A program made the translations under genes and the position numbers. Positions 1 to 64,000 of a stretch of 64,000 nt of DNA are shown piece after piece. The stretch comes from Leptogorgia sarmentosa. Its lineage: Eukaryota. The DNA lies in assembly GCA_964658305.1 (NCBI GenBank), contig OZ210885.1, positions 25,048,001-25,112,000 of the forward strand, in the 5' to 3' direction. Numbering within the stretch: position 1 is the stretch's first letter; the number at the start of each line of letters is the position of its first letter. The notes beneath the pieces were generated by a model that saw only the letters and a program-made list of their open reading frames with translations, made no database searches and had not been told where the DNA came from.

Positions 1-980
1 TATTATATTAATAATCCTCGTTGAAACATTCAGGTCTAATGGCTAATTATGGCCACGTCATATTTAGCCATAGAAAGTTCCATTTCCAAAGAGTGCAATA
101 GTACGAATACTATTGCACTCCAACGCTTCGCACAGTGCTCGCGGTTTATTATTACAGTTTTTTTAATAGACTGTTGCTGAAAAGGAATAGCTTATTTTGG
201 TATTATATAAAAACAAATAAATGAAATAATGAATGTTTTTATTCATGCATGTTACCTGATTGTTGCAATGGTCATTTTTCTTCGTCGTTGGTTGATACAT
301 CTCTATGATCGTGACCCATATGTACGTCGCCACTCTCGATTTTTTGCAAGAATCTTAATTTTTTTGATTGTGGATGTCTCAGTTGAATGATTGTTTATAG
401 GAATGATTCTTAAGATCACCTGCTTTTTACAGGTACTTGTTTCAATGTTTTGATTCCAATTTTATGGTTATTATCATATGGTTTTTCTTTGGAAATTACG
501 GGTTGTTCAACTAAAAAGTTCACCATCCATTTTCTAATGTGCATTATATCGTCAGGTAAATAATCTATGTCTTCATCTGTTGCCATTATGAATGCATTTA
601 TACACATGAATACACCACAACTACACTGTGTCCAAAAATTATATGCAAATGTGTATTTTCAAAATAATGTCAACAACTTTGAGGTTATGGGAATGAAATT
701 TGGCATGCTCTATCAAAACATTAAGATATAGCGTGTAGTCAAATATTTCACTATTCCGGGTGTTATCTAAAAACATATTCCCCCTTTACAATTAAGATTT
801 TTTTAAATGTCCAATATTTATATGCAACTGTAATTTATCCTTGCAACATGTGAAAATGTTAGACCCAGAAAATAAAATGTAAGACAGAGAATGTACAAAA
901 ACACTCTTTTACTTCAATTTCAGGTAAATACACAAAATTATCTTTGTTCCATTTACAAAATGGGACATTTGTAGCTACAG

Positions 981-3294
981 TCAATACTTAATGTTAGCGC
1001 CACGATTAGCAACAACTGCAATTAGCCTTCGATCCATTGAGGAAGTAAGTTTTGAAACCTCATCTGCCAATATCTTTTGCTGCGACTTGAATTTCATTCC
1101 AAAGTTCATCTTTCAATCTGAACTGCTTGGCATTTGCATTTGATTATGCTCCACAGATTCTCGATCGGATTAAGATCAGGTGAACATGGAGGCCATTCCA
1201 TGATTGTGGCATTTTTGACCAACAATTTTTTCAAGAAACCCAACGTCAAACGTGCAGAATGCAACGGTGCATTATCATGCATAAATATCATTTTCTTTCT
1301 AAATGACAAACTCTTCTTTTTGTACCAGGGTAGCAGAAACTCTTTCAAAAATGCTGTATAGGTTTCAGCAGTTATCTTCACCCCATCCTTTACTCTAAAC
1401 GGACCAACTATTTCATTATTGATGATGCCTGCCCAGAACATGACTCCACCACCACCTTGCTGACGTCTTAATCTCTGGGGAGGAGGCGACTGTGTGTCAT
1501 ACCAGCCTCTACTCCAACCATCTGGACCATCGAGAGTCGCTCTACATTCATCCGTGAATAATACGTTTTCAAAGTTAACTTTCATGTTATTTTCTACCCA
1601 CTTCATTCTTTTTTCACGATGGACACATTTCAAAGGTGGTCTAGCCAATGGTTTTCCACATTTGCTTATCCTTTTCAAGATATGACACCTTGTACTTTTA
1701 GGTGTATTGGGTAAACCAACAGACTCAAAAATGTCTCTGCTGGTTTGGAGGGGATTGCGGCGAATCTCTCTTTTATACGCTTGATCATTCGGGGACTGAC
1801 AATTGAGCTTCCCCTAGGTTTACCTTTGTCTGATCTCCCACTAAAGGATGCTGGGTTTGCAACAAATATTTTGATCGTTCTATGATCACGCTTAAGTGTT
1901 TTAGCTATTTGAAGGGTTGTTTGTTTACTATGAAGCCCAACAGGTGGGAAATTTGTCGGCGCTGACCAAAAAATCGCGGGCACATTGTGTTTACATTCCA
2001 AAACATGGCAGAAAGTTGGCAAACAACTGTTTTAGCTGACGAATGTTTGCTGTTTATTCAAATGATCTCTAACTTTAGTGCTTAATCTTTTAAAATCGAT
2101 CATGATTTCCTTGTTTTGCGATGATTTTTTTTGCAATCGAGTGCGTGGAAGAAGTGAATATGGCGACGTTAACATAGGAGCAATGAGTGGCAAACACCAT
2201 AAATGTCGAGATATGGCTTGTTTGAAACCGTAATCAACGAGGAAAATGTGATATGAGAATGAAATGTAAGTTGAAATTATTCTTTTTATTTCTCAAATTT
2301 CCCATAATTTGTTTGTTAGTGTAACTTGTGCGATTTATACTCGAAGTACTAGCTCGCGAAATTTGACGAAATTTTGAAAATTTGTGAAAATAGCTTGACT
2401 TTGAACTGTATTTTTGTAAAAATCGCCGGTGGCCTCAATTTCAAATATAGCTAAATGAAAAGAAACACTTCTTTGGCGTTTAGTGGTACCAAACCTATCA
2501 ACAGGAAAATAGGGCCTCATGATGCTTTAGTTAAGTGTTTGAGACCCACTTGCTTCACACATGTTGTGGTCTAATTCTGGCCAAGAATCAAAGGCCCAAA
2601 AGTGAATTTACATCATCAAATCTGCTTCGAGAAAGGTCTAGTTTAAAAATATAGCTTTTAATTTAGATTTCGTGACCATAATTTGGTTAGAAATGAAATA
2701 TTTTTGTATTTGATGAGATAGACAAAATTTTGTGTTTATTCAAGTCAGGCTTCAGTGTAATTATAATGATAACCGGCAATGAAATGAAGATATTTCAAAA
2801 ACTGGCGGTGGCCTCACGATGAAACATTCCAAAAATACTCTCCACTTCATGTATTTTCTTGTGATACTTTACTTGTAAGCGTCAAAATAGGGCCTTGAAC
2901 AGGCCCGGGGTTTGTATTTTAGCCTTCGGTAGAAGTGAAATCTCACGCCTCATCACAAGTTATTTTGCTCTGCCGTGATTTGTGCTCTGTCGCTGATATT
3001 TAAACCTTTACGACATAAATATTGTCATCCTCGTTAGGATACGAACATTTCACAGAAAATTCTAATTATTGCAGATTAACTTGTGACTGTAAACAGTGGG
3101 TAGAAGTATGCCATTCAGAATCGACACAAGATTTGTTTTGATTGTTCGTGAAATGTACATTTCTTCTTCCCGCAAAATACACGCACGTCTCGTGGGGATT
3201 TCCCGCGCATGCTCAGACAAATTTCCCACCTGTTATGAAGCCCCTGAATTATTGTTGATTTTTCATTCTCAGTCAAAGTGACTTTCTTTCCCAT
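981..3294 (-). pseudogene. Tc1-family transposase, DD37E, frameshifted and interrupted
   Basis: MGKKVTLTENEK start at 3294. The HTH region rejoins as IIQGLH|SKQTTLQIAK. Motifs VLFTDE, FMHDNAP and WPPCSPDLNPIEN, with 37 residues between the second D and E. Confidence 0.9.
1939..3234. mobile_element. Non-autonomous TIR element with 9-bp TSD (superfamily uncertain, Mutator-like TSD length)
   Basis: Perfect 19-bp TIR AACAGGTGGGAAATTTGTC. ATGAAGCCC is duplicated at 1930-1938 and 3235-3243. Confidence 0.88.
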
Positions 3295-5920
3295 ATTGCA
3301 TATAAAAACAGGACCTATTCTGAGCTTCGAACATTTAGAGCTGCTGTGATCTGTGATTATATGCGCAGGCATTAGTGTTTCCACTTTGCACGCAAAATGT
3401 CATAAATTTCCGTTCAATATTGCACCCCATATTGTGCAAAAATGCACTTGTATATAATTTTTGCACGCAGTGTAGAAGAGTCTCTCTGTCTTGGGATATC
3501 ATTTGGTGAAAGGAAAAGCCAACGTCTCAAATTAAACTTGTGGGCATGACCGGTGAATATAGCTCTAATAAAACCGGTTACTTTCGAAAAGACCGACAAG
3601 TTGGTTACAAGAAGTGAGTCGTAGTATACAAGCATGGACGATTTCGGATAACATGAGTAGAGAACAGTGGTTGCTATTATGAACTGGAAACACAAGCATT
3701 TCGTATTCTAGTGGATCTACAGATAAGACATTGGAAAGGACGCCGCTTTCTCGTGACAGGTTGTCCAACGCATTGTAAAGATATGTTGAGAAGATATGTA
3801 GTCGTGAACTGGGATTACTGATCCTTTGAAGAAAACTGTTAACTACGTCCCCACTTAACCAATTGCCACCTTTTAAGGTTTTTAGGTGATATGATGAGAT
3901 ATTATCACTTGCATAGAATAGTTCTTTTTTGTACGTCCATATCCGTTCTACGTCAGTCTGAGAACGTTTACCTAGTTGCCAAGAAGACGTTTGCTGTTCC
4001 TGCTGGGAATCCTCCATCATATATTCTTCAGGTGTTATTCCTTGATTTTCTTCTTGTTTAGTGTAGAAGCACATGTATACACTTCTCTTGAAATCATTTG
4101 ACTTCACTAAAGTTTCAGAATCCACAATGTTAACTGCTTCATCATCGTATACAAATGCAGTATGGTCGTTATTGAAAATGCAGCTAACAAAATGTCCAAA
4201 ACCAATTGTTGTACCCTTAGCTGCAAAATAGCTGCCCAAAGATTGAAATTTATGTCGTTCGCATCGAAATGTTCTCCAACAATCCCCCTTAGATTTATTA
4301 CCATGTCGAGGGTATTGCCAGTGCTAATTCACTATGATGCATGGCTGGTTTTCTTTCTGAACATTCATTGCAGACTTCGTCTTCTTCTGTTGAAAACCTG
4401 CCATACATCCTGGTCCAAAGAGATGTGGGGATGTATAATATCACATTCCACGTTGTACTGCTTTTCCCACTGAGTGAGTGGCATGTTGGTACTAAGCATC
4501 TGTTGAGCTCTAATGTCGTCAATTTGAAGAGTCGTTCCAGCTCCTCTTTCCCTTCCACTGGAAGCTGCTCGTTGATTCGATTCAAAAGCATGTTCAGGAA
4601 CTCACTTGAATCCTTATGTTCCAATTTATTTGGTGCCATACCACACGATTGGGTGATATTTAATGGTCCTTCCCGTAATTTGAGAGCTGCACTCTTATTT
4701 GGTGGACTCATTAGAAATTTAAGAGTACGAATCGTATCATAAATGAGCACTGTAGAGTACTGCTTAGCCAACAGTTAGACTCGATGTTTCGTATTCCTTT
4801 ATTAGGTTGGGTAATAATAGGATAGGAGAAATCAGCACACCGTTCTGCAATCTGACCAACAGCTTGATCGCCTTGGGAATACACAGAAATTATGGAAAAC
4901 TCGTCGTACAATTTGCTCACACATTCTCTATTCAAGTTCGGACTTGCCAACGTGAAAACCGAACGAAGTACAAAGGGAACAAACGTTTTGTAAATACAGT
5001 TCGTGCAGAAGTAGTTAGTTTCACTTAGTCTTGCAAGACCTGTACAAAAATCGATACACTTACAGTGGAATAATTCATTGCATAGGGAACTCGAAACAGC
5101 ACTAACATTTTCTTTCTGACGACATATGCAATGTGGAGTAGCGGTTAGATTTTCCGGAACGTACGACATTGGTATAGTATGTTTATCAGTGTCGTTGACA
5201 TTCTTTTGTTTCTGATACTTCGTCCACATTTTTAAAATTTCTTTTTTTATTTGATCATACCCATGTATTCGGCTAGAAACGTCAGGCCATACCAATCTTT
5301 CATATTCTTCAAAATTTGTTAAACCCAAGTCTCCAACTTTTCGTTCATTTTTCTGCGGCATAGACGACTTTTCGTTCATTTTTCTGCGGCATAGACGGGT
5401 TAAAATTAAGTTTTTACTGGTAGAATTCAAGTACCTACCCTTCTTATGTGCTGGTCGGCCGGGGCTGGGTTTTTGCCATTGCTCTTCCGGTATTGAAACA
5501 TTATTATCCATGAATTCCATTTCGTCTTCGTGATAATTTTTTGATAAATCCGATGAAGCATCGGGGCTGTCAGTGGGTTCTTTTGCGATAGTGGAGCATA
5601 GCGTCTGCAGTTTCATTTTGGTAGATTGTCTGATATTATTGTTTTCTTTGATCATTGTATCAACAAACAGTCTTTGTAATGCTAGATTATCTCTATAGTT
5701 TTCACCGATGAAGGTGTCCAATCGAAGATGTCTTTCCCTTTTGAATGAGCATTTTTTTTTAAGTTTGAAGAAGTCTTTTTTTTCTCCATTAGTTTGGTTG
5801 TCAGTGGAATAATTTCGAACAGCTGATGCTGCCAAATTAGTGGATGAAGAATAGTCAGCATTATGTCTTGATAAATCGCCAAGCAACAAATCCGACCAAA
5901 GAATGCAAGATGGAAGATAG

Positions 5921-7138
5921 AGATTTCTTCATGGGAAGTGCTGACGTATGGTATATACGTACGCATTTATTTGTTTTCGGAAAACGAACGAGCGAGTTTT
6001 GCGAAAACAAATTAACAAGTGCGTAAATACCATACAAAGCACTTCCCATGAACAAATTTGTTTATTTTATAGATACTGATATTTTCTATTCAAAACTGTT
6101 TTAGAACGGAGCTTCAGGTTTATTCATGGAATCTGGTCTCTTCTCGCAATACGTTCTGTAAACTGCAACTGGGTCTCTGTCGCGCAAGCTGTTCGGTAAT
6201 GCTAATGCTTTTGGCTTTACAGGTCTTATATTGCGAGGTTCTGCACCTGTTCTTGTTTTCGTTTGACACTCTGAATATTCCAGATACTCCGTTCCGTCTG
6301 CTGCCGCCATTAATTTAACATCTCCCCAACACATTTGTCTGTGCTCGTCACAACCTCGCAGACCAAAGTGCAGTGAGTTAAACAACCACAATGTGTTCAG
6401 TACTGCCTCAGCATTTGAAATTCCGAGCAGATCCTGTTCGTACAGAGTGTTTATCTCGTTATCAGTCAAGGGTTGAGCAGCATTTGGTTTGTTCTCTTTG
6501 CCTTCTTTCTTTAATTTTTACATCGTGCTTGGAGAGATTTTCGTGTTTGCTCGAATGCAATGCTTTCGATAATGTTTGCAGTATATTTACGCTCCTTTAA
6601 GTGTCGATGAAAGCTCGATATAAATCCTCGAAGGCTAGAAGGTTCGTAGTCTTTGCCATCCTTTCTTTTCACACTATAGATAAACTCAGATAGACGACCA
6701 TTTAACTCTTCAGGAGGCAATTCTTCTGGATTTTGTAGCTCATTTTTTTGTCTCAAAAAGTCAATGAGCAACCTTACATCTCTGTCAGTTTTGGCATGGG
6801 CATTTTTGTTTTCTTGCTCAAGAATGTAATCTTCAATAGGTTTGTCAAGTGTTTCAAACCTTTCCTCGACACTGGACATTGTGAAAAAAAAACAGAAAAA
6901 GACGGCAAACAATAAATACTTGGCTTTTAGCGTAATCATTGCAGGCCAATTTTGCAAGTCGTGAGCGAATTTGCTCGTACATAAACACTCTATGACGCTG
7001 ATTGGACGAAACGCTTTTCGAACGTGTGAAAAAATCGTTTCATGTTTCCGATTGGGTATTGTCAGTTTAGAACAAATATTGAAATGGCTTTTCACATGAA
7101 TTCAGCTATATACTTAAATATCAGTATCCATATAATAA
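5921..7138 (-). mobile_element. Crypton-like element, internally deleted
   Basis: Flanked by ATAG (5917-5920 and 7139-7142). The terminal TTATTATATGGATACTGATATTT has an internal inverted copy near 6061-6084. A further inverted pair TTCATGGGAAGTGCT spans about 5928-6052. Removal restores the host frame. Confidence 0.8.
6101..6879 (-). pseudogene. Crypton tyrosine recombinase (DUF3504/ZMYM/KIAA1958-like), frameshifted and C-terminally truncated
   Basis: KRKDGKDYEPSSLRGFISSFHRHL and FNSLHFGLRG..EHRQM..GD..YLEYSE..TKTRTG. The C-terminal H-x-x-R/Tyr part is not seen. Confidence 0.82.
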
Positions 7139-9917
7139 ATAGTGTTTTGCAACGTAGTCGAAAAAGGCCGGCATGTAGTACTTGTTACGATCACTGTTAA
7201 CTTCTTTTAACATGTTCGTTTTTTTAATAGTTTGTAGTTCTTCCTCCCAAAACAGCTTAACTGAAGAACATGGCCCAATTACCTCATTGCTCACTGGAAA
7301 ATTTTCAGAAAATTCCATGCCTTCTTCGTTGCTTTCATTATCAGATTCAACAAGTTCTTCATCTATAATATTTTCTGAATTAAATGTACGTATACATTCT
7401 GAAAATTGATCCAACTTTTCTGTCAACATATCAGACAAATTTTGTTTTGAAAATAACATATCCCAAACTTACGATCCCTTTCATTTCTTTCAGCGATGTT
7501 GCGGTTAAAAGGCGCCCAAAAAATCGCATCACAATGTGTATTTGGCTTTCAGCTGGATGACCCTTTTCGCATAGGTTCTTGGCGTGTCGTTTAATTATTT
7601 GCATCATATGTGCCAAACATACATGATGGATTGTTTTCTGAACTTCTTCTGGTGTTGCTTTCCCATTCACAACCCGGAATCCTCGTTCGAAGTATTCCTC
7701 CAATGACTCATTATTGAATTCCCTAAGACAGGCATTTATGATTGCCATACTGAAGTCACTCATCACAAGAACAGGAGTTACCTCTTTTTTGAATATTTCT
7801 CGTTCTCGCTCTCTCAGCGTACATATCATTAATCAGATGGAGTCCGCAGTATGTAGGCTAGTAATGTATTCACCTATGGGAACAGGGGAATTCCTGGGAA
7901 AAGGATTCCGTAATACCATTGCATAATAGAGCAGTCTGTTATATTTTTTCTCATTCGCAAACAAGTTACCAGTAGCATCAATGTAAACAATGTCATGTCT
8001 CATGAGTTCGTGGTAAAGTCGTAAAGACGCTTCATTAAACAAGACGATATTTATATTTGGTGACATGTTGCACATTTGAATGTACCCAAAACATTTTCGC
8101 CATGTATGCCCAAGACTTATAGCTCGATTTTCGTCTTCCTTTGCAATAGAATCATGTAATTCCGATAAATTTTTAGTCAGGTCATGGTCACTCTGATGCC
8201 TAGCTTTCGCTTCAGATTTAATCCCTTTCATTGTCCCATGAGTAAGGCCTGATCCAGTTCGAATGCCGGCAGACAAATGGTCTGTGTCAATATCTAGTAA
8301 GCTGTCTCGATGCATTTTTGATGGCTCTTGATTTCAATGCATGGTCAATTAGTTTGGAGCGTTCATTACCTGTGATTTTTTTGCTTTTGCCGACGTTACA
8401 TTTTGACAGACATCGCTGGTAAAACGAATTTCCAACACACCTTCTTCCCTGTTTGCAATCTTCAGCTGTACCAACACATCCCCAAATTTGCATGTTGCAG
8501 CACCACACCAATACGGGGATGACTTCTTTCTGGAATTTAATTTCTTAATATAATTTCTTTTAAAAATCCAACAGCAGTAAGGATTAAACTTTTTCAAAAT
8601 GTCGGAAAAGAATGATGGTAACCTGCGCCAAAAGCCCTGTGAGTTTTTCCTCTTCTGGTCTGCAACGTTCTTTACGGGTATATCACGCCACTTTGAAGAA
8701 AGTGAAACAAGAGATACGTCTTTGCTGAGTTGTGCACGAAATGTACCGGATGATGGAACATTGCTACTTGATAATGATTTTGCTGTTACACCCGAAACAT
8801 TGGGAATATTAAGAAACTTGTTTTCTTCGGATTCACCATGTTGATCATGAACTTTTTCGTAGCTGAGACAGTCATCTGATAACAGATCTTTTACAATTTT
8901 GCGCCTTGATTTGCTGCATGACGAAGTTGTACACTTTTGTACTTGACCATGGCAAAACTGACCTTGCAATGGCGACGACGTTTTCTGTATGGGCTGATCA
9001 TAATATTCATTTTCATCCATGAAATGTTAATGGTAAATTGAACTTATAGCGCTTCCTATAACTCCGCCAAGAAATTCTGTCATTTCATTGAAACAAGAAG
9101 GCTTATCCTTACCTTTTATTGGCAGACTTTTACTTTCTGGGTGCATTTCTTTATCGCTTGCATATGAGGTGCCAAACATGACAATATTGTGTCAAAAAAA
9201 ATATTTGCGTCTGCAAAAATAATAACTTTACTCACATATTTATGTCACAATATTTCAATATACGATACGAAAAATTTATTTACGGCTATAAGAAAAAATA
9301 TGTACAGCTATTTAAAAATATATTTATAGCTATTGCGCTGGCTGGTAGAGGTCAGCGGAATAGATGTACTTCGGCGACTACTTCATATTATGTACACCCA
9401 TAGCAAATGGCGGACGATGTAGATTTGTACAACTTTTTTCTTGAGGAAATTCCTTCACTGTATAACAGAGTTCAGCAGGCTATTCATTGTGACGATATTA
9501 ATGTCTTAGAGTACTTTGAAAGACGATTGGACGATCATGTCCATGTTATCGAAGCCGTCGTCGATCAATGCCAAGAAAGTGAACAAATAGTCATTAACAG
9601 GGAGTTAAATGGCTTAAATCAGTTAATTGAGCTCTTGCTAAATGTGCGTCAACAAGTCAACTCTCTGTACGAAACTGTACAGCAACTATGTTTTAAGCAT
9701 CGAGACTACCATTCAGTAGACTAGCATTAACCAGGAGGTCTTACAATGTGCCTTGTCCAAATGCTCTATGGTAGGCATAAGTTTGGTTTTTAGTTATTAA
9801 AATAATTTTATAAAGCTGAATTCAATTCCTACCAAGGAATGGTGACTTTTTATCATGTAACAAGGTCAAACTCAAGTTAAAATTTTTTCTGGATAGCACA
9901 ATGTGGAACCTCTCCCC

Positions 9918-9957
9918 ATGACCCCTCTATATATATGTATATATATAGAGGGGTCAT
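9918..9957. repeat. 40-bp hairpin/palindrome with (TA)n core
   Basis: ATGACCCCTCTATATATA-tg-TATATATATAGAGGGGTCAT. Confidence 0.8.
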
Positions 9958-12397
9958 TTTCAGAAACAAATATTTAAAACCTTTTGTTCTTACTCCAGGC
10001 ATGTAGATGGCCATCATAAACTAATCCGCTGGAGATTTGTTATTCACGGGGGGTTGATGGTTATAGCCGATGTATAGTGTACCTACGCTGCAGTACAAAT
10101 AACAGGGCAAATACCATGGCATCATTGTTTCTGCAAGCAGTCCATCGTTTTGGTCTACCATCTCGAGTCAGGTCTGACATGGGGACTGAGAATGTGGATA
10201 TAGCCAGATACATGCTGTATCACCCAGAAAGAGGACTAAACAGAGGGAGTATGATCACCGGGAGAAGCATTCACAACCAGAGAATAGAACGTCTATGGTT
10301 GGATGTGAAAATAATATGTCTCTTACTATCAAAACATCTTTTACTACCTGGAACAATGCGATCTTCTTAATCCTGATAGTGAACATGACTTGTTCATTTT
10401 GCATTATGCGTTCTTGCCACGTCTGTGAATGAATTGGTAAATGTTTGGAATAACCATCCCATGAGTACTACTGGAAATCGTTCCCCTTTACAACTATGGC
10501 ATTCAGCAGGGGCGGATCTAGGGTAAGTCAAATAAAGCACGCGACTTACGTAAAATTCGCCTAATTAATATTCAATAAATATTCAAGAAGAACCAGCACT
10601 CCAGTTACATTTTTCATCCTGTTCTCGCAAAATTAATATTCTCGACAAGCGGTCCAGATCAGAAACCACTGATCTCTATGGATAAAGCAAAATTTGCCAA
10701 TCCAGCCATTTGATTGGCTTATACACGTTTTGCTTTATGTTTGCGGGGGTCTGCTTAAATTTGACGTAATAGTGCAGAGACCTGATTGGTCGAAACCGAA
10801 TTTCGCTTTATTCTTCGCTGGGGTCTGCTTTATTCTCATTAATATGCGAGATTTTTGGCAATTGTGATTGGTCGGTTCGCGATCTACGTAGGGTCTGCTT
10901 TGTCTGCTTCGATTTTTGACTCATCAGCATGCGCGTTATTCGTTCTTTTACTGATCGTCCTGTTATTGAGAGTGTCCTCAAGTTGTAAGTGCGTATCAGT
11001 AAAAATTAAATCGAGCGGTGAATGCTTTTATTCAAAAATGATTGAATACGAGCACGTTAAAGCGGCATTTGAATCAAACGACGAAGTTATGATAAGAAAG
11101 GCGAACGAGAGCCTTCTGAAACAACTGAATGTCGCTTCGGATTCGGCGAAGACAACAGACGCGCTTCTGGCAGCTGTCCGTGACCCTGGCTGTACTCTCG
11201 CCAGAAATTTTGAGGCAGAGACGTACGTCCCATCTTTTGTCAGAAAACAAGGGAAAAAATGTACAGCAATAAGGTAAGAATCTGAATCTTTACTTGGAGC
11301 ATTAACAGTTGTAAATATATGAAATATCAAATATGTTATAGTTGACCTTTGAGAAAATTAGCATACGTTTGCGCGTCGGTGCAAAGGTCATATTAATTCA
11401 TTTCATTATTCATATTCATGTGCCTTAAACAGTTAAACTCTTCATATAATCTATAAACACGGTCTTATTTTGTATTTATATATTTAATAATATCAAATCT
11501 CTGATTGCTCAGACTGAGCTCAGTAAATTTTGCTTCTCTGGTATCGACCACATGTTTTATAACACGATGACATGATTCACATGAAATACAATCGGTCTTG
11601 CAGACCAGGTTGAGACTTGAGTCAGTCTGGTTGATGAGTTTTTTTCAGATTAGTTTATTTGGTCAATTATGTTATTATTAAGAGGCTACTACTACTAATA
11701 ATAGTTAATATCTACACTTTATAGTATAAATTAAATATGGAATTGCACTTTTTGATTAATTTTGAAATTTTTGTAGGTCAGAAGCTTCTGGTAATTGTTT
11801 GTATAGTGCTGTGTCATTGGTAATGGTAGGTGACAATACTTTAGTCAAAACTCTTCGAATTTTGACATCAATTGAGCTTTTCCTCCATCCAAATTTTTAT
11901 TGCCAGCATCCTTGCTTCTTGTCTCTTATAAAAGAGCATGGTGAGCACTTTGCAAAAAGTGTTGCTAACCTTTTACCACTGTCAGTCTCAGTTGAGTGCT
12001 TAGATACTAGGTTAACCAAAGGTTGCGGTCACACTAGCGCTAGAATTGTGCTTGCTTGGACTTAATCCACTTGAATCAATCAACATGTCAGCCTCCAAGC
12101 ACGCTTGATAGTGTGACCGCGCAAAACGCATAATCCGAGCTTGCTTGAAATTTGATACATTTTGCTTAAAACTACAAACGCACCGCAGCAAGCTTCAAGC
12201 ACGGTAGAGACGGTGACTGAACTGCGCTAGAATGCATATCTCAAGAGGATTATAAAGCGCGACCAATAGAAGCGCTCCCTGTCTAAAAGCATTAGAAAGC
12301 TCGCAATAAATTGTATAACGCGCCAAATTTCGAAACACAGACACAAATATTGCAGGCGAACACACGATCTTTCGTATAGTCTAGTTAGAACATCAAA

Positions 12398-13393
12398 ATG
12401 GATGAAACGCTGAACCGCACGCGTCCCAGTGAAAGTGCTGCTCCATCATATCCATACATCCAAGAGGCCTTTCCGAATCAATTCATTCCAAACTCCGTCT
12501 GGATGAATACACAAAATAATTCGCAGGCGTGTTATGGTGGCCCGTATTTTCCTTATGTTGCACAACCACCGAATATATCTACATCTCCTACGTCGCAAAC
12601 CCGTACAGAAAATGCTTCGCCCACCGCCACTAGTTCGACGAAATCAAGCAATGCGTACGATTCTGTCGATTCAGATCCCATCGCTCCGAACGTATGTGAA
12701 ATTGGCGCCAAAGGCAATACAACTACAAGATGGAGGGAAGAGCAAACCACCGTGTTAGTCCACGAATGGAAAGAGAGAATCGAGGAGTTAGAGAGCAGCA
12801 GGGCGACAGAAACATGGCGTCACATTGTCGACGCTGTGAACAAGGCTGGAACAGCGAAGACCGTGAAACAATGTAAAAACAAGATACGGAATTTAAAGCA
12901 GGCTTATAAAGAAGCTAAAGCGAACAATAACAGGACGGGGAGCTCACCTAAGAAAAGCCCATTCTTCGATACTTTCGATGATGTTCTTGGAACAAGGGCG
13001 GTGGTTACCATGCCCGGGGTAATCCAAAGTGATTCAGTGGATGAAACAGCAACGCTATCACACGAATCGGACGACGAAGAATCGGATGACTCGGACAGTA
13101 CTGAAAGTACATCCTCTCCAGAACAAAATGCCACAGCCAAACGAAAGAAACAACCTCAGAAGCCCGCAAGAAAACCGAAGAAACCTCGTGTCACTGCGGC
13201 GACGGCCATGATCGACTTGACGGAAAAATTAGTTGATATGCAACGATCGCAAGCTGAATTGATGGCTAAGGCACAATCACGCACAGAAGAACTCATGTTG
13301 AAAATGGAAATGGAGCAAAGAAAGCTGGATGAGGAATCAAGGCGAAGGGATCAAGAGTTCTTCTTGCGTATGGCAGAAATTATGAAAAAGTAG
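12398..13393 (+). CDS. Harbinger Myb/SANT-like (trihelix) DNA-binding protein, 331 aa
   Basis: RWREEQTTVLVHEW..W..I......KTVKQCKNKIRNLKQAYK...PFFDTFDDVLG, plus an acidic tract and a coiled-coil C-terminus. Confidence 0.9.
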   Translation: MDETLNRTRPSESAAPSYPYIQEAFPNQFIPNSVWMNTQNNSQACYGGPYFPYVAQPPNISTSPTSQTRTENASPTATSSTKSSNAYDSVDSDPIAPNVCEIGAKGNTTTRWREEQTTVLVHEWKERIEELESSRATETWRHIVDAVNKAGTAKTVKQCKNKIRNLKQAYKEAKANNNRTGSSPKKSPFFDTFDDVLGTRAVVTMPGVIQSDSVDETATLSHESDDEESDDSDSTESTSSPEQNATAKRKKQPQKPARKPKKPRVTAATAMIDLTEKLVDMQRSQAELMAKAQSRTEELMLKMEMEQRKLDEESRRRDQEFFLRMAEIMKK

Positions 13394-13653
13394 AACAGTA
13401 TATAGAACCTTTACAAATTATTCAAATAAGAACAATATTATTATAATATTATATATATATATATCATTTCTGTTTAATTACAATATCATTAAGTATATCA
13501 ATAATAAACTATGTAAAAATAGGATTTAGCAAAATTGAATTTTTAATACAAATATATATTCAACCTGAGTATCAATGTTAATTTGCCTCTACATGACATA
13601 AGTTTTATAACTACCCAATTTTTCTTTAAAATAACTTTGCAAAAATAGATAGT

Positions 13654-14937
13654 TCATCTTAGATACAGTTGGATTGATTGGCGAATTGTTTGGGCTACGG
13701 GATTTTGAACTATTCCCCTGTTTTGCACCTGCTCGTCGGCCTGCATCCCTTCTCTCTCCAATGCAATGATCTGTTGCAGAACTTCGTCGTCATCAAATTC
13801 TTCTCCTGCACTCTGACAGAAATTGTGCAAAATACAGCAGGTGAGAATAACTTCTGGAATGTTGCAAAATTTGTTATCGAGGCATTTCAGAAGAATTCTC
13901 CATCTAGCCTTAAGTATTCCAAATGCTCGTTCGACAGTGGAGCGGGCAGACGACAAAGTTTTGTTGTAGTTCCTTTGAGAACGGTTGAGAATAACGTTTA
14001 TTGGATAAGGTTTTAAAAGCCATGGTAGCAGAGGATATGCTCCGTCTCCGAGCAAAAGTGGACGGATCGTAACCCCATTTAATGAAATGACTGGCTCTTT
14101 AAGAACATCGCCATTCTCTGCCTTCGTAAAAATGTTGCTCGCGCGTAATATCCGAGCGTCGTGCATACTACCTGGATATCCGATAGCAGTGTCCAAGAAC
14201 ATCAGATTTTCTCCAACCACAGCTTGCATAGTTACACTATAGCGGTGGTGGCGGTCAAAATAATCAAATGGTTCATCGGGCGCAATGATTTCGATGTGCG
14301 TACCATCAATAGCTCCAACAGCTTGTGGAATTTTGCATTCATCCTGGAAAAGGGCAATTGCCCTGGCTGTTTCATCGCGATTGGTAGGGAATTTGATGTA
14401 ATTGCCCACGAAACGATTCAACGCTTTGCAAAATTCTTTTGTGATTGTCACGCAAGATGATTTTCCAACATCGAAGTGGGTCGCGATGGTCCGAAAGCTT
14501 GCACCTCCAGCCAGACGCCATAAAGCAATAGCCACTCGCTTTTCAGGAGGAATGGCATCTCGAAAAACAGTGTTTCTCTTGCATATTTCCGGCCTGACCA
14601 TTTCCACTAGTCGCAAGAATGTGGTTTTCTGCATGCGAAAATGTTCCTTCCAGTAACGGGATTGACGCTCGTCTTGGAGGATTACTTCAAACCATCCAAC
14701 TCTCGGTCTAGGAATTACCCAAAACTCACGATCGAGCCTAGGGTAGATCACTTTGGCAACTGCGAGAAGAAGCAATGTTGTTGTCGTCTGAAGCATCTGC
14801 AAACGTCGCATGTTTTGATCCATTTGATGAAGCAGGAGGTGCATTCGTCGCCGTCTGCGATTTAGCGCCCTTCGTTTTTTAGCATTGCGAAGATGCTGAT
14901 ACATAAAGTGAAGTAAAAGCAAAGAATCTCTCTCCAT
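13654..14937 (-). CDS. Harbinger DDE transposase (HARBI1-like), 427 aa
   Basis: FRM...F, GAIDGTHI, GYPGSMHDARI, LLGDGAYPL, RSTVERAFGILKARW and CCILHNFC. Confidence 0.95.
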   Translation of the reverse strand: MERDSLLLLHFMYQHLRNAKKRRALNRRRRRMHLLLHQMDQNMRRLQMLQTTTTLLLLAVAKVIYPRLDREFWVIPRPRVGWFEVILQDERQSRYWKEHFRMQKTTFLRLVEMVRPEICKRNTVFRDAIPPEKRVAIALWRLAGGASFRTIATHFDVGKSSCVTITKEFCKALNRFVGNYIKFPTNRDETARAIALFQDECKIPQAVGAIDGTHIEIIAPDEPFDYFDRHHRYSVTMQAVVGENLMFLDTAIGYPGSMHDARILRASNIFTKAENGDVLKEPVISLNGVTIRPLLLGDGAYPLLPWLLKPYPINVILNRSQRNYNKTLSSARSTVERAFGILKARWRILLKCLDNKFCNIPEVILTCCILHNFCQSAGEEFDDDEVLQQIIALEREGMQADEQVQNRGIVQNPVAQTIRQSIQLYLR

Positions 14938-17900
14938 TTACAATTTATAATATGAAAGTGCTCCCAAATGTGAATGGCGCGTAATTTGAACTTGCCAAAA
15001 ATACCATAGACACTTTATCTGTCATTACAATCTTAAGCAAGCATAATTTCTTTTTCAGTGTGACCGCGACGTGCTTGCTCAACATTCTAGCACTTGCTTG
15101 AATGACGTCACAAGCAAGCACGGTAATCCTTTGCTAATCCGCAAGCACAAGCGCTAGTGTGACCGCAACCAAAGATAGCTTGGTCAAACAGGAAGCTATT
15201 TTAAATTGCACTGACAAAAAGTGGTCATCATTTTTATGTGTTCTTGGTCTTTCTTCAGTTTTACATAGAAACATTAATACTTATTACCCAGATTGTGGGG
15301 AATCCAGAAATAAACTGTTGTTTAATCGGTTTGTTCAACCAAGGGATGAACAAACACATAATGTAACTGGTAATGACATCCATATTTTATTTTGTCGTGA
15401 TGGCACTATTAAACCTGGGGAGGTCTTTCAACCCAACCATTTTGTTCCTCTTCTTTTTCACCATATTTCACAGAAACGCAAAGCTGTTGTAGATGTGAAG
15501 GGTTCTGCAGTGACAAAGAAGCCAAAATCTCTTCCATCCTTTTCTGAAAAAGTTGCCAAAAAATCTAAACCTGATGCCAATATTTTAAATTTTTTTACTG
15601 TATCTGAAACCCCTATAGTTCATCAAACCCCTATTATGAAGAAGGCCCCTAATGAGAGCTTTACTTCTGCAGCTCAACTTGCTGCTCATGAAGTTGAAAC
15701 AACTGTGCCAACCAGTTCAGGTTTGGCTCCAACAAAAGTCTCTAGTAGCAAAATCTCCATTCCTGCTAAGAATGTGAAAGATACCAGTAATAAACCACTT
15801 AAACCACCTATTAATCATAACTATGATATAGCCTTTTATGGGGAATTGGTTAAAGGTATGGATGATTCAGAAATTTGCAAACTTATAAAGAATGTATTTA
15901 AGCCAGATGAGAGTTATGTTTTCCCTAAGACCAATGGTAGAAGCTTCAGATATCAGTGGTTAAAAATTCATAGTTGGCTTTGTTATTCACCATCAAAAGA
16001 TGGTGCATTTTGTTTGTCATGTGTTCTTTTTGGGCATCGCTTTCCTGACAAAGCCCACAAAATAAGTAGACTTTTTTCACAGCCATTTTCCTACTGGACT
16101 AATGCTACCAATACTTTTAACCGCCATGCTGGGCGTGGAACTGGAGGTGATTTGGGCTTGCATGCATGTACTTTCCCCCTTTTGACTTCATTACTTGCTA
16201 TGATGTCTGGAGCCACTGTCCCCAATATAGGAATCATGATCAATGAAAACCTTCAAAAGGAGGTTGAGGAAAACAGGAAAAAACTTGCTCCAATTGTTGA
16301 CACAATAATTTATTGTAGTCGTTCTGGTTTGCCTTTGCGTGGTCATCGTGACGATTCCAAATATCACCCAGAGGTCGGGGGTTACTCCAATGGGGGTGTT
16401 GGAAATTTCATTGAAGCCCTTAATTTCAGAGTTCGAGGAGGAGATAAAGTTTTAGAAGACCACTTGAGGACTTGTGGGAAAAATAGATCGTATATTTCCA
16501 AGACAAGCCAAAATAAATTAATTGTTTGTTGTGGTGATGTTATTACTGATAGGCTTGTTAATGAGGTTAAGGAAAGTAAGTTTTACACGATTCTAGCAGA
16601 TGAAGCTGCTGATTCATCACACAAAGAACAGATGTCACTTGTCTTGCGTTTTGTTGATTCTGAAATGAATGTCAGAGAGGAGTTTATTTCATTTTTGCAG
16701 TGTAAATGGGGTTTAAGTGGGGCTGACCTTTCAAAACTTATTTTAGAAGCACTTGATAATTTAGCACTGCCTATTGAAAATTGCAGGGGACAGGGGTATG
16801 ATGGTGCTGGTGCTGTCGCTGGCCATATAAATGGTTTGGCTGCACATATATTAAGACTCAATCCCAAAGCACTTTATACTCATTGTTTTAGTCATAGGTT
16901 GAATTTGTCTGTATGTGATTCTTTGGGGATAGTTGAGATAAAGAACATGCTTAAGCACGTAAATGAAGTTTCACATTTTATTAGAATTTCTCAGACCCGT
17001 AGCATGCCTTTTGAACAGAATATAAAAGAACATAGCTCTGATACTGAGTCCAGAAAGTCTAAACTGGTAGATGTTTGCAGGACCAGATGGGTTGAACGGG
17101 TTGAAGGTTTGAACACCTTTCAGGAGCTTTTTGTACCACTGTATCACACTCTTGATGACATGGTTAATCAACGGGGAGATGGATTCAACCCTTCCCTTTC
17201 TAGTGATGCTCTTACTCATTTACACCGTATAGCTAAGTTTGATTTTATTGTAGTTTTAGTCATTACCAGACATGTTCTTGATATAACTTTACCTGTGACA
17301 CAGTTATTGCAAGGGAAAAGTATAGACATAATGGATGGCACACACTTAATAAATAGTTTAAAGAATGAATTAATATTAATAAGGAATTCTGTTGACACAT
17401 ATCATGATATGTGGTATGAGGAAGCCTTGCAGTTGGCAAGCAAAGTTGATGTTGAAGAGTCTAAGTTGAGGACGCTCGCTGGTAGACAAACGACCAGGGC
17501 AAATCCCCCTTTCCAATCTGTTTCTGAACATTTTAAACGGACCATAACTATACCACTTATTGACCATTTTAATTCCTCCTTAAAGGCACGATTTGATCTA
17601 GACAGTGTCAATGTTTATAAAGGGTTGTGTTATACCAGAAAAAATGTTATCTTTAAGTAGAAAAGGTATTGACTGGAAAGAAGAGTTCAAACCTGTTGCT
17701 TCTTTTTACTATGATGACTTGCCCAACCCTTTAGCATTAGATGCCGAGCTCTCGTTGTGGCACACGTATTGGAAATCGTATACTGGACCATGTCCTTCTA
17801 ACATAACTGCTACCTTGAAATCGGTCAACTTTGTGAGTTTTGAGAACATTAAAGTTATACTACGTATTTTGGGAACACTCCCTATTACCTCTTGCGAGTG

Positions 17901-18334
17901 CGAGAGATCTATCTCGGCTCTTAGGACTCTTAAAGACTATAAAAGAACCACTATGGTTGAGGAACGCCTTAATGTCTGGCTATGATGAAGATTCATCAGG
18001 AAATCGTCCCTGAAATAGGAAAAGTTATTGACAAGTTTTCCACTGGGAACACTAGATTGAAATTCAGTTGAATTTCAATATAATATTACTCTATTCCCAA
18101 ATGTGCCATAAAGTTTTTTATCATGATTACCTGAATATTTTAATTTGAATTAATAGTACATAGCATATTAGCATACACTTTCTTTTCTCTTTACGCACAA
18201 TACCATTTAAATTAGCAAATTATATATTAGCCTTGAATAAATGAACATCTCATATAGTAGGCATTAACACCTTGGTTGTCAAACAAAGTTTCAATGGTGT
18301 GCAAGTGAACGCACAAATTTTAGTGAAAATGTGG

Positions 18335-18660
18335 GGGGTAAAGGGTTAGAACAGACTGGGACGACATGCGAAAGTGAGCAGTTGCATGTCTAAAAAATGT
18401 CCCAAACAGTCACCCATTCTAACCAAACTCCTTTACCGATTTGGCAAAGGTGTGAAGGCGAGTATCTGGCGCCTTAAAACCAGATTGCTCTTTCGTGGGT
18501 CGGGGTAAAGGGTTAGAACAGACAGGGACGATATGCAAAATTGAGCAGTTGCATGTCTAAAAAATGTCCCAAACAGTCACCCATTCTAACCAAACTCCTT
18601 TACCGATATGGCAAAGGTGTGAAGGCGAGTATCTGGCGCCTTAAAACCAGTTCGCTCTTT
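18335..18660. repeat. Two-copy tandem repeat, about 167-bp unit, in the hAT 3' region
   Basis: GGGGTAAAGGGTTAGAACAG... starts at 18335 and again at 18502. Confidence 0.9.
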
Positions 18661-18678
18661 TTTATAGGCCTTGAAAAA

Positions 18679-18783
18679 GGCTGTCCATGTCCGGATGCAT
18701 ACGCGTACGTTATCCATAATTGATGGAGGATTGTACATGTATCCTAGACATGCTGATGAGCCCTGAAATCGGGCGAAACAGTC
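18679..18783 (+). ncRNA. Type III hammerhead ribozyme
   Basis: Stem III GGCUGU/ACAGUC, cleavage triplet GUC (C18685), stem I CAUGUC/GACAUG with a long paired extension, core CUGAUGA (18753-18759), stem II GCCC/GGGC, then GAAA. Confidence 0.85.
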
Positions 18784-19264
18784 AAAATACATTTGCAGAC
18801 ACAGATCGCAGACAAGCTTTGAAAAAATCGTAAATGTCACGCCTTAATGCAGGCCTTTATGAAATTCAAAGCCACGCCCACCGAAAAATTTGAAATGCCA
18901 CGCCCACTAATGGCTCTGAAAAACTTTTTGACTTACGTGTGAAAAATCCTAGATCCGCCCCTGGCATTCAGGGATAAATGCAGTAACCAACTCCGACTAT
19001 CGTGCTGTAGAGAGTGTTTTTGAATCACAGGAAGACTGGGTCCAGTATGGGATTGGGGGTGGACCCCCACCCAGTTGCGATACAGATAATAATGTGCAAG
19101 TGCCCGAGGTCAACTTTGAACCATCCCAAGAACAATTTCAGGAGTTGCAAGATCACATCAACCCATTGTTAGATGATGGTAACCATGGTATTAATCTATA
19201 TGTAGCTGCAATTATGGTACTTCAGCCTGAACATCAGAACTAAATACACTATATGCATACTATA

Positions 19265-19846
19265 CAGGGTGTCTAAAAAAAGGTAATCGAACTTTGGTGT
19301 GCCATCGTGCGTTAATTACTGGGTGTATGAACATAATTCTTGCATGGTCATAAAGATCAGGGTCTCAGCTATTGAATGACATGTTTTTTGTGTCATTATG
19401 AGCAGAGCAGAACGAATATGAGAGCGATTAAAATTGATGGTCGAAATTGCATATTTTCACCTCTGTGGCTAATTAAAGCAGTGCATAACAAAAGAAAAAT
19501 GCAATTCGTCACGAATGTGTCATGGTAAGAAAGATTTTATCAGGATTATTAATAATTATGCATAATCAGGTCGATTGTTGAAGGGAAGGTCGTCATATTC
19601 GAGTCCCAGAGGGAGTTAATTTTGAATAAGTTTAGCTGCAATTCTCAGAGGTGAAAGAATGCGTTTTTCACCGAGATTTTTCAACACGCTCGCATTTGCC
19701 TGATTTTCTTCCATATCGTACAACAAATATGTCATTCAACAGCTGAGACCTTGATCTTTATGACCATGCAAAAATCACGTTCGTACACCCAGTAATTAAC
19801 GCACAATGGCATGCCAAAGTTGGATTACCTTTTTTAAGATACCCTG
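19265..19846. mobile_element. Tc1/mariner-type MITE with long imperfect TIRs
   Basis: TA|CAGGGTGTCTAAAAAAAGGTAATC ... GATTACCTTTTTTAAGATACCCTG|TA. Inverted similarity extends well over 100 bp. Confidence 0.88.
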
Positions 19847-20218
19847 TATATGTGTGAACAAAATATGAAATAACAGAACCTCGTTCATCCATAAATTTCA
19901 ATAAACCAGGCTTTGAAGTAGATGTTTGCCACCAGTCACAATGTGTAAAAAACAGTTTGACTGTAAAATCAACAGTTTCACTAACCTTTATGCGTGTGTC
20001 ATCGGCTTCCCCGAGGGGGGGGACCCCGGGGAAATGTGGGGACTTACATAAATTGGTTGTACAATCTCTAAATATTTTCCCACTCTTAGGGCAATATAGT
20101 TTTGCAAAGGCCCCACATCTAAGGGCAACTCTACAAGTCTAGGTGTGTAAGTGTCCTTTATTTATTTTATTGGACAATCAAAATGAAACAAAAAATGAAC
20201 AATATATATGATACATTA

Positions 20219-20437
20219 AGGTCGATTTCCACTAAGAAAAATAAGCATGGGACTGGGCCGGAACAAAATTGAAGCCACGCATGGGCTTTCAGTATCAATT
20301 TTCTGTTCTAGTTTGAACCTGTGATCCTATCGTAAAGATTTGAAGTGTTTTTAGTCCGGTGATGTGGATAATACAAGCTGGAAAATAGTTCAGTCCGATC
20401 CGATCCCATGCTTATTTTCCTGAGTGGAAACTAGCCT
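20219..20437. mobile_element. Harbinger-type MITE
   Basis: Imperfect TIRs AGGTCGATTTCCACTAAGAAAAATAAGCATGGGA vs AGGCTAGTTTCCACTCAGGAAAATAAGCATGGGA, with TTA TSD. Confidence 0.8.
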
Positions 20438-20460
20438 TTACAGTTAGGAAAACAAGTCTT

Positions 20461-23322
20461 CTATAGTTCATCAGTGTCTTCTAAACACAGACCACAGATG
20501 TATTGTTCCATATTGTCAGCATCTTCCTGTGTAACACTCACACATGCACCATGAAACCATTCGTCGCAAGAGTCGCATTGTATCATAAGACCATCCTCTC
20601 CCTTCCTGCAAACGCAGTAAACATCAGCTTCGTCAGAATGATAATCTTTTCTCATAGATTTGCTTCTCTTCTTTTTATTTCTCTCTCTTCTAGCGAACTT
20701 TGCTACGTAATGCTGAACACATATTTCGGCATCTTCTCGTGACAACAAATGAGTCTTCGCTAAATTATCTATATCTTCTGGTAAAATATCCTTGTTCGCT
20801 TGAACAAACTTCTCAATTTGAGCTCTTGGTGGTATCTTCTGAGAAGCATCAGGACCCTTTTCTTTTACCCATTCAATGTGCTGCTCAGGTTTTAAGTAAT
20901 GCCCAGTGCAATTGTTACTACATTTCTTGCATGCGACACCCCATTTTCTTTCAGGGTCCGGAATAGGTAGAGGGAGAAACGACAAAGCCGGACCACCCGG
21001 ATACCATGTGGGTTCTGCAGACGGTTTTCCTTTTAGGCATTCAGGGTGTGGACATTCTGGACTGTAACATGGTTTAAGCATGAATAGATAATTTGTTGGT
21101 AACTCTGGGATCATATGCCTCTTGCGTAGTTCCCAAATTTGTGAAAAATATTGATATTCATCTGGGTGTAATTCTTTTAGGGCTGCTTTTGACTTCTTTG
21201 AACCTCTAAGAAATGTTAAAAGGTTTGACCGCCGATCACAATACAATTTACTGACTTCATCTTTTGCTCCTTTTACAAGGTGGATCTTTTTACCAAAACA
21301 TGGTGTACCAGACACGGTACTAATATACACTTCCGTCGCCGCGTTCAGATTCTTCTCCAGCTTTTCCTCACAGAGATGACCATCGTCATCCAGGTTTGAC
21401 CCATGAATTGTCGAAGGTATAAATACGTTAGAATGCCCAAGAGCTAAACACCCATTTTGGAGTTCAACTTTATTTAAGTAGCTTCTGCCGCTATACCTAG
21501 CTGACACAACTGTACATAATGATCCTTGTTGTAAATGCCTTTCAGTCCATTGAAATTGAACCTCTTGAAGGCTGGGGCTTTCATCCATTGCGCCATCTAC
21601 CCGTATGCACTCAACTTTCTTTCCTTCAAATAATGACTTATACTCAGGAAGTGAGGCAACCATTTTAAGATCCGCAGAATGTTGACCTGGATGTTTGGGA
21701 ATTATCTTATGCGGCTTGACCACACCGATACAAACTACAGGTGTATTCTCCGTCTCCATCAAGAGGTACGAGGTTGTTTGAAGCACTGAGGAATATCGGT
21801 TAACAAAGTCTGTCCGTGTTGTGAGTTCGGGTGTTAATTTAGTTTGCAAAACCGAATGCTGCTTGTGGGTGAATGTGCTGTCTAGGCGAAACCCAGAAGC
21901 ATCGTCACGATTGATAACAATTTTATCCAAACCATTCTTCAGCTGAATATAATCCAGGATCTGGTACATTGAGCAACTCCACTTCGCGTCCACATTCAAT
22001 TTGACATTAAAACCTTTCCTGGCTCGTCTGGAGACTATCTGTGCTGCTCCCCAGTACCTTTTGCTCGAAAGCTTTCTTTTGTTGTGCACACTACAAAGTT
22101 GTACAACTGTTCCATATCCAAATTTAGTGCTATATTTTTCTTCCAAGTACTCTTTGATTCTGCTGTATGTTAATTTGGGACCGCGTTTAACATTTCCGCT
22201 AAATGTGAGTAAGCCTGTTCGCCGCCATGAATCTGCCCCTATTCGTCTTTCGATAGCAAACTCTTCAATTGCCTTTCCGATATCTGGGTATTTCTGAACA
22301 GTCTTGCTTACCCTTGCGGGTTTGCGTCTCTGCAACAAACATTTTTTAGCCACAAGTTTGGAGATTCGTCGATTCTTCTGACGGCGAAAAATTGCACGCT
22401 GTTTCTTAATCTTTGCTTTTACTTCTTCACTATACAAAGGCAAGTCCTTAATAGCAACCCAGTCTTCTGGATTATCAGATTCTGAATCTGTTACAACGCT
22501 CTTCTCAGAATCACTATCACTTGACAATACAGTGATGTTAATGTCACTGTTATCATTGGAATCAGCTTCACTTCCTGTTTCTGTTTCACTAAAGACAATT
22601 CCTAACTCTTGAAGAGACAGGCCTTCTCTAATGGACAAAACTTCATCTACGGCATCTCGTATGTCACGGTACTGTTGTACGGCTTCTGCAACTGCTTCTC
22701 GCTCCTTAACAAGACTTGAAATTCCAAGTTCTTTCTTTGCCCTGGTAGCTGAAAAATTAGTTGTTGCAGCCACTCTGATAAGTTTTTTATCTTTTTCACT
22801 GGAAGCTAGTTCACAGAGTATCTTCAGATTTTCCCTTGAAATACCCTTTTGCATCAGTTCCGTCGGAACCAACATATTTAGAAACTTTACAAATCTTGCG
22901 TAGTTCATATCCGGCCTGTTTTCTGCGACATAAAGTTTGTCTTTAATTCTGAACACAGCAACTGGTAGTTGCATTAATCGCCGTACAGCCTTGTCAGATT
23001 TGTATTCGCAGTCAAAACACTTCCGAAAGCTTTCTGAAAGCGGAACTAAACCATGTTTCGATAGATACTTGGCAAACGTTATCAATGATGAACACTGCTG
23101 GCAACTCAACTGATTATGTATTTTCTGACAGTACATTTCTCGTGCAGTTACAAATTCTTCTAACGAAATATCACTAATATGGGACAAATATAAATCATTA
23201 CTTTTTTTTACACCATCCGTCAAGTTTCTTCTTATGTATTTTGTATATCTTTCGGACAGTTCATTTAATCCTGTAGCCGTCAAGTTCTTAAAACATGCTT
23301 TGGCTACAGGTTCGTTTAAACT
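20461..23322 (-). CDS. Zator-like DDE transposase ORF2 with C-terminal PHD finger (about 950 codons, no early ATG)
   Basis: INRDDASG, RVDGAMDESP and SGRSYLNKVELQN resemble Zator DD/VDGGPDENP/GRSAFNRVE motifs. C-terminal VYCVCR..MIQCDSCDEWFHGACV..YICGLC. Confidence 0.8.
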   Translation of the reverse strand, partial: SLNEPVAKACFKNLTATGLNELSERYTKYIRRNLTDGVKKSNDLYLSHISDISLEEFVTAREMYCQKIHNQLSCQQCSSLITFAKYLSKHGLVPLSESFRKCFDCEYKSDKAVRRLMQLPVAVFRIKDKLYVAENRPDMNYARFVKFLNMLVPTELMQKGISRENLKILCELASSEKDKKLIRVAATTNFSATRAKKELGISSLVKEREAVAEAVQQYRDIRDAVDEVLSIREGLSLQELGIVFSETETGSEADSNDNSDINITVLSSDSDSEKSVVTDSESDNPEDWVAIKDLPLYSEEVKAKIKKQRAIFRRQKNRRISKLVAKKCLLQRRKPARVSKTVQKYPDIGKAIEEFAIERRIGADSWRRTGLLTFSGNVKRGPKLTYSRIKEYLEEKYSTKFGYGTVVQLCSVHNKRKLSSKRYWGAAQIVSRRARKGFNVKLNVDAKWSCSMYQILDYIQLKNGLDKIVINRDDASGFRLDSTFTHKQHSVLQTKLTPELTTRTDFVNRYSSVLQTTSYLLMETENTPVVCIGVVKPHKIIPKHPGQHSADLKMVASLPEYKSLFEGKKVECIRVDGAMDESPSLQEVQFQWTERHLQQGSLCTVVSARYSGRSYLNKVELQNGCLALGHSNVFIPSTIHGSNLDDDGHLCEEKLEKNLNAATEVYISTVSGTPCFGKKIHLVKGAKDEVSKLYCDRRSNLLTFLRGSKKSKAALKELHPDEYQYFSQIWELRKRHMIPELPTNYLFMLKPCYSPECPHPECLKGKPSAEPTWYPGGPALSFLPLPIPDPERKWGVACKKCSNNCTGHYLKPEQHIEWVKEKGPDASQKIPPRAQIEKFVQANKDILPEDIDNLAKTHLLSREDAEICVQHYVAKFARRERNKKKRSKSMRKDYHSDEADVYCVCRKGEDGLMIQCDSCDEWFHGACVSVTQEDADNMEQYICGLCLEDTDEL

Positions 23323-25627
23323 AAAAAAGGGTGTTGGTCAGTGTTGTCCTCCGTTGCTAATGTAGAAACATTGGATAAACTGGGTGGATGCACTTGCGAT
23401 TCACTACTTTCCTTTGCATCTGCTGACTTCTGATTTGCTATGTCCTGTTCGCTAACAGAACCTAGACTAGTATTTGAATTAAATTTGCTGCCAGTAGAAT
23501 TAACCATATTTTCTAAGACTTTGTGTGGAACTGAATCTGCTCTTATCAACCTTGGAACAAATTCATTATCTGATGAAATATCGACATCGGTATCAGCTTC
23601 TGCAGACACGCTGGAAGAATTTTCTCTGTGTGGAAACGACTTTCTCTTTTTCTTTTTCAGACGATATTCACTAGATCTAGCTTCTTTAGACTGAAGCTTT
23701 TGGAGCTCTAACTCTAACTTCCTCTTTTTAGTATTTTCTTCCTGGATACTTTTCGTTATTTCAGTTGCCTCCAAAAATCTCTCGGTATTCGAATACTTTC
23801 CTTTCTGTTGCTGCAAGAATTTGATCGCTTCTGTTTGACTTGAAATATTTTCCGTGAGCTCAGTAATTCTTGCTTCTCTTACTTCCTGACGTACATACTT
23901 CCTCTTTTGCTTTTCTTCACGACAGCCAAATATTTGGGATCTGGAAGATTTCTTGCTGTAATTGTAACCATCATTGTGCACTTTTTCCCTGGCGAATGAT
24001 AGCAATTTCGCTCTGTTCATGAGGAGGGAACCATCATTCTTACAAAGCTGGTAACTGGCCATGTTTACAGCCTCTTGATACTTTGTAAGTGGTTTTCCGC
24101 TACCACCGTATATTCTACTTTTATCACACAAATCTGACTCTGGTATATTCAAAACTGTTGCAACTTTGGTAGTGTTGTGGTCAACCTAGAGATAAATATG
24201 TAAACATCTCAATATTGTACCAAAAATTAGGTATGCATAACTTGGTAAGAAATGTATCAACAGGTATGTATGTATGTAGAGTAATGTGCTCCCCAGGCAG
24301 TACAATTAAGCAGATGTCATGTACTGTAAAATACCTACTATAAAAATATTACCCACCTTTGTTCTTGGCCCAATTCTAAGTTGGCCACCACTTATCACCA
24401 GGGTTGCTTGACCACTAGCCTTATCTGACCCTGTTTAATTAAATACAATATGAAAGTAGAAATTGTGGACATTGTTAATTATATATTGTCACAACTTACA
24501 TGTCATTTCTTAAATTGTGGGTTCTAACACCAGTAAATAATATTACATGGTAGATGATGTAAGGCAGAAAGGAGGCCATGACAAAGGCTGGTTGCATGAT
24601 ATTATTGGATCTTGTTATTGTCAAGTTCGTTTAGTAGCCATAACTGTAAGTCTTTTAAAACAATAAGGAACTCCATTTGGTGCAAAATGCTGGTGAAAAA
24701 ATCTGAGTAGTACATTTTCCCCACAGAAGCTAGGCTTTTACAGTAGGTTTACAAGTAGAGCAAAACTTACCTACAGTGCTTGTGTTTAAAGAATTTGAAT
24801 TGTCTTCTGTTGAGCTGGACTCAGCACTTGCATGGACCAAATCAGGTGTGAAACGACTAATCTTGTCACTGTACTGTATTAAAACAATGCACTGGTCTAT
24901 ACATGTATGCCTACGGACCTATTTAACTACTTTTTTAATCCAGGCACAGTGAATTTATCATAAGACAAGTGGAAGTAAGATTTCTTGAAAATTGATAAAA
25001 AGAAACTATTTATAGAGTTGACGTATTATTACATTGTTTATATATTTAATAGAAACGGATAAATTTACCTGGACACTTCCACAATATTGCTTGTCTTGAC
25101 GAATGTTCACTTTTACTTTATCTTTGTTTCGTAAGTTATTAATATCTACGTCTATATATTCTTCCCAGTCCTTATCATAACGTTGAAAACAAACGGTAGA
25201 GTATTCGTCCAGTTTCACGTTGAACAGCTCTACAACAATTTGAGCCTTGTCTTTGCTTTTTAGTGATGCATCAAGATATAAAACCTTCTTCATTTCATTG
25301 TATTCCATTAATACGCGATCCTTAAAAATGGAAACGAAAATTACTGTATATAAAGTCATAACAAATTATAATAAAAGTAAAGCCAGAGCTTCAAATATTC
25401 AAACCAATCAACGGTCGAGTATTCACAAACACAGGGAAATATTTATATAAATATTCATATATTAAGAATAGTAGTTTTAATTTTAATATGCGCAATGTAT
25501 TAATTCAGCTTTTAGTATATCTATATTAAAATACACAAATTGAAATATACGTTGGTATTTCTTATGAAGTTCTTACCTGAACAATATCTGTGACAATATC
25601 ATCACTTGCCGAGTACAAATCCGCCAT
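23316..25627 (-). CDS. Five-exon ORF1 of the Zator-like element, 449 aa, unknown function (coiled-coil/basic)
   Basis: Exons 25627-25577, 25320-25069, 24873-24771, 24430-24357 and 24185-23316. All introns are GT-AG, phases are consistent and there are no stops. Confidence 0.75.
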
Positions 25628-25678
25628 GATTGCAAATACATGTGGCCAAGTTCGGTTTTCTTTCGTATCGAATCGTGA

Positions 25679-25747
25679 TAGCTTGCTCGCAGCCCCCGCC
25701 CGCAAAATGAAAACAGGAAAGTAGGGGCGGGGGCTGCGAGCAGGCTA
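25679..25747. repeat. Miniature TA-flanked hairpin element
   Basis: TAGCTTGCTCGCAGCCCCCGCC ... GGCGGGGGCTGCGAGCAGGCTA. Confidence 0.75.
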
Positions 25748-27249
25748 AATCCTGACAGATCGCAAAATAAACAACATGCAAAATCCCATCATTTCTCCGA
25801 GGTTATTGGGCAGCCGCTTACGAAGATCCTATATTTTCCCCACATGTTGGGCAAAATTTTCTTTCAATGTCTCCACAAAGTTACTAACTCACCCTACTAT
25901 GGCCCGGGGTCCCCCCCCTCGGGGAAGCCGATGACACACGCATTAACTTACATGGGAAATCCCCAATGTAAAATGCATTAAAATGCAGACTGACTTTTCA
26001 TTGCATTTCATATGTTCTGTTTCCTTTTTCCAAAAATGTCTGTTCATGAACAATAACTTAAAAGGAGTGTGTTTTTTTACATTTTCCCAAAACCTTGCTT
26101 TGCAAAAGAAATAGCCTTATCAAAGTTTGTTTTAAAGCTCTCATAGTTAGAATGCGCGACTGGGATATACATAACCATAGGACAAGTATTTGCTTCAGGC
26201 AACAATTTGCCAGTTGAATCTTCAAGATAATCCACACTTAGCTTTTGTGTAGCTGCTGAAGGTAGTGAAGGATAGTTTGTCCAAAACTGTACCAGGTCAT
26301 ACAGATTCTCCTCATTACCATCTTTGTCTACAAACAAATTCAGGAAAACTCGGATCTTTTTATTGAAATCAAACACAAAATGCAAGAATTACATGAAGTT
26401 TGAAGATGGCTCTCTCAAGCCAATCAAATTTGTGTAACATCTGTTTTCTGTATTTGATGTCATGAAAAAGGTCGATAGGTGTATGAATTTATTTCTGTAT
26501 TGGAGCATGTTCACCAAACTCACCTCTTCCATCCAGTTCTTCAATGTGCTGATCAAGCCACATTTGGGCCTGTCTGCAGTTTTCATCTGTTGATTGAGAA
26601 TACTCCAAATGCCTTTTTGACTCACAGATACTCCGCAGGAATATTTGTGAGTCTATGCTATCGGTCTAGCTCTTCATTAGTATTCTATTGTTTTATAATC
26701 CTCCAGCCTGCTTTGCGTGCTTGATAAGCATAAAACCTGGCAGACCAGTTTGAAAATTCTCTTGATGTTCCTCGTGTTTTGGCGTTCAGAATAAAATACG
26801 GTGAGTTTTTTATATGTGCATACATTAAATTGCATTTGTCAATGTGCTTAATTAAACAGTGCATTGTTTACATGACCTTTGAATATTCTTGTCGGTTGAA
26901 TCGGATTTTGTTCTGACTTGGAGTTTTGCATTCACGTGTGCTGACGAACTCGTAATTTCTTTGTTTTTATGTAAAAAAGATCAAGTCATACTTCAAGAAG
27001 TTCAACCAGGAAGCACGGTAAATTATAAGATATAATATTAATTGCAGCAGTGATTTTGTTTACTATTGAAGCAAAGACCAAAAAGTGAGAGACAAAGTTG
27101 ACGACCTTAAATTGTATTCCGTAATTTGTATCCGTATCCATTTGCCTAAACATGAGTGATTTGAATATTGTTTGTGTTGCAGCTGGTGGTTGGAATGTTT
27201 TCCTACCTGTTGGTAATGAGTTAAGTTATGAGACAATGAGTAACAGTTT

Positions 27250-30200
27250 GATGTTGGTGGGGATGGTGACTGTTTTTTTAAAGCTGTTTCACACCAATTG
27301 TATAACAGTCCTGATTATCACCAAAATGTTAGAAAAGCAGGTATTGATTATATTTGTGCACACCCAGAACAGTTTATCGAAAGCATTGCAGGCAAGTCAT
27401 GGTGTGAGTATATAATTGATATGTCACATCAAGGCACTTGGTGTGATGCACTTATGGTACAAGCTGTTGCTGATACTTTAAATTGTATAATTGACGTTAC
27501 TGAGTCAGCTGTTAATTTCAGTGAGACAGCTATTGTTCATCCTACAAATAGCATACAAAATCCAAATATTATATATATAGGTCATTTGGGTGAATTTCAT
27601 TATGTATCAACGATAAGTATAGTGAGACCTGAAAAAAAACTTGACCGTGAAAAGCTGAGTAAGTCAAGATGGCCAGGCATGAGAAAAGATGTGAGTTTGC
27701 AACATTCGCAAAATACAAAAAGTACCTTTCCACCTCTGAACTGTTACATAACAGAAAAGAAAACAAAAAAGAGGCAGTTGAATACCAAGGTGAAGAGTAG
27801 CATTGAGAAGAGACAACGAGTTGTTGCTAACAATAAGTTTATCGAATCTTTTCACAATAGCATTGAATGTGGCCCTGAATATATTTGTACTTGTTGCGAC
27901 CAGTTGTGGTATAGGTCATCAGTACAGCTTTGCAATAGTGGCAAATATAACTTGTGTAGCCCAAACATGATAAAGATGTGTATTACTGATGTCAAAAGTG
28001 TGAATAACAATGAGTGGATTTGCAATAGTTGCCATTCAAATTTGCTGGCCGGTAAATTATCTGTGTTTTCAAAAGCAAACAACATGAGTTTTCCTGAAAT
28101 TCTCAATTTGACATCATTAGAAGAAAGAATAATATCACCACATATTCCTTTTATGCAGTTGTGAGAACTTCCCAGAGGAGGTCAACTGAGTATACATGGA
28201 AATGTTGTTAATGTTCTAGCTGATGTGAATACAACAGTTAATTGCTTACCAAGGCCCTTGAATGAATTACAAACCATTCCGTTAAAACTCAAACGACGTA
28301 TTGCATACAAACATCATTATTTGTTGGAAAATATAAGACCATTGAAGGTTTTAAAAGCAGCATTTGGTTATGGTTAAGTATTTGGTTGAGACTAGTCAGT
28401 TATTTAAAGATGAAGGTATTGATATTGATACTTCCTACCTTGATACATGCAACCAATATAGCAATGAAAGTCACCCATTGCAGTTAAATATCAATGAAGC
28501 ACAGTATCAAGAATTTGGGCAGTTGTGTGACGAAACTGATCTGTGGTCAGAAGTTGAAGAACAACCATCAGGGGTGATGGATACTTTGTTGGTTGAACCT
28601 GATGTTACTCAGGATTATGATAAAATCCTCAGTTTTGCACCAGGTGAAGGAAACAGACCTCTTGGGTTGTTTGTTGACCAAAACTCGGAGCACTTATCAT
28701 TCCCAAACTATTTTTTGTGGAAAGAAAAGATCCGATGAATGCCAAGTTCCTGTCCAATATAGTACAATTTGCAAATGGGAGTTGCGTAGTCGTGATCGTA
28801 GAGCTGCTGAATCAGTTCCCAATATTTTTTACAACCTGAAAAAACTCCAGATCAAGGACAGTGCTGACAGTTCGAAAGTGCAAAACAAAAGGTAAAAATA
28901 GGTACACAAAGTGTACATGTATCTGCGCCCATGTAGCTTGATGATCAAGTCTTATTTGTTTTCAGCTTTTCGATACACGCATCTTATCTGTCCCTAATAC
29001 GCGATCTGATAAAATGATTTACTGCTAGGGAATAGGCGAATAGCGCAAATACTAATTCCTTTCAAGACGTGAGGTTGTGTGGAGACGTATTCAATACTTG
29101 ATATAAGCTTTCGTGACTATCTCGCATTCCGGAATTCCCGCGATCATATATCAAATTGCATAAGGAATTGAAACTTGACGACATATGATATCGCATTTTA
29201 TGTTATTGCGTCTTTAAAATAGACACAGCGCTTTGCAATTGTTTGTGAAAAATGTGGCTCTCTAAAAACCAAATTTACCCTTTTCAATACCGTATCATAA
29301 TAATATATTTATATACAATATATTCCGTCCATTCATGCGGATTTGCGTAGACGCTAAAGTGTATGTATGATCGGTATGCGCATTGCGCGTAGGTTAAAAA
29401 CAGAATACTTGAAACTATATATGATTTCGTTTGTTTTGTCTCGCGTTTAATAAACGCACAAACCCGTTATATTACAAGCTACGAAATCTATTTTCCTGGG
29501 ATTGAATGTTTCAACCATTCCGTATGGCGAAGCGTCAAAATATAGTGGATATTCCGTGATCACAATGACACCGCGGGCAGTCCAAACATGTACAGTGTGT
29601 GAGTGCGACAGTACCGACACGCTAAAGTATCGCGCTAAAGTATCGTATGGAAAATATACGCGCTATTGTGTCAAGACATTAAACTCTTTCATAACCTTAA
29701 ATATTCGCTGTGTTCAATTGTATTAATTGCGTCATGATATTTTTGCTTTGATGATCTAAATTGCATAGCGAACGCGAACCTCTTTAATTAATATCTTTAA
29801 AAGCAATGCCAATGTCTGCAATTTGCGTCATGATATTTTTGCGTATAAATTTCCTTAGTATAAATAGTGTTCTAAACGGCGTAAACGCTCATAAATTAAC
29901 CTCTATTTCACTGAAGTCACTCGTCGCTGCGAACATTATATTTTCTTTTTATCTGGATATTCATGCGAAACAAAATCCACAATCAAACACATCACCACTC
30001 TTTAGCTCGCGCCTATATCAGCTGCCATTTTGTAATATTTAGCCCGCAAGAACTGCTTTGCACACCTTCACGTTGGTTCCCTTAAATTTGTGGGTGGGCT
30101 CAGTGAGAATTACATCATCTCAATGTTACGTTGTCGCCTATTGGCTAAATTTAACTAACGAATTCGCTGATTGGCTGCAAGTTAACAGCTAACAACTAAC

Positions 30201-30348
30201 AGCTAACAGCTAACAGCACGATAGCAATATATCTGCGTCACCACGTCACGCAGATACAAAAAGTACACTGCACAAGACTTTAAGACAGAGGACGGAGTAA
30301 AAAAAATCATTAATCTTGATGAAGGATATAGAGTACTCAGAAACTTAA
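27250..30348 (+). pseudogene. Helentron RepHel N-terminal part: OTU protease, Zn-binding region, DUF6570-like region
   Basis: VGGDGDCFFKAVSHQLY..GTWCD..HYVS, GPEYICTCCDQLWY, WICNSCH, LEERIISP, GNVVNV and FAPGEG..P. There are stops and frameshifts, and a HINE splits it at GKK|YTA. Confidence 0.85.
28899..30257 (-). mobile_element. Non-autonomous Helentron derivative (HINE/DINE-like)
   Basis: Minus-strand 5' end is T-run-GTATCTGCGT..ACGCAGATA followed by (CTGTTAG)n. The 3' end is GCAGATAC plus a GTACAC-ttt-GTGTAC hairpin. It sits in an A/T run, and removal restores KCKTKGKKYTAQDF. Confidence 0.82.
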
Positions 30349-33300
30349 GAGGCTGTCTCTGTAAAAATCACCCACTGAATTTTAGTGCAAAATTAGATTT
30401 CTCTTATAAGCTCATTTTTTGTTACTTTAGCCATAACTATTACGAAAACGAGTTACATTTCATTCATAAGTCTATTTTGACATTTTCAGGATGGATACTA
30501 AGATAGGAGTAGGCAAGTTCAATTATCACAGTTGAAAATTGGAAATATGACTGGTATTCTCGTAGCTATAAAACAAGCGGATTTTAATTTAAAACCTTAG
30601 TTTTTATACAGTTTATACATTTGGTATAGCTGAATATCTGGACGTATTATTGTTGAAAATGTGCCTCAGAATTCTTCAGAACCAGCTATAAACTTACAAC
30701 ATGTAAACTGGTTTTTGACAAAACGCAAAAATATGACTACTTCAAGAGCCAATTTTAAAAGTGTGGCACCTATCTGAAGCGCCTGAATTATATAAATGGA
30801 AACAATAAATAACCTGTAACTCAAAACCAGAATCAAATTTTTCTGCATGCGAGGTTAGGGAAAATAACAGTCGCCTACAAATCACAAAATATTCAAAATG
30901 TAGTGCCAACCGACAGAGTATGGCCGTCGCAAAGTACTATGTAATTCGATTACAAAATCACTTACCTAGCCATAATGGCCTGTAAGTTGAGAGTTCTGAT
31001 CTCCGTGTGACATTTTAAATCAAAGATAATGTCACATAAACTGAAATTTTATCCACTGGCATGATGTTTGTAAATAACTATTAAACGAAGCTCATAAAAT
31101 TATGAAGTAAAGTACAGATATCCGTCGAACTCGCATGCTTTGTTGGCCACAACGAGCTTGCTTGCTTGATTCTGACGGAAAATGAAGCCAAAGACATCAG
31201 ATAACCACAATTAATTTATCTAAGGTCCTAAACACGTATCAAATGCAAAATAATTGCATCAAACGGCTTTGAATATGGAAAGCGGAAGTAAAGTTAACAA
31301 TAATGTTTGGTTTACTTTTGCAATTTGTTTCCAGGCCCTTAGTGAATTTATTTGAAGGTCAGCATATGAGGTTCAGTTACAGTTATGGAGCCAATCTGTT
31401 CTTTCTCTGAGCTTACAAAGTCGTCTTGTGGAGAATTTCGTAAATCGCCGAATATAGTGCGTAAATTACTTGAATGTAAAGAAGACATAACAGGTCATTT
31501 GCAAGCATGTCGCCTTTCCAGGCTAGTTGGAAAAATCCAGGAATATGAGCTAATCCTTGTAAGGGCAGGAATATTTGATTTCCCCCCAAACCAGCTGGAA
31601 AAGATGTGGATTTGTCCGAAGCACCGGTACAACTTGGGTCGTAATTTGGGCGTCCTCTAAGAGCGTGTCAGTACCCTCTACACTCTAGCGCTAAAAAAGC
31701 GTTGAAGAATATCGACGTTGTCACCCTGCAGATGTATAGGCATGCGCAAAAAAATTTTGGCGTCACGGTTACAGTAGGTTCAGGTAAAGTTAATTTGGGT
31801 GATGCTCTGACATGTTTATTAATGTATTTTAATGTAGAGTGGGTATGCTTATGATCCCATGCTAAAAAGACAAGAAGATCTTGTCCAAGGCTGGCGCCCC
31901 ATGCCCGTGTATGTTTGAAGATTTCTTTCAGTGCGTTTTGGACAATGTTGCAATAGAAGGAAATATGTAATTATGTATTTTCTTCTGTACACCTGTTTGT
32001 TCTTCTTGTCTTAAAAAACATACAAAGAAGTTCGAGGAAAACCAAGGATGGATAGAACTAGAAGATCAAGAAAAAGGTAAAATGACAGCAGATTGTCTTA
32101 ACGACCAATCACGGTGAGACGTGCTATACTTGAATAAAACCTCTGAATAATTGGAACAGTAATTTCACTTAACTTTAATATAGGATAGGACAGGCATAAT
32201 TGCTAAAAAATTTGCTGAAATGACCATGAGCAACTTCAAACCCTGGGAAGGCACCCCAGTTAAACCAAAGACTATGCCTGTACCTGTACCAGCTGACTGG
32301 ACTCCAGGGCAATGGACGGGCGAAGACAGTGGAGATTCTGAAAAAGAATACCGTCCAGGTGGAGAAGAGAATGATTTGTTGATGTTCCAATACAATGAAG
32401 CAATATCTAGTTTGTCGGAGAAAGTTAAATTTGGAAAATTCACCCCTTTGACATTTCAATTAAATACAACATGGGAGGAAGCATCACAGGAGGAAACGAA
32501 ATCTGCATCGATAAAGCCATGGAAGGATGCAAGTTCGTATGTGACGTAATAGCAGGAACTAGGGCAAGATGATAATTGGTCAAAAGCTATAAAGAAGTCT
32601 CTGCTGGACGGTAAACTTTACTTCAAAACGCAATACTGTAATCATTGCCAGGATTCCGAGAGCCCTTGTCCTGATCATTGCTTCAAGTTAGGGCTTAGTG
32701 ATCCCAAAAATGCAGACTTGAATGAAACATGCGCACATGAACATACAACACGTTGAAACCAATGTGATAACATTTCTACATGCATTAACAAAATAGAGCG
32801 AGATATCAAACACAAAGGTCTCGCGTTTTACAGTAAGGAGCAACAAGAAGACATCGTTTATGATTTTGAGCAAGCTGCAAAAGCTATTAAACAGTGGAAA
32901 GCACATATCATGTGGAAAGCACATATCATGCGGACAGCAAATCAAGAACGCGCTAAACAAGATGACCTTGCAAAGCTTGACTGCAGTTCACGATTGGTCG
33001 TCATGGATTGGCCGATGAAGTTTCTACAGTTGTGCTACCGTGAAAAGCAAAGCGATTGGTATGGGAAAAGAGGACTTAGCTGGCATGTTAGTAGCGTTGT
33101 GTCACGCGATGAACATGAACATGAACATACAACACGTTGTAACCAATGTGATAACATTTCTACATGCATTAACAAAATAGAGCGAGATATCAAACACAAA
33201 GGCCTCGCGTTTTACAGTAAGGAGCAACAAGAAGACATCGTTTATGATTTTGAGCAAGCTGCAAAAGCTATCAAACAGTGGAAAGCACATATCATGGGGA

Positions 33301-34222
33301 CAGCAAATCAAGAACACGCTAAACAAGATGACCTTGCAAAGCTTGACTGCAGTTCACGATTGGTCGTCATGGATTGGGCGATGAAGTTTCTACAGTTGCG
33401 CTACCGTGAAAAGCAAAGCGATTGGTATGGGAAAGGAGGACTTAGCTGGCATGTTAGTAGCGTTGTGTCACGCGATGAGTTAACTAAGAAATTGCAAGTC
33501 ACCACGTACACACACTTATTCGACCAATGTACGCAAGATTGGTTCGCGGTGGCGTCAATTATTGAGCACCTGCTAACGCATTTGAAAGCTAAACACCCCT
33601 CGCTTGCAAGTGTCTATTTTCGATCTGATGAGGCAGGGTGTTATCACAATAACTTGTTGGTTGCTGCAGTGAGAGATATTGGAGAGAGATGTGGAATAAC
33701 CATTAAAAACTATGATTTTTCCGAGCCCCAAAGTGGAAAGGACATATGCGACAGGATTCTTTGCCCGCTAAAGGCGTCCATTCGCGAACACTGTTCTGAG
33801 GGTCATGATATTTTGACAGCATCAGACATGAAAGAAGCTTTGAAGCAACATCCTGTAAGTGGGACGTCACCTTCAGTAAACGTCATTGACAAGTCAAGGG
33901 AAAGTCTCAAGGTGAACAAACTTGACAACTTCGGTGCGTTCCATAACTTCCATTTTGAAAGTTCAGGAATTCGGGCATGGAAAGCTTACGGTATTGGTCC
34001 GGGAAAGCTTACGGTATTGGTCCGGGAAAGCTTTTTCCGTTTAAACCACTGTATGTGAAGCATCAGGGTCCAACTATGCTTCAAACAGAGGGTAATGATG
34101 CAAAGCATTGGTTTCATTCGGTCAAAGAAAGAGATTTGAATCCAGAGCGAAAGAAACAACCAACCGCGAGCGAATCACTTTTCGAGTGTTCTGTGGCAGG
34201 ATGTGCCCAAGCTTTTGCATTG
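30349..34222 (+). mobile_element. Sola3-like transposon, 3'-truncated, with transposase pseudogene (about 31386-34222)
   Basis: Starts TTAA|GAGG. Motifs MWICPKHR, VMDWAMKFL..REKQSDWYGKRGLSWH, RSDEAGCYH and FSEPQSGKDICDR. Confidence 0.78.
32736..33477 (+). repeat. Tandem duplication (about 360-385 bp) inside the Sola3 transposase
   Basis: CATGAACATACAACACGTTG...GTGTCACGCGATGA occurs from about 32736 and again from about 33120. The translated segment repeats. Confidence 0.9.
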
Positions 34223-35014
34223 TCCTCTGTTTAAACGAAAATAAAATAAAAGTTAACTCCATATCCCAGGAAATGCTAAGATTAAGAACACATAAACGTC
34301 TTAAACTATCTCCTACCCCACTAGATAGCATTTCTGATATTACTTCAATAAAAATACTATTTCAAAATGTAAGATCACTGCACCTTCATGTCGATGATGT
34401 GTTGAATGATTTTAAAGTTCAAGCAGCTGATATGAATATATTCGTTGAAACAGCTTTGTGTTCTCATGACAATGATTTGGATTATTCTCTTGACGGGTTT
34501 AAACTATTTAGAAACGATATTAAGCCACAAGCGAGTAGGCGTACTCCATACGGAAGTGCCATGTATATAAAAAACTTGTTGAAATGTCTAGCAATACCAT
34601 TTCGATACAACTATAACGAAGTAGAAATAACTATAACCATCATCAGTCATCCTTCACCAATTGAACAAATTTACGTGGTTGGTATATATCGATCTAAAAC
34701 TAAAGTTAAACTTAGTAAATATATTGAAGCTTTAGATTATCTTCAAACAACCCAGCTTGCAAACAAAGCAACCATTATTTTTGGAGACTTCGATGTTGAT
34801 TTGAGCAAAAATTCCCATGAAAGTAAAGCTATCATTTCAAATATGGTTGAATCAAAAGGCTATACTCAACTTTAGGCTAAACAATAATACAACAGACTAC
34901 AGAACAAAAATTGACCATATTTATACAAATATTCCTCAGATGATTTGTATGTCTGGAGTTCTTGAATCTTATTGTAGTGATCATAAACCAATATATGCTT
35001 GTCTCACATTGTAA
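34222..35014 (+). pseudogene. Helentron helicase tail plus AP endonuclease (EEP) domain
   Basis: LNENKIKV..EMLRLR, then QNVRSL, FVET, VGIYRS, GDFD, TKIDHIYTN and SDHKPIY. One frameshift near 34870. Confidence 0.85.
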
Positions 35015-35471
35015 GTTATTTCTATTTCCTTTTTTTCCTGATTCAGATACACCTGTCATGGACCGTTCGGCACCTGAAGAAGGTAAATACATGATAATGC
35101 CAGTTGGTAATCCCAGTTGCTTTTAATTATCTGCAGTGTAGACTGTAAACCTATTTTTACATATTCATAACATTCCAATGCATAAACTATTTCGATAATA
35201 GGTGAATAGTAAACTACACTATACAGCTTGCATTTTTACCAGAACCTGTTTTAGTTTATGATACTATTTTTATGCTTTTACCAGAACAAACTATGGTAAC
35301 GCCACCTACCACTCCAATGACGCAGAAGGCGTCAACAACAAGCCAGATCGGTAGACCTTTAAAAAGTGGTTCACAAACATCAAGTAAGTAGCTTTTTTCA
35401 ACAATGACCATTGCATAGTTCTAATTTAATGACCGCGCGTATATTAATATTGTTTATTTTCACGTTTACAG

Positions 35472-36400
35472 GTAATGTTGCAATTGGCTATTTGCATAAC
35501 TTGTCTCCTGTTAAAAAGAGCGAAAAGAAAAACTTGTATTTCGACATGAGATTACAAACCAACAAACGTACCTACAGGGCTGATTTACATGATGAATTCA
35601 ATTCGAGGTACGAGTCGTCATCCCCAATAAAAATCAGCAACTGCCAGCTGAAAATGAACCCCAGATCAAACGATGAGGAGATTCATGTCAACAAAAGATC
35701 GAAAGTGTTTGACCCGAGTGTCCATGAAATTGATTTTGATACTGACATGACTCAATGACAAACAGAATATCAGGGAGTCCAAATTTGTCTTCAACAAATA
35801 CAGAAGAAGCTGTCATAACAGATGAGTCTGCTACGGTTAGATTGGTTTTATGGGAAACAGATATCAACAAAATAGAATCGCGCCGCACCTGCTACCTTAA
35901 ACGAGCCGTAGTCAAAGACTTCAACAAACTTAACTACATTACATTGAATAGACAAACAGAAATAATAGAAAGTGTACAAAGCGTTGAGAGATTGGATGAA
36001 GATCTTGGTCACAACATCAAATACTCCCTTCCTTCGCACCCGAAGGTGTACAATCGGTACACAGGTATTTATCATGCAAAAGATGTTCAATGTCAATTGT
36101 TAACAGTGGGAGGAAGGTAGTCAAATGCACTGCTTAAACCAATTGAAATCTTCCTGCCACCAAACCGTACAAGCTAGTGCATTCTTCATCAAAAGTGATG
36201 GAGTCAAGCACTCTGTTCTTCTTCGGGACGACATCCTTCGAAAAGTGTTTCAAATGTATAACACTCAGAACACTGAAAAACGTGCTGTTCAATTTGAACA
36301 ACTAACAGATAACATTGTGGAAGTCGTTCTTTCCGTTTCAGGGGCTGACGTCACATACGGAAACAACAATGTAGCCAAAGATCACCTTATACCAAGTGAA
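35472..36400 (+). pseudogene. RPA1-like OB-fold ssDNA-binding protein of Helentron 1
   Basis: GYLHNLSPVKKS..YFDMRLQT and ITDESATVRLVLWE. It is similar to the 49124-50146 gene and is frameshifted. Confidence 0.72.
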
Positions 36401-37244
36401 CATGACAACATAAAGGATCAAGAGACCAATGTCCTAAAGGAATTGGAACAAATTTTCGAAAAAACGACCCCGCATTTCAACTTGATTAATCTTCATGATC
36501 TTCTGTTGATGAACTACCTCACCTTGAATAAACATTATGAAACTGTTTTGTTGAACTGAAAACGTTTTTAGGTTTACGTTACGTTCATTATATTTACTTG
36601 TTCTAGTTTATATTATTTTAATAACATGTTCTGTTTTGGGTGTACAAATTCTCGTAAAGTATGTCGAGATTATCGAAAAACGCATGAGCTTTACCAAGCT
36701 ATTGCTAACGGTCTTCACTTCTCCCGTACCCATCCAAGCGGGTTTGGGTCGGTATAGCAGAGTGAAGACTATTCAAATAGACTATCCAAAGTCGACATAA
36801 TTGCTTTTTTTAAGTTTATGAATCCGTGAGTCGTCTCACTGAGACCTTTGATTCGAGCACTTGCAGAGACATCACTTGTACATGCAGGAAAAACACGACC
36901 CTGTAATTCTGGGAATCTTTCAAGCAAACTGGGGTTAAGGGTTATGCCCATCACATTGACCTCACCAAGCCCTTTTCTGATGTCATCTAAGGCCGGTAAT
37001 CTCTTTGTCACAACTTCATGAACTAAACAGCATTCATATTGTAGGTGCCTTTTTTGCTCCGTTACTTCCAGGTGTGGATAACCAGCAGCCTGTAGTTCTT
37101 CAAGTATGCAAAGTGGTGATTCTGGAAGAGTAAACTCTGCCAAGGTTGAACTGTCATAACACAAGAGCTAGAAGATAAGTAGTGGTGGGGCATGTTAAAC
37201 AACCTAACATTGTAAAGTAAGTGCACAAAGGTTAGAAACGTGCT

Positions 37245-37919
37245 TTGGTACGAGCTTTAAAAGCTTCTCGGAATCCTCCCACGCCAAACGGTTGATTCTC
37301 AATCTAAAACTCAACTGTTGTAGAATTGCAAGACCAGGCCATTTCACTGATGTTGAACGTAAACAGTTCAATCGGTTTAGTGCCAATCTTATCATCAATA
37401 ACTTTTCCCAACTTTAGCATGTCAACAACCAACAAACTCTTTGGGTAAGCTTTACTTGGACTTTGCTGTGTGGTACATGGCAGTGATTTCATTGCGCTGG
37501 TCGTTTCGCTAGTTGCATGCTTCCTTTTGGGAACTCTACGAATTTCATGACCACTCTCACTTTTCTCTTCGACAAAGCGTACATGGACAACTCGAAGATC
37601 AGGTATGCGTTCAACAGATGTGCAAGATGGGCCCTGTTCACCGGCCAAGATATCACATGCGATGTTTTTTCCGATCGCCGCGGCAAAATGTTTCATACAT
37701 GCTTGTTTAATGTTTGAAATGCTCACTTCATCGTATTCGTAAGGGACAAATTCCCTAGGTCCGATTCGGGAATACTTCTGCGCTTTCCCAGACACCTCAG
37801 CACTTAAACGCTGTACAATCAACTCTTCTTTTTTTAGAATGTCGGTTGAAGGACTCTTTCCTATTTCCCAGTCGCTTATTAGCTACTGTTTGCTTGTATT
37901 TTTTCCAAGCGTTGGCCAT
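37245..37919 (-). pseudogene. Alpha-kinase-like protein, N-terminal fragment
   Basis: Past an in-frame stop the ORF continues ENQPFGVGGFREAFKA, resembling the alpha-kinase P-loop. It is truncated after that. Confidence 0.6.
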
Positions 37920-38366
37920 ATTTGCATTTATGCACGCACACTGCATGCGCTGCTTTTCGAACGTTCCTTGTGTATGACGGTATACTATGGCAGCGATAGG
38001 CCATGAAGATTTTAATTTAACTTTTATATGAATTTTAAAATGCATTTTGTTTTGTTTTCATTTCTTTTTAAATATCGAAAGTGTTTAAAAAATCATTTGC
38101 CATTTGTTTTTATTTAACTTCTATTTCATATTGTATTTTTACTTTATTATTATTTTTATTAAAATTTTGTAATGGCAGCGCTCGGCCACCATAGTTGTCC
38201 TTCACTTGACGTTGATAAAATGTTAAAGGCTGCCAAAGGAAGATCCCATACAGATTGCTCAAGAGTGTCATAACTGGAGCTATCAAATTCCTCATCTACG
38301 CAAAATAAAATACAAGAACTAACATAAAAAATGGGGATTAAAAACTTGAAGTGCCTTCAGTATGAA

Positions 38367-38564
38367 TCAATTCAACACACCTGTAACTCCGAGGAATGTG
38401 TTGACAACTTTCTGAACATCTCCACTGTGTTCATTCAGAGATTGTGTGATCCTCTCATTACTAATGATAGGAAACATTTCCTTCAATGAATTCACCTTTC
38501 CTTCGAAAACAGAGGATTCTGGAGCTTTTTCACAACAGTGTTGGTTAGGTGTAGTAAGCTTCAC
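38367..38564 (-). pseudogene. Exon with CUE-like ubiquitin-binding motif, possibly upstream part of the HECT gene
   Basis: KVNSLKEMFPIISNERITQSLNEHSGDVQKVVNTFL has the MFP motif and CUE spacing. Confidence 0.55.
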
Positions 38565-38887
38565 TGGTTCAAGTGAACCATCTTGATATTGAGTGCTAGC
38601 TGCATTTGTAGAAGAGGACCCTTCTATGTACTTTCTTATGTCAGTTGATTGACTTACAGACTCTGAGGAAGAATCTTCATTTTGACTGGCTCTAAATTTA
38701 TACCAACAAATATTTTATTGTAAAAATATGAAGGTAAAGTACAAGGTCATTCTGTGTATACACACATGCATGACTTAATACTGTAAATCCAACACTAAAA
38801 TGAAGCCTGTTGCTCAAGTGTCAACACTGGCTTTGCCACATATGCATTTCAATGTAGTCTGCCTCTTACATCCATAAAAGACCTTAA

Positions 38888-39860
38888 GGTTACAGGACAT
38901 GTTTGGTAGTGTTCTGCGGAGAATCATGACTGCGTGCTCAATATAAGTCTGCTTTTTATCAAATTTTCACCAAATGTTCGTTTAGTGCATGTCGAATTTC
39001 GTAAAGTCATTGAATTGATAAAAAAGAGCAAATTATATGAAATATTCAGGAAAATTTTAAATTGCGGTACCTTCACGCGTCTCAGTTGTTCTCCAGCCAG
39101 TTTTAAGATATATTTGTCAAAATTTTCTTTCTATTTTGCCGTTCTTCTGATAATAGCGATTTCTTTGATGACTATGAAATATTTCTGATTTGTTTAGTGA
39201 ATTGCTTTGTAATTCACGAAATATCTAAAGCAAAGCCGGACACGTTTTTGAAGCAGACGTCTTTAGCTATGTGCTGTGAAAATTTCAGAAAAATTCGTTG
39301 AAACCGGCAGAACAACTCATTTGAAAACCAGTATATGCCAAAAGCAAGTTTCGCAAAAAATTGAATTTGAATTCTACCTGGAGTTTCGTGGGGTTTTTTC
39401 ACTTGACGAACAACAAAATGTACCAAAGGTGTCAAAGGTATTTATAGAACGTTGTTTTGATATCTGATTTATCATTTATGAACGTCTATATTTTGGCGGC
39501 TCGAAGCAGGAATTGAAAATCAATTGGGTCAAATCTTATTTTTACTATATATCGCGCGTTATGCCACGGAAGAGAAATTTACCCGATAAAGTGTCATCTC
39601 AAAAATTACACGATTTGCAAAATATACCGGCAAAAATAAAGCAAAAAAGAAACTTCGAAGGTCAGCAAAACGCTCGGCAAGAAGTTAAAGGAAAGAAATT
39701 TTCAGAGTCATCTTTTGCTGCAAATGAAGGAGAAAGGGTGCGTTGAGTGTGTGTTATCATTGCACTTCGTTTGTTCACTATAGCACCTGAATACAGTTTG
39801 CATTTTCCATTTCCCGATCTAAGTCATGTTATCATTTTCGATGAAGATATAATGGAAAAA
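38888..39860 (+). mobile_element. Possible Kolobok-type 5' end, truncated
   Basis: TTAA|GGTTACAGGACATG followed by a short basic MPRKRN... ORF start. No matching right end found. Confidence 0.3.
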
Positions 39861-40675
39861 AATTTGTAGATCGGATGTCTACGACCATACCAGTAGGAAA
39901 ATACCGGTTCTCGTCTGATCACCAAAGTTAAGCCTCGGCGGGCAAAGTTAGTACTTGAGTACTTGGATGGGTGACCACCTGTAAATACTTCGTGTCGTAG
40001 ACTTGGTAGATTTTACTGTATGTGTGTTTGCAAATAGCTTTGCTTTCAATGTAAATTTCACGGATTTTGTTATTGCTACATCTGGGAATACTTTCTATCG
40101 TTGTTCTGCTAAATTTTATTGTTTGCGTATTTGTAAATATCATTGCTTTCAATTTCAACTTCGGGGTTTTGTTATTGCTACCCGTTTAAAAAGTGTAACT
40201 TCCATAAACGGATCTCTACGAACATACCCACGCTGGCGCGAACTAGCTGTAGATTGGGTCATTTCCGGTTGACTTCTATTATGCAATGCGCCCGGGATCG
40301 AGTTTGGGCAAGAAAATCTGTGCTAACCCGCATTTCCTGTCTTTTAATGAGCCCTTGTAAGTACGGGTAATATTTAGCTGGAAATGGCGGGCAACAGGAA
40401 GGATCTATTGAATGTGAGCTACACTATGATATGAATTTCGCCTGTGTTTTCGCCTCAAATCGTCTGATATTCATCTATGATTGAGAGCGAAATTGTGCCT
40501 CTTGGTGTGCAAGATAATTCAAAGTAAGTCATTCAAGATATATTTGTGGGGTTTTGAAGATCAAATATAAAAATTCAAAATCATACGAATATTGTATGAT
40601 ATTTTTTCTCATTAAAAATGTATTTATTCATGACCAGTCGTGCTTGACCAAAATTTTAAATCAATGCTTTTTCAG

Positions 40676-43600
40676 AGCACACGGCACGGCACAAAGTAAC
40701 AAGAAGCGTAGATTTAATCTTGGAGAATATCAACGAGTGAAAAAGCAAGTCATAGAGAGTGATTTACTAAAGAAGGCTCTAAATGAACAGAAAATCAAGG
40801 AATCCAGACTTCTGTTGCAAAATCAAGAGGCTGGGCTCCAGGAAATTGCTAAGAAATTGCATTCTACTCAGGCACTTATATCGAAGAAGAAGCGAAAGGT
40901 ATATATTTTCATGTATTATATAATACAAAAGCCCACAAACACATCTTGGGGGGGGGGGGTTATTTATATATGTGCTAAATACTATGTTTTAATAATTAAT
41001 ACATTTCATTAGATTGATCAACTGAAGGAAAATGATTTAGTGGGCAACAGCATTGATTGTTCTAAGCCAAGCAGAATTTTGGACTCCTCTAGTGAGAAAT
41101 TGGACCTATCCAGATCACAACAAAGTAGAAGGAAACAAAAGACTGTCGCAGCTATGAAAACCATCCATTGTGGAACAGATATGAAGCCGGATGAAAGTTT
41201 AAAGTCTGTGAAGGATGGGTTATGGACAACTTTAATCGGAACATGTACAAATTCTGAGTTGTCATCCTATATATCGCAATCAAAATTGTGTACTGGAAGA
41301 ATTTTACCTAGCATCGTTAAGGACAAATGCAAAGAGTATACAACCAGCCAATCGAACCAACTAAGAAGCATGCGTGTGCTGTACGAAAGGGGACTTATAG
41401 GAAAACGAAAGTATACAAGCATTCGTAACAGCTCTGATGTGGTTACTGCGACTGGAAACAAGAAGAAGAACAAAAAAGCAGAGATACTTCCAGGATGTGA
41501 AATTCCAAAAATCCTACCGTACAAGAATGTTACAAAAGTTATTAGAAGTATCAACATTGGGGAAGTCATTGGCCTGGAAAAGTTAGCCACTGAGCTTTCA
41601 CTAACACCAGTGCCTGGAGTATACCGACCATTAAAGCCATTTCTCCTTAGGCTGGCTGATCTCTACCTATTGGTTGATGAAAAAAATCCTTGCCTTCACT
41701 GGTTTAATAATGCAAAAAATGTCTTTCATGTAGCGGTTGGAGCAGATGGAGCACCTTTTGGTAAAGAGGACACTGCAACTGGTAAGTATTTCAATTTTCA
41801 TTGCAAGTAAACTAACATTTGAGGATGGAGTATGCAATGATGTAAGGCAAGCTCAGTCCAAGAAACGTTAATCAAAGTAACTGCCATATAAGCCAACTGC
41901 TGGACATTTTGCATCACAGTTATTTTGTTCTAATGTGGCCTGCCTATTGCTAGTACCGTATTGAATTAGCGAAAACTTGGCTTTATCAAATATCTTTTTT
42001 GCTGAAAATTAACCTGCCTTTAACAGATTGACCCGATTTGTGTGCATTCGTACACACATACAAATTTATTGGTAATATTATTAATAACAACTTTGGTTGG
42101 GAACAAGTAGGGAAATTCCCCCCCCCCCCCCCATCCCCTCCTCCCCCCCCCCATCCCCTCCTCCAACAAAATTTAAACAGCAAAATTTGCAGGAAAGATT
42201 GAAACAAGGAAAATGTGGAAACTATTTTTAAAATTGGCCAAAGTTTGTGTTTTCTCTCAAACCTGAATACTTAAGCTTACCACTATATATGTAAATGTTG
42301 CAATAAAAGAACATTCTATTAAATTGTATTTTAGCATATTTGGTAAGCTTCCCTAATCTCCTGCAAGGGGTTCAAAGCTGTACCAACAACCACCTGCTTT
42401 TGGGGGCCGATTGTGCTGAAGACCATCCATTGATGATGAGCTATACTAAACGGCTAACTAAAGAAATGGAAGAGATGGAAGCAACGCACCTGAAAACCGA
42501 GAGAGGACATGAAGTGTCCTTCAAATTTGAGCTGGTACCTGCTGACCAGAAGTGGGTTGCACTCATGTCTGGAGAACTGAACAACGCAGCAACCTACTTC
42601 TCATCTTTCGCTGATGTCAGCAAAGATACCAAGAACACAATGGGTGGTTCAATTGGTAAGTCGGGAGGGACTTGGCAACCATGGGACTATAAGGGGAGAC
42701 TTGAAATAGTTAAAAAAGTGGAAAAATTCAAGAAAACCCTAAAGGATCCGGTTGGCAAGCAAAGAGGTAAAGTTACTGCATTCATTGCAAGTAACAAGTC
42801 ACGACAAGAATTTAGTCCACCTCTCGGAAAATATGTTGATTCCATTAAAGCTGAACCCCTACACTGTACAAACAATGCATGGCAGAATTGGTTCACACTT
42901 GCTTTGGCAATAGCCATGCAGTTTACTAGTGAGAGCCTGCTCAAATCTGCAAAGTCACTGTCAGATTTGCCAAGTTCGTCTGCACTTTCTAAATTCATGG
43001 CATGTGTGAAAACTGCCGTAAAATGTGGACGATTATTCAAGAATTTCTCTAGATGGTTTGCTGAGAAGAGAAAGAGTGGTATTAACTATTGTTTCAGATT
43101 CACCGGATTAGAGTCAAAGAAATTTGCATGGAATTTTAGTTTCCTTGTCCAAGAATTGCTAAGTATTGATGGAATTTCAGAACAAATTCAAGTTAAAATT
43201 CATGCTTTAGCGTTCGTTGCACTTCAACTGCGAGATTCTGCGGCAATTTACAGCAGAGTATCCATTGATGCAGATTTAACTGAATTATTAGGTGTTAAAT
43301 GCAAACAGTATTTCAATGCCAGTTGCTTGTTTTTTGGAGTAAATCCTTCTGTTTGGTCAATTGGTTATGCAATTCCTTACCACACCAGACAGCTATTTGA
43401 AAGCACTGGGTTTGGTTTAGGACTGAACACGATGCAAGGGCGTGAGGCCAAGCACATTAAATTGGCAAGATATATCCAGAATACATGCAATGTCAAGAAG
43501 GACCAAAGATGGTGGATTGTGTTTCGGCATGAGTTTATTTCATTGGTTTGGCTGAGGGAGCTCGATCTGCTCAGCATTACTTATCATCAGAAATGTGAAA

Positions 43601-43785
43601 CTAACCTTAACCAAACATATGTCCCAAGGAGGGTTTCATGCGCAACAGAGGATTACTGCAATTGCGGAAACAAGAAATCGAGAGAGCAGAGTAAATGTTC
43701 TATCTGTGACAGCACAATTATGCAGCTAATACGGCAGAGTGCTGTTAACCAAGGAGTTGTCAGTGACTTAAGAAAAATGTTATAA
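40676..43785 (+). CDS. Spliced RAG1/Transib-like DDE transposase (over 800 aa; first exon uncertain)
   Basis: Exons 40676-40898, 41013-41781 and 42335-43785 join in frame via GT-AG. Motif order is GADG, PADQK, AEPLHC, RFTG, PYH, GLGLNTMQGREAKH, with a C-terminal CxC..CxxC. Confidence 0.7.
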
Positions 43786-44639
43786 ACTGTTATATATGTG
43801 TGTGTATTTGTTTTATAAAGTATGTTAAATTAAAATGATGCCTTGGAGCATCCTTCAATCAGTTTATTCGCATTATTTATTTCATTTCGATTGACATTTT
43901 GTACCCACAAATCAGATATATTTACTAGTGCTTCAGAAAATCAGTACATGTTTAGTGGCATCTAAACTGCTCATACTTACGCTCGACTGAGTGCATCGAC
44001 GGTGACGTTATCCAGAGGCAATAATATGTACTGCAGTTTTCCTCAGTCCAAGTAAATATATGTGTTTTATATGGCAATTTTAACTTCTGGGTCAAGTACA
44101 TGCAAGCTTTCAAATTGATTGGCTACTGAGTAATAATATATTTCAGAAATTGTAAAAGAGGTCCTGAAAAATATACTGATTAATTCCTAACAGACTGATT
44201 TTGTGTTTCTAACAAGCATAGATCAGTACTCTTAAAGCAAGAAGCCATCAAGATCAGATGTCAAAAGTACCATGTATTATAAACTAAATTATTATAATTA
44301 CAGCATTAGCCCTATAACCGTTGATGCTCAACACTTTCCCTTAGCAATTGATGAGATTAACCACACTATATATATATGCATACATATATATAGTGAGTTA
44401 GCTGCAATATATGCTTTCTTTGCTGTTTCACTCTGTCTGACGCCAAACAACTGTTTTATTCATCAAAGAGAATGCGTTCAGGATCATTGGGTTGATATTG
44501 AAACTTTCAGTTTAATGATGCAAACTAACCCATTCACTGTTCAATATATAGTACTTATGCAAAGCCTACTGTCTACAGTGATAAGCCTATAAAAACACAA
44601 CAGATTTACAATTCCATTTAGCTACAACTTTCTATTATT

Positions 44640-45318
44640 TCAATGTTGTGGTACCCCAAAAATATTCCAATAGCCATAGTAAAAGTGCACTGAAAGTACC
44701 TCTGAGTTTTTATAATACTTCAATTTTAGTGGTTTATCACTGCTTATCACAACTTCAGACCTTTCCAATGACCCTTCTACTGTGATTGGTAATCCCTTTC
44801 AGAACATGGCGCAGGATCAGACTTTCAGCATTCATATAATCAAAAACAAAGCGTGCTTTCCTTATATTCTCGATCGAAATATCAACGCAGGCAATCGTTT
44901 CTTTGTACGTATGGCCATAACTATTTCTTTGGATAATATGCTTGCAAATAATCTCAAATATTTCTCTTGGGATGTCCATAGTAAAATCACCTCGCCGTGG
45001 CGAACAAATGTTGGCCGAAGATCGCAGCTTTCGACAAATTTTAGAATGTATCTTCTGAAGTGCATTTATGACCATACTTCTGCTGGCTACAAGGTGTTGA
45101 ATTCCAGGTAATTTAACCGCAAGCTTCAAGTATTTCGCCTCCAAAACCGCTAAGGCTGCTTCTGCTTCACTGTAAAAGCACGAAATGTTTTGATGTGCAT
45201 CACTACTTTTTGTCTGGCAAAAATACTCATGTTTTTGCCGATTAAATAGCGCGTTTACTTCTTTTGTTGGCGGGCTATTTCTAAACAGATAACTGACAGC
45301 ACTGCTGGAATTCGCCAT
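44640..45318 (-). pseudogene. Second, convergent gene of unknown function in the CAC element (one frameshift)
   Basis: ORF MANSSS.. (45318-44755) continues in another frame as RSEVVISSDKPLKLKYY..FYYGYWNIFGVPQH* to 44640. Confidence 0.6.
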
Positions 45319-46063
45319 TTTGAATAATACAATCATTTTGCCGCTGATCTCATACTAACTGGAACGGCGAATGACACATTTTCCGGGGGTTTGGCGCCAG
45401 CGTGCCAGTAGGAAAATACCGGTTCTCGTCTGATCAACGAAGTTAAACCTAGGCGGGCGAAGTTAGTACTTGGATGGGTGATCACCTGGGAATACTTAGT
45501 GTCGTATACTTGCTAGATTTTGTTGTATGTGTGTTTGAAAATAGCTTTGCTTTCAATGTGAACTTCAGGGATTTTGTTATTGCTACATCTGGGAATACTT
45601 TGTATCATTGTTTTGCTAAATTTCACTGCGAAAACACCGGTTCTCGTGCGATCATTGAAGTTAAGTCTAGTTAGGCAAAGTTAGTACTTTGACGGGATGA
45701 CCATCTCGGAATACTTTGTATCCTTGTTTTGCTAAATTTTATTGTATGCCTATTTGTAAATATCATTGCTTTCAATTTCAACTTCGGGGTTTTGTTATTG
45801 TTACCTGTTTAAAAAGTGTAACTTCCATAATCGGATGTCTACGATCATACCAGTAGGAAAATACCGGTTCTCGTGCGATCACCGAAGTTAAGTCTAGTTA
45901 GCGAAACTTAGTACTTTGACGGGATGACCATGTGGGAATACTTTGTATCCTTGTTTTGCTAAATTTTATTGTATGCGTATTTGTAAACATCATTGCTTTC
46001 AATTTCAACTTCGGGGTTTTGTTATTGTTACCTGTTTAAAAAGTGTAACTTCCATAAACGGAT

Positions 46064-46183
46064 GTCTACGACCATACCAGTAGGAAAATACCGGTTCTCG
46101 TCTGATCACCGAAGTTAATCCTAGGCAGGTGAAGTTAGTACTTGGATGGGTGACCACCTGGGAATACTTTGTGTCGTAGACTT
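46064..46183 (+). rRNA. 5S rRNA variant or pseudogene (one of the best-preserved copies, 120 nt)
   Basis: Full length, with terminal helix GTCTACGAC/GTCGTAGAC and recognisable internal control region sequence. No immediate oligo-T terminator. Confidence 0.7.
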
Positions 46184-49123
46184 CCTACATTTTATTGTAT
46201 GTTGATTTGTAAATAGCTTTGCTTTCAATGAAAACATCTGGGATTTTGTTATTGTGACATCTATAAAAAGTGCAATTTCCAACCAGCATTAAGTCTAGTA
46301 AGGCAAATTTACTACTTTGATGGGATGACCATCTGGGAATACTTTGTATCCTTGTTTTGCTAAATTTTATTGTATGCCTATTTGTAAATAGAATGCTTTC
46401 AATTACAACTGCAGGGTTTTTCTTATTGTTACACGTTTAAAAAGTGTAACTTCCATCAAGAAATGTCTACAACCATACCAGTAGGAAAATACCGGTTCTT
46501 GTCTGATCACCGAAGTTAAGCCTAGGTGGGTGAAGTTAGTACTTGGATGGGTGACCACATGGGAATAATTCGTGTCGTAGAATGGCTGCATTTTATGGTA
46601 TGTGTGTTTATAAACAGCTTTGCTTTCAATGTAAATTTCAGGGATTTTGTTATTGCTACATCTGTGAATACTTTGTATCGTTGTTCTGCTAAAGTTTATT
46701 GCATGTGTGTTTGTAAATATCATTGCTTTCAATTCCAGCGTTTGTTATTGTTACCCGTTTAAAAAGTGTAACTTCTATAAACGGATCTCTACGATCATAC
46801 CAGTAGGAAAATACCGGTTCTCGTGTGATCAACGAAGTTAAACCTAGGCGGACAAAGTTAGTACTTGGATGGGTGACCACCTGGGAATACTTCGTCTCGT
46901 AGACTTGTTACATTTTATTGTATGTGTGTTTGAAAATAGCTTTGCTTTCAATGTGAACTTCAGGGATTTTGTTATTGCAACATCTGGGAATACTTTGTAT
47001 CCTTGTTTTGCTAAATTTTATTGTATGCCTATTTGTAAATAGCATTGCTTTCAATTACAACTGCAGGGTTTTTCTTATTGTTACACGTTTAAAAAGTGTA
47101 ACTTCGATCAAGAAATGTCTACAAGCATACCAGTAGAAAAATACCGGTTCTTGTCTGATTACAGAAGTTAAGCCTAGGTGGGTGAAGTTAGTACTTGGAT
47201 GGGTGACCACATGGGAATAATTCGTGTCGTAGAATGGCTGCATTTTATTGTATGTGTGTTTATAAACAGCTTTGCTTTCAATGTAAATTTCAGGGATTGT
47301 GTTATTGTTACTCTACGACCGTACCACTGCGAAAACACTGGTTCTTGTGCGATCACCGAAGTTAAGTCTAGTTAGGTAAAGTTAGTACTTTGATGGGATG
47401 ACCATCTGGGAATACTTTGTATCCTTGTTTTGCTAAATTTTATTGTATGCGTATTTGTAAATATCATTGCTTTCAATTTCAAATTCGGGGTTTTGTTATT
47501 GTTCCCGTTTAAAAAGTGTAACTTCCATAATCGGATGCCTACGACCATAGCAGTAGCAAAATACTGGTTCTCGTCTGATGAACGAAGTTAAACCTAGGCG
47601 GGTGAAGTTAGTACTTTGACGGGATGACCACCTGGGAATACTTCGTGTTGTAGACTTGCTAGATTTTATTGTATATGAGTTTGTGAATATCATTGCTTTC
47701 AATTTCAAATTCGGGGTTTTGTTATTGTTCCCGTTTAAAAAGTGTAACTTCCATAATCGGATGCCTACGACCATAGCAGTAGCAAAATACTGGTTCTCGT
47801 CTGATGAACGAAGTTAAACCTAGGCGGGTGAAGTTAGTACTTGGATGGGTGACCACCTGGGAATACTTCGTGTCGTAGACTTCCTACATTTTATTGTATG
47901 TTGATTTGTAAATAGCTTTGCTTTCAATGAAAACATCTGGGATTTTGTTATTGTGACATCTATAAAAAGTGCAATTTCCAACCAGCATTAAGTCTAGATA
48001 GGCAAATTTACTACTTTGACGGGATGACCATCTGGGAATACTTTGTATCCTTGTTTTGCTAAATTTTATTGCATGCCTATTTGTAAATAGCATTGCTTTC
48101 AATTACAACTGCAGGGTTTTTGTATCTGCAAACGCAGATACTATGCTATGATCTGTCAGCTGTTAGCTTCTAGCCAATCAGCAACGAGCTTTTGCTTATA
48201 ATTATGTAATGCAAGATGGCGGCGTTCGAGGAGTGAAGGCAATGTTCGATCGGATTTTTGCGAAAATGTGAAGTGCAGTGTTTAAGTACGACGGTTCAAG
48301 CAAACAATCTTGACTTTGCAGGTCCGTGTCAATGTGTAGTTGTAATTTAACAAAGGATTTGAAACGGCAGCGTGCTGTTTTATCGGCCTTTCGATTTGTA
48401 AATTGAAAATGCGTACAGAGCACACTGTCCAGATGGCCGACCCATGAACAGTTTTGTCACAGCACGCTATATAAAAACTGGATACATTCTGTTGAAGAGC
48501 CGAATCAGCAGCGAGCTTTTTTGTCTACGGTTTTGTTGTTCCTGTTCGCAGGTTAAGTCTAATCATATTCAAGATGGCGGTTCAAAATTGAAGGTGAGAA
48601 ATGCTGTACATAAGAACAGTCAACACTAACTGAACATCGCATATTTGATAGGACAGCATGCTGTTTTAGGAAATCTGTTGGAGTATAGTTCTAGGTTTTA
48701 ATGTTTTGTAATATATCGTTTAGTTATTTAATATATAAATCTACAAACGTAATTGACAAAATTGGATCGTCGCATTGAAATTTTAAAAAAAAATTATACT
48801 CCAGATCAAGAATCTCGCATTGTTGCATGGATTCCTTTTTCAACAAGCCACATTTTGGCTTTTGCTACTGATGACAAATTGCTTAATAATTTTTTTGGAA
48901 AGTTTGCAGTAAAATGAAATCAAGTAATCAACCACCCAACCTTACCCATATACAAAAGACAAACAAAATGTGTTTAATTAAAATATAGAAGTTTATTTTC
49001 AAAAATTTCAAACGTTATAGTATTTACATTTCACATCAGGAAAAAAACTAAAATAAATGTCTTTTAATAACAGAATATGAATATAGGCTACTGAAAAAAG
49101 TTCCAAGTCTATAGTATATTACT

Positions 49124-50146
49124 TTATATATTATTAACGTCAACAACCAACTTCTCATTGTTGTTGTATGTCAGTTCCACTGCGCCAAGGAGAAGCAAAG
49201 CGTCACTTGCATCATCTAATGAAGAGCACGATATTGGTGGAGATTCGGGCCTGGCAGCGTTGTAGATATTCAGCAACCGTTGAAGGATCTGTTCGAAGAA
49301 GGTCACTGTTACGCGGGATCCATCATCACCAGACACCGAGACCTTACCGCTTACCCGACGACGACATGCAGTGGCCTTCTGACGACTCTTGCAATGTGGA
49401 CAGCTGACTAACGGTGGAATGGACTTGGGCTCTTCGAGGGAAAGGATTTTCTTTCCACAGGTTATACACGCGAGAAATGGGGACAGGAATTCAACTGCGT
49501 CAATGGTGGCTGATTCCATGGTGGTCAGGAACGATGAGACAACGGATCTGTCAACCGGTACATCTTCGAACTTCTGTTCGTCGCTGCATTGAAGAACCAG
49601 GGTCTCCTTTCTCATTGTCAAGTACTTTTATCCACCGTCGCGTATCGTTTCGACCAGCTTGTCCCAGATAGCTATCATTATTGAACCCGTGCTGTCGGAC
49701 AAAATGGCACTTTGCTTCACGAGTGGTTTGCCCTGGTACATCACCTCTTGCGGTACGCCGAGATACGTGATCTTGCCTTCGATGTCTACGATCTCGTTTG
49801 CCTGGACGTCATTCAATTCGTTGACTTGGACTTTGGCGACGTCCGATATTGCGGCATGGTCGAAATTGCACTTTCCATCGCCAATTCGCGTCCGTTTATT
49901 CATTATGACGTCTTCACCGTCCGAGATGCGGCTTCGCTTTACCGTGTAGTTCTCGATTTTACACGGTTGGCAGCTCTCTTCTTTTGCCTTCAGCATTTTG
50001 TGCTTTTCCAGTGAAAAGCACACTGCTCGGACCGTCTCGTCCTTCGTCTGTAATTTCATGTCGAAATATTGACAGTTGGTGTCGCTCCGTTTAACGGGAC
50101 TCACGCTGTGGACGTAGCAATTCAACTCCGTGTTTTTTGGATTCAT
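49124..50146 (-). pseudogene. RPA1-like multi-OB-fold ssDNA-binding protein with C4 zinc ribbon; one frame break
   Basis: CYVHSVSPVK..YFDMKLQT..RAVCFS, LSDSTGSIMIAIWD and CITCGKK..CPHC. Stop/frameshift at about 49625. Confidence 0.8.
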
Positions 50147-52946
50147 CTTCTTCTATCATATGCTGAACAAGTGACGATGGACAGAGTGGACGTATATTTA
50201 TATTCACTTGTCACGTGAGGTTAGGGTTGGACAACCAATCACTATACCTGATAAAAATATCAATTGCCAAGGGTTTCACCATTTTCCCACACTATCAAAA
50301 ATAAACTCTAAAATTTCTCATAGGAACACTGCTGTCATTGACCAAAAATAATGGGTTATAACTCAGTATGTATTTATAGTGCTATTTGATCAGTTATCAT
50401 ATATATATATATATATATATATATTAAATCATATATATATATATATAGGTATATATATAACAGAAATAAAAAACACAAGTTACTTCATCAAATTAGTATT
50501 TCTATTATTAGTGCCATTCCTTCAGCGATACGTTTCAAAATTTAATTTTATTCAATTAGTGAATAATTTTGAAATGAAATAGCAGAAGTACAAATGTATA
50601 CTCATTCTACAGAGGTGATCAAAAAGGGTGCACCTCTAAATATCATATGTTTCGCTAATTATTCAGATTCTGCGCGTCAGTGATACGCGGAAATTTATGA
50701 AATATTATATCGCATTAAATATTATTTGAAATTCAAAGAGACCACTGTATCAGTAAACTTCTATCCACTAGTGATTCGGGTAAACCACATTAACTAGGCG
50801 GTAAGCAAAAACAGTAAAGTTATTTGGCTGCTCTAATTAAATATAACACATATGACACACATATCATTTAGCTGATCATTCTTATTTCTCTCTACACCAA
50901 AAATAGAAAACTATAGATAAAAATGACGCTCCCATATATACTCTATAAAAATAGGTTCTGGGTAAAATCTGTACTATATATATACCATGCAAGTTATTTG
51001 TGTGCTGTAAATAGAACACATATGACACACATATATGTTTAGCCGATCATTCTTATTTTTTGCACATCAAAAATAGAAAACTACAGATAAAAATGTCTTG
51101 ACGCTTCCAGTTCCATATAATTATACTCCATATAAAAAATGCATAGACTGAAAATGGCGCTACTTATATTGATACAAACATATACAGTTATAAAATTAAA
51201 TGTAGGTTACATGGGTGAAATCAGTACCCGATATACACGAATGTTTTTTCGGTGTTACATGATTTATAGCTATATAATTATATTTTGATCAGTTTTTGTG
51301 CAGAATGAATGCACATGAAATTGCACATGATTTAGGAAATCAGGCAATTTCACCAAATAAATTTTCACCAAAGATACTTTAAATATTTTGAAAACTATGA
51401 TAGTTTTTCTATATACTAAGTTCTAAAATGAAAAAAAAATGCGAAAAGATTTTTATATTTTGTTCAAATTTCAAATAAAGATGATCCTGGATCAGAGCTT
51501 TGGACGGCGTTTTAAAATATGAATTCACACTTCAGTATGGGCATTTCAAAGTTCAAGATTTGAAAGTACTCTTCCTCCGATTTCAATGTAGTGATTTTTG
51601 TAGTGATTTTGTATACTTTTGTATTACGTGCGTGAATTGCTAACTAAATTAGTCACTTCATTTCGCACGTAATACAAAAAAATGTATACGAATTTGCCAA
51701 TTTCGCACGGTTATATTTTCAGTATTATACAATATTTCGCACCCAAACTTTGCCATTTTACTAATTTTGGGGTGTTCTTTAAAAATTTTGTCTATTATGC
51801 ATTTGGTCCATTATTAGAGTTTGGGAATAGTTTGTTAATTGTCGACAATTTCCGATTTAGCTATCGTAAAAAGCTCGGAGTGATATCGATAATACTCGAC
51901 TTTCAAAAGCAATTATCACTTGGAATTTGTAAAGGCAAAAGTCGTGTCCTCGTGTTCGAAGTTTCAAACTTTTTTTTGCTGATTTGGTAAGTGAAACATG
52001 AAATCTAGTAGATTTAGCAGTGTGAATTACATCACATTTTGTGCAAAACAGTCTCTTCGGAGATCAAAACAATCACAATTCCCAAAATCTGATGTAATTC
52101 ACATGTCAATAAATTCAGATAATTTTCATTGTCAGCAAAGCCATATGTCTAGACCTTCTGTACGGAAATTAACTAAACAACTGAATGTGAAGCGATATAG
52201 AGACCGTGAACCTTCCAGGTTACCCATAAAGAAGATCCCAGCTAGCACGGACGTTTTCCGAACGTTGTGTCATGGTTGTGGTTTGGTTAGGTTGGACCAA
52301 ACATTCACACAACGTTGTCTAAACGTTATTGGAACGTTCTTTTTTTTCGTAATTCACAAACGTTGGAAGAACGTTGTCGGGACGTTATCTTTGCTCGTTA
52401 TATTGAGATTGAATTACAAATGATACACGATATATTCTTTGAACATTGTCACAACGTTAACAGAACGTTCTCATTTTACGTATTTCACTAACGTTAGTAG
52501 AACGTTGTCAGAACTGGGAAGTGGTATTTTTTGAACGTTGTCACAACGTTATAGGAACGTTAATATTTACGTATTCTACTGACGTTGATAAACGTTCTCA
52601 GAACGTCATGTAAAATCAGATTGAAAATGTGATATATAATGGGACATGAAATGCGTTTCTTCATGTTTATCAGTATCATATTTTATTAGTCACTGAGTTT
52701 TGTTTCCAGAATAATATCGATTGAAAAATGCTATATTTTATCATTATAAAAGTTATGAGAATATTTCAGCTAAAAAGTCGTTTTCAAAACGTTACCGCGT
52801 TGACAGAAAAAGTTTGCCGTTTGGACCACACTTTGCAAGGTAATTTTGATATTGCCTCGAGATTAATTTTTTGAGAATTTAAAATTTAAATTTAAGAAGC
52901 TAGCTTCCAGCATTTATTGATTAAATCGGCAAACCGCGCGTTCCGC

Positions 52947-53825
52947 CATAGGCAGCCCAGTGATTTGGGGTTTTATTTATGTTAACTAAGGTTGAATAGG
53001 GCTATTTCATCATCCTTAGTTGTTTATATGCGTGCGCCGACAATACGGTCACTCGCGTATGTAATTAATAGTTATAATAATTGACAAGGTTGGCAACTAA
53101 ATTCACATTCATATACACATGTCTACACACAATCGAAAAATACACAAAATACATCCAAAAATGCAATAAAGCAATTATAAAATACTAAACTAGGATAATT
53201 TTTCTACATTATCACCAAGTTTGGTAAACATACGTCGCTTCTAAGGCATTTAAAATACGGAATGTTTTTCATATTTTCTTCAAAATTTTCGTGAGACCAT
53301 GCTGGATGCCAGGTCTGCGATATTCAAATGACGAATTCGCAATCATATTGGCTGCTTTCGCAATCTCATTGGCTGCTCGGGAAAATGCGTTGAAGATGCA
53401 CGTTTGTTTTTCCTGAGCAGCCAATGAGTTTGCGAATTCGTCATTTGAATATCGCAGACCTGGCATCCAGCATGGTCTCACAAAAATTTTGAAGAAAATA
53501 TGAAAAACATTCCGTATTTTAAATGCTTTAGAAGCGAAGTATGTTCACCAAACTTGGCAATAATGTAGAAAAATTATCCTAGTTTCGTATTTTGTAATTG
53601 CTTTATTGCATTTTTGGATGTATTTTGTGTATTTTTCGATTGTGTGTTGGCATGTGTATATGAATGTGAATTTAGTTGCCAACCTTGTCAATTATTATAA
53701 CTATTAATTACATAAGCGAGTGACCGTATTGTCGGCGCACGCATATAAACAACTAAGAATGATGAAATAGCCCTATTCAACCTTAGTTAACATAAATAAA
53801 ACCCCAAATCACTGGGCTGCCTATG
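52947..53825. mobile_element. Foldback MITE, P/Galileo-like
   Basis: CATAGG termini, near-perfect arms of about 400 bp, and 7-bp TSD GTTCCGC (52940-52946 and 53826-53832). Confidence 0.88.
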
Positions 53826-54580
53826 GTTCCGCCAATCATATTTGGGTCGACAGTGACGTCATCTTCGACAACGCATCGTGAACACACGTTGTACTCCGTC
53901 ATTTTTATCACACTTCACGAAACGCGTTTGCTGAATGCTGCCAACTCTTCTGGAATTCAACTATTCAAGCCTTTCATCATCTTTATAGTAAGTAAATTTC
54001 CTTCTTTTTGGATCTAAAAATGTTACTCTAGGTTGAGGATTGTGCTAGATTGCATACGATTATTGTATTTGAGTTAAATACTGCAAAAGATCTTATTATG
54101 AGTAGACATTCTAACTAATCTAACACTAACCTATGGTCCTATACAGGTATAGCTAGTTGTATTAAACGGGATTATGGGAGTTTGGTTTGAAAATAACTTT
54201 ATTACTTTATTGACTCAATTACTACTGCGAGTAAAACGTTTTAATTCCTGTGTTAGTAATAGTGAACTCGATATCGGATTTAGCAAATATATATACATAG
54301 ATCTTGTTTATGTTTATATGAGATATCAAAATTCCAAGATGGCTGCCAATTGCCACGTGTGATGGTTTGCCGTCTGTATTTCCACTAGAACACCAGTAAA
54401 TAAATGCTCTGATTCAGCAAGGTTTGAACTGGATTGTAAATAACAATTTGTGATCTGTATTGGGTTATTGAAGATTGTGGTGAACCAGAGTCAGTGAGAG
54501 AATGATGTTAACATTTTTTACAAGAGTATATATAGATTATAGTAGCCTTTTCTTTGGTGGCAAAAATATAACAAAATATA

Positions 54581-54805
54581 ATGTTTGTGTGATGTTACTC
54601 TAAGTGTGTATCCACACCGGGCAGGCTTGAAAAATATGTCTGGCCATGGTGGGATTCGAACCTACGACCTTCCAAAGGTTGTGGGTTTGAATCCCACCGT
54701 GGCCAAGCATATTTTTCAAGCCTGCCCGGTGTGGATACACACTCAGGTAACATCACACAAACATCTTATTCACCTGAGTACATTACACCAACACAGCAAA
54801 TTTTC
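54581..54805. mobile_element. Palindromic tRNA-related retroposed insertion
   Basis: Inverted repeat 54581-54764 containing a B-box-like GGTTCGAATCCC. Flanked by 13-bp direct repeat ATAACAAAATATA (54568-54580 and 54806-54818). Confidence 0.7.
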
Positions 54806-55540
54806 ATAACAAAATATACTTGTAGTTTTAGTAAAAAAAGCTCTTTCTTGACAAGGAAATTTATTTAGTGCCGAGAGAAGTAAAATAACCTGGTGTTACA
54901 CATAACTGACAAAAGTAATAAGATTCATTCATCTGGATAAGATAGAGTAAAATCTAGGGATTCACTAGACTTCACTACGTAATTTGGTCGTATATTGAAA
55001 ACACGTATACGACATTATGACATCACACTAATTTATGCTGCTTATATGCCAAAAGCTCCTGACTAATTGACCGCCTGACATCCACATTCTACTAACAAAC
55101 TGATTAGGTTATTTTACCAGTGCTTACATAGGAAGGGTAATTATAGAGTGAAAATCAGTTGAAAAAAATGTTGTGCAACTTTCTTTCAAAAAAATATTGT
55201 TTTAGCTACTCAGAGTCAGGAAAACATCTACACAATCAAACTGCAATAAGTTAATGATTTGACATTGTTTGCAACTTCCAGTCTGAAAACATGCTGCCTG
55301 TGTGCATATAAAATTTACTTGTTTACAAATTATCAGACAACAGATTGGCTTTGCTTATTTAAGTAAATAAACTGTGGATGGATGTTCATTAATTTAATAG
55401 TCACAGTCACATTCCCTAATTAAAACTTGAGGCTCTCAATAAAATTGTTTAGTATTAGACAATATGTTAACAGAGTAAAGGATTGAGCATTTAAAAATGT
55501 GAAAGTCTAATTGCCAGTGTTTCCATCTATTACAGCCAAA

Positions 55541-57521
55541 ATGAAACGTAAACGTTCTCAGTACCAAAAAAATTGGGTTGCTGCGACTCGAGCTTTGAAA
55601 GCTTCCCATAGCAGAGTGTCAACTACCTATGATAGTGACGAGTCTGATAGCACTTCTGTACATGACACCTTTCCTGGCGTTTATCTAGAATCAGACGTGG
55701 GGCAAAACAATGCAATTGAACAAGTCCAACCTGAAACCAGTAACGAAATTGCAAAACAGGAAAATTTAGTTTTTCAGTATGACAATGGGGTTGACTTGAA
55801 TGCAGTAGGTGACAGCAGTGACAGTGTTAACGAATCATCAGATGAGGATTGTTCACTAGATAGTGTTCTTTCAGACAGATTAGCAAATTGGGCTAGTAAT
55901 TTTCAAGTCAAACAAAATACAGTAGATAGTTTATTGAAGATCGTACAACAATCTGGGCATCCTAACTTGTGTGGCTCGGCTCGTGGGCTGTTAAAGACAG
56001 CTAGGGATGTACCTGTACAACTGAAGTCAGGCATGCAATATATATATTTTCCTATTGCTGAAGCCCTGGTTAAACATTGGAATAGATATCCAAGCAGCGA
56101 CATAGATTCAGCTGAATGCATTAAGATATCCTTAAATATAGATGGCTTGCCTCTTTTCAAAAGTTCATTAGCTTCTTTGTGGCCAGTGCTTTGCTCAATT
56201 GTAAATTTCCATCACATAGCTGTTTTTCCTGTTGTGTTGACATATGGGTCTTCAAAACCTAAAGATTTAGAGTTTCTGGAGGACCTTATTAGGGACCTTT
56301 GTGAGATTTTAGAAAATGGTGTGCAGTGCGGTAATCGAAATGTTAAAGTTTGTATGAGGTGTATAGTTTGTGATGCACCAGCAAGAGCATTTGTGAAAAG
56401 TACCAAGCTGTATTCTGGTTACTTTGGATGTGACAAGTGCTGCCAGAGGGGTATGTGGAGTGGCAGGTTGCTGTTTCCTCTTGTGGACAATGTTGTTCTT
56501 CGTACTGATTTGTCATTTCGTCAGCAGTCCAATCAAGAGCATCACAGGCGTACTAGCCCATTCTGTAGCATTCCCAATATTGATATGGTCAAACAGTTCC
56601 CTATTGACTACATGCATCAGGTTTGCTTAGGAGTGATGAAGAAGCTTCTTTTGCTTTGGATCAGGGGTAAGCGTGAAGTGAGGATGTCAGCTTTGAATGT
56701 AAGCATGATTAGTGAAAGATTGGTTCACCTAAAACCTTACATTCCAGCTAGTTTCGCACAAAAACCATGGTCCCTTAGCAAGATTGATAGGTGGAAGGTA
56801 ACTGAATTTAGACAGTTCCTTCTGTACACAGGCAAAGTTGTCTTAGATGGTATTTTAAGGAGAGATCTTTATGATCACTTTCTGTCATTAAATGTTGCCA
56901 TTTCTATCCTAGTCAGCCCTCATCTTGCGAAAGAACATGCTAGTTTCGCCCATCAGTTATTAGAATACTTTGTGAAGCAAGGTAGTGTCTTGTATGGTGA
57001 TGAATTTGCTGTGTATAATGTGCACTCTTTGATACATTTAGCAGGAGAGGTTGTGGAGCATGGTAACTTAGACAGTTGTAGTGCTTTTGAAGAAATTTGA
57101 AAATTACATGCAAAAGTTAGAGAGATTCCTGCGTTCAGGTACTAACCCAATTGTTCAAATTGCAAAACGATTGAGTGAACTGCCTTGTGGAAAATTCCCG
57201 TCAACTGGGGAAGCGAAGCGAATTGACGTAAAGATTCCCAACAACTCTTTCAGCTTAAATGATGCATCCTGTTGTGAGGTGGTTGAGTGTTCAAGTGAGA
57301 TTGATGAAGATCGAGGAAAAATCTTTCTCTGCAGAGTATATTCCAACACAATCCCCCTTTTTGAGAGTCCGTGCGATTCGCGTATAATTGGTGTCCACCA
57401 CGCAAATCAAAGGCATACAACGATGAAGCTTCTCCCATTTCAGTTGTTGGAAACAAAGGCTATAAAGATTGAGTATGGTCCAGCTAAAATTATTTTCATG
57501 GCTATGTTGCATTTGGTGTAA
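55541..57521 (+). pseudogene. EnSpm transposase, one frameshift near 57090
   Basis: LNIDGLPLFKS, VCDAPARAF, GYFGCDKC, PIDYMHQVCLGV, WKVTEFRQFLLY, YNVHSLIHL and SAF/FENY. Confidence 0.92.
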
Positions 57522-57641
57522 TGGGCGTTTCTCCTCAAATAAGGTATATTTGTAGGTCCATTACAAACACAACGTAATGGGATCAGTGACAATTTTTTGT
57601 GATGTTGTGATATTAATAAACGTTTTCACTTATCTTTTTAG

Positions 57642-60600
57642 ATGAGTACATTTTCAATTGTTGAGTTTTTGGGCGAGGAATCTGTCGAAGCTGTTCCAAC
57701 CATGTGGATCGAAAAGTTGAATGATGTAAGTGGTGAGAAGTTGAGTGAAATTGTGTAGAAAGATAATCATAATTTATAATGAATCTGTTTTTATAACTAT
57801 TTGTTACAGACGTTATATTGCTACTGGCCCAGTATCAATGCAGCAAGGAAGGCAAGAAAATTGGGAATTCCTAACAAAATAACCTGGGGGAAGTTTGAAA
57901 TACGAGTGCTATCACAGACAGGTAAAAACAACAAAAAAACACTGTACGTTTTATTGCTTTTTCTTGGCTAAGACTTGCCTTGACTTGCCTAGTTGTCAAT
58001 ATCATCAATTGCAAAATCAACTTGTTTTCGGCATTAGAGCATTATAAGGCGTACATTTTTTACGGATCAAAAGCTTTGCATTAATAAATTTACATGGTGT
58101 TTCTACAAACAAAACTATTATATTTTCCGTTCACTTCAACTTTTCCCTTTACTTTTCAGGCGATTATAGTGTCGCTGCAGCACGTGCAAAACGGGCTGAG
58201 GAAACGTCCAACATTGAATCGGACAATGATATGAGAGATAATATAAGGAAACGAAAACGAGTCACCATCAATCCACACTTTAGTGAAGGTAATTTTTAAA
58301 CTTCGCAGTAATCATAATTCCCTTAACACTATATCCCAATGTAGTTCCATTATGCTAAATTTTGGACTTGTGTCTTGGCGGAACATGATGTTGAAATTCA
58401 ACATTTTGTTGTATTTTTAACACCAATACTGTATATCTACAGCCTCTGTATCATTTTTAGATGATGTGAGTGATGAATCAACTCCTGAAAAACAACCTAG
58501 AAAACGTGCACCTCCGAAGCTTCCTAATCCCCCTGGATTTTCATCTTCGTGTTCTTGTCAGGCCAAAAATAGCGGTCGATCAAATTTGACACCACAATCC
58601 ACTGTGCAAGAAAATGATACTCTAAGTAATATGCGTAATTCTTCAATGGATTCATCTTCTGCATCTCACCTGTCTGGAAATCCCAGGAACCCAAATCATA
58701 GACTTTCATCTGGTACGCAGGAAAATACTTCAAGTTCACCAGAAAGTATTTTGCCAGAGTCTGTTGAATCCAGTCCTGGTTACTTGAATGCCCTGCAGAC
58801 TGCCTTCTTGCCTGATTTTAATGGTAAGTTGAAAATTAATTAGATGATGCAAGTTCCTAGAGAAAGGATGATTGATTTGTACTAAAAATGAAAAGCTGTT
58901 GAGGCCAACTTACAGATGAGATCAATTGAAAGTGACGGAAAGAATTAGAGCAGTTTCCAGTTGTTTTTGCAAACGTGCACTGTGCCAATTGTTGTGTTTC
59001 TTTTGCCAAATCAAAGGAGCGAACGTGTGATCCAGCCCGATTTCCGGTTCTGAAAGGCCCGTGCGTGCAATTCAGGCTGGTCATTTTCTATTGTTTAACT
59101 GTCCCTTTGCAATGAACGGATTTTTGTTTAATGTAGACATACAAGAATTATTGCAATTTGAATCTGGAATGAATGTGCCAGTGCAAGGAAATGAATCGTC
59201 AGGTATGTAGTTGTTATATCATTTATTGCAAAGTACTATTAATGGGTTATTATTGCGTCCATGATGTTTAAACCAACCATTCCTTGGTGACTCGCATGTT
59301 CAAGAAATAAAGGTTTGTGTGAATAGTTTTAACCCAAATGCATGCATATGAATACACGGTGATAGGTAAAACTAGCGAATGGTGCATTTATACATTTTTG
59401 CTTTTTTCAGCAAGCCAAAGAGTTCCAAACACTCCAACAACTATACTGCCAGGAAGAACGTCTTTACCAACAAGACAAGAACAACAAGAGAGTAAGTAAC
59501 TTGTAAATATAGTGTATCTGACGGAATAGTTTCCCTCTAAACGAACTCTAGTTGATCATATGGGATAGGTTTATTGAAATATCGTCCTTTTTTGTTTTCG
59601 ACATTTTTACAATATGACTCATGAGAATTTTGGCAGTTCAATGAATAAAAGTGGCAGGCTAAAATTTATTTCACCTGCCGAAAAATTTAGATTGGCAGGC
59701 CTTATTTTTCTCTTTGAGCCCTTAACATAGTGCATGTGCAATTGTACGGAGGTTTACTGTACCTTTTTATTAATTTATCTTTCAATACAATTCATAGACT
59801 TTCAAAGGACTGTACTCACAAAATTGGGAACAATAATACAAAAGCAAGAGGATGGGCTTTCCATGCTGCGAATGTTGCTACGTGCAACAAAAGTCGACGG
59901 AAATGACATCCTCGAAGATGTGTTGCCGCAACCTCTCAATAGCACGGAAGCTTTGAGAGAGTTGAATACTCGTCTTGAGGATGATCAGTACAGAAGAAAA
60001 ATGGTAATTATATACATGCACTTAATTTTGTACAAAAACAAACATATAGCTAATACTATATAATATATATTGGGAAATAAAACATATAGCTAATACTCTT
60101 TGTTTGCGGAAACACCACGTAAATTTATTAATGCAAAGCTTTCGATCCGTAATTACTAATATGTTAATCATATTGTTAGCACTGATGAAGATCCGGGCTT
60201 ACGGATCGAAAGCTTTGCAGTAATAAATTTACGCTGTGTTTCCGCAAACAAAAAGTACCGGTATATTATAATTATTTCCTTGTTTATCAGGTGAACTTCA
60301 TGGCTGCAGTATGTGGCCACAGTCTTCCGGAAAGTGTACGGAGGATCATGGCAAAACTGGGGACCAATAAGCTGTGGTCCTTGTACAGTTTCAGAGGAAG
60401 GAAAGGCAAAAGTGCTTTCCGAGACCTCGCCATTTGCAAATTGATAATAAGTAAGTAGCTCAAAAAATATACGAGAGATTTATAATTGTTAATTAACTAA
60501 ATGAATGAATGAATTTAATCTTCGGATAAACGAGGAATACTTTTGCCACGATGGTTATGCAACAGTTGAAAAGGTATTACATTGCTATCGCACAAGGTGG

Positions 60601-61131
60601 TTTTCGGCAACAATTGCGGGAAACTGTGCTTTGCCGTCACAGAGGATGATACACGAGCAAATTTACCTTACGTGACAGTAGTGTAACCATTTTCTCATCA
60701 TTGCATTGCCGTCAGCTGAGAAATATTGCCCGCGTGTATCCGTATCTTAAAGGCCCGTTTACACCGGCGATTTTTGCTGCGATTTTAGGAGCGATTTTCT
60801 ACTTTTGAACGATGTGAAGGAGTTGATCAGTTATAAATGTTCCAAGTTATGAAATCTCGTAACAACTTTGATAAGTAATCTACTCCTTCACATCGTTCAA
60901 AAGGAGAAAATCGCTCCTAAAATCGCAGCAAAAATCGCCGGTGTACGGGCCTTAACGAATAAGGATTTCACTGGCAGCTGTCTTGTTTTTCCCTCCGGAT
61001 TATATCACAGCCTTTATTTTACTAGGGTCCTGCATTAGAGCGCACAAGAAAGTGAGCGAAGTTGATGTCGAGGAACAAATTGGTGAAGTTCTGAAACATG
61101 CACCGCACAGATCTGGAGGTGCAAAGTACAA
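57642..61131 (+). CDS. Multi-exon EnSpm accessory protein (DUF4806-like C-terminus)
   Basis: Exons read MSTFSIVEF..VEAVPTMW, CYWP, RAEETSNIES, LPQPLNSTEAL, VRRIMAKLGTNKLWSLYSFRGRKGK and IGEVLKHAP, separated by GT-AG introns. The final exon is uncertain. Confidence 0.72.
60098..60256 (+). mobile_element. Penelope-like terminal fragment with minimal hammerhead motif (60179-60218)
   Basis: Inverted repeat. GCA-CTGATGA-A-GATCCG-ggctta-CGGATC-GAAA-GC-TT-TGC. A partial related copy lies at about 58060-58115. Confidence 0.65.
60751..60952. mobile_element. Harbinger-type palindromic MITE
   Basis: TAA|AGGCCCGT..ACACCGGCGATTTTTGCTGCG ... CGCAGCAAAAATCGCCGGTGTACGGGCCT|TAA. Confidence 0.88.
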
Positions 61132-63219
61132 GGTGACTATAACAACTACTAATTATAATTACTAACATAACAACTACTTAATAATTATGAATATGTGTGC
61201 AGTTTAATGAGTGAAATTCACCAACTTACATAAGTCCTAAACTAAACGGGGTTCATTTTCAATGGCTCAACAGTGAAATATGCGATTCCGACTAACATTT
61301 TTTATTGGATTCCTATTTACTCACTTTTTATCCATTTGGCATGAAGAAGATAAAAGCTTAAACCTAAAACTCTTAGCGCACAAGGGATGATGGTCGGTTA
61401 TTGCTTATTTAGGCTCATAAAGTTGGCTTTGCGAAGACAATTTTCTGAGTTTAAGGGTCTAATAGGTAAAAACCCATCATTCCTCGCATGCTCAGAGTTA
61501 AAGTTTTGGAATACATATATATATTATATACTAACTTGCATACTAACTTGTTCCATTTTGTTTTAGAATCGAGGAGTTGTTCCAGAATAAATTATATGAA
61601 CTGGTTATGTTTATGGGAACGTTTTGTAAATAATGTATATATTTCAACAGTTTTAATTGTAACATTTTTATATATATAATTATATCGTACACAATAAATC
61701 TTGAATATAGTTTTAACTTGAAAGTGTTGAGCTCTTGTCTGAGTGGTGATTTGCATGAGTTAAATTTCTCGATATACAGCTGATGTTGAAATCACTATTG
61801 TTCAAATTTGAATGCCCTTCCAAACAGCCGAACTTAATGACGCGTAAAATATTGACAAGGTGATGTATAAACATCATCTTTGTAAAGTGCGCGATTTTCT
61901 GCTCTTGGGAGTTTAAAACAGCTTCTTAAATAGTTTCTTTATGCATAAAATTTACTTTGCACTTTCGAATGTTCGGCGAACGTTCTACGGACGTTTGTGC
62001 GAACGTTCATTTGGACGTTTGTAGGACGTCAAGCGGAGTCGACAAATAAACGTTCTCACAACGTTCAATTATAATGTTCGCAGAACATAAGTGTAACGTT
62101 CGCACAACGTTTTGGGAACGTTCCTGTGCCAGCTGGGATTATATTAGCCATGAGAAAGAGAAAAAATAGACAGTCTTTGAAACGTTATTTTGTTAAAATC
62201 GTCCCTAGTTCATCCATATTGAACATGATAGCCACAAGTTTCAAGCAATATTGTTTTCAGTTTGTTCATATGCACCATATTTTTATGGCTTCATTTCGAT
62301 ATTTTAAACTATCTTCTATGAACCGAATCCACAAAAATATCGATACGATAAAGCGCTCTTCGTGTAGTATTTTCTATAGTCAACCAATAGCTTGTAGACA
62401 CAACATGCCTCCTAATCAACAGTACAACATATGTCAAAAGACACTTTTGTTATCAGGAGATATTGAAATGAATCCTGGTCCTGTTCAAAACACCAGTTCT
62501 CTTTGTAGTATACCACCAAATACAATATTAAAACAAAGGTTGAGATGCTTTCAGTTAAGACCATTGGATGTTGGTGGTGGTGGTGATTGTTTCTTTCGAG
62601 CTGTGTCACATCAGTTGTATGGTAACCCTGAACAACACTTAGATGTTAGAGCTGCAGGTGTTCAATATATGAGAGATAATCCTGAGAGATTCATTGAGAG
62701 TAATACTGAAAACTCTTGGTTAGGGTATCTGAATATGTCTATGCAGGGGACATGGAGTGATGCTATGATCATACAAGCTGTAGCAGACCAGCTTAAGCTA
62801 AGAATTGTTATTGCTGAGACACATGAAAGGTTTCGTGAATATAGCATAATCCAACCAGTATTGGTAACTCAGGAACTAACCACTGTGTATTTGGGCCATA
62901 TATCATGGGCATTATGTGTCGACATTGCCATGCCCTTCATTGTTAGGTCCCTCTGATAATCAGTTCAATCTGCCTATAGCATTAGACTCTAGTCAACAAG
63001 CTGAAATAAATATTACTAATGAAAATGTTACCAAAAGAAAAGAAAATCAAACTGTCAATTTAATAAATCAGGTAAAACAATTCAAGAATATGAAAAGACG
63101 GTACATAAACAAAAACAAAACTTGTAGAACACAAAGTCCTAAGTCTAAGCAAATGAGCAAATGTTACTTTAGGAAATACATGAAACAAAGACAAGCAAAT
63201 ATGAGATCCAAACCAAGTG

Positions 63220-63900
63220 TTCCAAGTAAGCAAAAGAAAACATATATGAAAGAATACATGAGAAAGAAACATGCAGATAAGAGTTTCCAATCAAGAAGAC
63301 CATGTATTACATCTAAGCAAAATAAAAATATGTACATGAAAGAGTATATGAGAAAAAAACGTTCAGATGAGAGTTATCAAACCAGAACACCAACTGTTGC
63401 ATCTAAGCAAAATAAAAATATGTACATGAAAGACTATATGAGAGAGAAACGTGCAGATGAGAGTTTTCAATCCAGAACACCAAGTGTTACATCTAAGCAA
63501 AATAAAAATATGTACATGAAAGAATATATGAGAGAGAAACGTGCAGATCAGAGTTCTCAATCCAGAACACCAAGTATTGCATCTAAGCAAAATAAAAATA
63601 TATACATGAAAGAATATATGAGAGAGAAACGTGCAGATCAGAGTTCTCAATCCAGAACACCAAGTATTGCATCTAAGCAAAATAAAAATATGTACATGAA
63701 AGACTATATGAGAGAGAAACGTGCAGATCAGAGTTGTCAATCCAGAACACCAAGTGTTACATCTAAGCAAAATAAAAATATGTACATGAAAGACTATATG
63801 AGAAAAAAACGTGGACATGAGAATTTCCAGCCTTCAACACCAACTATCGCATCTAAGCAAAGAAAAAAACAATATATGAATGAATATTATATGAAACAAA
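63220..63900 (+). repeat. Coding 90-bp minisatellite (30-aa basic repeat), about 7 copies
   Basis: CATCTAAGCAAA recurs at 63310, 63400, 63490, 63580, 63670, 63760 and 63850. The unit encodes KQNKNMYMKEYMREKRADQSSQSRTPSIAS. Confidence 0.92.
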
Positions 63901-64000
63901 AACGTTCTGCGAGTAAGTCATTACAAAGTTTAATATCAAAATTTCATGATATTGTCTCACAAGGTCCAGTATACATTTGCACTTGTTGTGACCAATTATG

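Follow-up and report, generated by a model that had tools for sequence, protein, structure and literature searches.

In this study we analysed a stretch of 64,000 nucleotides of the Leptogorgia sarmentosa genome (hereafter the window), in which a preliminary description had reported a type III hammerhead ribozyme within the 3' end of a hAT DNA transposon. This locus raises the question of whether the ribozyme belongs to the transposon, and what a self-cleaving RNA could do for an element that moves as DNA. As far as the available text of the sources goes, hammerheads of animal retrozymes and Penelope-like elements are type I motifs, with more than 6000 of them in A. millepora, and type III motifs occur mostly in plants (PMC7229834, PMC7761336, PMC6155905, bioRxiv 10.64898/2026.07.22.740005). 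The animal type III cases described there are Clec2, delta-like RNAs, termites and dipterans (PMC6155905, PMC7936874).

The hammerhead motif at positions 18679-18783 of the forward strand is real. When checked pair by pair, it comprises a stem III of 6 bp (18679-18684/18778-18783, including one G-U), a GUC triplet at 18683-18685, a stem I of 6 bp (18686-18691/18747-18752) that continues into a 50-nt hairpin, the core CUGAUGA at 18753-18759, a stem II of 4 bp with a 7-nt loop (18760-18763/18771-18774) and GAAA at 18775-18778. All elements of a type III core (CUGANGA, GAAA and a NUH site) are thus present, and the topology, with stems I and II closed and stem III open (6, 4 and 6 bp), is that of type III; cleavage is predicted between C18685 and C18686. 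In these respects the preliminary description was right, and the extensions of stem I that it named are present in the minimum free energy (MFE) structure of 18670-18790 (121 nt, -38.3 kcal/mol, z -3.59), which none of 200 shuffled sequences equalled in stability. With a looser descriptor, one motif was found in 200 Markov-simulated 64-kb windows searched on both strands.

The suggested search with Rfam hammerhead models had a mixed outcome. In a search of 1.2 kb, RF00008 (Hammerhead_3) matched 18728-18784 with a score of 36.6 bits and E 5.8e-6, which is below its gathering score of 48.5, and a scan of the whole 64-kb window at gathering thresholds did not list the hammerhead. The alignment agrees with the window in the consensus hexamer of loop II, and it pairs a second, compact 5' arm that had been overlooked, giving an alternative fold at 18729-18783 (forward strand) with a GUA site and a cut after 18735. 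The score refers to this compact fold; the RF00008 model cannot accommodate the long stem I. As a conserved form the compact fold was rejected: its MFE is 14.5 kcal/mol worse and its 5' arm is absent from a related transposon, L125 (described below), which does have the 5' arm of the extended fold. Therefore, the extended fold is taken as the right one.

Folding of the motif together with its natural upstream bases gave a less favourable picture. In the secondary-structure model the hammerhead fold lies 4.4-5.4 kcal/mol above the free ensemble, and in a sibling variant rebuilt from contigs of sequencing runs 6.4-7.5 kcal/mol above it, again for secondary structure only. The probability of stem III is near 0 when the upstream sequence is folded along, so that the ribozyme is not the favoured structure in this context. 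Stem III is predicted to be outcompeted jointly by a 6-bp hairpin at 18667-18682 (forward strand), which overlaps its 5' strand, and by a core-pairing strand at 18651-18657. The latter is complementary to the 3' strand of stem II and a portion of GAAA, and could be an anti-ribozyme switch or a product of chance. Because the folding model omits pseudoknots, Mg and tertiary contacts, the competing fold lowers the odds of cleavage and does not remove them, and we regard self-cleavage of the window copy in its own context as reasonably probable.

The host element is a broken hAT copy at 10507-18963 on the forward strand. It is bounded by perfect 16-bp terminal inverted repeats (TIRs; left 10507-10522, for which 0.06 matches are expected by chance at up to three mismatches; right 18948-18963) and by identical 8-bp target site duplications (TSDs; 10499-10506 and 18964-18971). 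The main part of its transposase extends over 15171-18070 (forward strand; stop codon 18068-18070) and was matched by tblastn with the transposase query P0003 at 15168-17630, 17470-17973 and 17976-18065, with frameshifts near 17625 and 17973; contigs of other copies have extra letters at both places. By eye, upstream exons may lie at 11038-11273 and 11777-12020. The protein has DUF4371 and the C-terminal dimerisation domain Dimer_Tnp_hAT (PF14291, PF05699), and of 7989 scored entries 491 were homologues at E<=1e-50, the named ones from cnidarians (octocorals and hydrozoans). The copy is dead in the window, since a Harbinger/PIF element interrupts the gene at 12021-15170 in addition to the two frameshifts. 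This nested element itself looks complete, with perfect 21-bp TIRs, a 3-bp target duplication (AAA) and two ORFs, Myb/SANT on the forward and DDE_Tnp_4 on the reverse strand.

The proposed location of the hammerhead in the hAT end is supported by these TIRs, TSDs and domains: the motif begins 609 nt past the transposase stop and ends 180 nt before the end of the element. From the stop to the right TIR a single AATAAA/ATTAAA is present, a predicted poly(A) signal at 18236-18241 (forward strand), and neither the window element nor L125 has such a signal between ribozyme and TIR. The signal precedes both the ribozyme, by about 440 nt, and an adjoining tandem repeat, and the ribozyme is therefore predicted to lie outside the ordinary mRNA.

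Elsewhere the window is rich in transposons. Further DNA transposons are indicated by a DDE_3-like ORF (1106-1813, reverse strand) and a Transposase_21-like ORF (55511-57100, forward strand), and long adjacent ORFs at 20461-24185 (reverse strand) with an NAB NCD2 domain and a PHD finger are possibly transposon-borne. Two OTU-like ORFs (27244-28164 and 62075-62956) were detected, and behind the second lie seven tandem copies of a 90-bp unit (63246-63887). Rfam further gave 11 hits of 44-96 bits to 5S rRNA-like copies, ten of them diverged and irregularly spaced (220-400 bp) in a cluster at 45392-47881 and one alone at 39877-40003; these may represent a 5S-derived repeat or a decaying array.

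The 167-bp tandem repeat had been recorded as lying directly before the ribozyme. Its presence was confirmed (18335-18660, two copies, 95% identity), but it is not a mere neighbour: its two copies represent a conserved module of hairpin and pseudoknot that accompanies the ribozyme. The first copy (18335-18501, z -2.3) contains a long hairpin at 18335-18431, a small hairpin and a predicted H-type pseudoknot at 18455-18485; the second (18502-18660) arose by tandem duplication, and both are on the forward strand. The pseudoknot next to the ribozyme, read from pairing only, is predicted at 18622-18650 on the same strand (stem 1 18622-18627/18637-18642, stem 2 18633-18636/18647-18650) and ends 29 nt upstream of the hammerhead. 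The module has no match in Rfam.

Is this arrangement a property of the transposon? The transposase scan provided 84 loci (the best 80 of 226 confirmed metagenome loci and four GTDB loci, 545,165 bases). L124 and L125, which are one locus in two assemblies, encode a transposase with 60-71% protein identity to that of the window. In L125 the order after the stop is the same as in the window, with the long hairpin and predicted pseudoknot module in a single copy (1759-1913), a type III hammerhead at about 3259-3339 and the TIR, which ends at 3484. The pseudoknot lies a few nucleotides upstream of the ribozyme when a later LTR insertion is disregarded. That insertion, a small LTR element at 1914-3250, sits exactly in the pseudoknot linker and has LTRs of about 140 bp that are alike at 125 of 139 positions, a decayed internal part and, by eye, PBS- and PPT-like stretches.

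Fourfold sites differ between the window and L124/L125 at 97 of 170 and 19 of 34 positions, about 1.0 substitution per site. Identity in the UTR (0.52-0.55) and the spacer (0.43) is at the level of shuffled sequence (0.55 and 0.44), and far above that level in the module (113/155), the 5' arm of the hammerhead (11/12), the core half (30/37) and the conserved subterminal stretch with the right TIR (34/42; 18922-18963, forward strand). Stem II is identical in both elements. With regard to a possible tertiary contact of loop I with loop II, both contain a UA in the 3' strand of stem I, at 6 bp from the core. Double-sided changes are found in stem I (pair 6, C-G to U-A) and in the outermost pair of stem III (G-C to U-A); in the module, 8-9 pairs of the apical hairpin are kept despite different letters, and the pseudoknot is kept with a G-C to G-U change. 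As the ends of a DNA transposon are kept only if they help it to spread, this conserved pairing points to a role at the RNA level that may be under selection.

A different explanation of the same conservation is that the letters are binding sites for the transposase or another factor, and that the RNA is an inactive relic which never folds as a ribozyme. The competing hairpin and anti-core strand predicted above would fit a relic, as would the mutated core of L125 (CUGAUUA, with one mismatch in stem III) and the stem II variants (18772) in some run contigs. However, every core position is intact in the window, the changes in stems I and III are compensatory, and the G-U pairs work on the sense strand only, so that we consider a relic or a DNA-level element quite improbable. 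The decay of the L125 core would fit a copy that has been dead since the LTR insertion, which is not proof of earlier activity.

How far the hammerhead extends among hATs is indicated by the remaining loci, with this single relative (L124/L125) as the deep comparison. Among the 84 (best 80 of 226 metagenome loci plus four GTDB loci), a strict hammerhead descriptor matched none and a relaxed one matched a single locus, and a model of the module matched only the window, L124 and L125. The other 82 loci, many of which are cut short, have neither hammerhead nor module; ten of them, representing about five distinct elements whose identity to P0003 is 34-41%, extend to a clear right TIR and lack a hammerhead. 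L126 (65%) stops 335 nt past the transposase and is uninformative in this respect. A search with Rfam at E<=5 in 20 of the 84 loci detected no ribozyme, and as the degenerate L125 motif was missed too, Rfam is insensitive on these loci. Since the hammerhead is absent from the other loci, including those that reach a TIR, it is a feature of a hAT subclade, and the wider hAT group works without it and the module. We regard the hammerhead as likely to be an integral, conserved part of the right end of the transposon in this subclade.

In pattern searches, the exact core had no match in the collections of viral, metagenome and GTDB sequences. Viral contigs gave no match to the patterns of pseudoknot and hairpin, and none to the transposase. 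A loose core pattern matched at least 123 viral loci, so the letters of stem II are generic; in one viral contig (L017) the hammerhead core is matched four times, at intervals of 420-530 bp. Eukaryote-type hAT transposase sequences from contigs of two bacterial MAGs (L204-L207) are likely host contamination; one of these loci, L205, adjoins long GT microsatellites.

Related copies were also compared in the contigs of 6 of the 10 sequencing runs that contain part of 17700-18963 (16 runs listed). X8 gave no contig on 18600-18830, which is not taken as evidence. Contigs of runs under two species labels contain hammerhead and TIR together, and also the pseudoknot and core in another family. One contig, from a different species label, spans 18593-18964 unbroken with 17 differences, and in two more the core is joined to the TIR-proximal stretch via other sequence (joints 18783-18926 and 18784-18928). 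The motif was thus present in other copies of the family, as the preliminary description had proposed to check. Its suggestion of a captured fragment, in the sense of a recent and neutral insert, is disfavoured because siblings and the distant relative carry the motif; by this comparison the hammerhead does not appear to be a recent stray insert.

A related possibility is that pseudoknot and hammerhead form a mobile RNA cassette of their own, similar to a retrozyme or a Penelope-like element, which entered several repeat families and is hitch-hiking in the hAT. Consistent with this, a second repeat family shares solely 18621-18650 and 18745-18780 with the window, 55 nt apart in a 1941-nt contig whose upstream and downstream sequences are unrelated, and in a third 18618-18826 is shared and the sequence upstream of it differs. 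In X9 the core is followed by several distinct flanking sequences, and its summed depth, which is not a copy number, is much higher than that of the hAT-linked copy; animal hammerheads, according to the accessible literature, are in addition mostly found in retroelements. On the other hand, order and TIR distance are the same in lineages about one substitution per site apart, conserved segments alternate with unalignable ones, and a single type III motif beside a repeat unit that lacks a ribozyme is unlike the type I tandem retrozymes. We therefore find an independent mobile cassette unlikely.

Plant LTR retrozymes and viroid-like RNAs (RF00008; PMC7761336, PMC7229834, in the text available) share topology, core and short stem II with the window motif, whereas this motif is single, lacks an LTR pair, has a 50-nt stem I hairpin and resides in an animal class II hAT; self-blastn of the element revealed no second copy, and thus no pair of LTRs with a type III hammerhead as in the plant type. 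Metazoan non-LTR retrozymes and Penelope-like elements (PMC7229834, bioRxiv 10.64898/2026.07.22.740005, bioRxiv 10.1101/2021.04.23.441226) have in common with it an animal genome, a transposable element and an adjoining tandem repeat of similar size. Their motifs, as presented in the consulted parts of these sources, are type I or minimal and occur once per repeat unit or in retroelement pseudo-LTRs. The window, in contrast, has one full core, of type III and outside the repeat, and neither an RT/GIY-YIG ORF nor a pseudo-LTR with a minimal type I motif, the mark of Penelope-like elements, was found among the five element ORFs scanned.

The position behind the poly(A) signal also allows another function, namely a plain fail-safe terminator of read-through transcription. 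The distance of about 440 nt past the sole AATAAA would suit this role, and a hammerhead located behind a poly(A) signal cuts co-transcriptionally in human cells, its downstream product being described as degraded 5'-3' before termination (PMC2288634, in its accessible text). However, the same source describes that an added ribozyme left the transcription profile unchanged, and a 5'-OH, structured end is presented as a poor Rat1 substrate that might short-circuit the torpedo (PMC2702688, likewise as available). Moreover, a terminator does not account for the 150-nt module with its covarying stems that is conserved on the 5' side of the cut, and we regard this function as unlikely. Avoidance of snap-back dsRNA from the TIRs was dropped as a role, since a 16-bp TIR is short for that.

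The pseudoknot followed by the ribozyme is the tightest linkage in all three sequence contexts, so that the 5' cleavage product would carry the knot at its 3' end. This placement favours a 3'-end-forming cassette, in which a ribozyme cut and a protective knot serve the element's own transcripts, over the terminator, the mobile cassette and the relic, and we give this model a probability of roughly one in two. In the proposed 3'-end-forming cassette, polymerase would run past the AATAAA at 18236, sense transcripts of the hAT would be cut after C18685, leaving a poly(A)-free RNA end, and the pseudoknot would likely shield the new 3' end. The predicted stable 5' product might be a longer transposase transcript or a piece released by cuts at the poly(A) site and at the ribozyme, of about 430 nt, or about 270 nt without the duplication. 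As a side effect, read-through RNA would be severed about 280 nt before host DNA.

Atypical animal type III hammerheads whose long helix I is made up of a short stem, an internal loop and an extra hairpin, as found here, are known from delta-like RNAs of toad and termite and from the genomes of termites and dipterans (PMC7936874). Their stem II has 6 bp, and their loops 1 and 2 form a pseudoknot (GCCR/YGGC), whereas the window motif has a 4-bp stem II without GCCR/YGGC and its pseudoknot is a separate upstream unit; the available text of that paper reports no link to transposons. The discontinuous Clec2 hammerhead of mammalian 3' UTRs (PMC6155905, in the text available) is likewise of type III with a long helix I and lies at the 3' end of a protein-coding unit; however, it belongs to a host gene and has a helix I insert of 150-1500 nt, and the window motif follows the poly(A) signal that is predicted for the transposase. 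In the rice hAT TWIFB1, a structured RNA (dENE) is located behind the transposase gene, as in the window. According to the accessible part of PMC13541005 this ENE binds the poly(A) tail and has no catalytic activity, in contrast to the motif studied here, and it sets a precedent for hATs that keep RNA-level 3' elements.

It is tempting to speculate, and more tentatively than for the model above, that a cnidarian hAT clade adopted the hammerhead and pseudoknot to make a stable, poly(A)-free RNA that serves transposition, with the cassette common to several transposon families. For the most part, self-cleaving ribozymes in eukaryotic genomes have been explained through the RNA step of retroelements. 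Transposons that move by cut and paste lack this step, and a ribozyme kept under apparent selection therefore points to an unrecognised job at the RNA level, which may be ending, stabilising or shielding the transcripts of the element. In the accessible literature, outside subscription journals and supplements, no hammerhead or other self-cleaving ribozyme is reported in a DNA transposon. In summary, this study adds a cnidarian type III hammerhead and an undescribed structured module, and, if the proposed function is true, the hammerhead would be the first ribozyme to function as a component of a class II element.

Follow-up and report, generated by a model that had tools for sequence, protein, structure and literature searches.

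The DNA analysed here (the window) is a 64,000 nt stretch of Leptogorgia sarmentosa. On its minus strand it contains a DNA transposon whose coding region is split in two overlapping reading frames, ORF1 and ORF2, and the question is how such an element can make a complete transposase. The original prediction was a programmed -1 ribosomal frameshift. The frames are indeed split, ORF2 lies in the -1 phase, a slippery heptamer and a stem are found at the junction, and the arrangement is conserved across families of relatives. With a slippery sequence and a hairpin linking the two overlapping frames, ribosomes likely must slip back one letter in order to make the full enzyme, as they do on the gag-pol message of HIV. 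Judging from the sequence, programmed -1 frameshifting on U_UUU_UUA, with the hairpin as a likely stimulator, very probably produces a minor fusion protein of about 1,400 amino acids. The features of the element are the following:

19991..25942, minus strand: whole DNA transposon, 5,952 bp, with terminal inverted repeats starting TGCGTGTG and a TAA target duplication
25892..25942, minus strand: 5' terminal inverted repeat of about 50 nt, with 89% complementarity to its 3' counterpart
25577..25627, minus strand: ORF1 exon 1, with the ATG (predicted)
25069..25320, minus strand: ORF1 exon 2 (predicted)
24771..24873, minus strand: ORF1 exon 3 (predicted)
24357..24430, minus strand: ORF1 exon 4 (predicted)
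23316..24185, minus strand: last coding exon of ORF1, with an NCD2-like domain, a coiled coil, a low-complexity linker and a PFLV-stop end
20461..23337, minus strand: ORF2, intronless, -1 frame, with a Cys/His cluster near aa 70–82, a DDE core and a C-terminal PHD finger (aa 908–951)
23322..23328, minus strand: slippery heptamer U_UUU_UUA, in X_XXY_YYZ phase with respect to the ORF1 codons
23311..23321, minus strand: spacer, 11 nt, containing the ORF1 stop, weak lower-stem pairing possible
23270..23310, minus strand: hairpin, the predicted stimulator, with a 9-bp stem CCUGUAGCC/GGCUACAGG and a 23-nt loop
20162..20171, minus strand: two AATAAA poly(A)-type signals 3' of ORF2
19991..20041, minus strand: 3' terminal inverted repeat

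With its inverted repeats, target duplication and RNase H-fold DDE core, the element has the defining features of a cut-and-paste DDE transposon. TGC..GCA termini are present in all five elements with both ends, the window element included. Target duplications are matched in four of these five: TAA/TAA in the window, L025 and L026, TTA/TTA in L028, while L008 is mismatched. The window copy is intact: Both ORFs, the inverted repeats and the target duplication are undamaged. No AATAAA-type poly(A) signal is found from the ORF1 stop to position 21474, and both ORFs are probably carried by a single spliced mRNA. The name Troyka was dropped for this element, since Troyka is a retroelement.

The catalytic residues of ORF2 are D478 or D479, D581 and E625, a DD43E arrangement, and D-x43-E is present in all 23 members of the family-level set. 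The best structural match of the full ORF2 model is Mos1 (Z 9.4, rmsd 3.2, 167 aligned), followed by Metnase (Z 9.1, rmsd 3.3, 169 aligned). According to this model, the ORF2 core is a DD43E transposase with a Mos1-like fold. Foldseek gave no match to the core at E 0.001, Pfam gave none either, and PF07592, looked for as a sign of grouping with Zator, TP36 and ISAzo13, is absent in the 42 and 23 members scanned. An atlas lead for the transposase, ISAzo13 at 0.83, is below the reliable range.

The predicted ORF1 has five exons, with GT-AG at all four introns, and codes for 449 aa without an internal stop. Its four predicted donors are in phase 0, 0, 1 and 0, the phase-1 donor being that of exon 3. 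The stretches 24224-24307 and 25344-25528, within predicted introns, are swapped for other letters in relatives, and the exon 2 domain resembles the N-termini of the longer ORF1 relatives P0270, P0273 and P0230 (E 1.5e-6 to 2.6e-4). Proteins with the ORF1 domain amount to 1,676 representatives at E 0.001. Of the 108 long-tailed ORF1 representatives, 64 have a Phe among their last four residues (9.5 expected), and the residue preceding the last Phe may be coded as NNU in 74 of 75. In six of the eight close relatives ORF1 closes with FL(V/A), and ten ORF1 records of cluster P0127, with 267–268 aa, end in TFLA.

At the junction, the minus strand reads CAC CCT TTT TTA GTT TAA, with the ORF1 stop at 23318-23316. 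As predicted, the heptamer (23328-23322) is in the X_XXY_YYZ phase near this stop, from which it is separated by a single sense codon (GTT). ORF2 is open in the -1 frame from 23337 to 20461, and its first ATG is found 62 codons past the heptamer, in agreement with the absence of an ATG for about 60 codons which had been noted. The 9-bp stem noted 11 nt downstream is part of the minimum free energy fold (arms CCUGUAGCC, 23310-23302, and GGCUACAGG, 23278-23270), with stability z values of -3.84 and -5.01 in two folding windows; none of 200 shuffles equals it. The spacer of 11 nt is, as had been pointed out, longer than the usual 5–9 nt. A simple scan detected no pseudoknot at this junction, and none which is consistent among 12 junctions; Rfam gave no match at the site. 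A C_CCU_UUU sequence overlaps the heptamer, one codon earlier. A downstream U_UUA_AAC was rejected as a shift site: It is in the ORF2 frame, so it cannot link ORF1 to ORF2.

In the proposed mechanism, the majority of ribosomes would halt at UAA and release the 449 aa product of ORF1. In a minority, held up at the hairpin, the tRNAs of Phe and Leu would pair anew one base back, after which reading would run as ...QHPF(F/L)SLNEP... into ORF2. The fusion, which would combine the domains of ORF1 with the DD43E core and PHD finger, has a predicted length of about 1,401 aa when the five-exon model is added to ORF2, close to the 1,400 aa suggested originally. The outcome would be that active transposase is kept scarce, as in bacterial IS1/IS3.

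The same junction is found in other sequencing runs. Contigs of runs X1 (21107-25696) and X4 (23184-23407, from another study) contain it with zero differences and zero gaps. Four runs from three studies, with 22–26 other letters in 349, have no junction indel, and the heptamer and spacer are unchanged; at this divergence of about 7% the ORF1/ORF2 frame is kept. An assembly or copy error may therefore be discarded.

The comparison covers about 22 families, whose transposases are 39–66% identical to that of the window in the best segment. At 25 of 27 loci the frame of ORF2 is -1; counted by family, it is so in 20 of 22. When ORF1 continues unbroken into the region where ORF2 is open, the frame is -1 in all 18 families, with overlaps of 7–58 nt; in L005, L013 and L027 the overlap is precisely the 7-nt heptamer. 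Of 23 families, 22 have an in-phase U_UUU inside a short overlap, where 1.0 would be expected, and 19 have a heptamer that belongs to a known slippery class, against 0.35 expected; the p-values are overstated, since the DNA statistics were devised after the loci were seen and the families have a common ancestry. The HIV-1-type signal proposed originally describes the U_UUU_UUA of the window, but relatives also use G_GAU_UUU and A_AAU_UUU, and the three classes are intermixed in a quick tree. Re-pairing at the P site is poor in three families (A_CAU_UUU, G_UCU_UUU and A_CUU_UUU), and L056 is without a slippery site. The first ORF2 ATG is found 18–123 codons downstream, and in 20 of 22 families it falls within the conserved N-terminal domain, which suggests that an ORF1-ORF2 fusion is needed.

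A single continuous ORF in other copies would speak against frameshifting. Such forms are a minority: none among 150 ORF1 representatives, with three in-frame lineages or records. In the in-frame records P0015 (QRPFFRLNGP) and P0035 (QDFSVSP) the junction reads like the predicted -1 product, and lineage P0048/P0281 has an uninterrupted ORF which lacks the Phe motif. Longer fused ORF1 forms were searched for, and P0015 alone was found, a result of little weight.

The 60 nt past the heptamer have a median fold z of -2.46 and reach -2 or lower in 14 of 23, while control windows give +0.27 and 1 of 227. The 5' arm pairs best with the 3' sequence of its own family in 12 of 22 cases; three control offsets give 0, 2 and 0 of 22. 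In 13 of 23 families the longest stack begins 5–8 nt past the heptamer, while the window stem begins at 11 nt; in 4 of 23 rows the longest stack is not near the site, and no hairpin is shown in L015/L022. A spacer of 11–13 nt is common to five U_UUU_UUA families, with mostly weak stems; spacers of 11–14 nt are reported for some viruses in PMC5009743. Heptamers and hairpins vary in sequence among families, their position is kept. Diverged relatives conserve the slippery site and its phase. No compensatory change is seen in the window's own stem. Close relatives lose its top pair, and the substitution dip in the stem is not significant (1/36 vs 19/147, p 0.06). The decayed locus L081, left out of the family counts, shows U_CCU_UUU together with a stop, a spacer of 6 nt and a stem of 13 bp.

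Other explanations of the junction should be considered. The U-run and AG might form a 3' splice acceptor, so that alternative splicing would leave out the last ORF1 exon and connect the exons before it with ORF2 in frame. The window CCTTTTTTAG resembles an acceptor, in 13 of 22 families the heptamer has a YAG at most 7 nt away (for example TTTTCAG in L006, L007 and L009), and the phase-1 donor of exon 3 could be matched with a phase-1 YAG at +18. Nevertheless, the first AG is +1 to +36 nt away, its phase being 2 in 11 families, 1 in 10 and 0 in one, and the 10 nt ahead of the U-run contain five pyrimidines or fewer in 18 of 22 families. The window TTTTTTAG is in phase 2, which none of the four predicted donors has. 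An AG which is conserved neither in place nor in phase across 22 families, with a poor pyrimidine tract, speaks against the acceptor that the original prediction had allowed for. Splicing also leaves unexplained the fixed -1 overlap, the GGA/AAA/UUU P-site triplets and the hairpins, and in-frame relatives retain the domain that would be skipped. We consider this explanation very unlikely.

Transcriptional slippage is used by some IS elements, and RNA polymerase slippage on the T-run could add one U, which would place part of the mRNAs in frame. The in-frame P0015 and P0035, each a single record and seen as protein, have a junction that one added T could give. But the T-run has only four or five T's in many families, while a downstream hairpin at 5–8 nt and upstream triplets that allow tRNA re-pairing belong to the signals of translation (as described in PMC5009743), so that slippage by the polymerase is highly improbable. 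The same degree of doubt applies to separate synthesis of ORF2, by reinitiation or by internal or non-AUG initiation past the ORF1 stop. The public gene models P0028, P0032 and P0038 begin at internal ORF2 Met codons and in L016 an ATG overlaps with the stop of ORF1, but the distant first ATG within a conserved domain does not fit, and separate translation would not require a conserved frame, heptamer or overlap. Finally, it is extremely improbable that the copy is dead through loss of one base in a homopolymer, or that the assembly is wrong: P0015, the in-frame record closest to it, has 84% identity, but the split arrangement recurs in independent runs and relatives, in the ten P0127 records and in 20 of 22 families, and the window copy is intact. 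Programmed -1 frameshifting remains our preferred explanation.

On a wider scale, an unassigned animal lineage, perhaps related to Zator and mariner (TGC ends, TWA duplication, DD43E, PHD finger), has probably had a -1 frameshifted transposase throughout its history, with viral-type slippery sites and hairpins being swapped and an abundant ORF1 protein as putative regulator. Zator termini follow a GG..CC rule. The window element, when compared with the described features of Zator, differs in its TGC..GCA termini, its two ORFs and its NCD2-like and PHD domains. Both have a 3-bp target duplication (PMC10045372, PMC12905397), reported as TAA/TTA for amphioxus Zator-1 in PMC12905397, and a catalytic core without a Pfam match, as described for Zator in PMC5751038. 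The fold, nearest to Mos1 and Metnase, is like that of the IS630-Tc1-mariner group.

Frameshifting is reportedly found in the ciliate DNA transposon Tec2. There it affects a tyrosine recombinase gene, with a +1 shift, in a ciliate with genome-wide frameshifting, while the window has a DDE transposase and a proposed -1 shift. Frameshifting is also reported or required in ciliate TBE transposons, according to PMC5009743. In bacterial IS1/IS3, low-level frameshifting fuses OrfA and OrfB and sets the transposase level, as described in the same source. In the window element, too, an upstream ORF is overlapped by a catalytic ORF which lies in the -1 phase, but the element is eukaryotic, with introns, a PHD finger and U-rich shift sites of eukaryote or virus type. 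The original prediction knew of no precedent in animal cut-and-paste transposons. We have found no description in the literature of -1 frameshift control in mobile animal DNA transposons, a Repbase note could exist; a eukaryotic precedent is KAT1 of Kluyveromyces lactis, in which programmed frameshifting is reported to bypass a -1 frameshift and limit expression (PMC4763223, PMC4316626). Both are eukaryotic DDE transposase genes whose frame is broken by -1, but KAT1 is a domesticated, non-mobile yeast hAT gene, while here we find intact elements with inverted repeats, of another fold group, and a signal which spans many families with heptamer and stem turnover.

The resemblance to viral -1 signals includes the U_UUU_UUA of HIV-1, the G_GA-type heptamers of umbra-, diantho-, mesoni- and insect flaviviruses and the 3' stem, as reported in PMC5009743. 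The same source gives G_GAU_UUU_UGG_UAG for pea enation mosaic virus, with a stop right after the site, and families here also have a stop just past the shift site. Unlike viral signals, this one is in a chromosomal DNA transposon with a predicted spliced mRNA, and the window spacer is 11 nt.

Conserved -1 frameshifting in animals is described in PMC5009743 mostly for viruses, retroelements and genes derived from them. If our explanation is true, a layer of transposase control is added beside splicing and silencing in a mobile DNA-transposon lineage, an animal counterpart of IS1/IS3 control. There would be hundreds of natural chromosomal frameshift signals, and the 1,676 ORF1 representatives would become a large set of natural shift sites on which rules for the heptamer, the spacer and the stop codon could be tested, also with weak sites like A_CAU_UUU. 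It would also explain why annotation pipelines call intact elements truncated or split genes: A frameshifted transposase is not always dead.

No relatives were found in the viral collection or among plasmid records. The prokaryotic genome collection contains two decayed copies, in bins of 4.3 Mb and 16 Mb, which are probably host contigs. Distant relatives of the window element come from marine samples, and most of them share the split-frame arrangement.

The junction between ORF1, the upstream reading frame, and ORF2, the transposase frame, is very probably a real recoding signal for programmed -1 frameshifting, conserved across the transposon family. In the window, ORF1 ends on the minus strand with CAC CCT TTT TTA GTT TAA. 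The original prediction is borne out on the sequence: The heptamer U_UUU_UUA lies in phase at the ORF1 end (23328-23322, minus strand), ORF2 (23337-20461, minus strand) is in the -1 frame, a 9-bp stem is found 11 nt 3' of the heptamer, and the ORF2 stretch of about 60 codons without ATG is confirmed, with the first ATG 62 codons downstream. Both frames have 19 nt in common. The stem region has z values of -3.84 and -5.01, better than 200 of 200 shuffles. The junction is identical in contigs of the best-matching sequencing run and of a run from another study. Four further runs (three studies), about 7% diverged, have no indel at the junction, and the heptamer and spacer are unaltered; the hairpin carries three loop changes, plus one in the uppermost pair of the stem.

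Related loci come from one metagenome scan, which confirmed 84; we have used the 80 best. Of these, 26 contain an ORF2 N-terminus together with the ORF1 domain, making 27 with the window. ORF2 is in the -1 frame in 25 of the 27 loci, in 20 of the 22 families obtained by collapsing them, and in all 18 families with an unbroken ORF1 into the ORF2-open region. The exceptions, loci L042 and L062, are both decayed, although ORF1 in L062 still terminates with G_GAU_UUU and a stop. A locus found later, L081, has a +1 reading past a downstream break, with the signal still present (U_CCU_UUU, stop, 13-bp stem). L081 and L082 are decayed family elements in archaeal and bacterial metagenome-assembled genomes (4.3 and 16 Mb), and their contigs are probably host contigs.

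For the junction tests, families were delimited from the ORF2 side, which gives 23. U_UUU is in phase within the overlap in 22 of 23 (1.0 expected), and 19 of 23 (0.35 expected) have a heptamer of the slippery classes listed in PMC5009743: 7 U_UUU_UUA, 8 G_GAU_UUU and 4 A_AAU_UUU. Three families have an overlap of exactly the seven heptamer bases. On a quick tree (no bootstrap) the heptamer classes are mingled, so the slippery site appears, from sequence, to have been repeatedly rewritten while its position was kept. The -1 phase and the slippery site, whose conservation among relatives was proposed as a check, are kept in most families.

The 60 nt 3' of the site have a median z of -2.46 against shuffles, at or below -2 in 14 of 23 families (L067 substituted for L056), versus a median of +0.27 and 1 of 227 in control windows of the same loci. 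Stem sequences vary between families: In 12 of 22, no other family's downstream sequence pairs as well with the 5' arm as the one from the family itself, versus 0-2 at control offsets. Of the 23 families, 13 have their longest stack starting 5-8 nt past the site and one at 4 nt; in four it is distant. The other five, all U_UUU_UUA families and including the window, have it at 11-13 nt; this longer spacer might reflect a weak lower stem, or a shift finished one codon later.

Proteins give similar indications. An ORF1-domain profile search found 1,676 representatives. Among the best 150, 108 have a tail of at least 45 amino acids (42 shorter ones were excluded), and 64 of these 108 have Phe among the last four residues, versus 9.5 expected. 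The residue preceding the last Phe can be coded as NNU in 74 of 75 cases. Judged by sequence, this C-terminal pattern is what NNU UUU ahead of the stop leaves in the protein. The test is only partly independent of the loci, because a few of the proteins seem to come from those very elements. Continuous ORFs in other copies had been named as evidence against frameshifting. No ORF1-ORF2 fusion is found among these best 150 of 1,676, but in-frame forms do exist: The single records P0015 and P0035, whose junctions resemble the predicted -1 product, and the P0048/P0281 protein lineage, which is without the motif. Therefore ORF1 and ORF2 can form one polypeptide, and the frameshift arrangement, absent from some relatives, is not universal.

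The strongest rival is a 3' splice acceptor at the junction, and a YAG is indeed found at most 7 nt away in 13 of 22 families. However, the first AG ranges from +1 to +36, its phase (2, 1 and 0) is distributed 11:10:1 among families, the bases upstream are mainly purine-rich, and TTTTTTAG in the window matches the phase of no predicted donor. The caveat that the window AG might be an acceptor loses much of its weight. Independent initiation of ORF2 fails, since in 20 of 22 families the conserved domain already includes the first ATG; slippage during transcription on the T-run is unlikely where, as in many families, it has only four or five T's.

With programmed frameshifting, a single mRNA most likely carries ORF1 and ORF2; poly(A)-type signals are restricted to after ORF2, except two internal AATAAA. 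The ORF1 protein would be its main product, and a -1 slip at the heptamer would give a predicted fusion of about 1,401 amino acids. The predicted introns all precede the ORF1 stop codon, and in 13 of 18 families ORF2 is a single uninterrupted frame, a layout by which the mRNA would escape junction-dependent decay. The gain would be that transposase is kept scarce, as in IS1/IS3 elements. Other precedents are KAT1, which is domesticated and in yeast, and the ciliate Tec2 and TBE. Searches of freely accessible articles gave no description of mobile DNA transposons of animals that use -1 frameshifting.

The element spans 5,952 bp; its inverted repeats begin with TGC, and it has a TAA duplication. 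Four relatives have both ends, and three of them also show matching TAA or TTA duplications. ORF2 contains a PHD finger, its predicted fold is closest to Mos1 and Metnase, and DD43E spacing of the invariant acidic residues is present in all 23 aligned cores. The 3-bp duplication and modelled fold suggest a place near Zator / IS630-Tc1-mariner. Zator termini follow a GG rule, in contrast to TGC here, and comparison with Pfam PF07592 gives no link by sequence, so we do not name a superfamily. Relatives with names are found in Paramuricea, Montipora, Exaiptasia and Diadema. The Atlas clusters nearest to ORF2 core residues 330-830 (0.94-0.95) include unnamed proteins commonest in Mucoromycota, so there may be relatives in fungi.

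ORF1 is a predicted five-exon gene model (449 amino acids, GT-AG introns). Its last exon matches Pfam NCD2 of NAB co-repressors (23940-24101, minus strand), as do 12 of 15 aligned ORF1 relatives (best E 1.5e-12). NAB co-repressors may share this domain with the transposon lineage, or derive it from it. The transposon 3' untranslated region contains a small element (20226-20430) of high copy number, whose inverted repeats are 37 nt long.

Other features of the window:
621-3475, Tc1-like element with 46-nt inverted repeats
12389-14937, Harbinger-like pair: Myb/SANT ORF (plus) and DDE_Tnp_4 ORF (minus)
15138-17660, plus, hAT-type DUF4371 ORF
27244-28164, plus, ORF with OTU protease domain
39877-40003 and 45392-47881, plus, irregular array of 11 diverged 5S rRNA-like copies
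52946-53826, 411-nt near-perfect inverted repeat
55511-57100, plus, weak Transposase_21 (CACTA-like) ORF
62075-62956, plus, second ORF with OTU protease domain
63144-63977, 90-nt tandem array

Both OTU ORFs are probably pieces of other mobile elements.

Follow-up and report, generated by a model that had tools for sequence, protein, structure and literature searches.

A likely undescribed two-gene transposon lineage in Leptogorgia sarmentosa, with a predicted RAG1/Transib-type transposase

RAG1 is the antibody-gene recombinase, and the RAG system is thought to have originated when a Transib-like enzyme gained RAG2. RAGL proteins are marked by four ZnC2/ZnH2 zinc ligands and by the CTT* pattern Cx2Cx3GHx4C (PMC7204232), and the length of the target site duplication (TSD) varies inside Transib (5 bp, 3 bp or TA; bioRxiv 10.64898/2026.08.26.747230). 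The CMCT clade is characterized by CA..TG termini with a 2–5 bp TSD, features also found in the element described here. According to a survey of December 2025, every CMCT lineage that it covers retains two zinc motifs, C(2)C after the second Asp and H(3-4)H before the last Glu (PMC12730594).

Here we analysed a window of 64,000 nucleotides from L. sarmentosa (contig OZ210885.1), which holds a two-gene DNA transposon. Because the transposase has a predicted RAG1-type fold without the zinc cysteines, and because the element carries its own non-RAG2-like partner gene, it likely represents an undescribed branch of RAG-related transposons, that is, a two-gene lineage of RAG1-fold elements, as judged against Pfam, PDB and the literature.

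Termini, target site and mobility

The element spans positions 40229-45404 (5176 bp) with CACGCTGGCGC at both ends. By Rfam and unit comparison, its host site is a 5S rRNA-derived tandem repeat, entered at unit position 15. The terminal and flanking features, with YY1-type motifs defined as in PMC7481187, are:

40214..40228, + strand: 5' part of the 5S rRNA-derived unit that the element interrupts, the host target (Rfam; repeat-unit comparison)
40227..40228, no strand: left TSD copy (CC; single CC in empty units)
40229..40264, + strand: left terminus, with block 1 (positions 1-11/14), spacer and block 2 (~22-36) (end alignment; flank joins)
40382..40389, + strand: inward-facing YY1-type motif, likely promoter/start element
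45313..45320, - strand: YY1-type motif over the gene 2 start codon
45369..45404, - strand: right terminus, block-spacer-block as on the left (end alignment; flank joins)
45405..45406, no strand: right TSD copy (CC; single CC in empty units)
45407..47881, + strand: remainder of the interrupted 5S unit, then an array of degenerate 5S-derived repeats (Rfam; repeat comparison)

The original prediction of block-spacer-block ends is borne out. CACGCTGGCGC opens each end, positions 1-14 agree at 13/14 and positions 27-35 at 8/9 (TGGGTCATT/TGTGTCATT); a block 2 match of at least 8/9 at a fixed place has a chance of ~2e-4. The bipartite terminus recurs in other related families, with the terminal consensus CACGCYGGG (= CACGC[CT]GGG). 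Across 26 ends, the information was 0.74 bits at positions 22-26, 0.57 at 29-36, 0.23 in the spacer and <0.1 beyond. A 12/23-type asymmetry was rejected, since block 2 is equidistant from both ends.

A 2-bp TSD had also been claimed, and at the window copy this is correct: the left flank reads ...CATACC and the right flank begins CCAGTAGG. Among nine uninterrupted 5S-derived units in the window, six read CATACCAGTAG with a single CC and three are variants; the single CC in empty units indicates that 2 bp were duplicated on insertion. As a mark of the lineage, the 2-bp TSD is not supported. Ten related contigs with both ends gave 3 bp in four (L016, L022, L048, L081), an ambiguous 2 bp in one, no TSD in five and 5 bp in none, and the 3-bp relatives mean that a 2-bp length is not diagnostic. 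Chimeric joins are evident in this set (L015/L016 and L023/L027), and L023-L029 has two left ends, of which the outer gives 2 bp and the inner (L025) 3 bp, leaving the length ambiguous. In the window's own family, a candidate second 2-bp pair (TT left, TT right) comes from different runs and has a chance probability of ~0.35. TSD-length labels placed on the tree formed no clades.

The element has inserted at multiple sites. In the window and eight runs, exact joins were found at 40229 with three different left flanks and at 45404 with four different right flanks; flanks other than the window's occur on the left in runs X5, X6 and X10, and on the right in X4, X5, X10, X13 and X16. Near-identical copies lie at further, non-5S sites. 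More widely, the transposase family extends to Lineus and Branchiostoma, the lancelet homologues being SAP-bearing. Viral contigs and plasmids yielded no relatives. The only match among genome contigs, L081, is in a MAG labelled Anaerolineae; it is likely contamination rather than a bacterial ancestor, because it lies within a 294-bp satellite and groups with animal-type copies.

Gene 1: a DDE transposase that has lost the C(2)C motif

The reconstructed gene 1 consists of the following parts:

40477..40523, + strand: putative exon 1, start codon uncertain (splice reconstruction)
40676..40898, + strand: exon 2 (splice reconstruction; P0097 aligns from residue 20)
41013..41781, + strand: exon 3, N-terminal helical region, with the first catalytic Asp, D335, at 41745-41747 (splicing, homologue alignment)
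42335..43785, + strand: exon 4 (splicing, homologue alignment)
42544-42546, + strand: D417, the second Asp (exon 4)
43444-43446, + strand: E717 (exon 4)
43657-43707, + strand: C-terminal CxC..CxxC (exon 4)
within exon 4, + strand: S436/A439, at the C(2)C place of CMCT enzymes, and H696 (homologue alignment)

The four GT-AG exons join into 829 residues with no internal stop, and the alignment of the spliced product with homologues runs through both the exon 2/3 and the exon 3/4 junctions. The RAG1/Transib-like motifs listed in the original prediction are all present and in order; the Cys of its PLHC motif is not conserved. The DDE triad D335/D417/E717 is intact, and its residues are conserved in 117/121, 122/124 and 98/108 homologues, respectively. 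In the same alignment, the C-terminal Cys4 is 91–94% conserved. No Chapa-type Cys cluster is conserved at the N-terminus, where the sole conserved Cys/His column before residue 370 is H142.

The strongest distinguishing feature, absent from the original prediction, is that the C(2)C zinc motif has been lost. With its position mapped by spacing rather than by residue-level structural alignment, CxxC within D+10..D+44 of the second Asp occurs in 0/122 homologues. At D+19/D+22 the transposase has Ser/Ala; the control, an EnSpm-like ORF from elsewhere in the window, has Cys/Cys there. The H(3-4)H region appears degraded: the window has Y691-x4-H696, both His are found in 18/98 homologues and the second in 91/112. 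The RAGL ZnC2/ZnH2 ligand set and the CTT* pattern are likewise missing from the family alignment.

A RAG1/Transib-type fold had been suggested for this protein, and the structural comparisons predict the same. The query was an AF2 model of the homologue P0003 (pLDDT 94.5), which shares 60% identity with the window's spliced product and stood in for it. Foldseek returned 49 matches at E<=0.001 (best E 6e-14), and the matches listed were all RAG1, BbRAG1L or HzTransib. VIA ranked RAG1 (Z 26.2, rmsd 4.2, 475 aligned), BbRAG1L (Z 21.2, rmsd 4.4, 475 aligned) and HzTransib (Z 19.9, rmsd 3.9, 428 aligned) above the P element (Z 12.7) and Hermes (Z 6.5), in PDB match lists that contained no EnSpm or Chapaev structure as competitor. 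In the Atlas, the nearest named clusters carry RAG1_RNase_H. Identity to RAG1, BbRAG1L and HzTransib in the structural matches is only 10–13%. By sequence, the transposase had no meaningful match in Pfam, where none of 53 family members matched a transposase or RAG entry, and no meaningful similarity to PDB sequences, Transib chains included; the kinship therefore rests on the predicted fold at that level of identity. The control ORF did match Transposase_21 (E 2e-5), a family that none of the 53 members matched, and it gave no alignment to the transposase family profile.

As a side observation, the model's secondary structure places two helices after the second Asp, possibly equivalent to the alpha11-12 region that Transib subgroup I retains.

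Gene 2: a linked and co-diverging partner

The second gene lies tail-to-tail to gene 1, as had been claimed:

44640..45318, - strand: gene 2, partner of the PF26709 family, single exon, frameshifted near 44810; conserved start at 45318, upstream ATG at 45336

The window copy is broken by 8 missing nucleotides near 44810, which are present in runs X1, X7, X13 and X16. A relative 98% identical to its product (P0121) has 234 residues; relatives span ~207-235 aa, with a pI of ~9-10 in most sampled members. The two genes were found together, tail-to-tail, in 28/81 loci, and in 18 of the 19 loci with at least 2 kb downstream, L051 being the sole exception; four close homologues used alone as queries already found the partner at 26/80 loci. 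The absence of kelch repeats also holds, with kelch Pfam matches in 0/24 members and a non-propeller model (234 aa, pLDDT 78) in which four long helices precede a mixed alpha/beta domain. Foldseek against PDB and viral structures gave no match to this model at E<=0.001, no VIA score across 48161 chains reached Z>=8 (the highest was 6.7), and all Atlas matches were below 0.9. Residues ~115-225 produced weak VIA rows (Z 5.4-6.4), including the RNase H3 N-terminus, RnlA, YwmB and Vif; the first three we take to be TBP-like folds, which is a lead only. The partner alignment has no invariant column and no obvious catalytic residues. Kinship between genes 1 and 2 was rejected on comparison of both.

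Partner and transposase are linked and co-diverge, and the partner is under purifying selection. The identity matrices of the two proteins gave a Spearman correlation of 0.70 (Mantel p 2e-4, over 16 rows that include two near-duplicate pairs, two fragmentary loci having been dropped), and their trees share clades. Two pairs were informative, with dN/dS of 0.18 and 0.29, and dS was saturated in five; in the near-identical pair L057/L021, with few changes, dN ~ dS. Median identity is 21% for the partner and 40% for the transposase.

We consider it probable that this is a CACG-ended two-gene transposon whose DDE enzyme has the predicted RAG1/Transib fold without C(2)C, likely moves by cut-and-paste and uses the partner as an accessory subunit. 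By analogy with RAG and Transib, a transposase dimer would pair both ends, its core reading block 1 and the N-terminal helices and/or the C-terminal Cys4 finger reading block 2 (~22-36). The same analogy would have the enzyme nick at CAC, form a hairpin on the flank and insert with a 2–3 nt stagger. Again by analogy, the chances seem to us about even that the basic partner contacts DNA or the transposase while the ends are paired or a target is captured, as RAG2 does beside RAG1. The inward YY1-type motifs may drive the two convergent genes.

Alternative readings and relation to known systems

Dada elements target small RNA genes, and the window copy at position 15 of a 5S-derived unit could suggest a similar specificity for 5S rRNA genes. 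This is very improbable and largely refuted: by inspection, 5/5 other distinct flanks of near-identical copies (two left, three right) are non-5S, and the 294-bp satellite around L081 is unrelated. An unlikely reading is that the transposase needs no helper and that gene 2, kept over a long time, serves as a regulator or anti-silencing passenger outside the transpososome. The partner's faster evolution and its lack of invariant or obviously catalytic residues would fit, as would its narrower range: each of the 88 partner homologues for which a species is named comes from corals. Non-catalytic helpers, TET/JBP among them, do occur in transposons (PMC12730594). However, its position and orientation are fixed over ~15 families only 33–41% alike, with congruent trees, which fits a required, co-adapted partner; TET genes, by contrast, swap between lineages (PMC12730594).

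It is unlikely, too, that the element is a divergent member of a catalogued CMCT superfamily (Transib subgroup I, Chapaev/Chapaev3 or animal EnSpm), perhaps already in Repbase/Dfam, that lost its zinc ligands secondarily. Its CAC..GTG ends and 2–3 bp TSDs lie inside the CMCT range (PMC12730594), Transib TSDs themselves vary, the predicted fold is RAG/Transib-like and the partner already has the Pfam accession PF26709. Nevertheless, the family matches no Pfam transposase or RAG entry, and the window's EnSpm-like ORF, which does match one, gives no alignment to the family profile. Both zinc motifs are said to be kept in every surveyed CMCT lineage (PMC12730594), the Chapa-type Cys cluster is not conserved, and the literature searched yielded no description of the family. 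Two family motifs were not found in the ESTA/Plavaka supplement text, a weak test.

For the undescribed two-gene lineage that we favor, the originally suggested place between Transib and CMC is a candidate only. A bolder proposal can be held only tentatively: the element would be sister to RAG/Transib at superfamily level, having shed the structural zinc site and acquired on its own a convergently encoded second subunit of non-kelch type. Two-subunit transposases of RAG1 fold with bipartite recognition signals would then have arisen a second time, in a lineage that still moves in corals. Such a lineage, widespread and mobile until recently, would resemble RAG in predicted fold, bipartite ends and convergent gene order while having another partner and no C(2)C zinc motif. 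As a natural comparison, it would address what a second subunit contributes to the RAG1 fold, whether the enzyme can do without its zinc site and what determines a 2-, 3- or 5-bp target stagger. The orphan family PF26709 and thousands of marine invertebrate proteins now labelled 'uncharacterized' (3022 clusters at E<=0.001) would also gain an assigned function.

With the CMCT clade (EnSpm/CACTA, Mirage, Chapaev, Plavaka, ESTA, Lanisha), the element shares CA..TG termini, a 2–3 bp TSD, the DDE triad and a similar E-x-K-H motif region. It differs in lacking C(2)C in 122/122 homologues and having the His pair in 18/98 (compare PMC12730594), in having no Pfam transposase match and, relative to Chapaev/Chapaev3, in having no N-terminal Chapa zinc finger (PMC4411706). 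Transib is alike in predicted fold (HzTransib Z 19.9), CAC..GTG ends and cut-and-paste anatomy; unlike Transib subgroups I and II (PMC9435367), the element has no CACAATG-like heptamer, only CAC being in common, and it carries a conserved second gene and has lost the zinc motif; in sequence, similarity to the Transib chains of the PDB was undetectable.

ProtoRAG/RAGL differs in that identity is only 10–13% and in having a C(2)C that is absent here. The C-terminal tail is CxC..CxxC here versus Cx2Cx3GHx4C there, the partner an alpha/beta protein of ~207-235 aa versus a six-bladed kelch propeller (RAG2L), and the TSD 2–3 bp versus 5 bp, with block 2 here equidistant from both ends. Nonetheless, both systems share the RAG1 core fold, predicted here (Z 21-26), the DDE triad, CAC ends with block-spacer-block termini, a convergent gene pair between CAC TIRs, a C-terminal zinc-binding tail and YY1-type motifs close to the ends (PMC7481187).

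Structure, insertion and mobility of the element

The element at 40229-45404 (5176 bp) is a real, recently mobile, two-gene transposon, whose genes lie tail-to-tail:

Gene 1, transposase: four GT-AG exons, 829 aa, stop-free; exon 1 by inference only
Gene 2, partner: 45318-44640, minus strand; frameshifted near 44810

Both ends carry CACGCTGGCGC and agree at 13 of 14 positions over 1-14 and at 8 of 9 over 27-35. No second copy was found within the 64-kb window. The insertion splits an array of degenerate tandem repeats derived from 5S rRNA (11 Rfam 5S matches; 39877-40003 and 45392-47881, periods of ~227, 322 and 401 bp), which is probably a satellite of 5S origin or a cluster of pseudogenes. 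Because six of nine uninterrupted units read CATACCAGTAG, CC was duplicated at this insertion. The element was compared with 8 of the 24 matching runs listed, all as assembled contigs, in which its copies are mostly 95-100% alike. The window's own flanks recur in two contigs (X4 and X6), and two further left and three further right flanks join the termini at exact junctions. None of these other flanks resembles 5S; thus, its copies sit at four or more sites, and the element is mobile and not specific for 5S.

The bipartite CAC terminus of the original prediction is reproduced in relatives. Over 26 ends, the consensus reads CACGCYGGG, a variable spacer and then approximately CAAAT-nn-GGCCATTT, a block-spacer-block layout symmetric between the ends. 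Positions 22-26 hold 0.74 bits of information and positions 29-36 hold 0.57, compared with 0.23 in the spacer and <0.1 beyond; block 1 was partly preselected by the search pattern used, whereas block 2 is free of such selection. The proposed 2-bp TSD stands for the window site (CC) but not for the lineage: among 10 related contigs with both ends, four (L016, L022, L048 and L081) show 3 bp, L023 shows an ambiguous 2 bp, and five, some clearly chimeric, have none. The chance of at least three 3-bp matches among nine is ~5e-4, calculated without L081, whose TSD is proven by >26 empty satellite units. The lineage TSD is therefore 2-3 bp.

Of 25 ends, 16 have an inward-facing YY1-type motif (as defined in PMC7481187) no more than 250 bp away, compared with an expectation of 0.019 per 250 bp; since at right ends it includes the partner start codon, it may simply be start context. 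The L081 relative (8397-16938) is complete, 8.5 kb long with CACGGTGGGCACAAG ends, and sits inside a 294-bp satellite; its contig was binned in a MAG labelled Anaerolineae and probably represents contamination of that bacterial bin by animal DNA. A composite element (L023:2395-3240, also in L026, L027 and L029) has two left ends with a partner-gene fragment between them, and flank variation is confined to beyond the outer left end.

Transposase fold and zinc motifs

The gene 1 product is 58-60% identical to homologues P0003, P0007 and P0010 over residues 110-829, and 38% to P0097 in an alignment starting at residue 20. A word-seeded search returned 193 relatives from 5983 candidates, the best 120 of which all lack a Pfam domain; a profile search returned 3022 clusters at E 1e-3, 1933 at 1e-10 and 619 at 1e-30. 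Named relatives belong to stony corals, octocorals, sea anemones, the nemertean Lineus and lancelets, which makes an anthozoan host likely. Four distant homologues (P0217, P0223, P0225 and P0251), two named as lancelet proteins, all have a SAP domain, two have C2H2 matches, and C(2)C is absent from them too.

The transposase sequence had no match among Pfam or PDB sequences. The suggested RAG1/Transib kinship is borne out at the level of a predicted RAG1-type fold: the AlphaFold2 model of P0003 (pLDDT 94.5) matches RAG1, BbRAG1L and HzTransib by Foldseek (E 6e-14, 1e-7 and 6e-7) and by VIA (Z 26.2, 21.2 and 19.9), followed by P element (12.7), ISCth4 (8.1) and Hermes (6.5). Identity to the first three is just 10-13%, over model residues ~96-665. 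D335, D417 and E717 are conserved among homologues.

Other elements in the window include an EnSpm-like ORF, the control for the zinc motifs:

1106-1813; 27244-28164; 49124-50152; 62075-62956: Tc1/mariner fragment, two OTU protease ORFs and RPA OB-fold ORFs, the last typical of Helitrons
12389-14937: Harbinger-type pair, Myb/SANT protein (+) and DDE_Tnp_4 transposase (-), tail-to-tail
15138-17660: 840-aa ORF with DUF4371, which we take to be hAT-like
20461-24185, minus strand: 958-aa ORF with C-terminal PHD finger, otherwise without Pfam match, preceded by a 289-aa ORF with NCD2 match; possibly another unclassified two-ORF transposon
32757-34058: ORF with internal duplication, without Pfam match; probably a transposase relic
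55511-57100: truncated EnSpm-like transposase ORF (Transposase_21, E 2e-5) that keeps canonical C(2)C and H(3)H motifs
63363-63833: tandem-repeat ORF at the window end

In PMC12730594, C(2)C and H(3-4)H are described as common to all CMCT lineages. In the control, D+19 and D+22 are both Cys; the window transposase has Ser and Ala there (Ser in 105/125 and Ala in 96/125), and CxxC occurs in this region in 0 of 122 homologues. The C(2)C zinc site, its position mapped by spacing rather than residue-level superposition, thus appears to have been lost, which is what most sets the family apart. The His pair is kept in 18 of 98 homologues, the window protein having Tyr-x4-His; a C-terminal CxC..CxxC is 91-94% conserved.

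The partner protein and a proposed mechanism

Gene 2 is unbroken at the frameshift position in several other copies, and 87 of 88 partner homologues carry PF26709. With four close homologues as the only queries, the partner was found downstream of the transposase on the opposite strand at 26 of 80 metagenome loci. A profile built including those loci finds it at 28 of 81, a share that rises to 26 of 29 where 1.5 kb or more of downstream sequence is present and to 18 of 19 where there is 2 kb or more; many of these loci are copies of one another, representing ~15 families. Transposase identity tracks partner identity (rho 0.70, Mantel p 2e-4), and the two trees have several clades in common, over 16 rows comprising 15 loci and the window, with P0121 (a 98%-identical relative) replacing the broken gene 2, the fragments L010 and L035 left out and two near-duplicate pairs retained. 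Two informative pairs give partner dN/dS values of 0.18 and 0.29; five others are saturated and one is uninformative. As originally suggested, the partner does not look kelch-like: its model (pLDDT 78) is helical in the N-half and alpha/beta in the C-domain, with no propeller. The pI exceeds 9 in six of nine members sampled. A short partner-like piece lies upstream of the transposase in L014-L016 and L042.

The termini, TSD, presence at several sites, intact triad, C(2)C loss, and partner linkage and selection are supported directly. By analogy with RAG/Transib, a transposase dimer would bring two ends together, nick at CAC, leave a hairpin on the flank and insert with a stagger of 2-3 nt. Recognition of block 2 might fall to the N-terminal helices or to the Cys4 tail; CTT* of BbRAG1L binds TIR DNA, according to PMC7204232. 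The partner may help end pairing or target capture, and the window copy could supply transposase while needing partner in trans.

Place among known systems

No description of the lineage was found in the literature compared, namely PMC9435367 and parts of PMC12730594 (with supplement), PMC4411706, PMC1131882, PMC7204232, PMC7481187 and PMC8245031 and of the preprints bioRxiv 10.64898/2026.08.26.747230, 10.1101/2020.07.03.163634 and 10.1101/2021.09.26.461848; Repbase, Dfam, Repbase Reports, most subscription journals and the Lanisha supplements lie outside this scope and may bear on novelty. The family motifs were not found in the PMC9435367 supplement, a weak test with sequences printed in blocks. 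That the element encodes an independent two-subunit RAG-like transposase is a tentative reading, which we consider somewhat improbable.

Although the mode of action would be RAG/Transib-like, the element has neither the heptamer nor the 5-bp TSD that define Transib, and lacks the RAG2L, zinc ligands and CTT* that define RAGL. Its transposase likewise lacks Transposase_21, the Chapa finger and C(2)C, which define EnSpm, Chapaev and the CMCT clade, respectively. The element is therefore filed in none of these groups. It is read as a transposon with a predicted RAG1-type fold, from a likely undescribed lineage.
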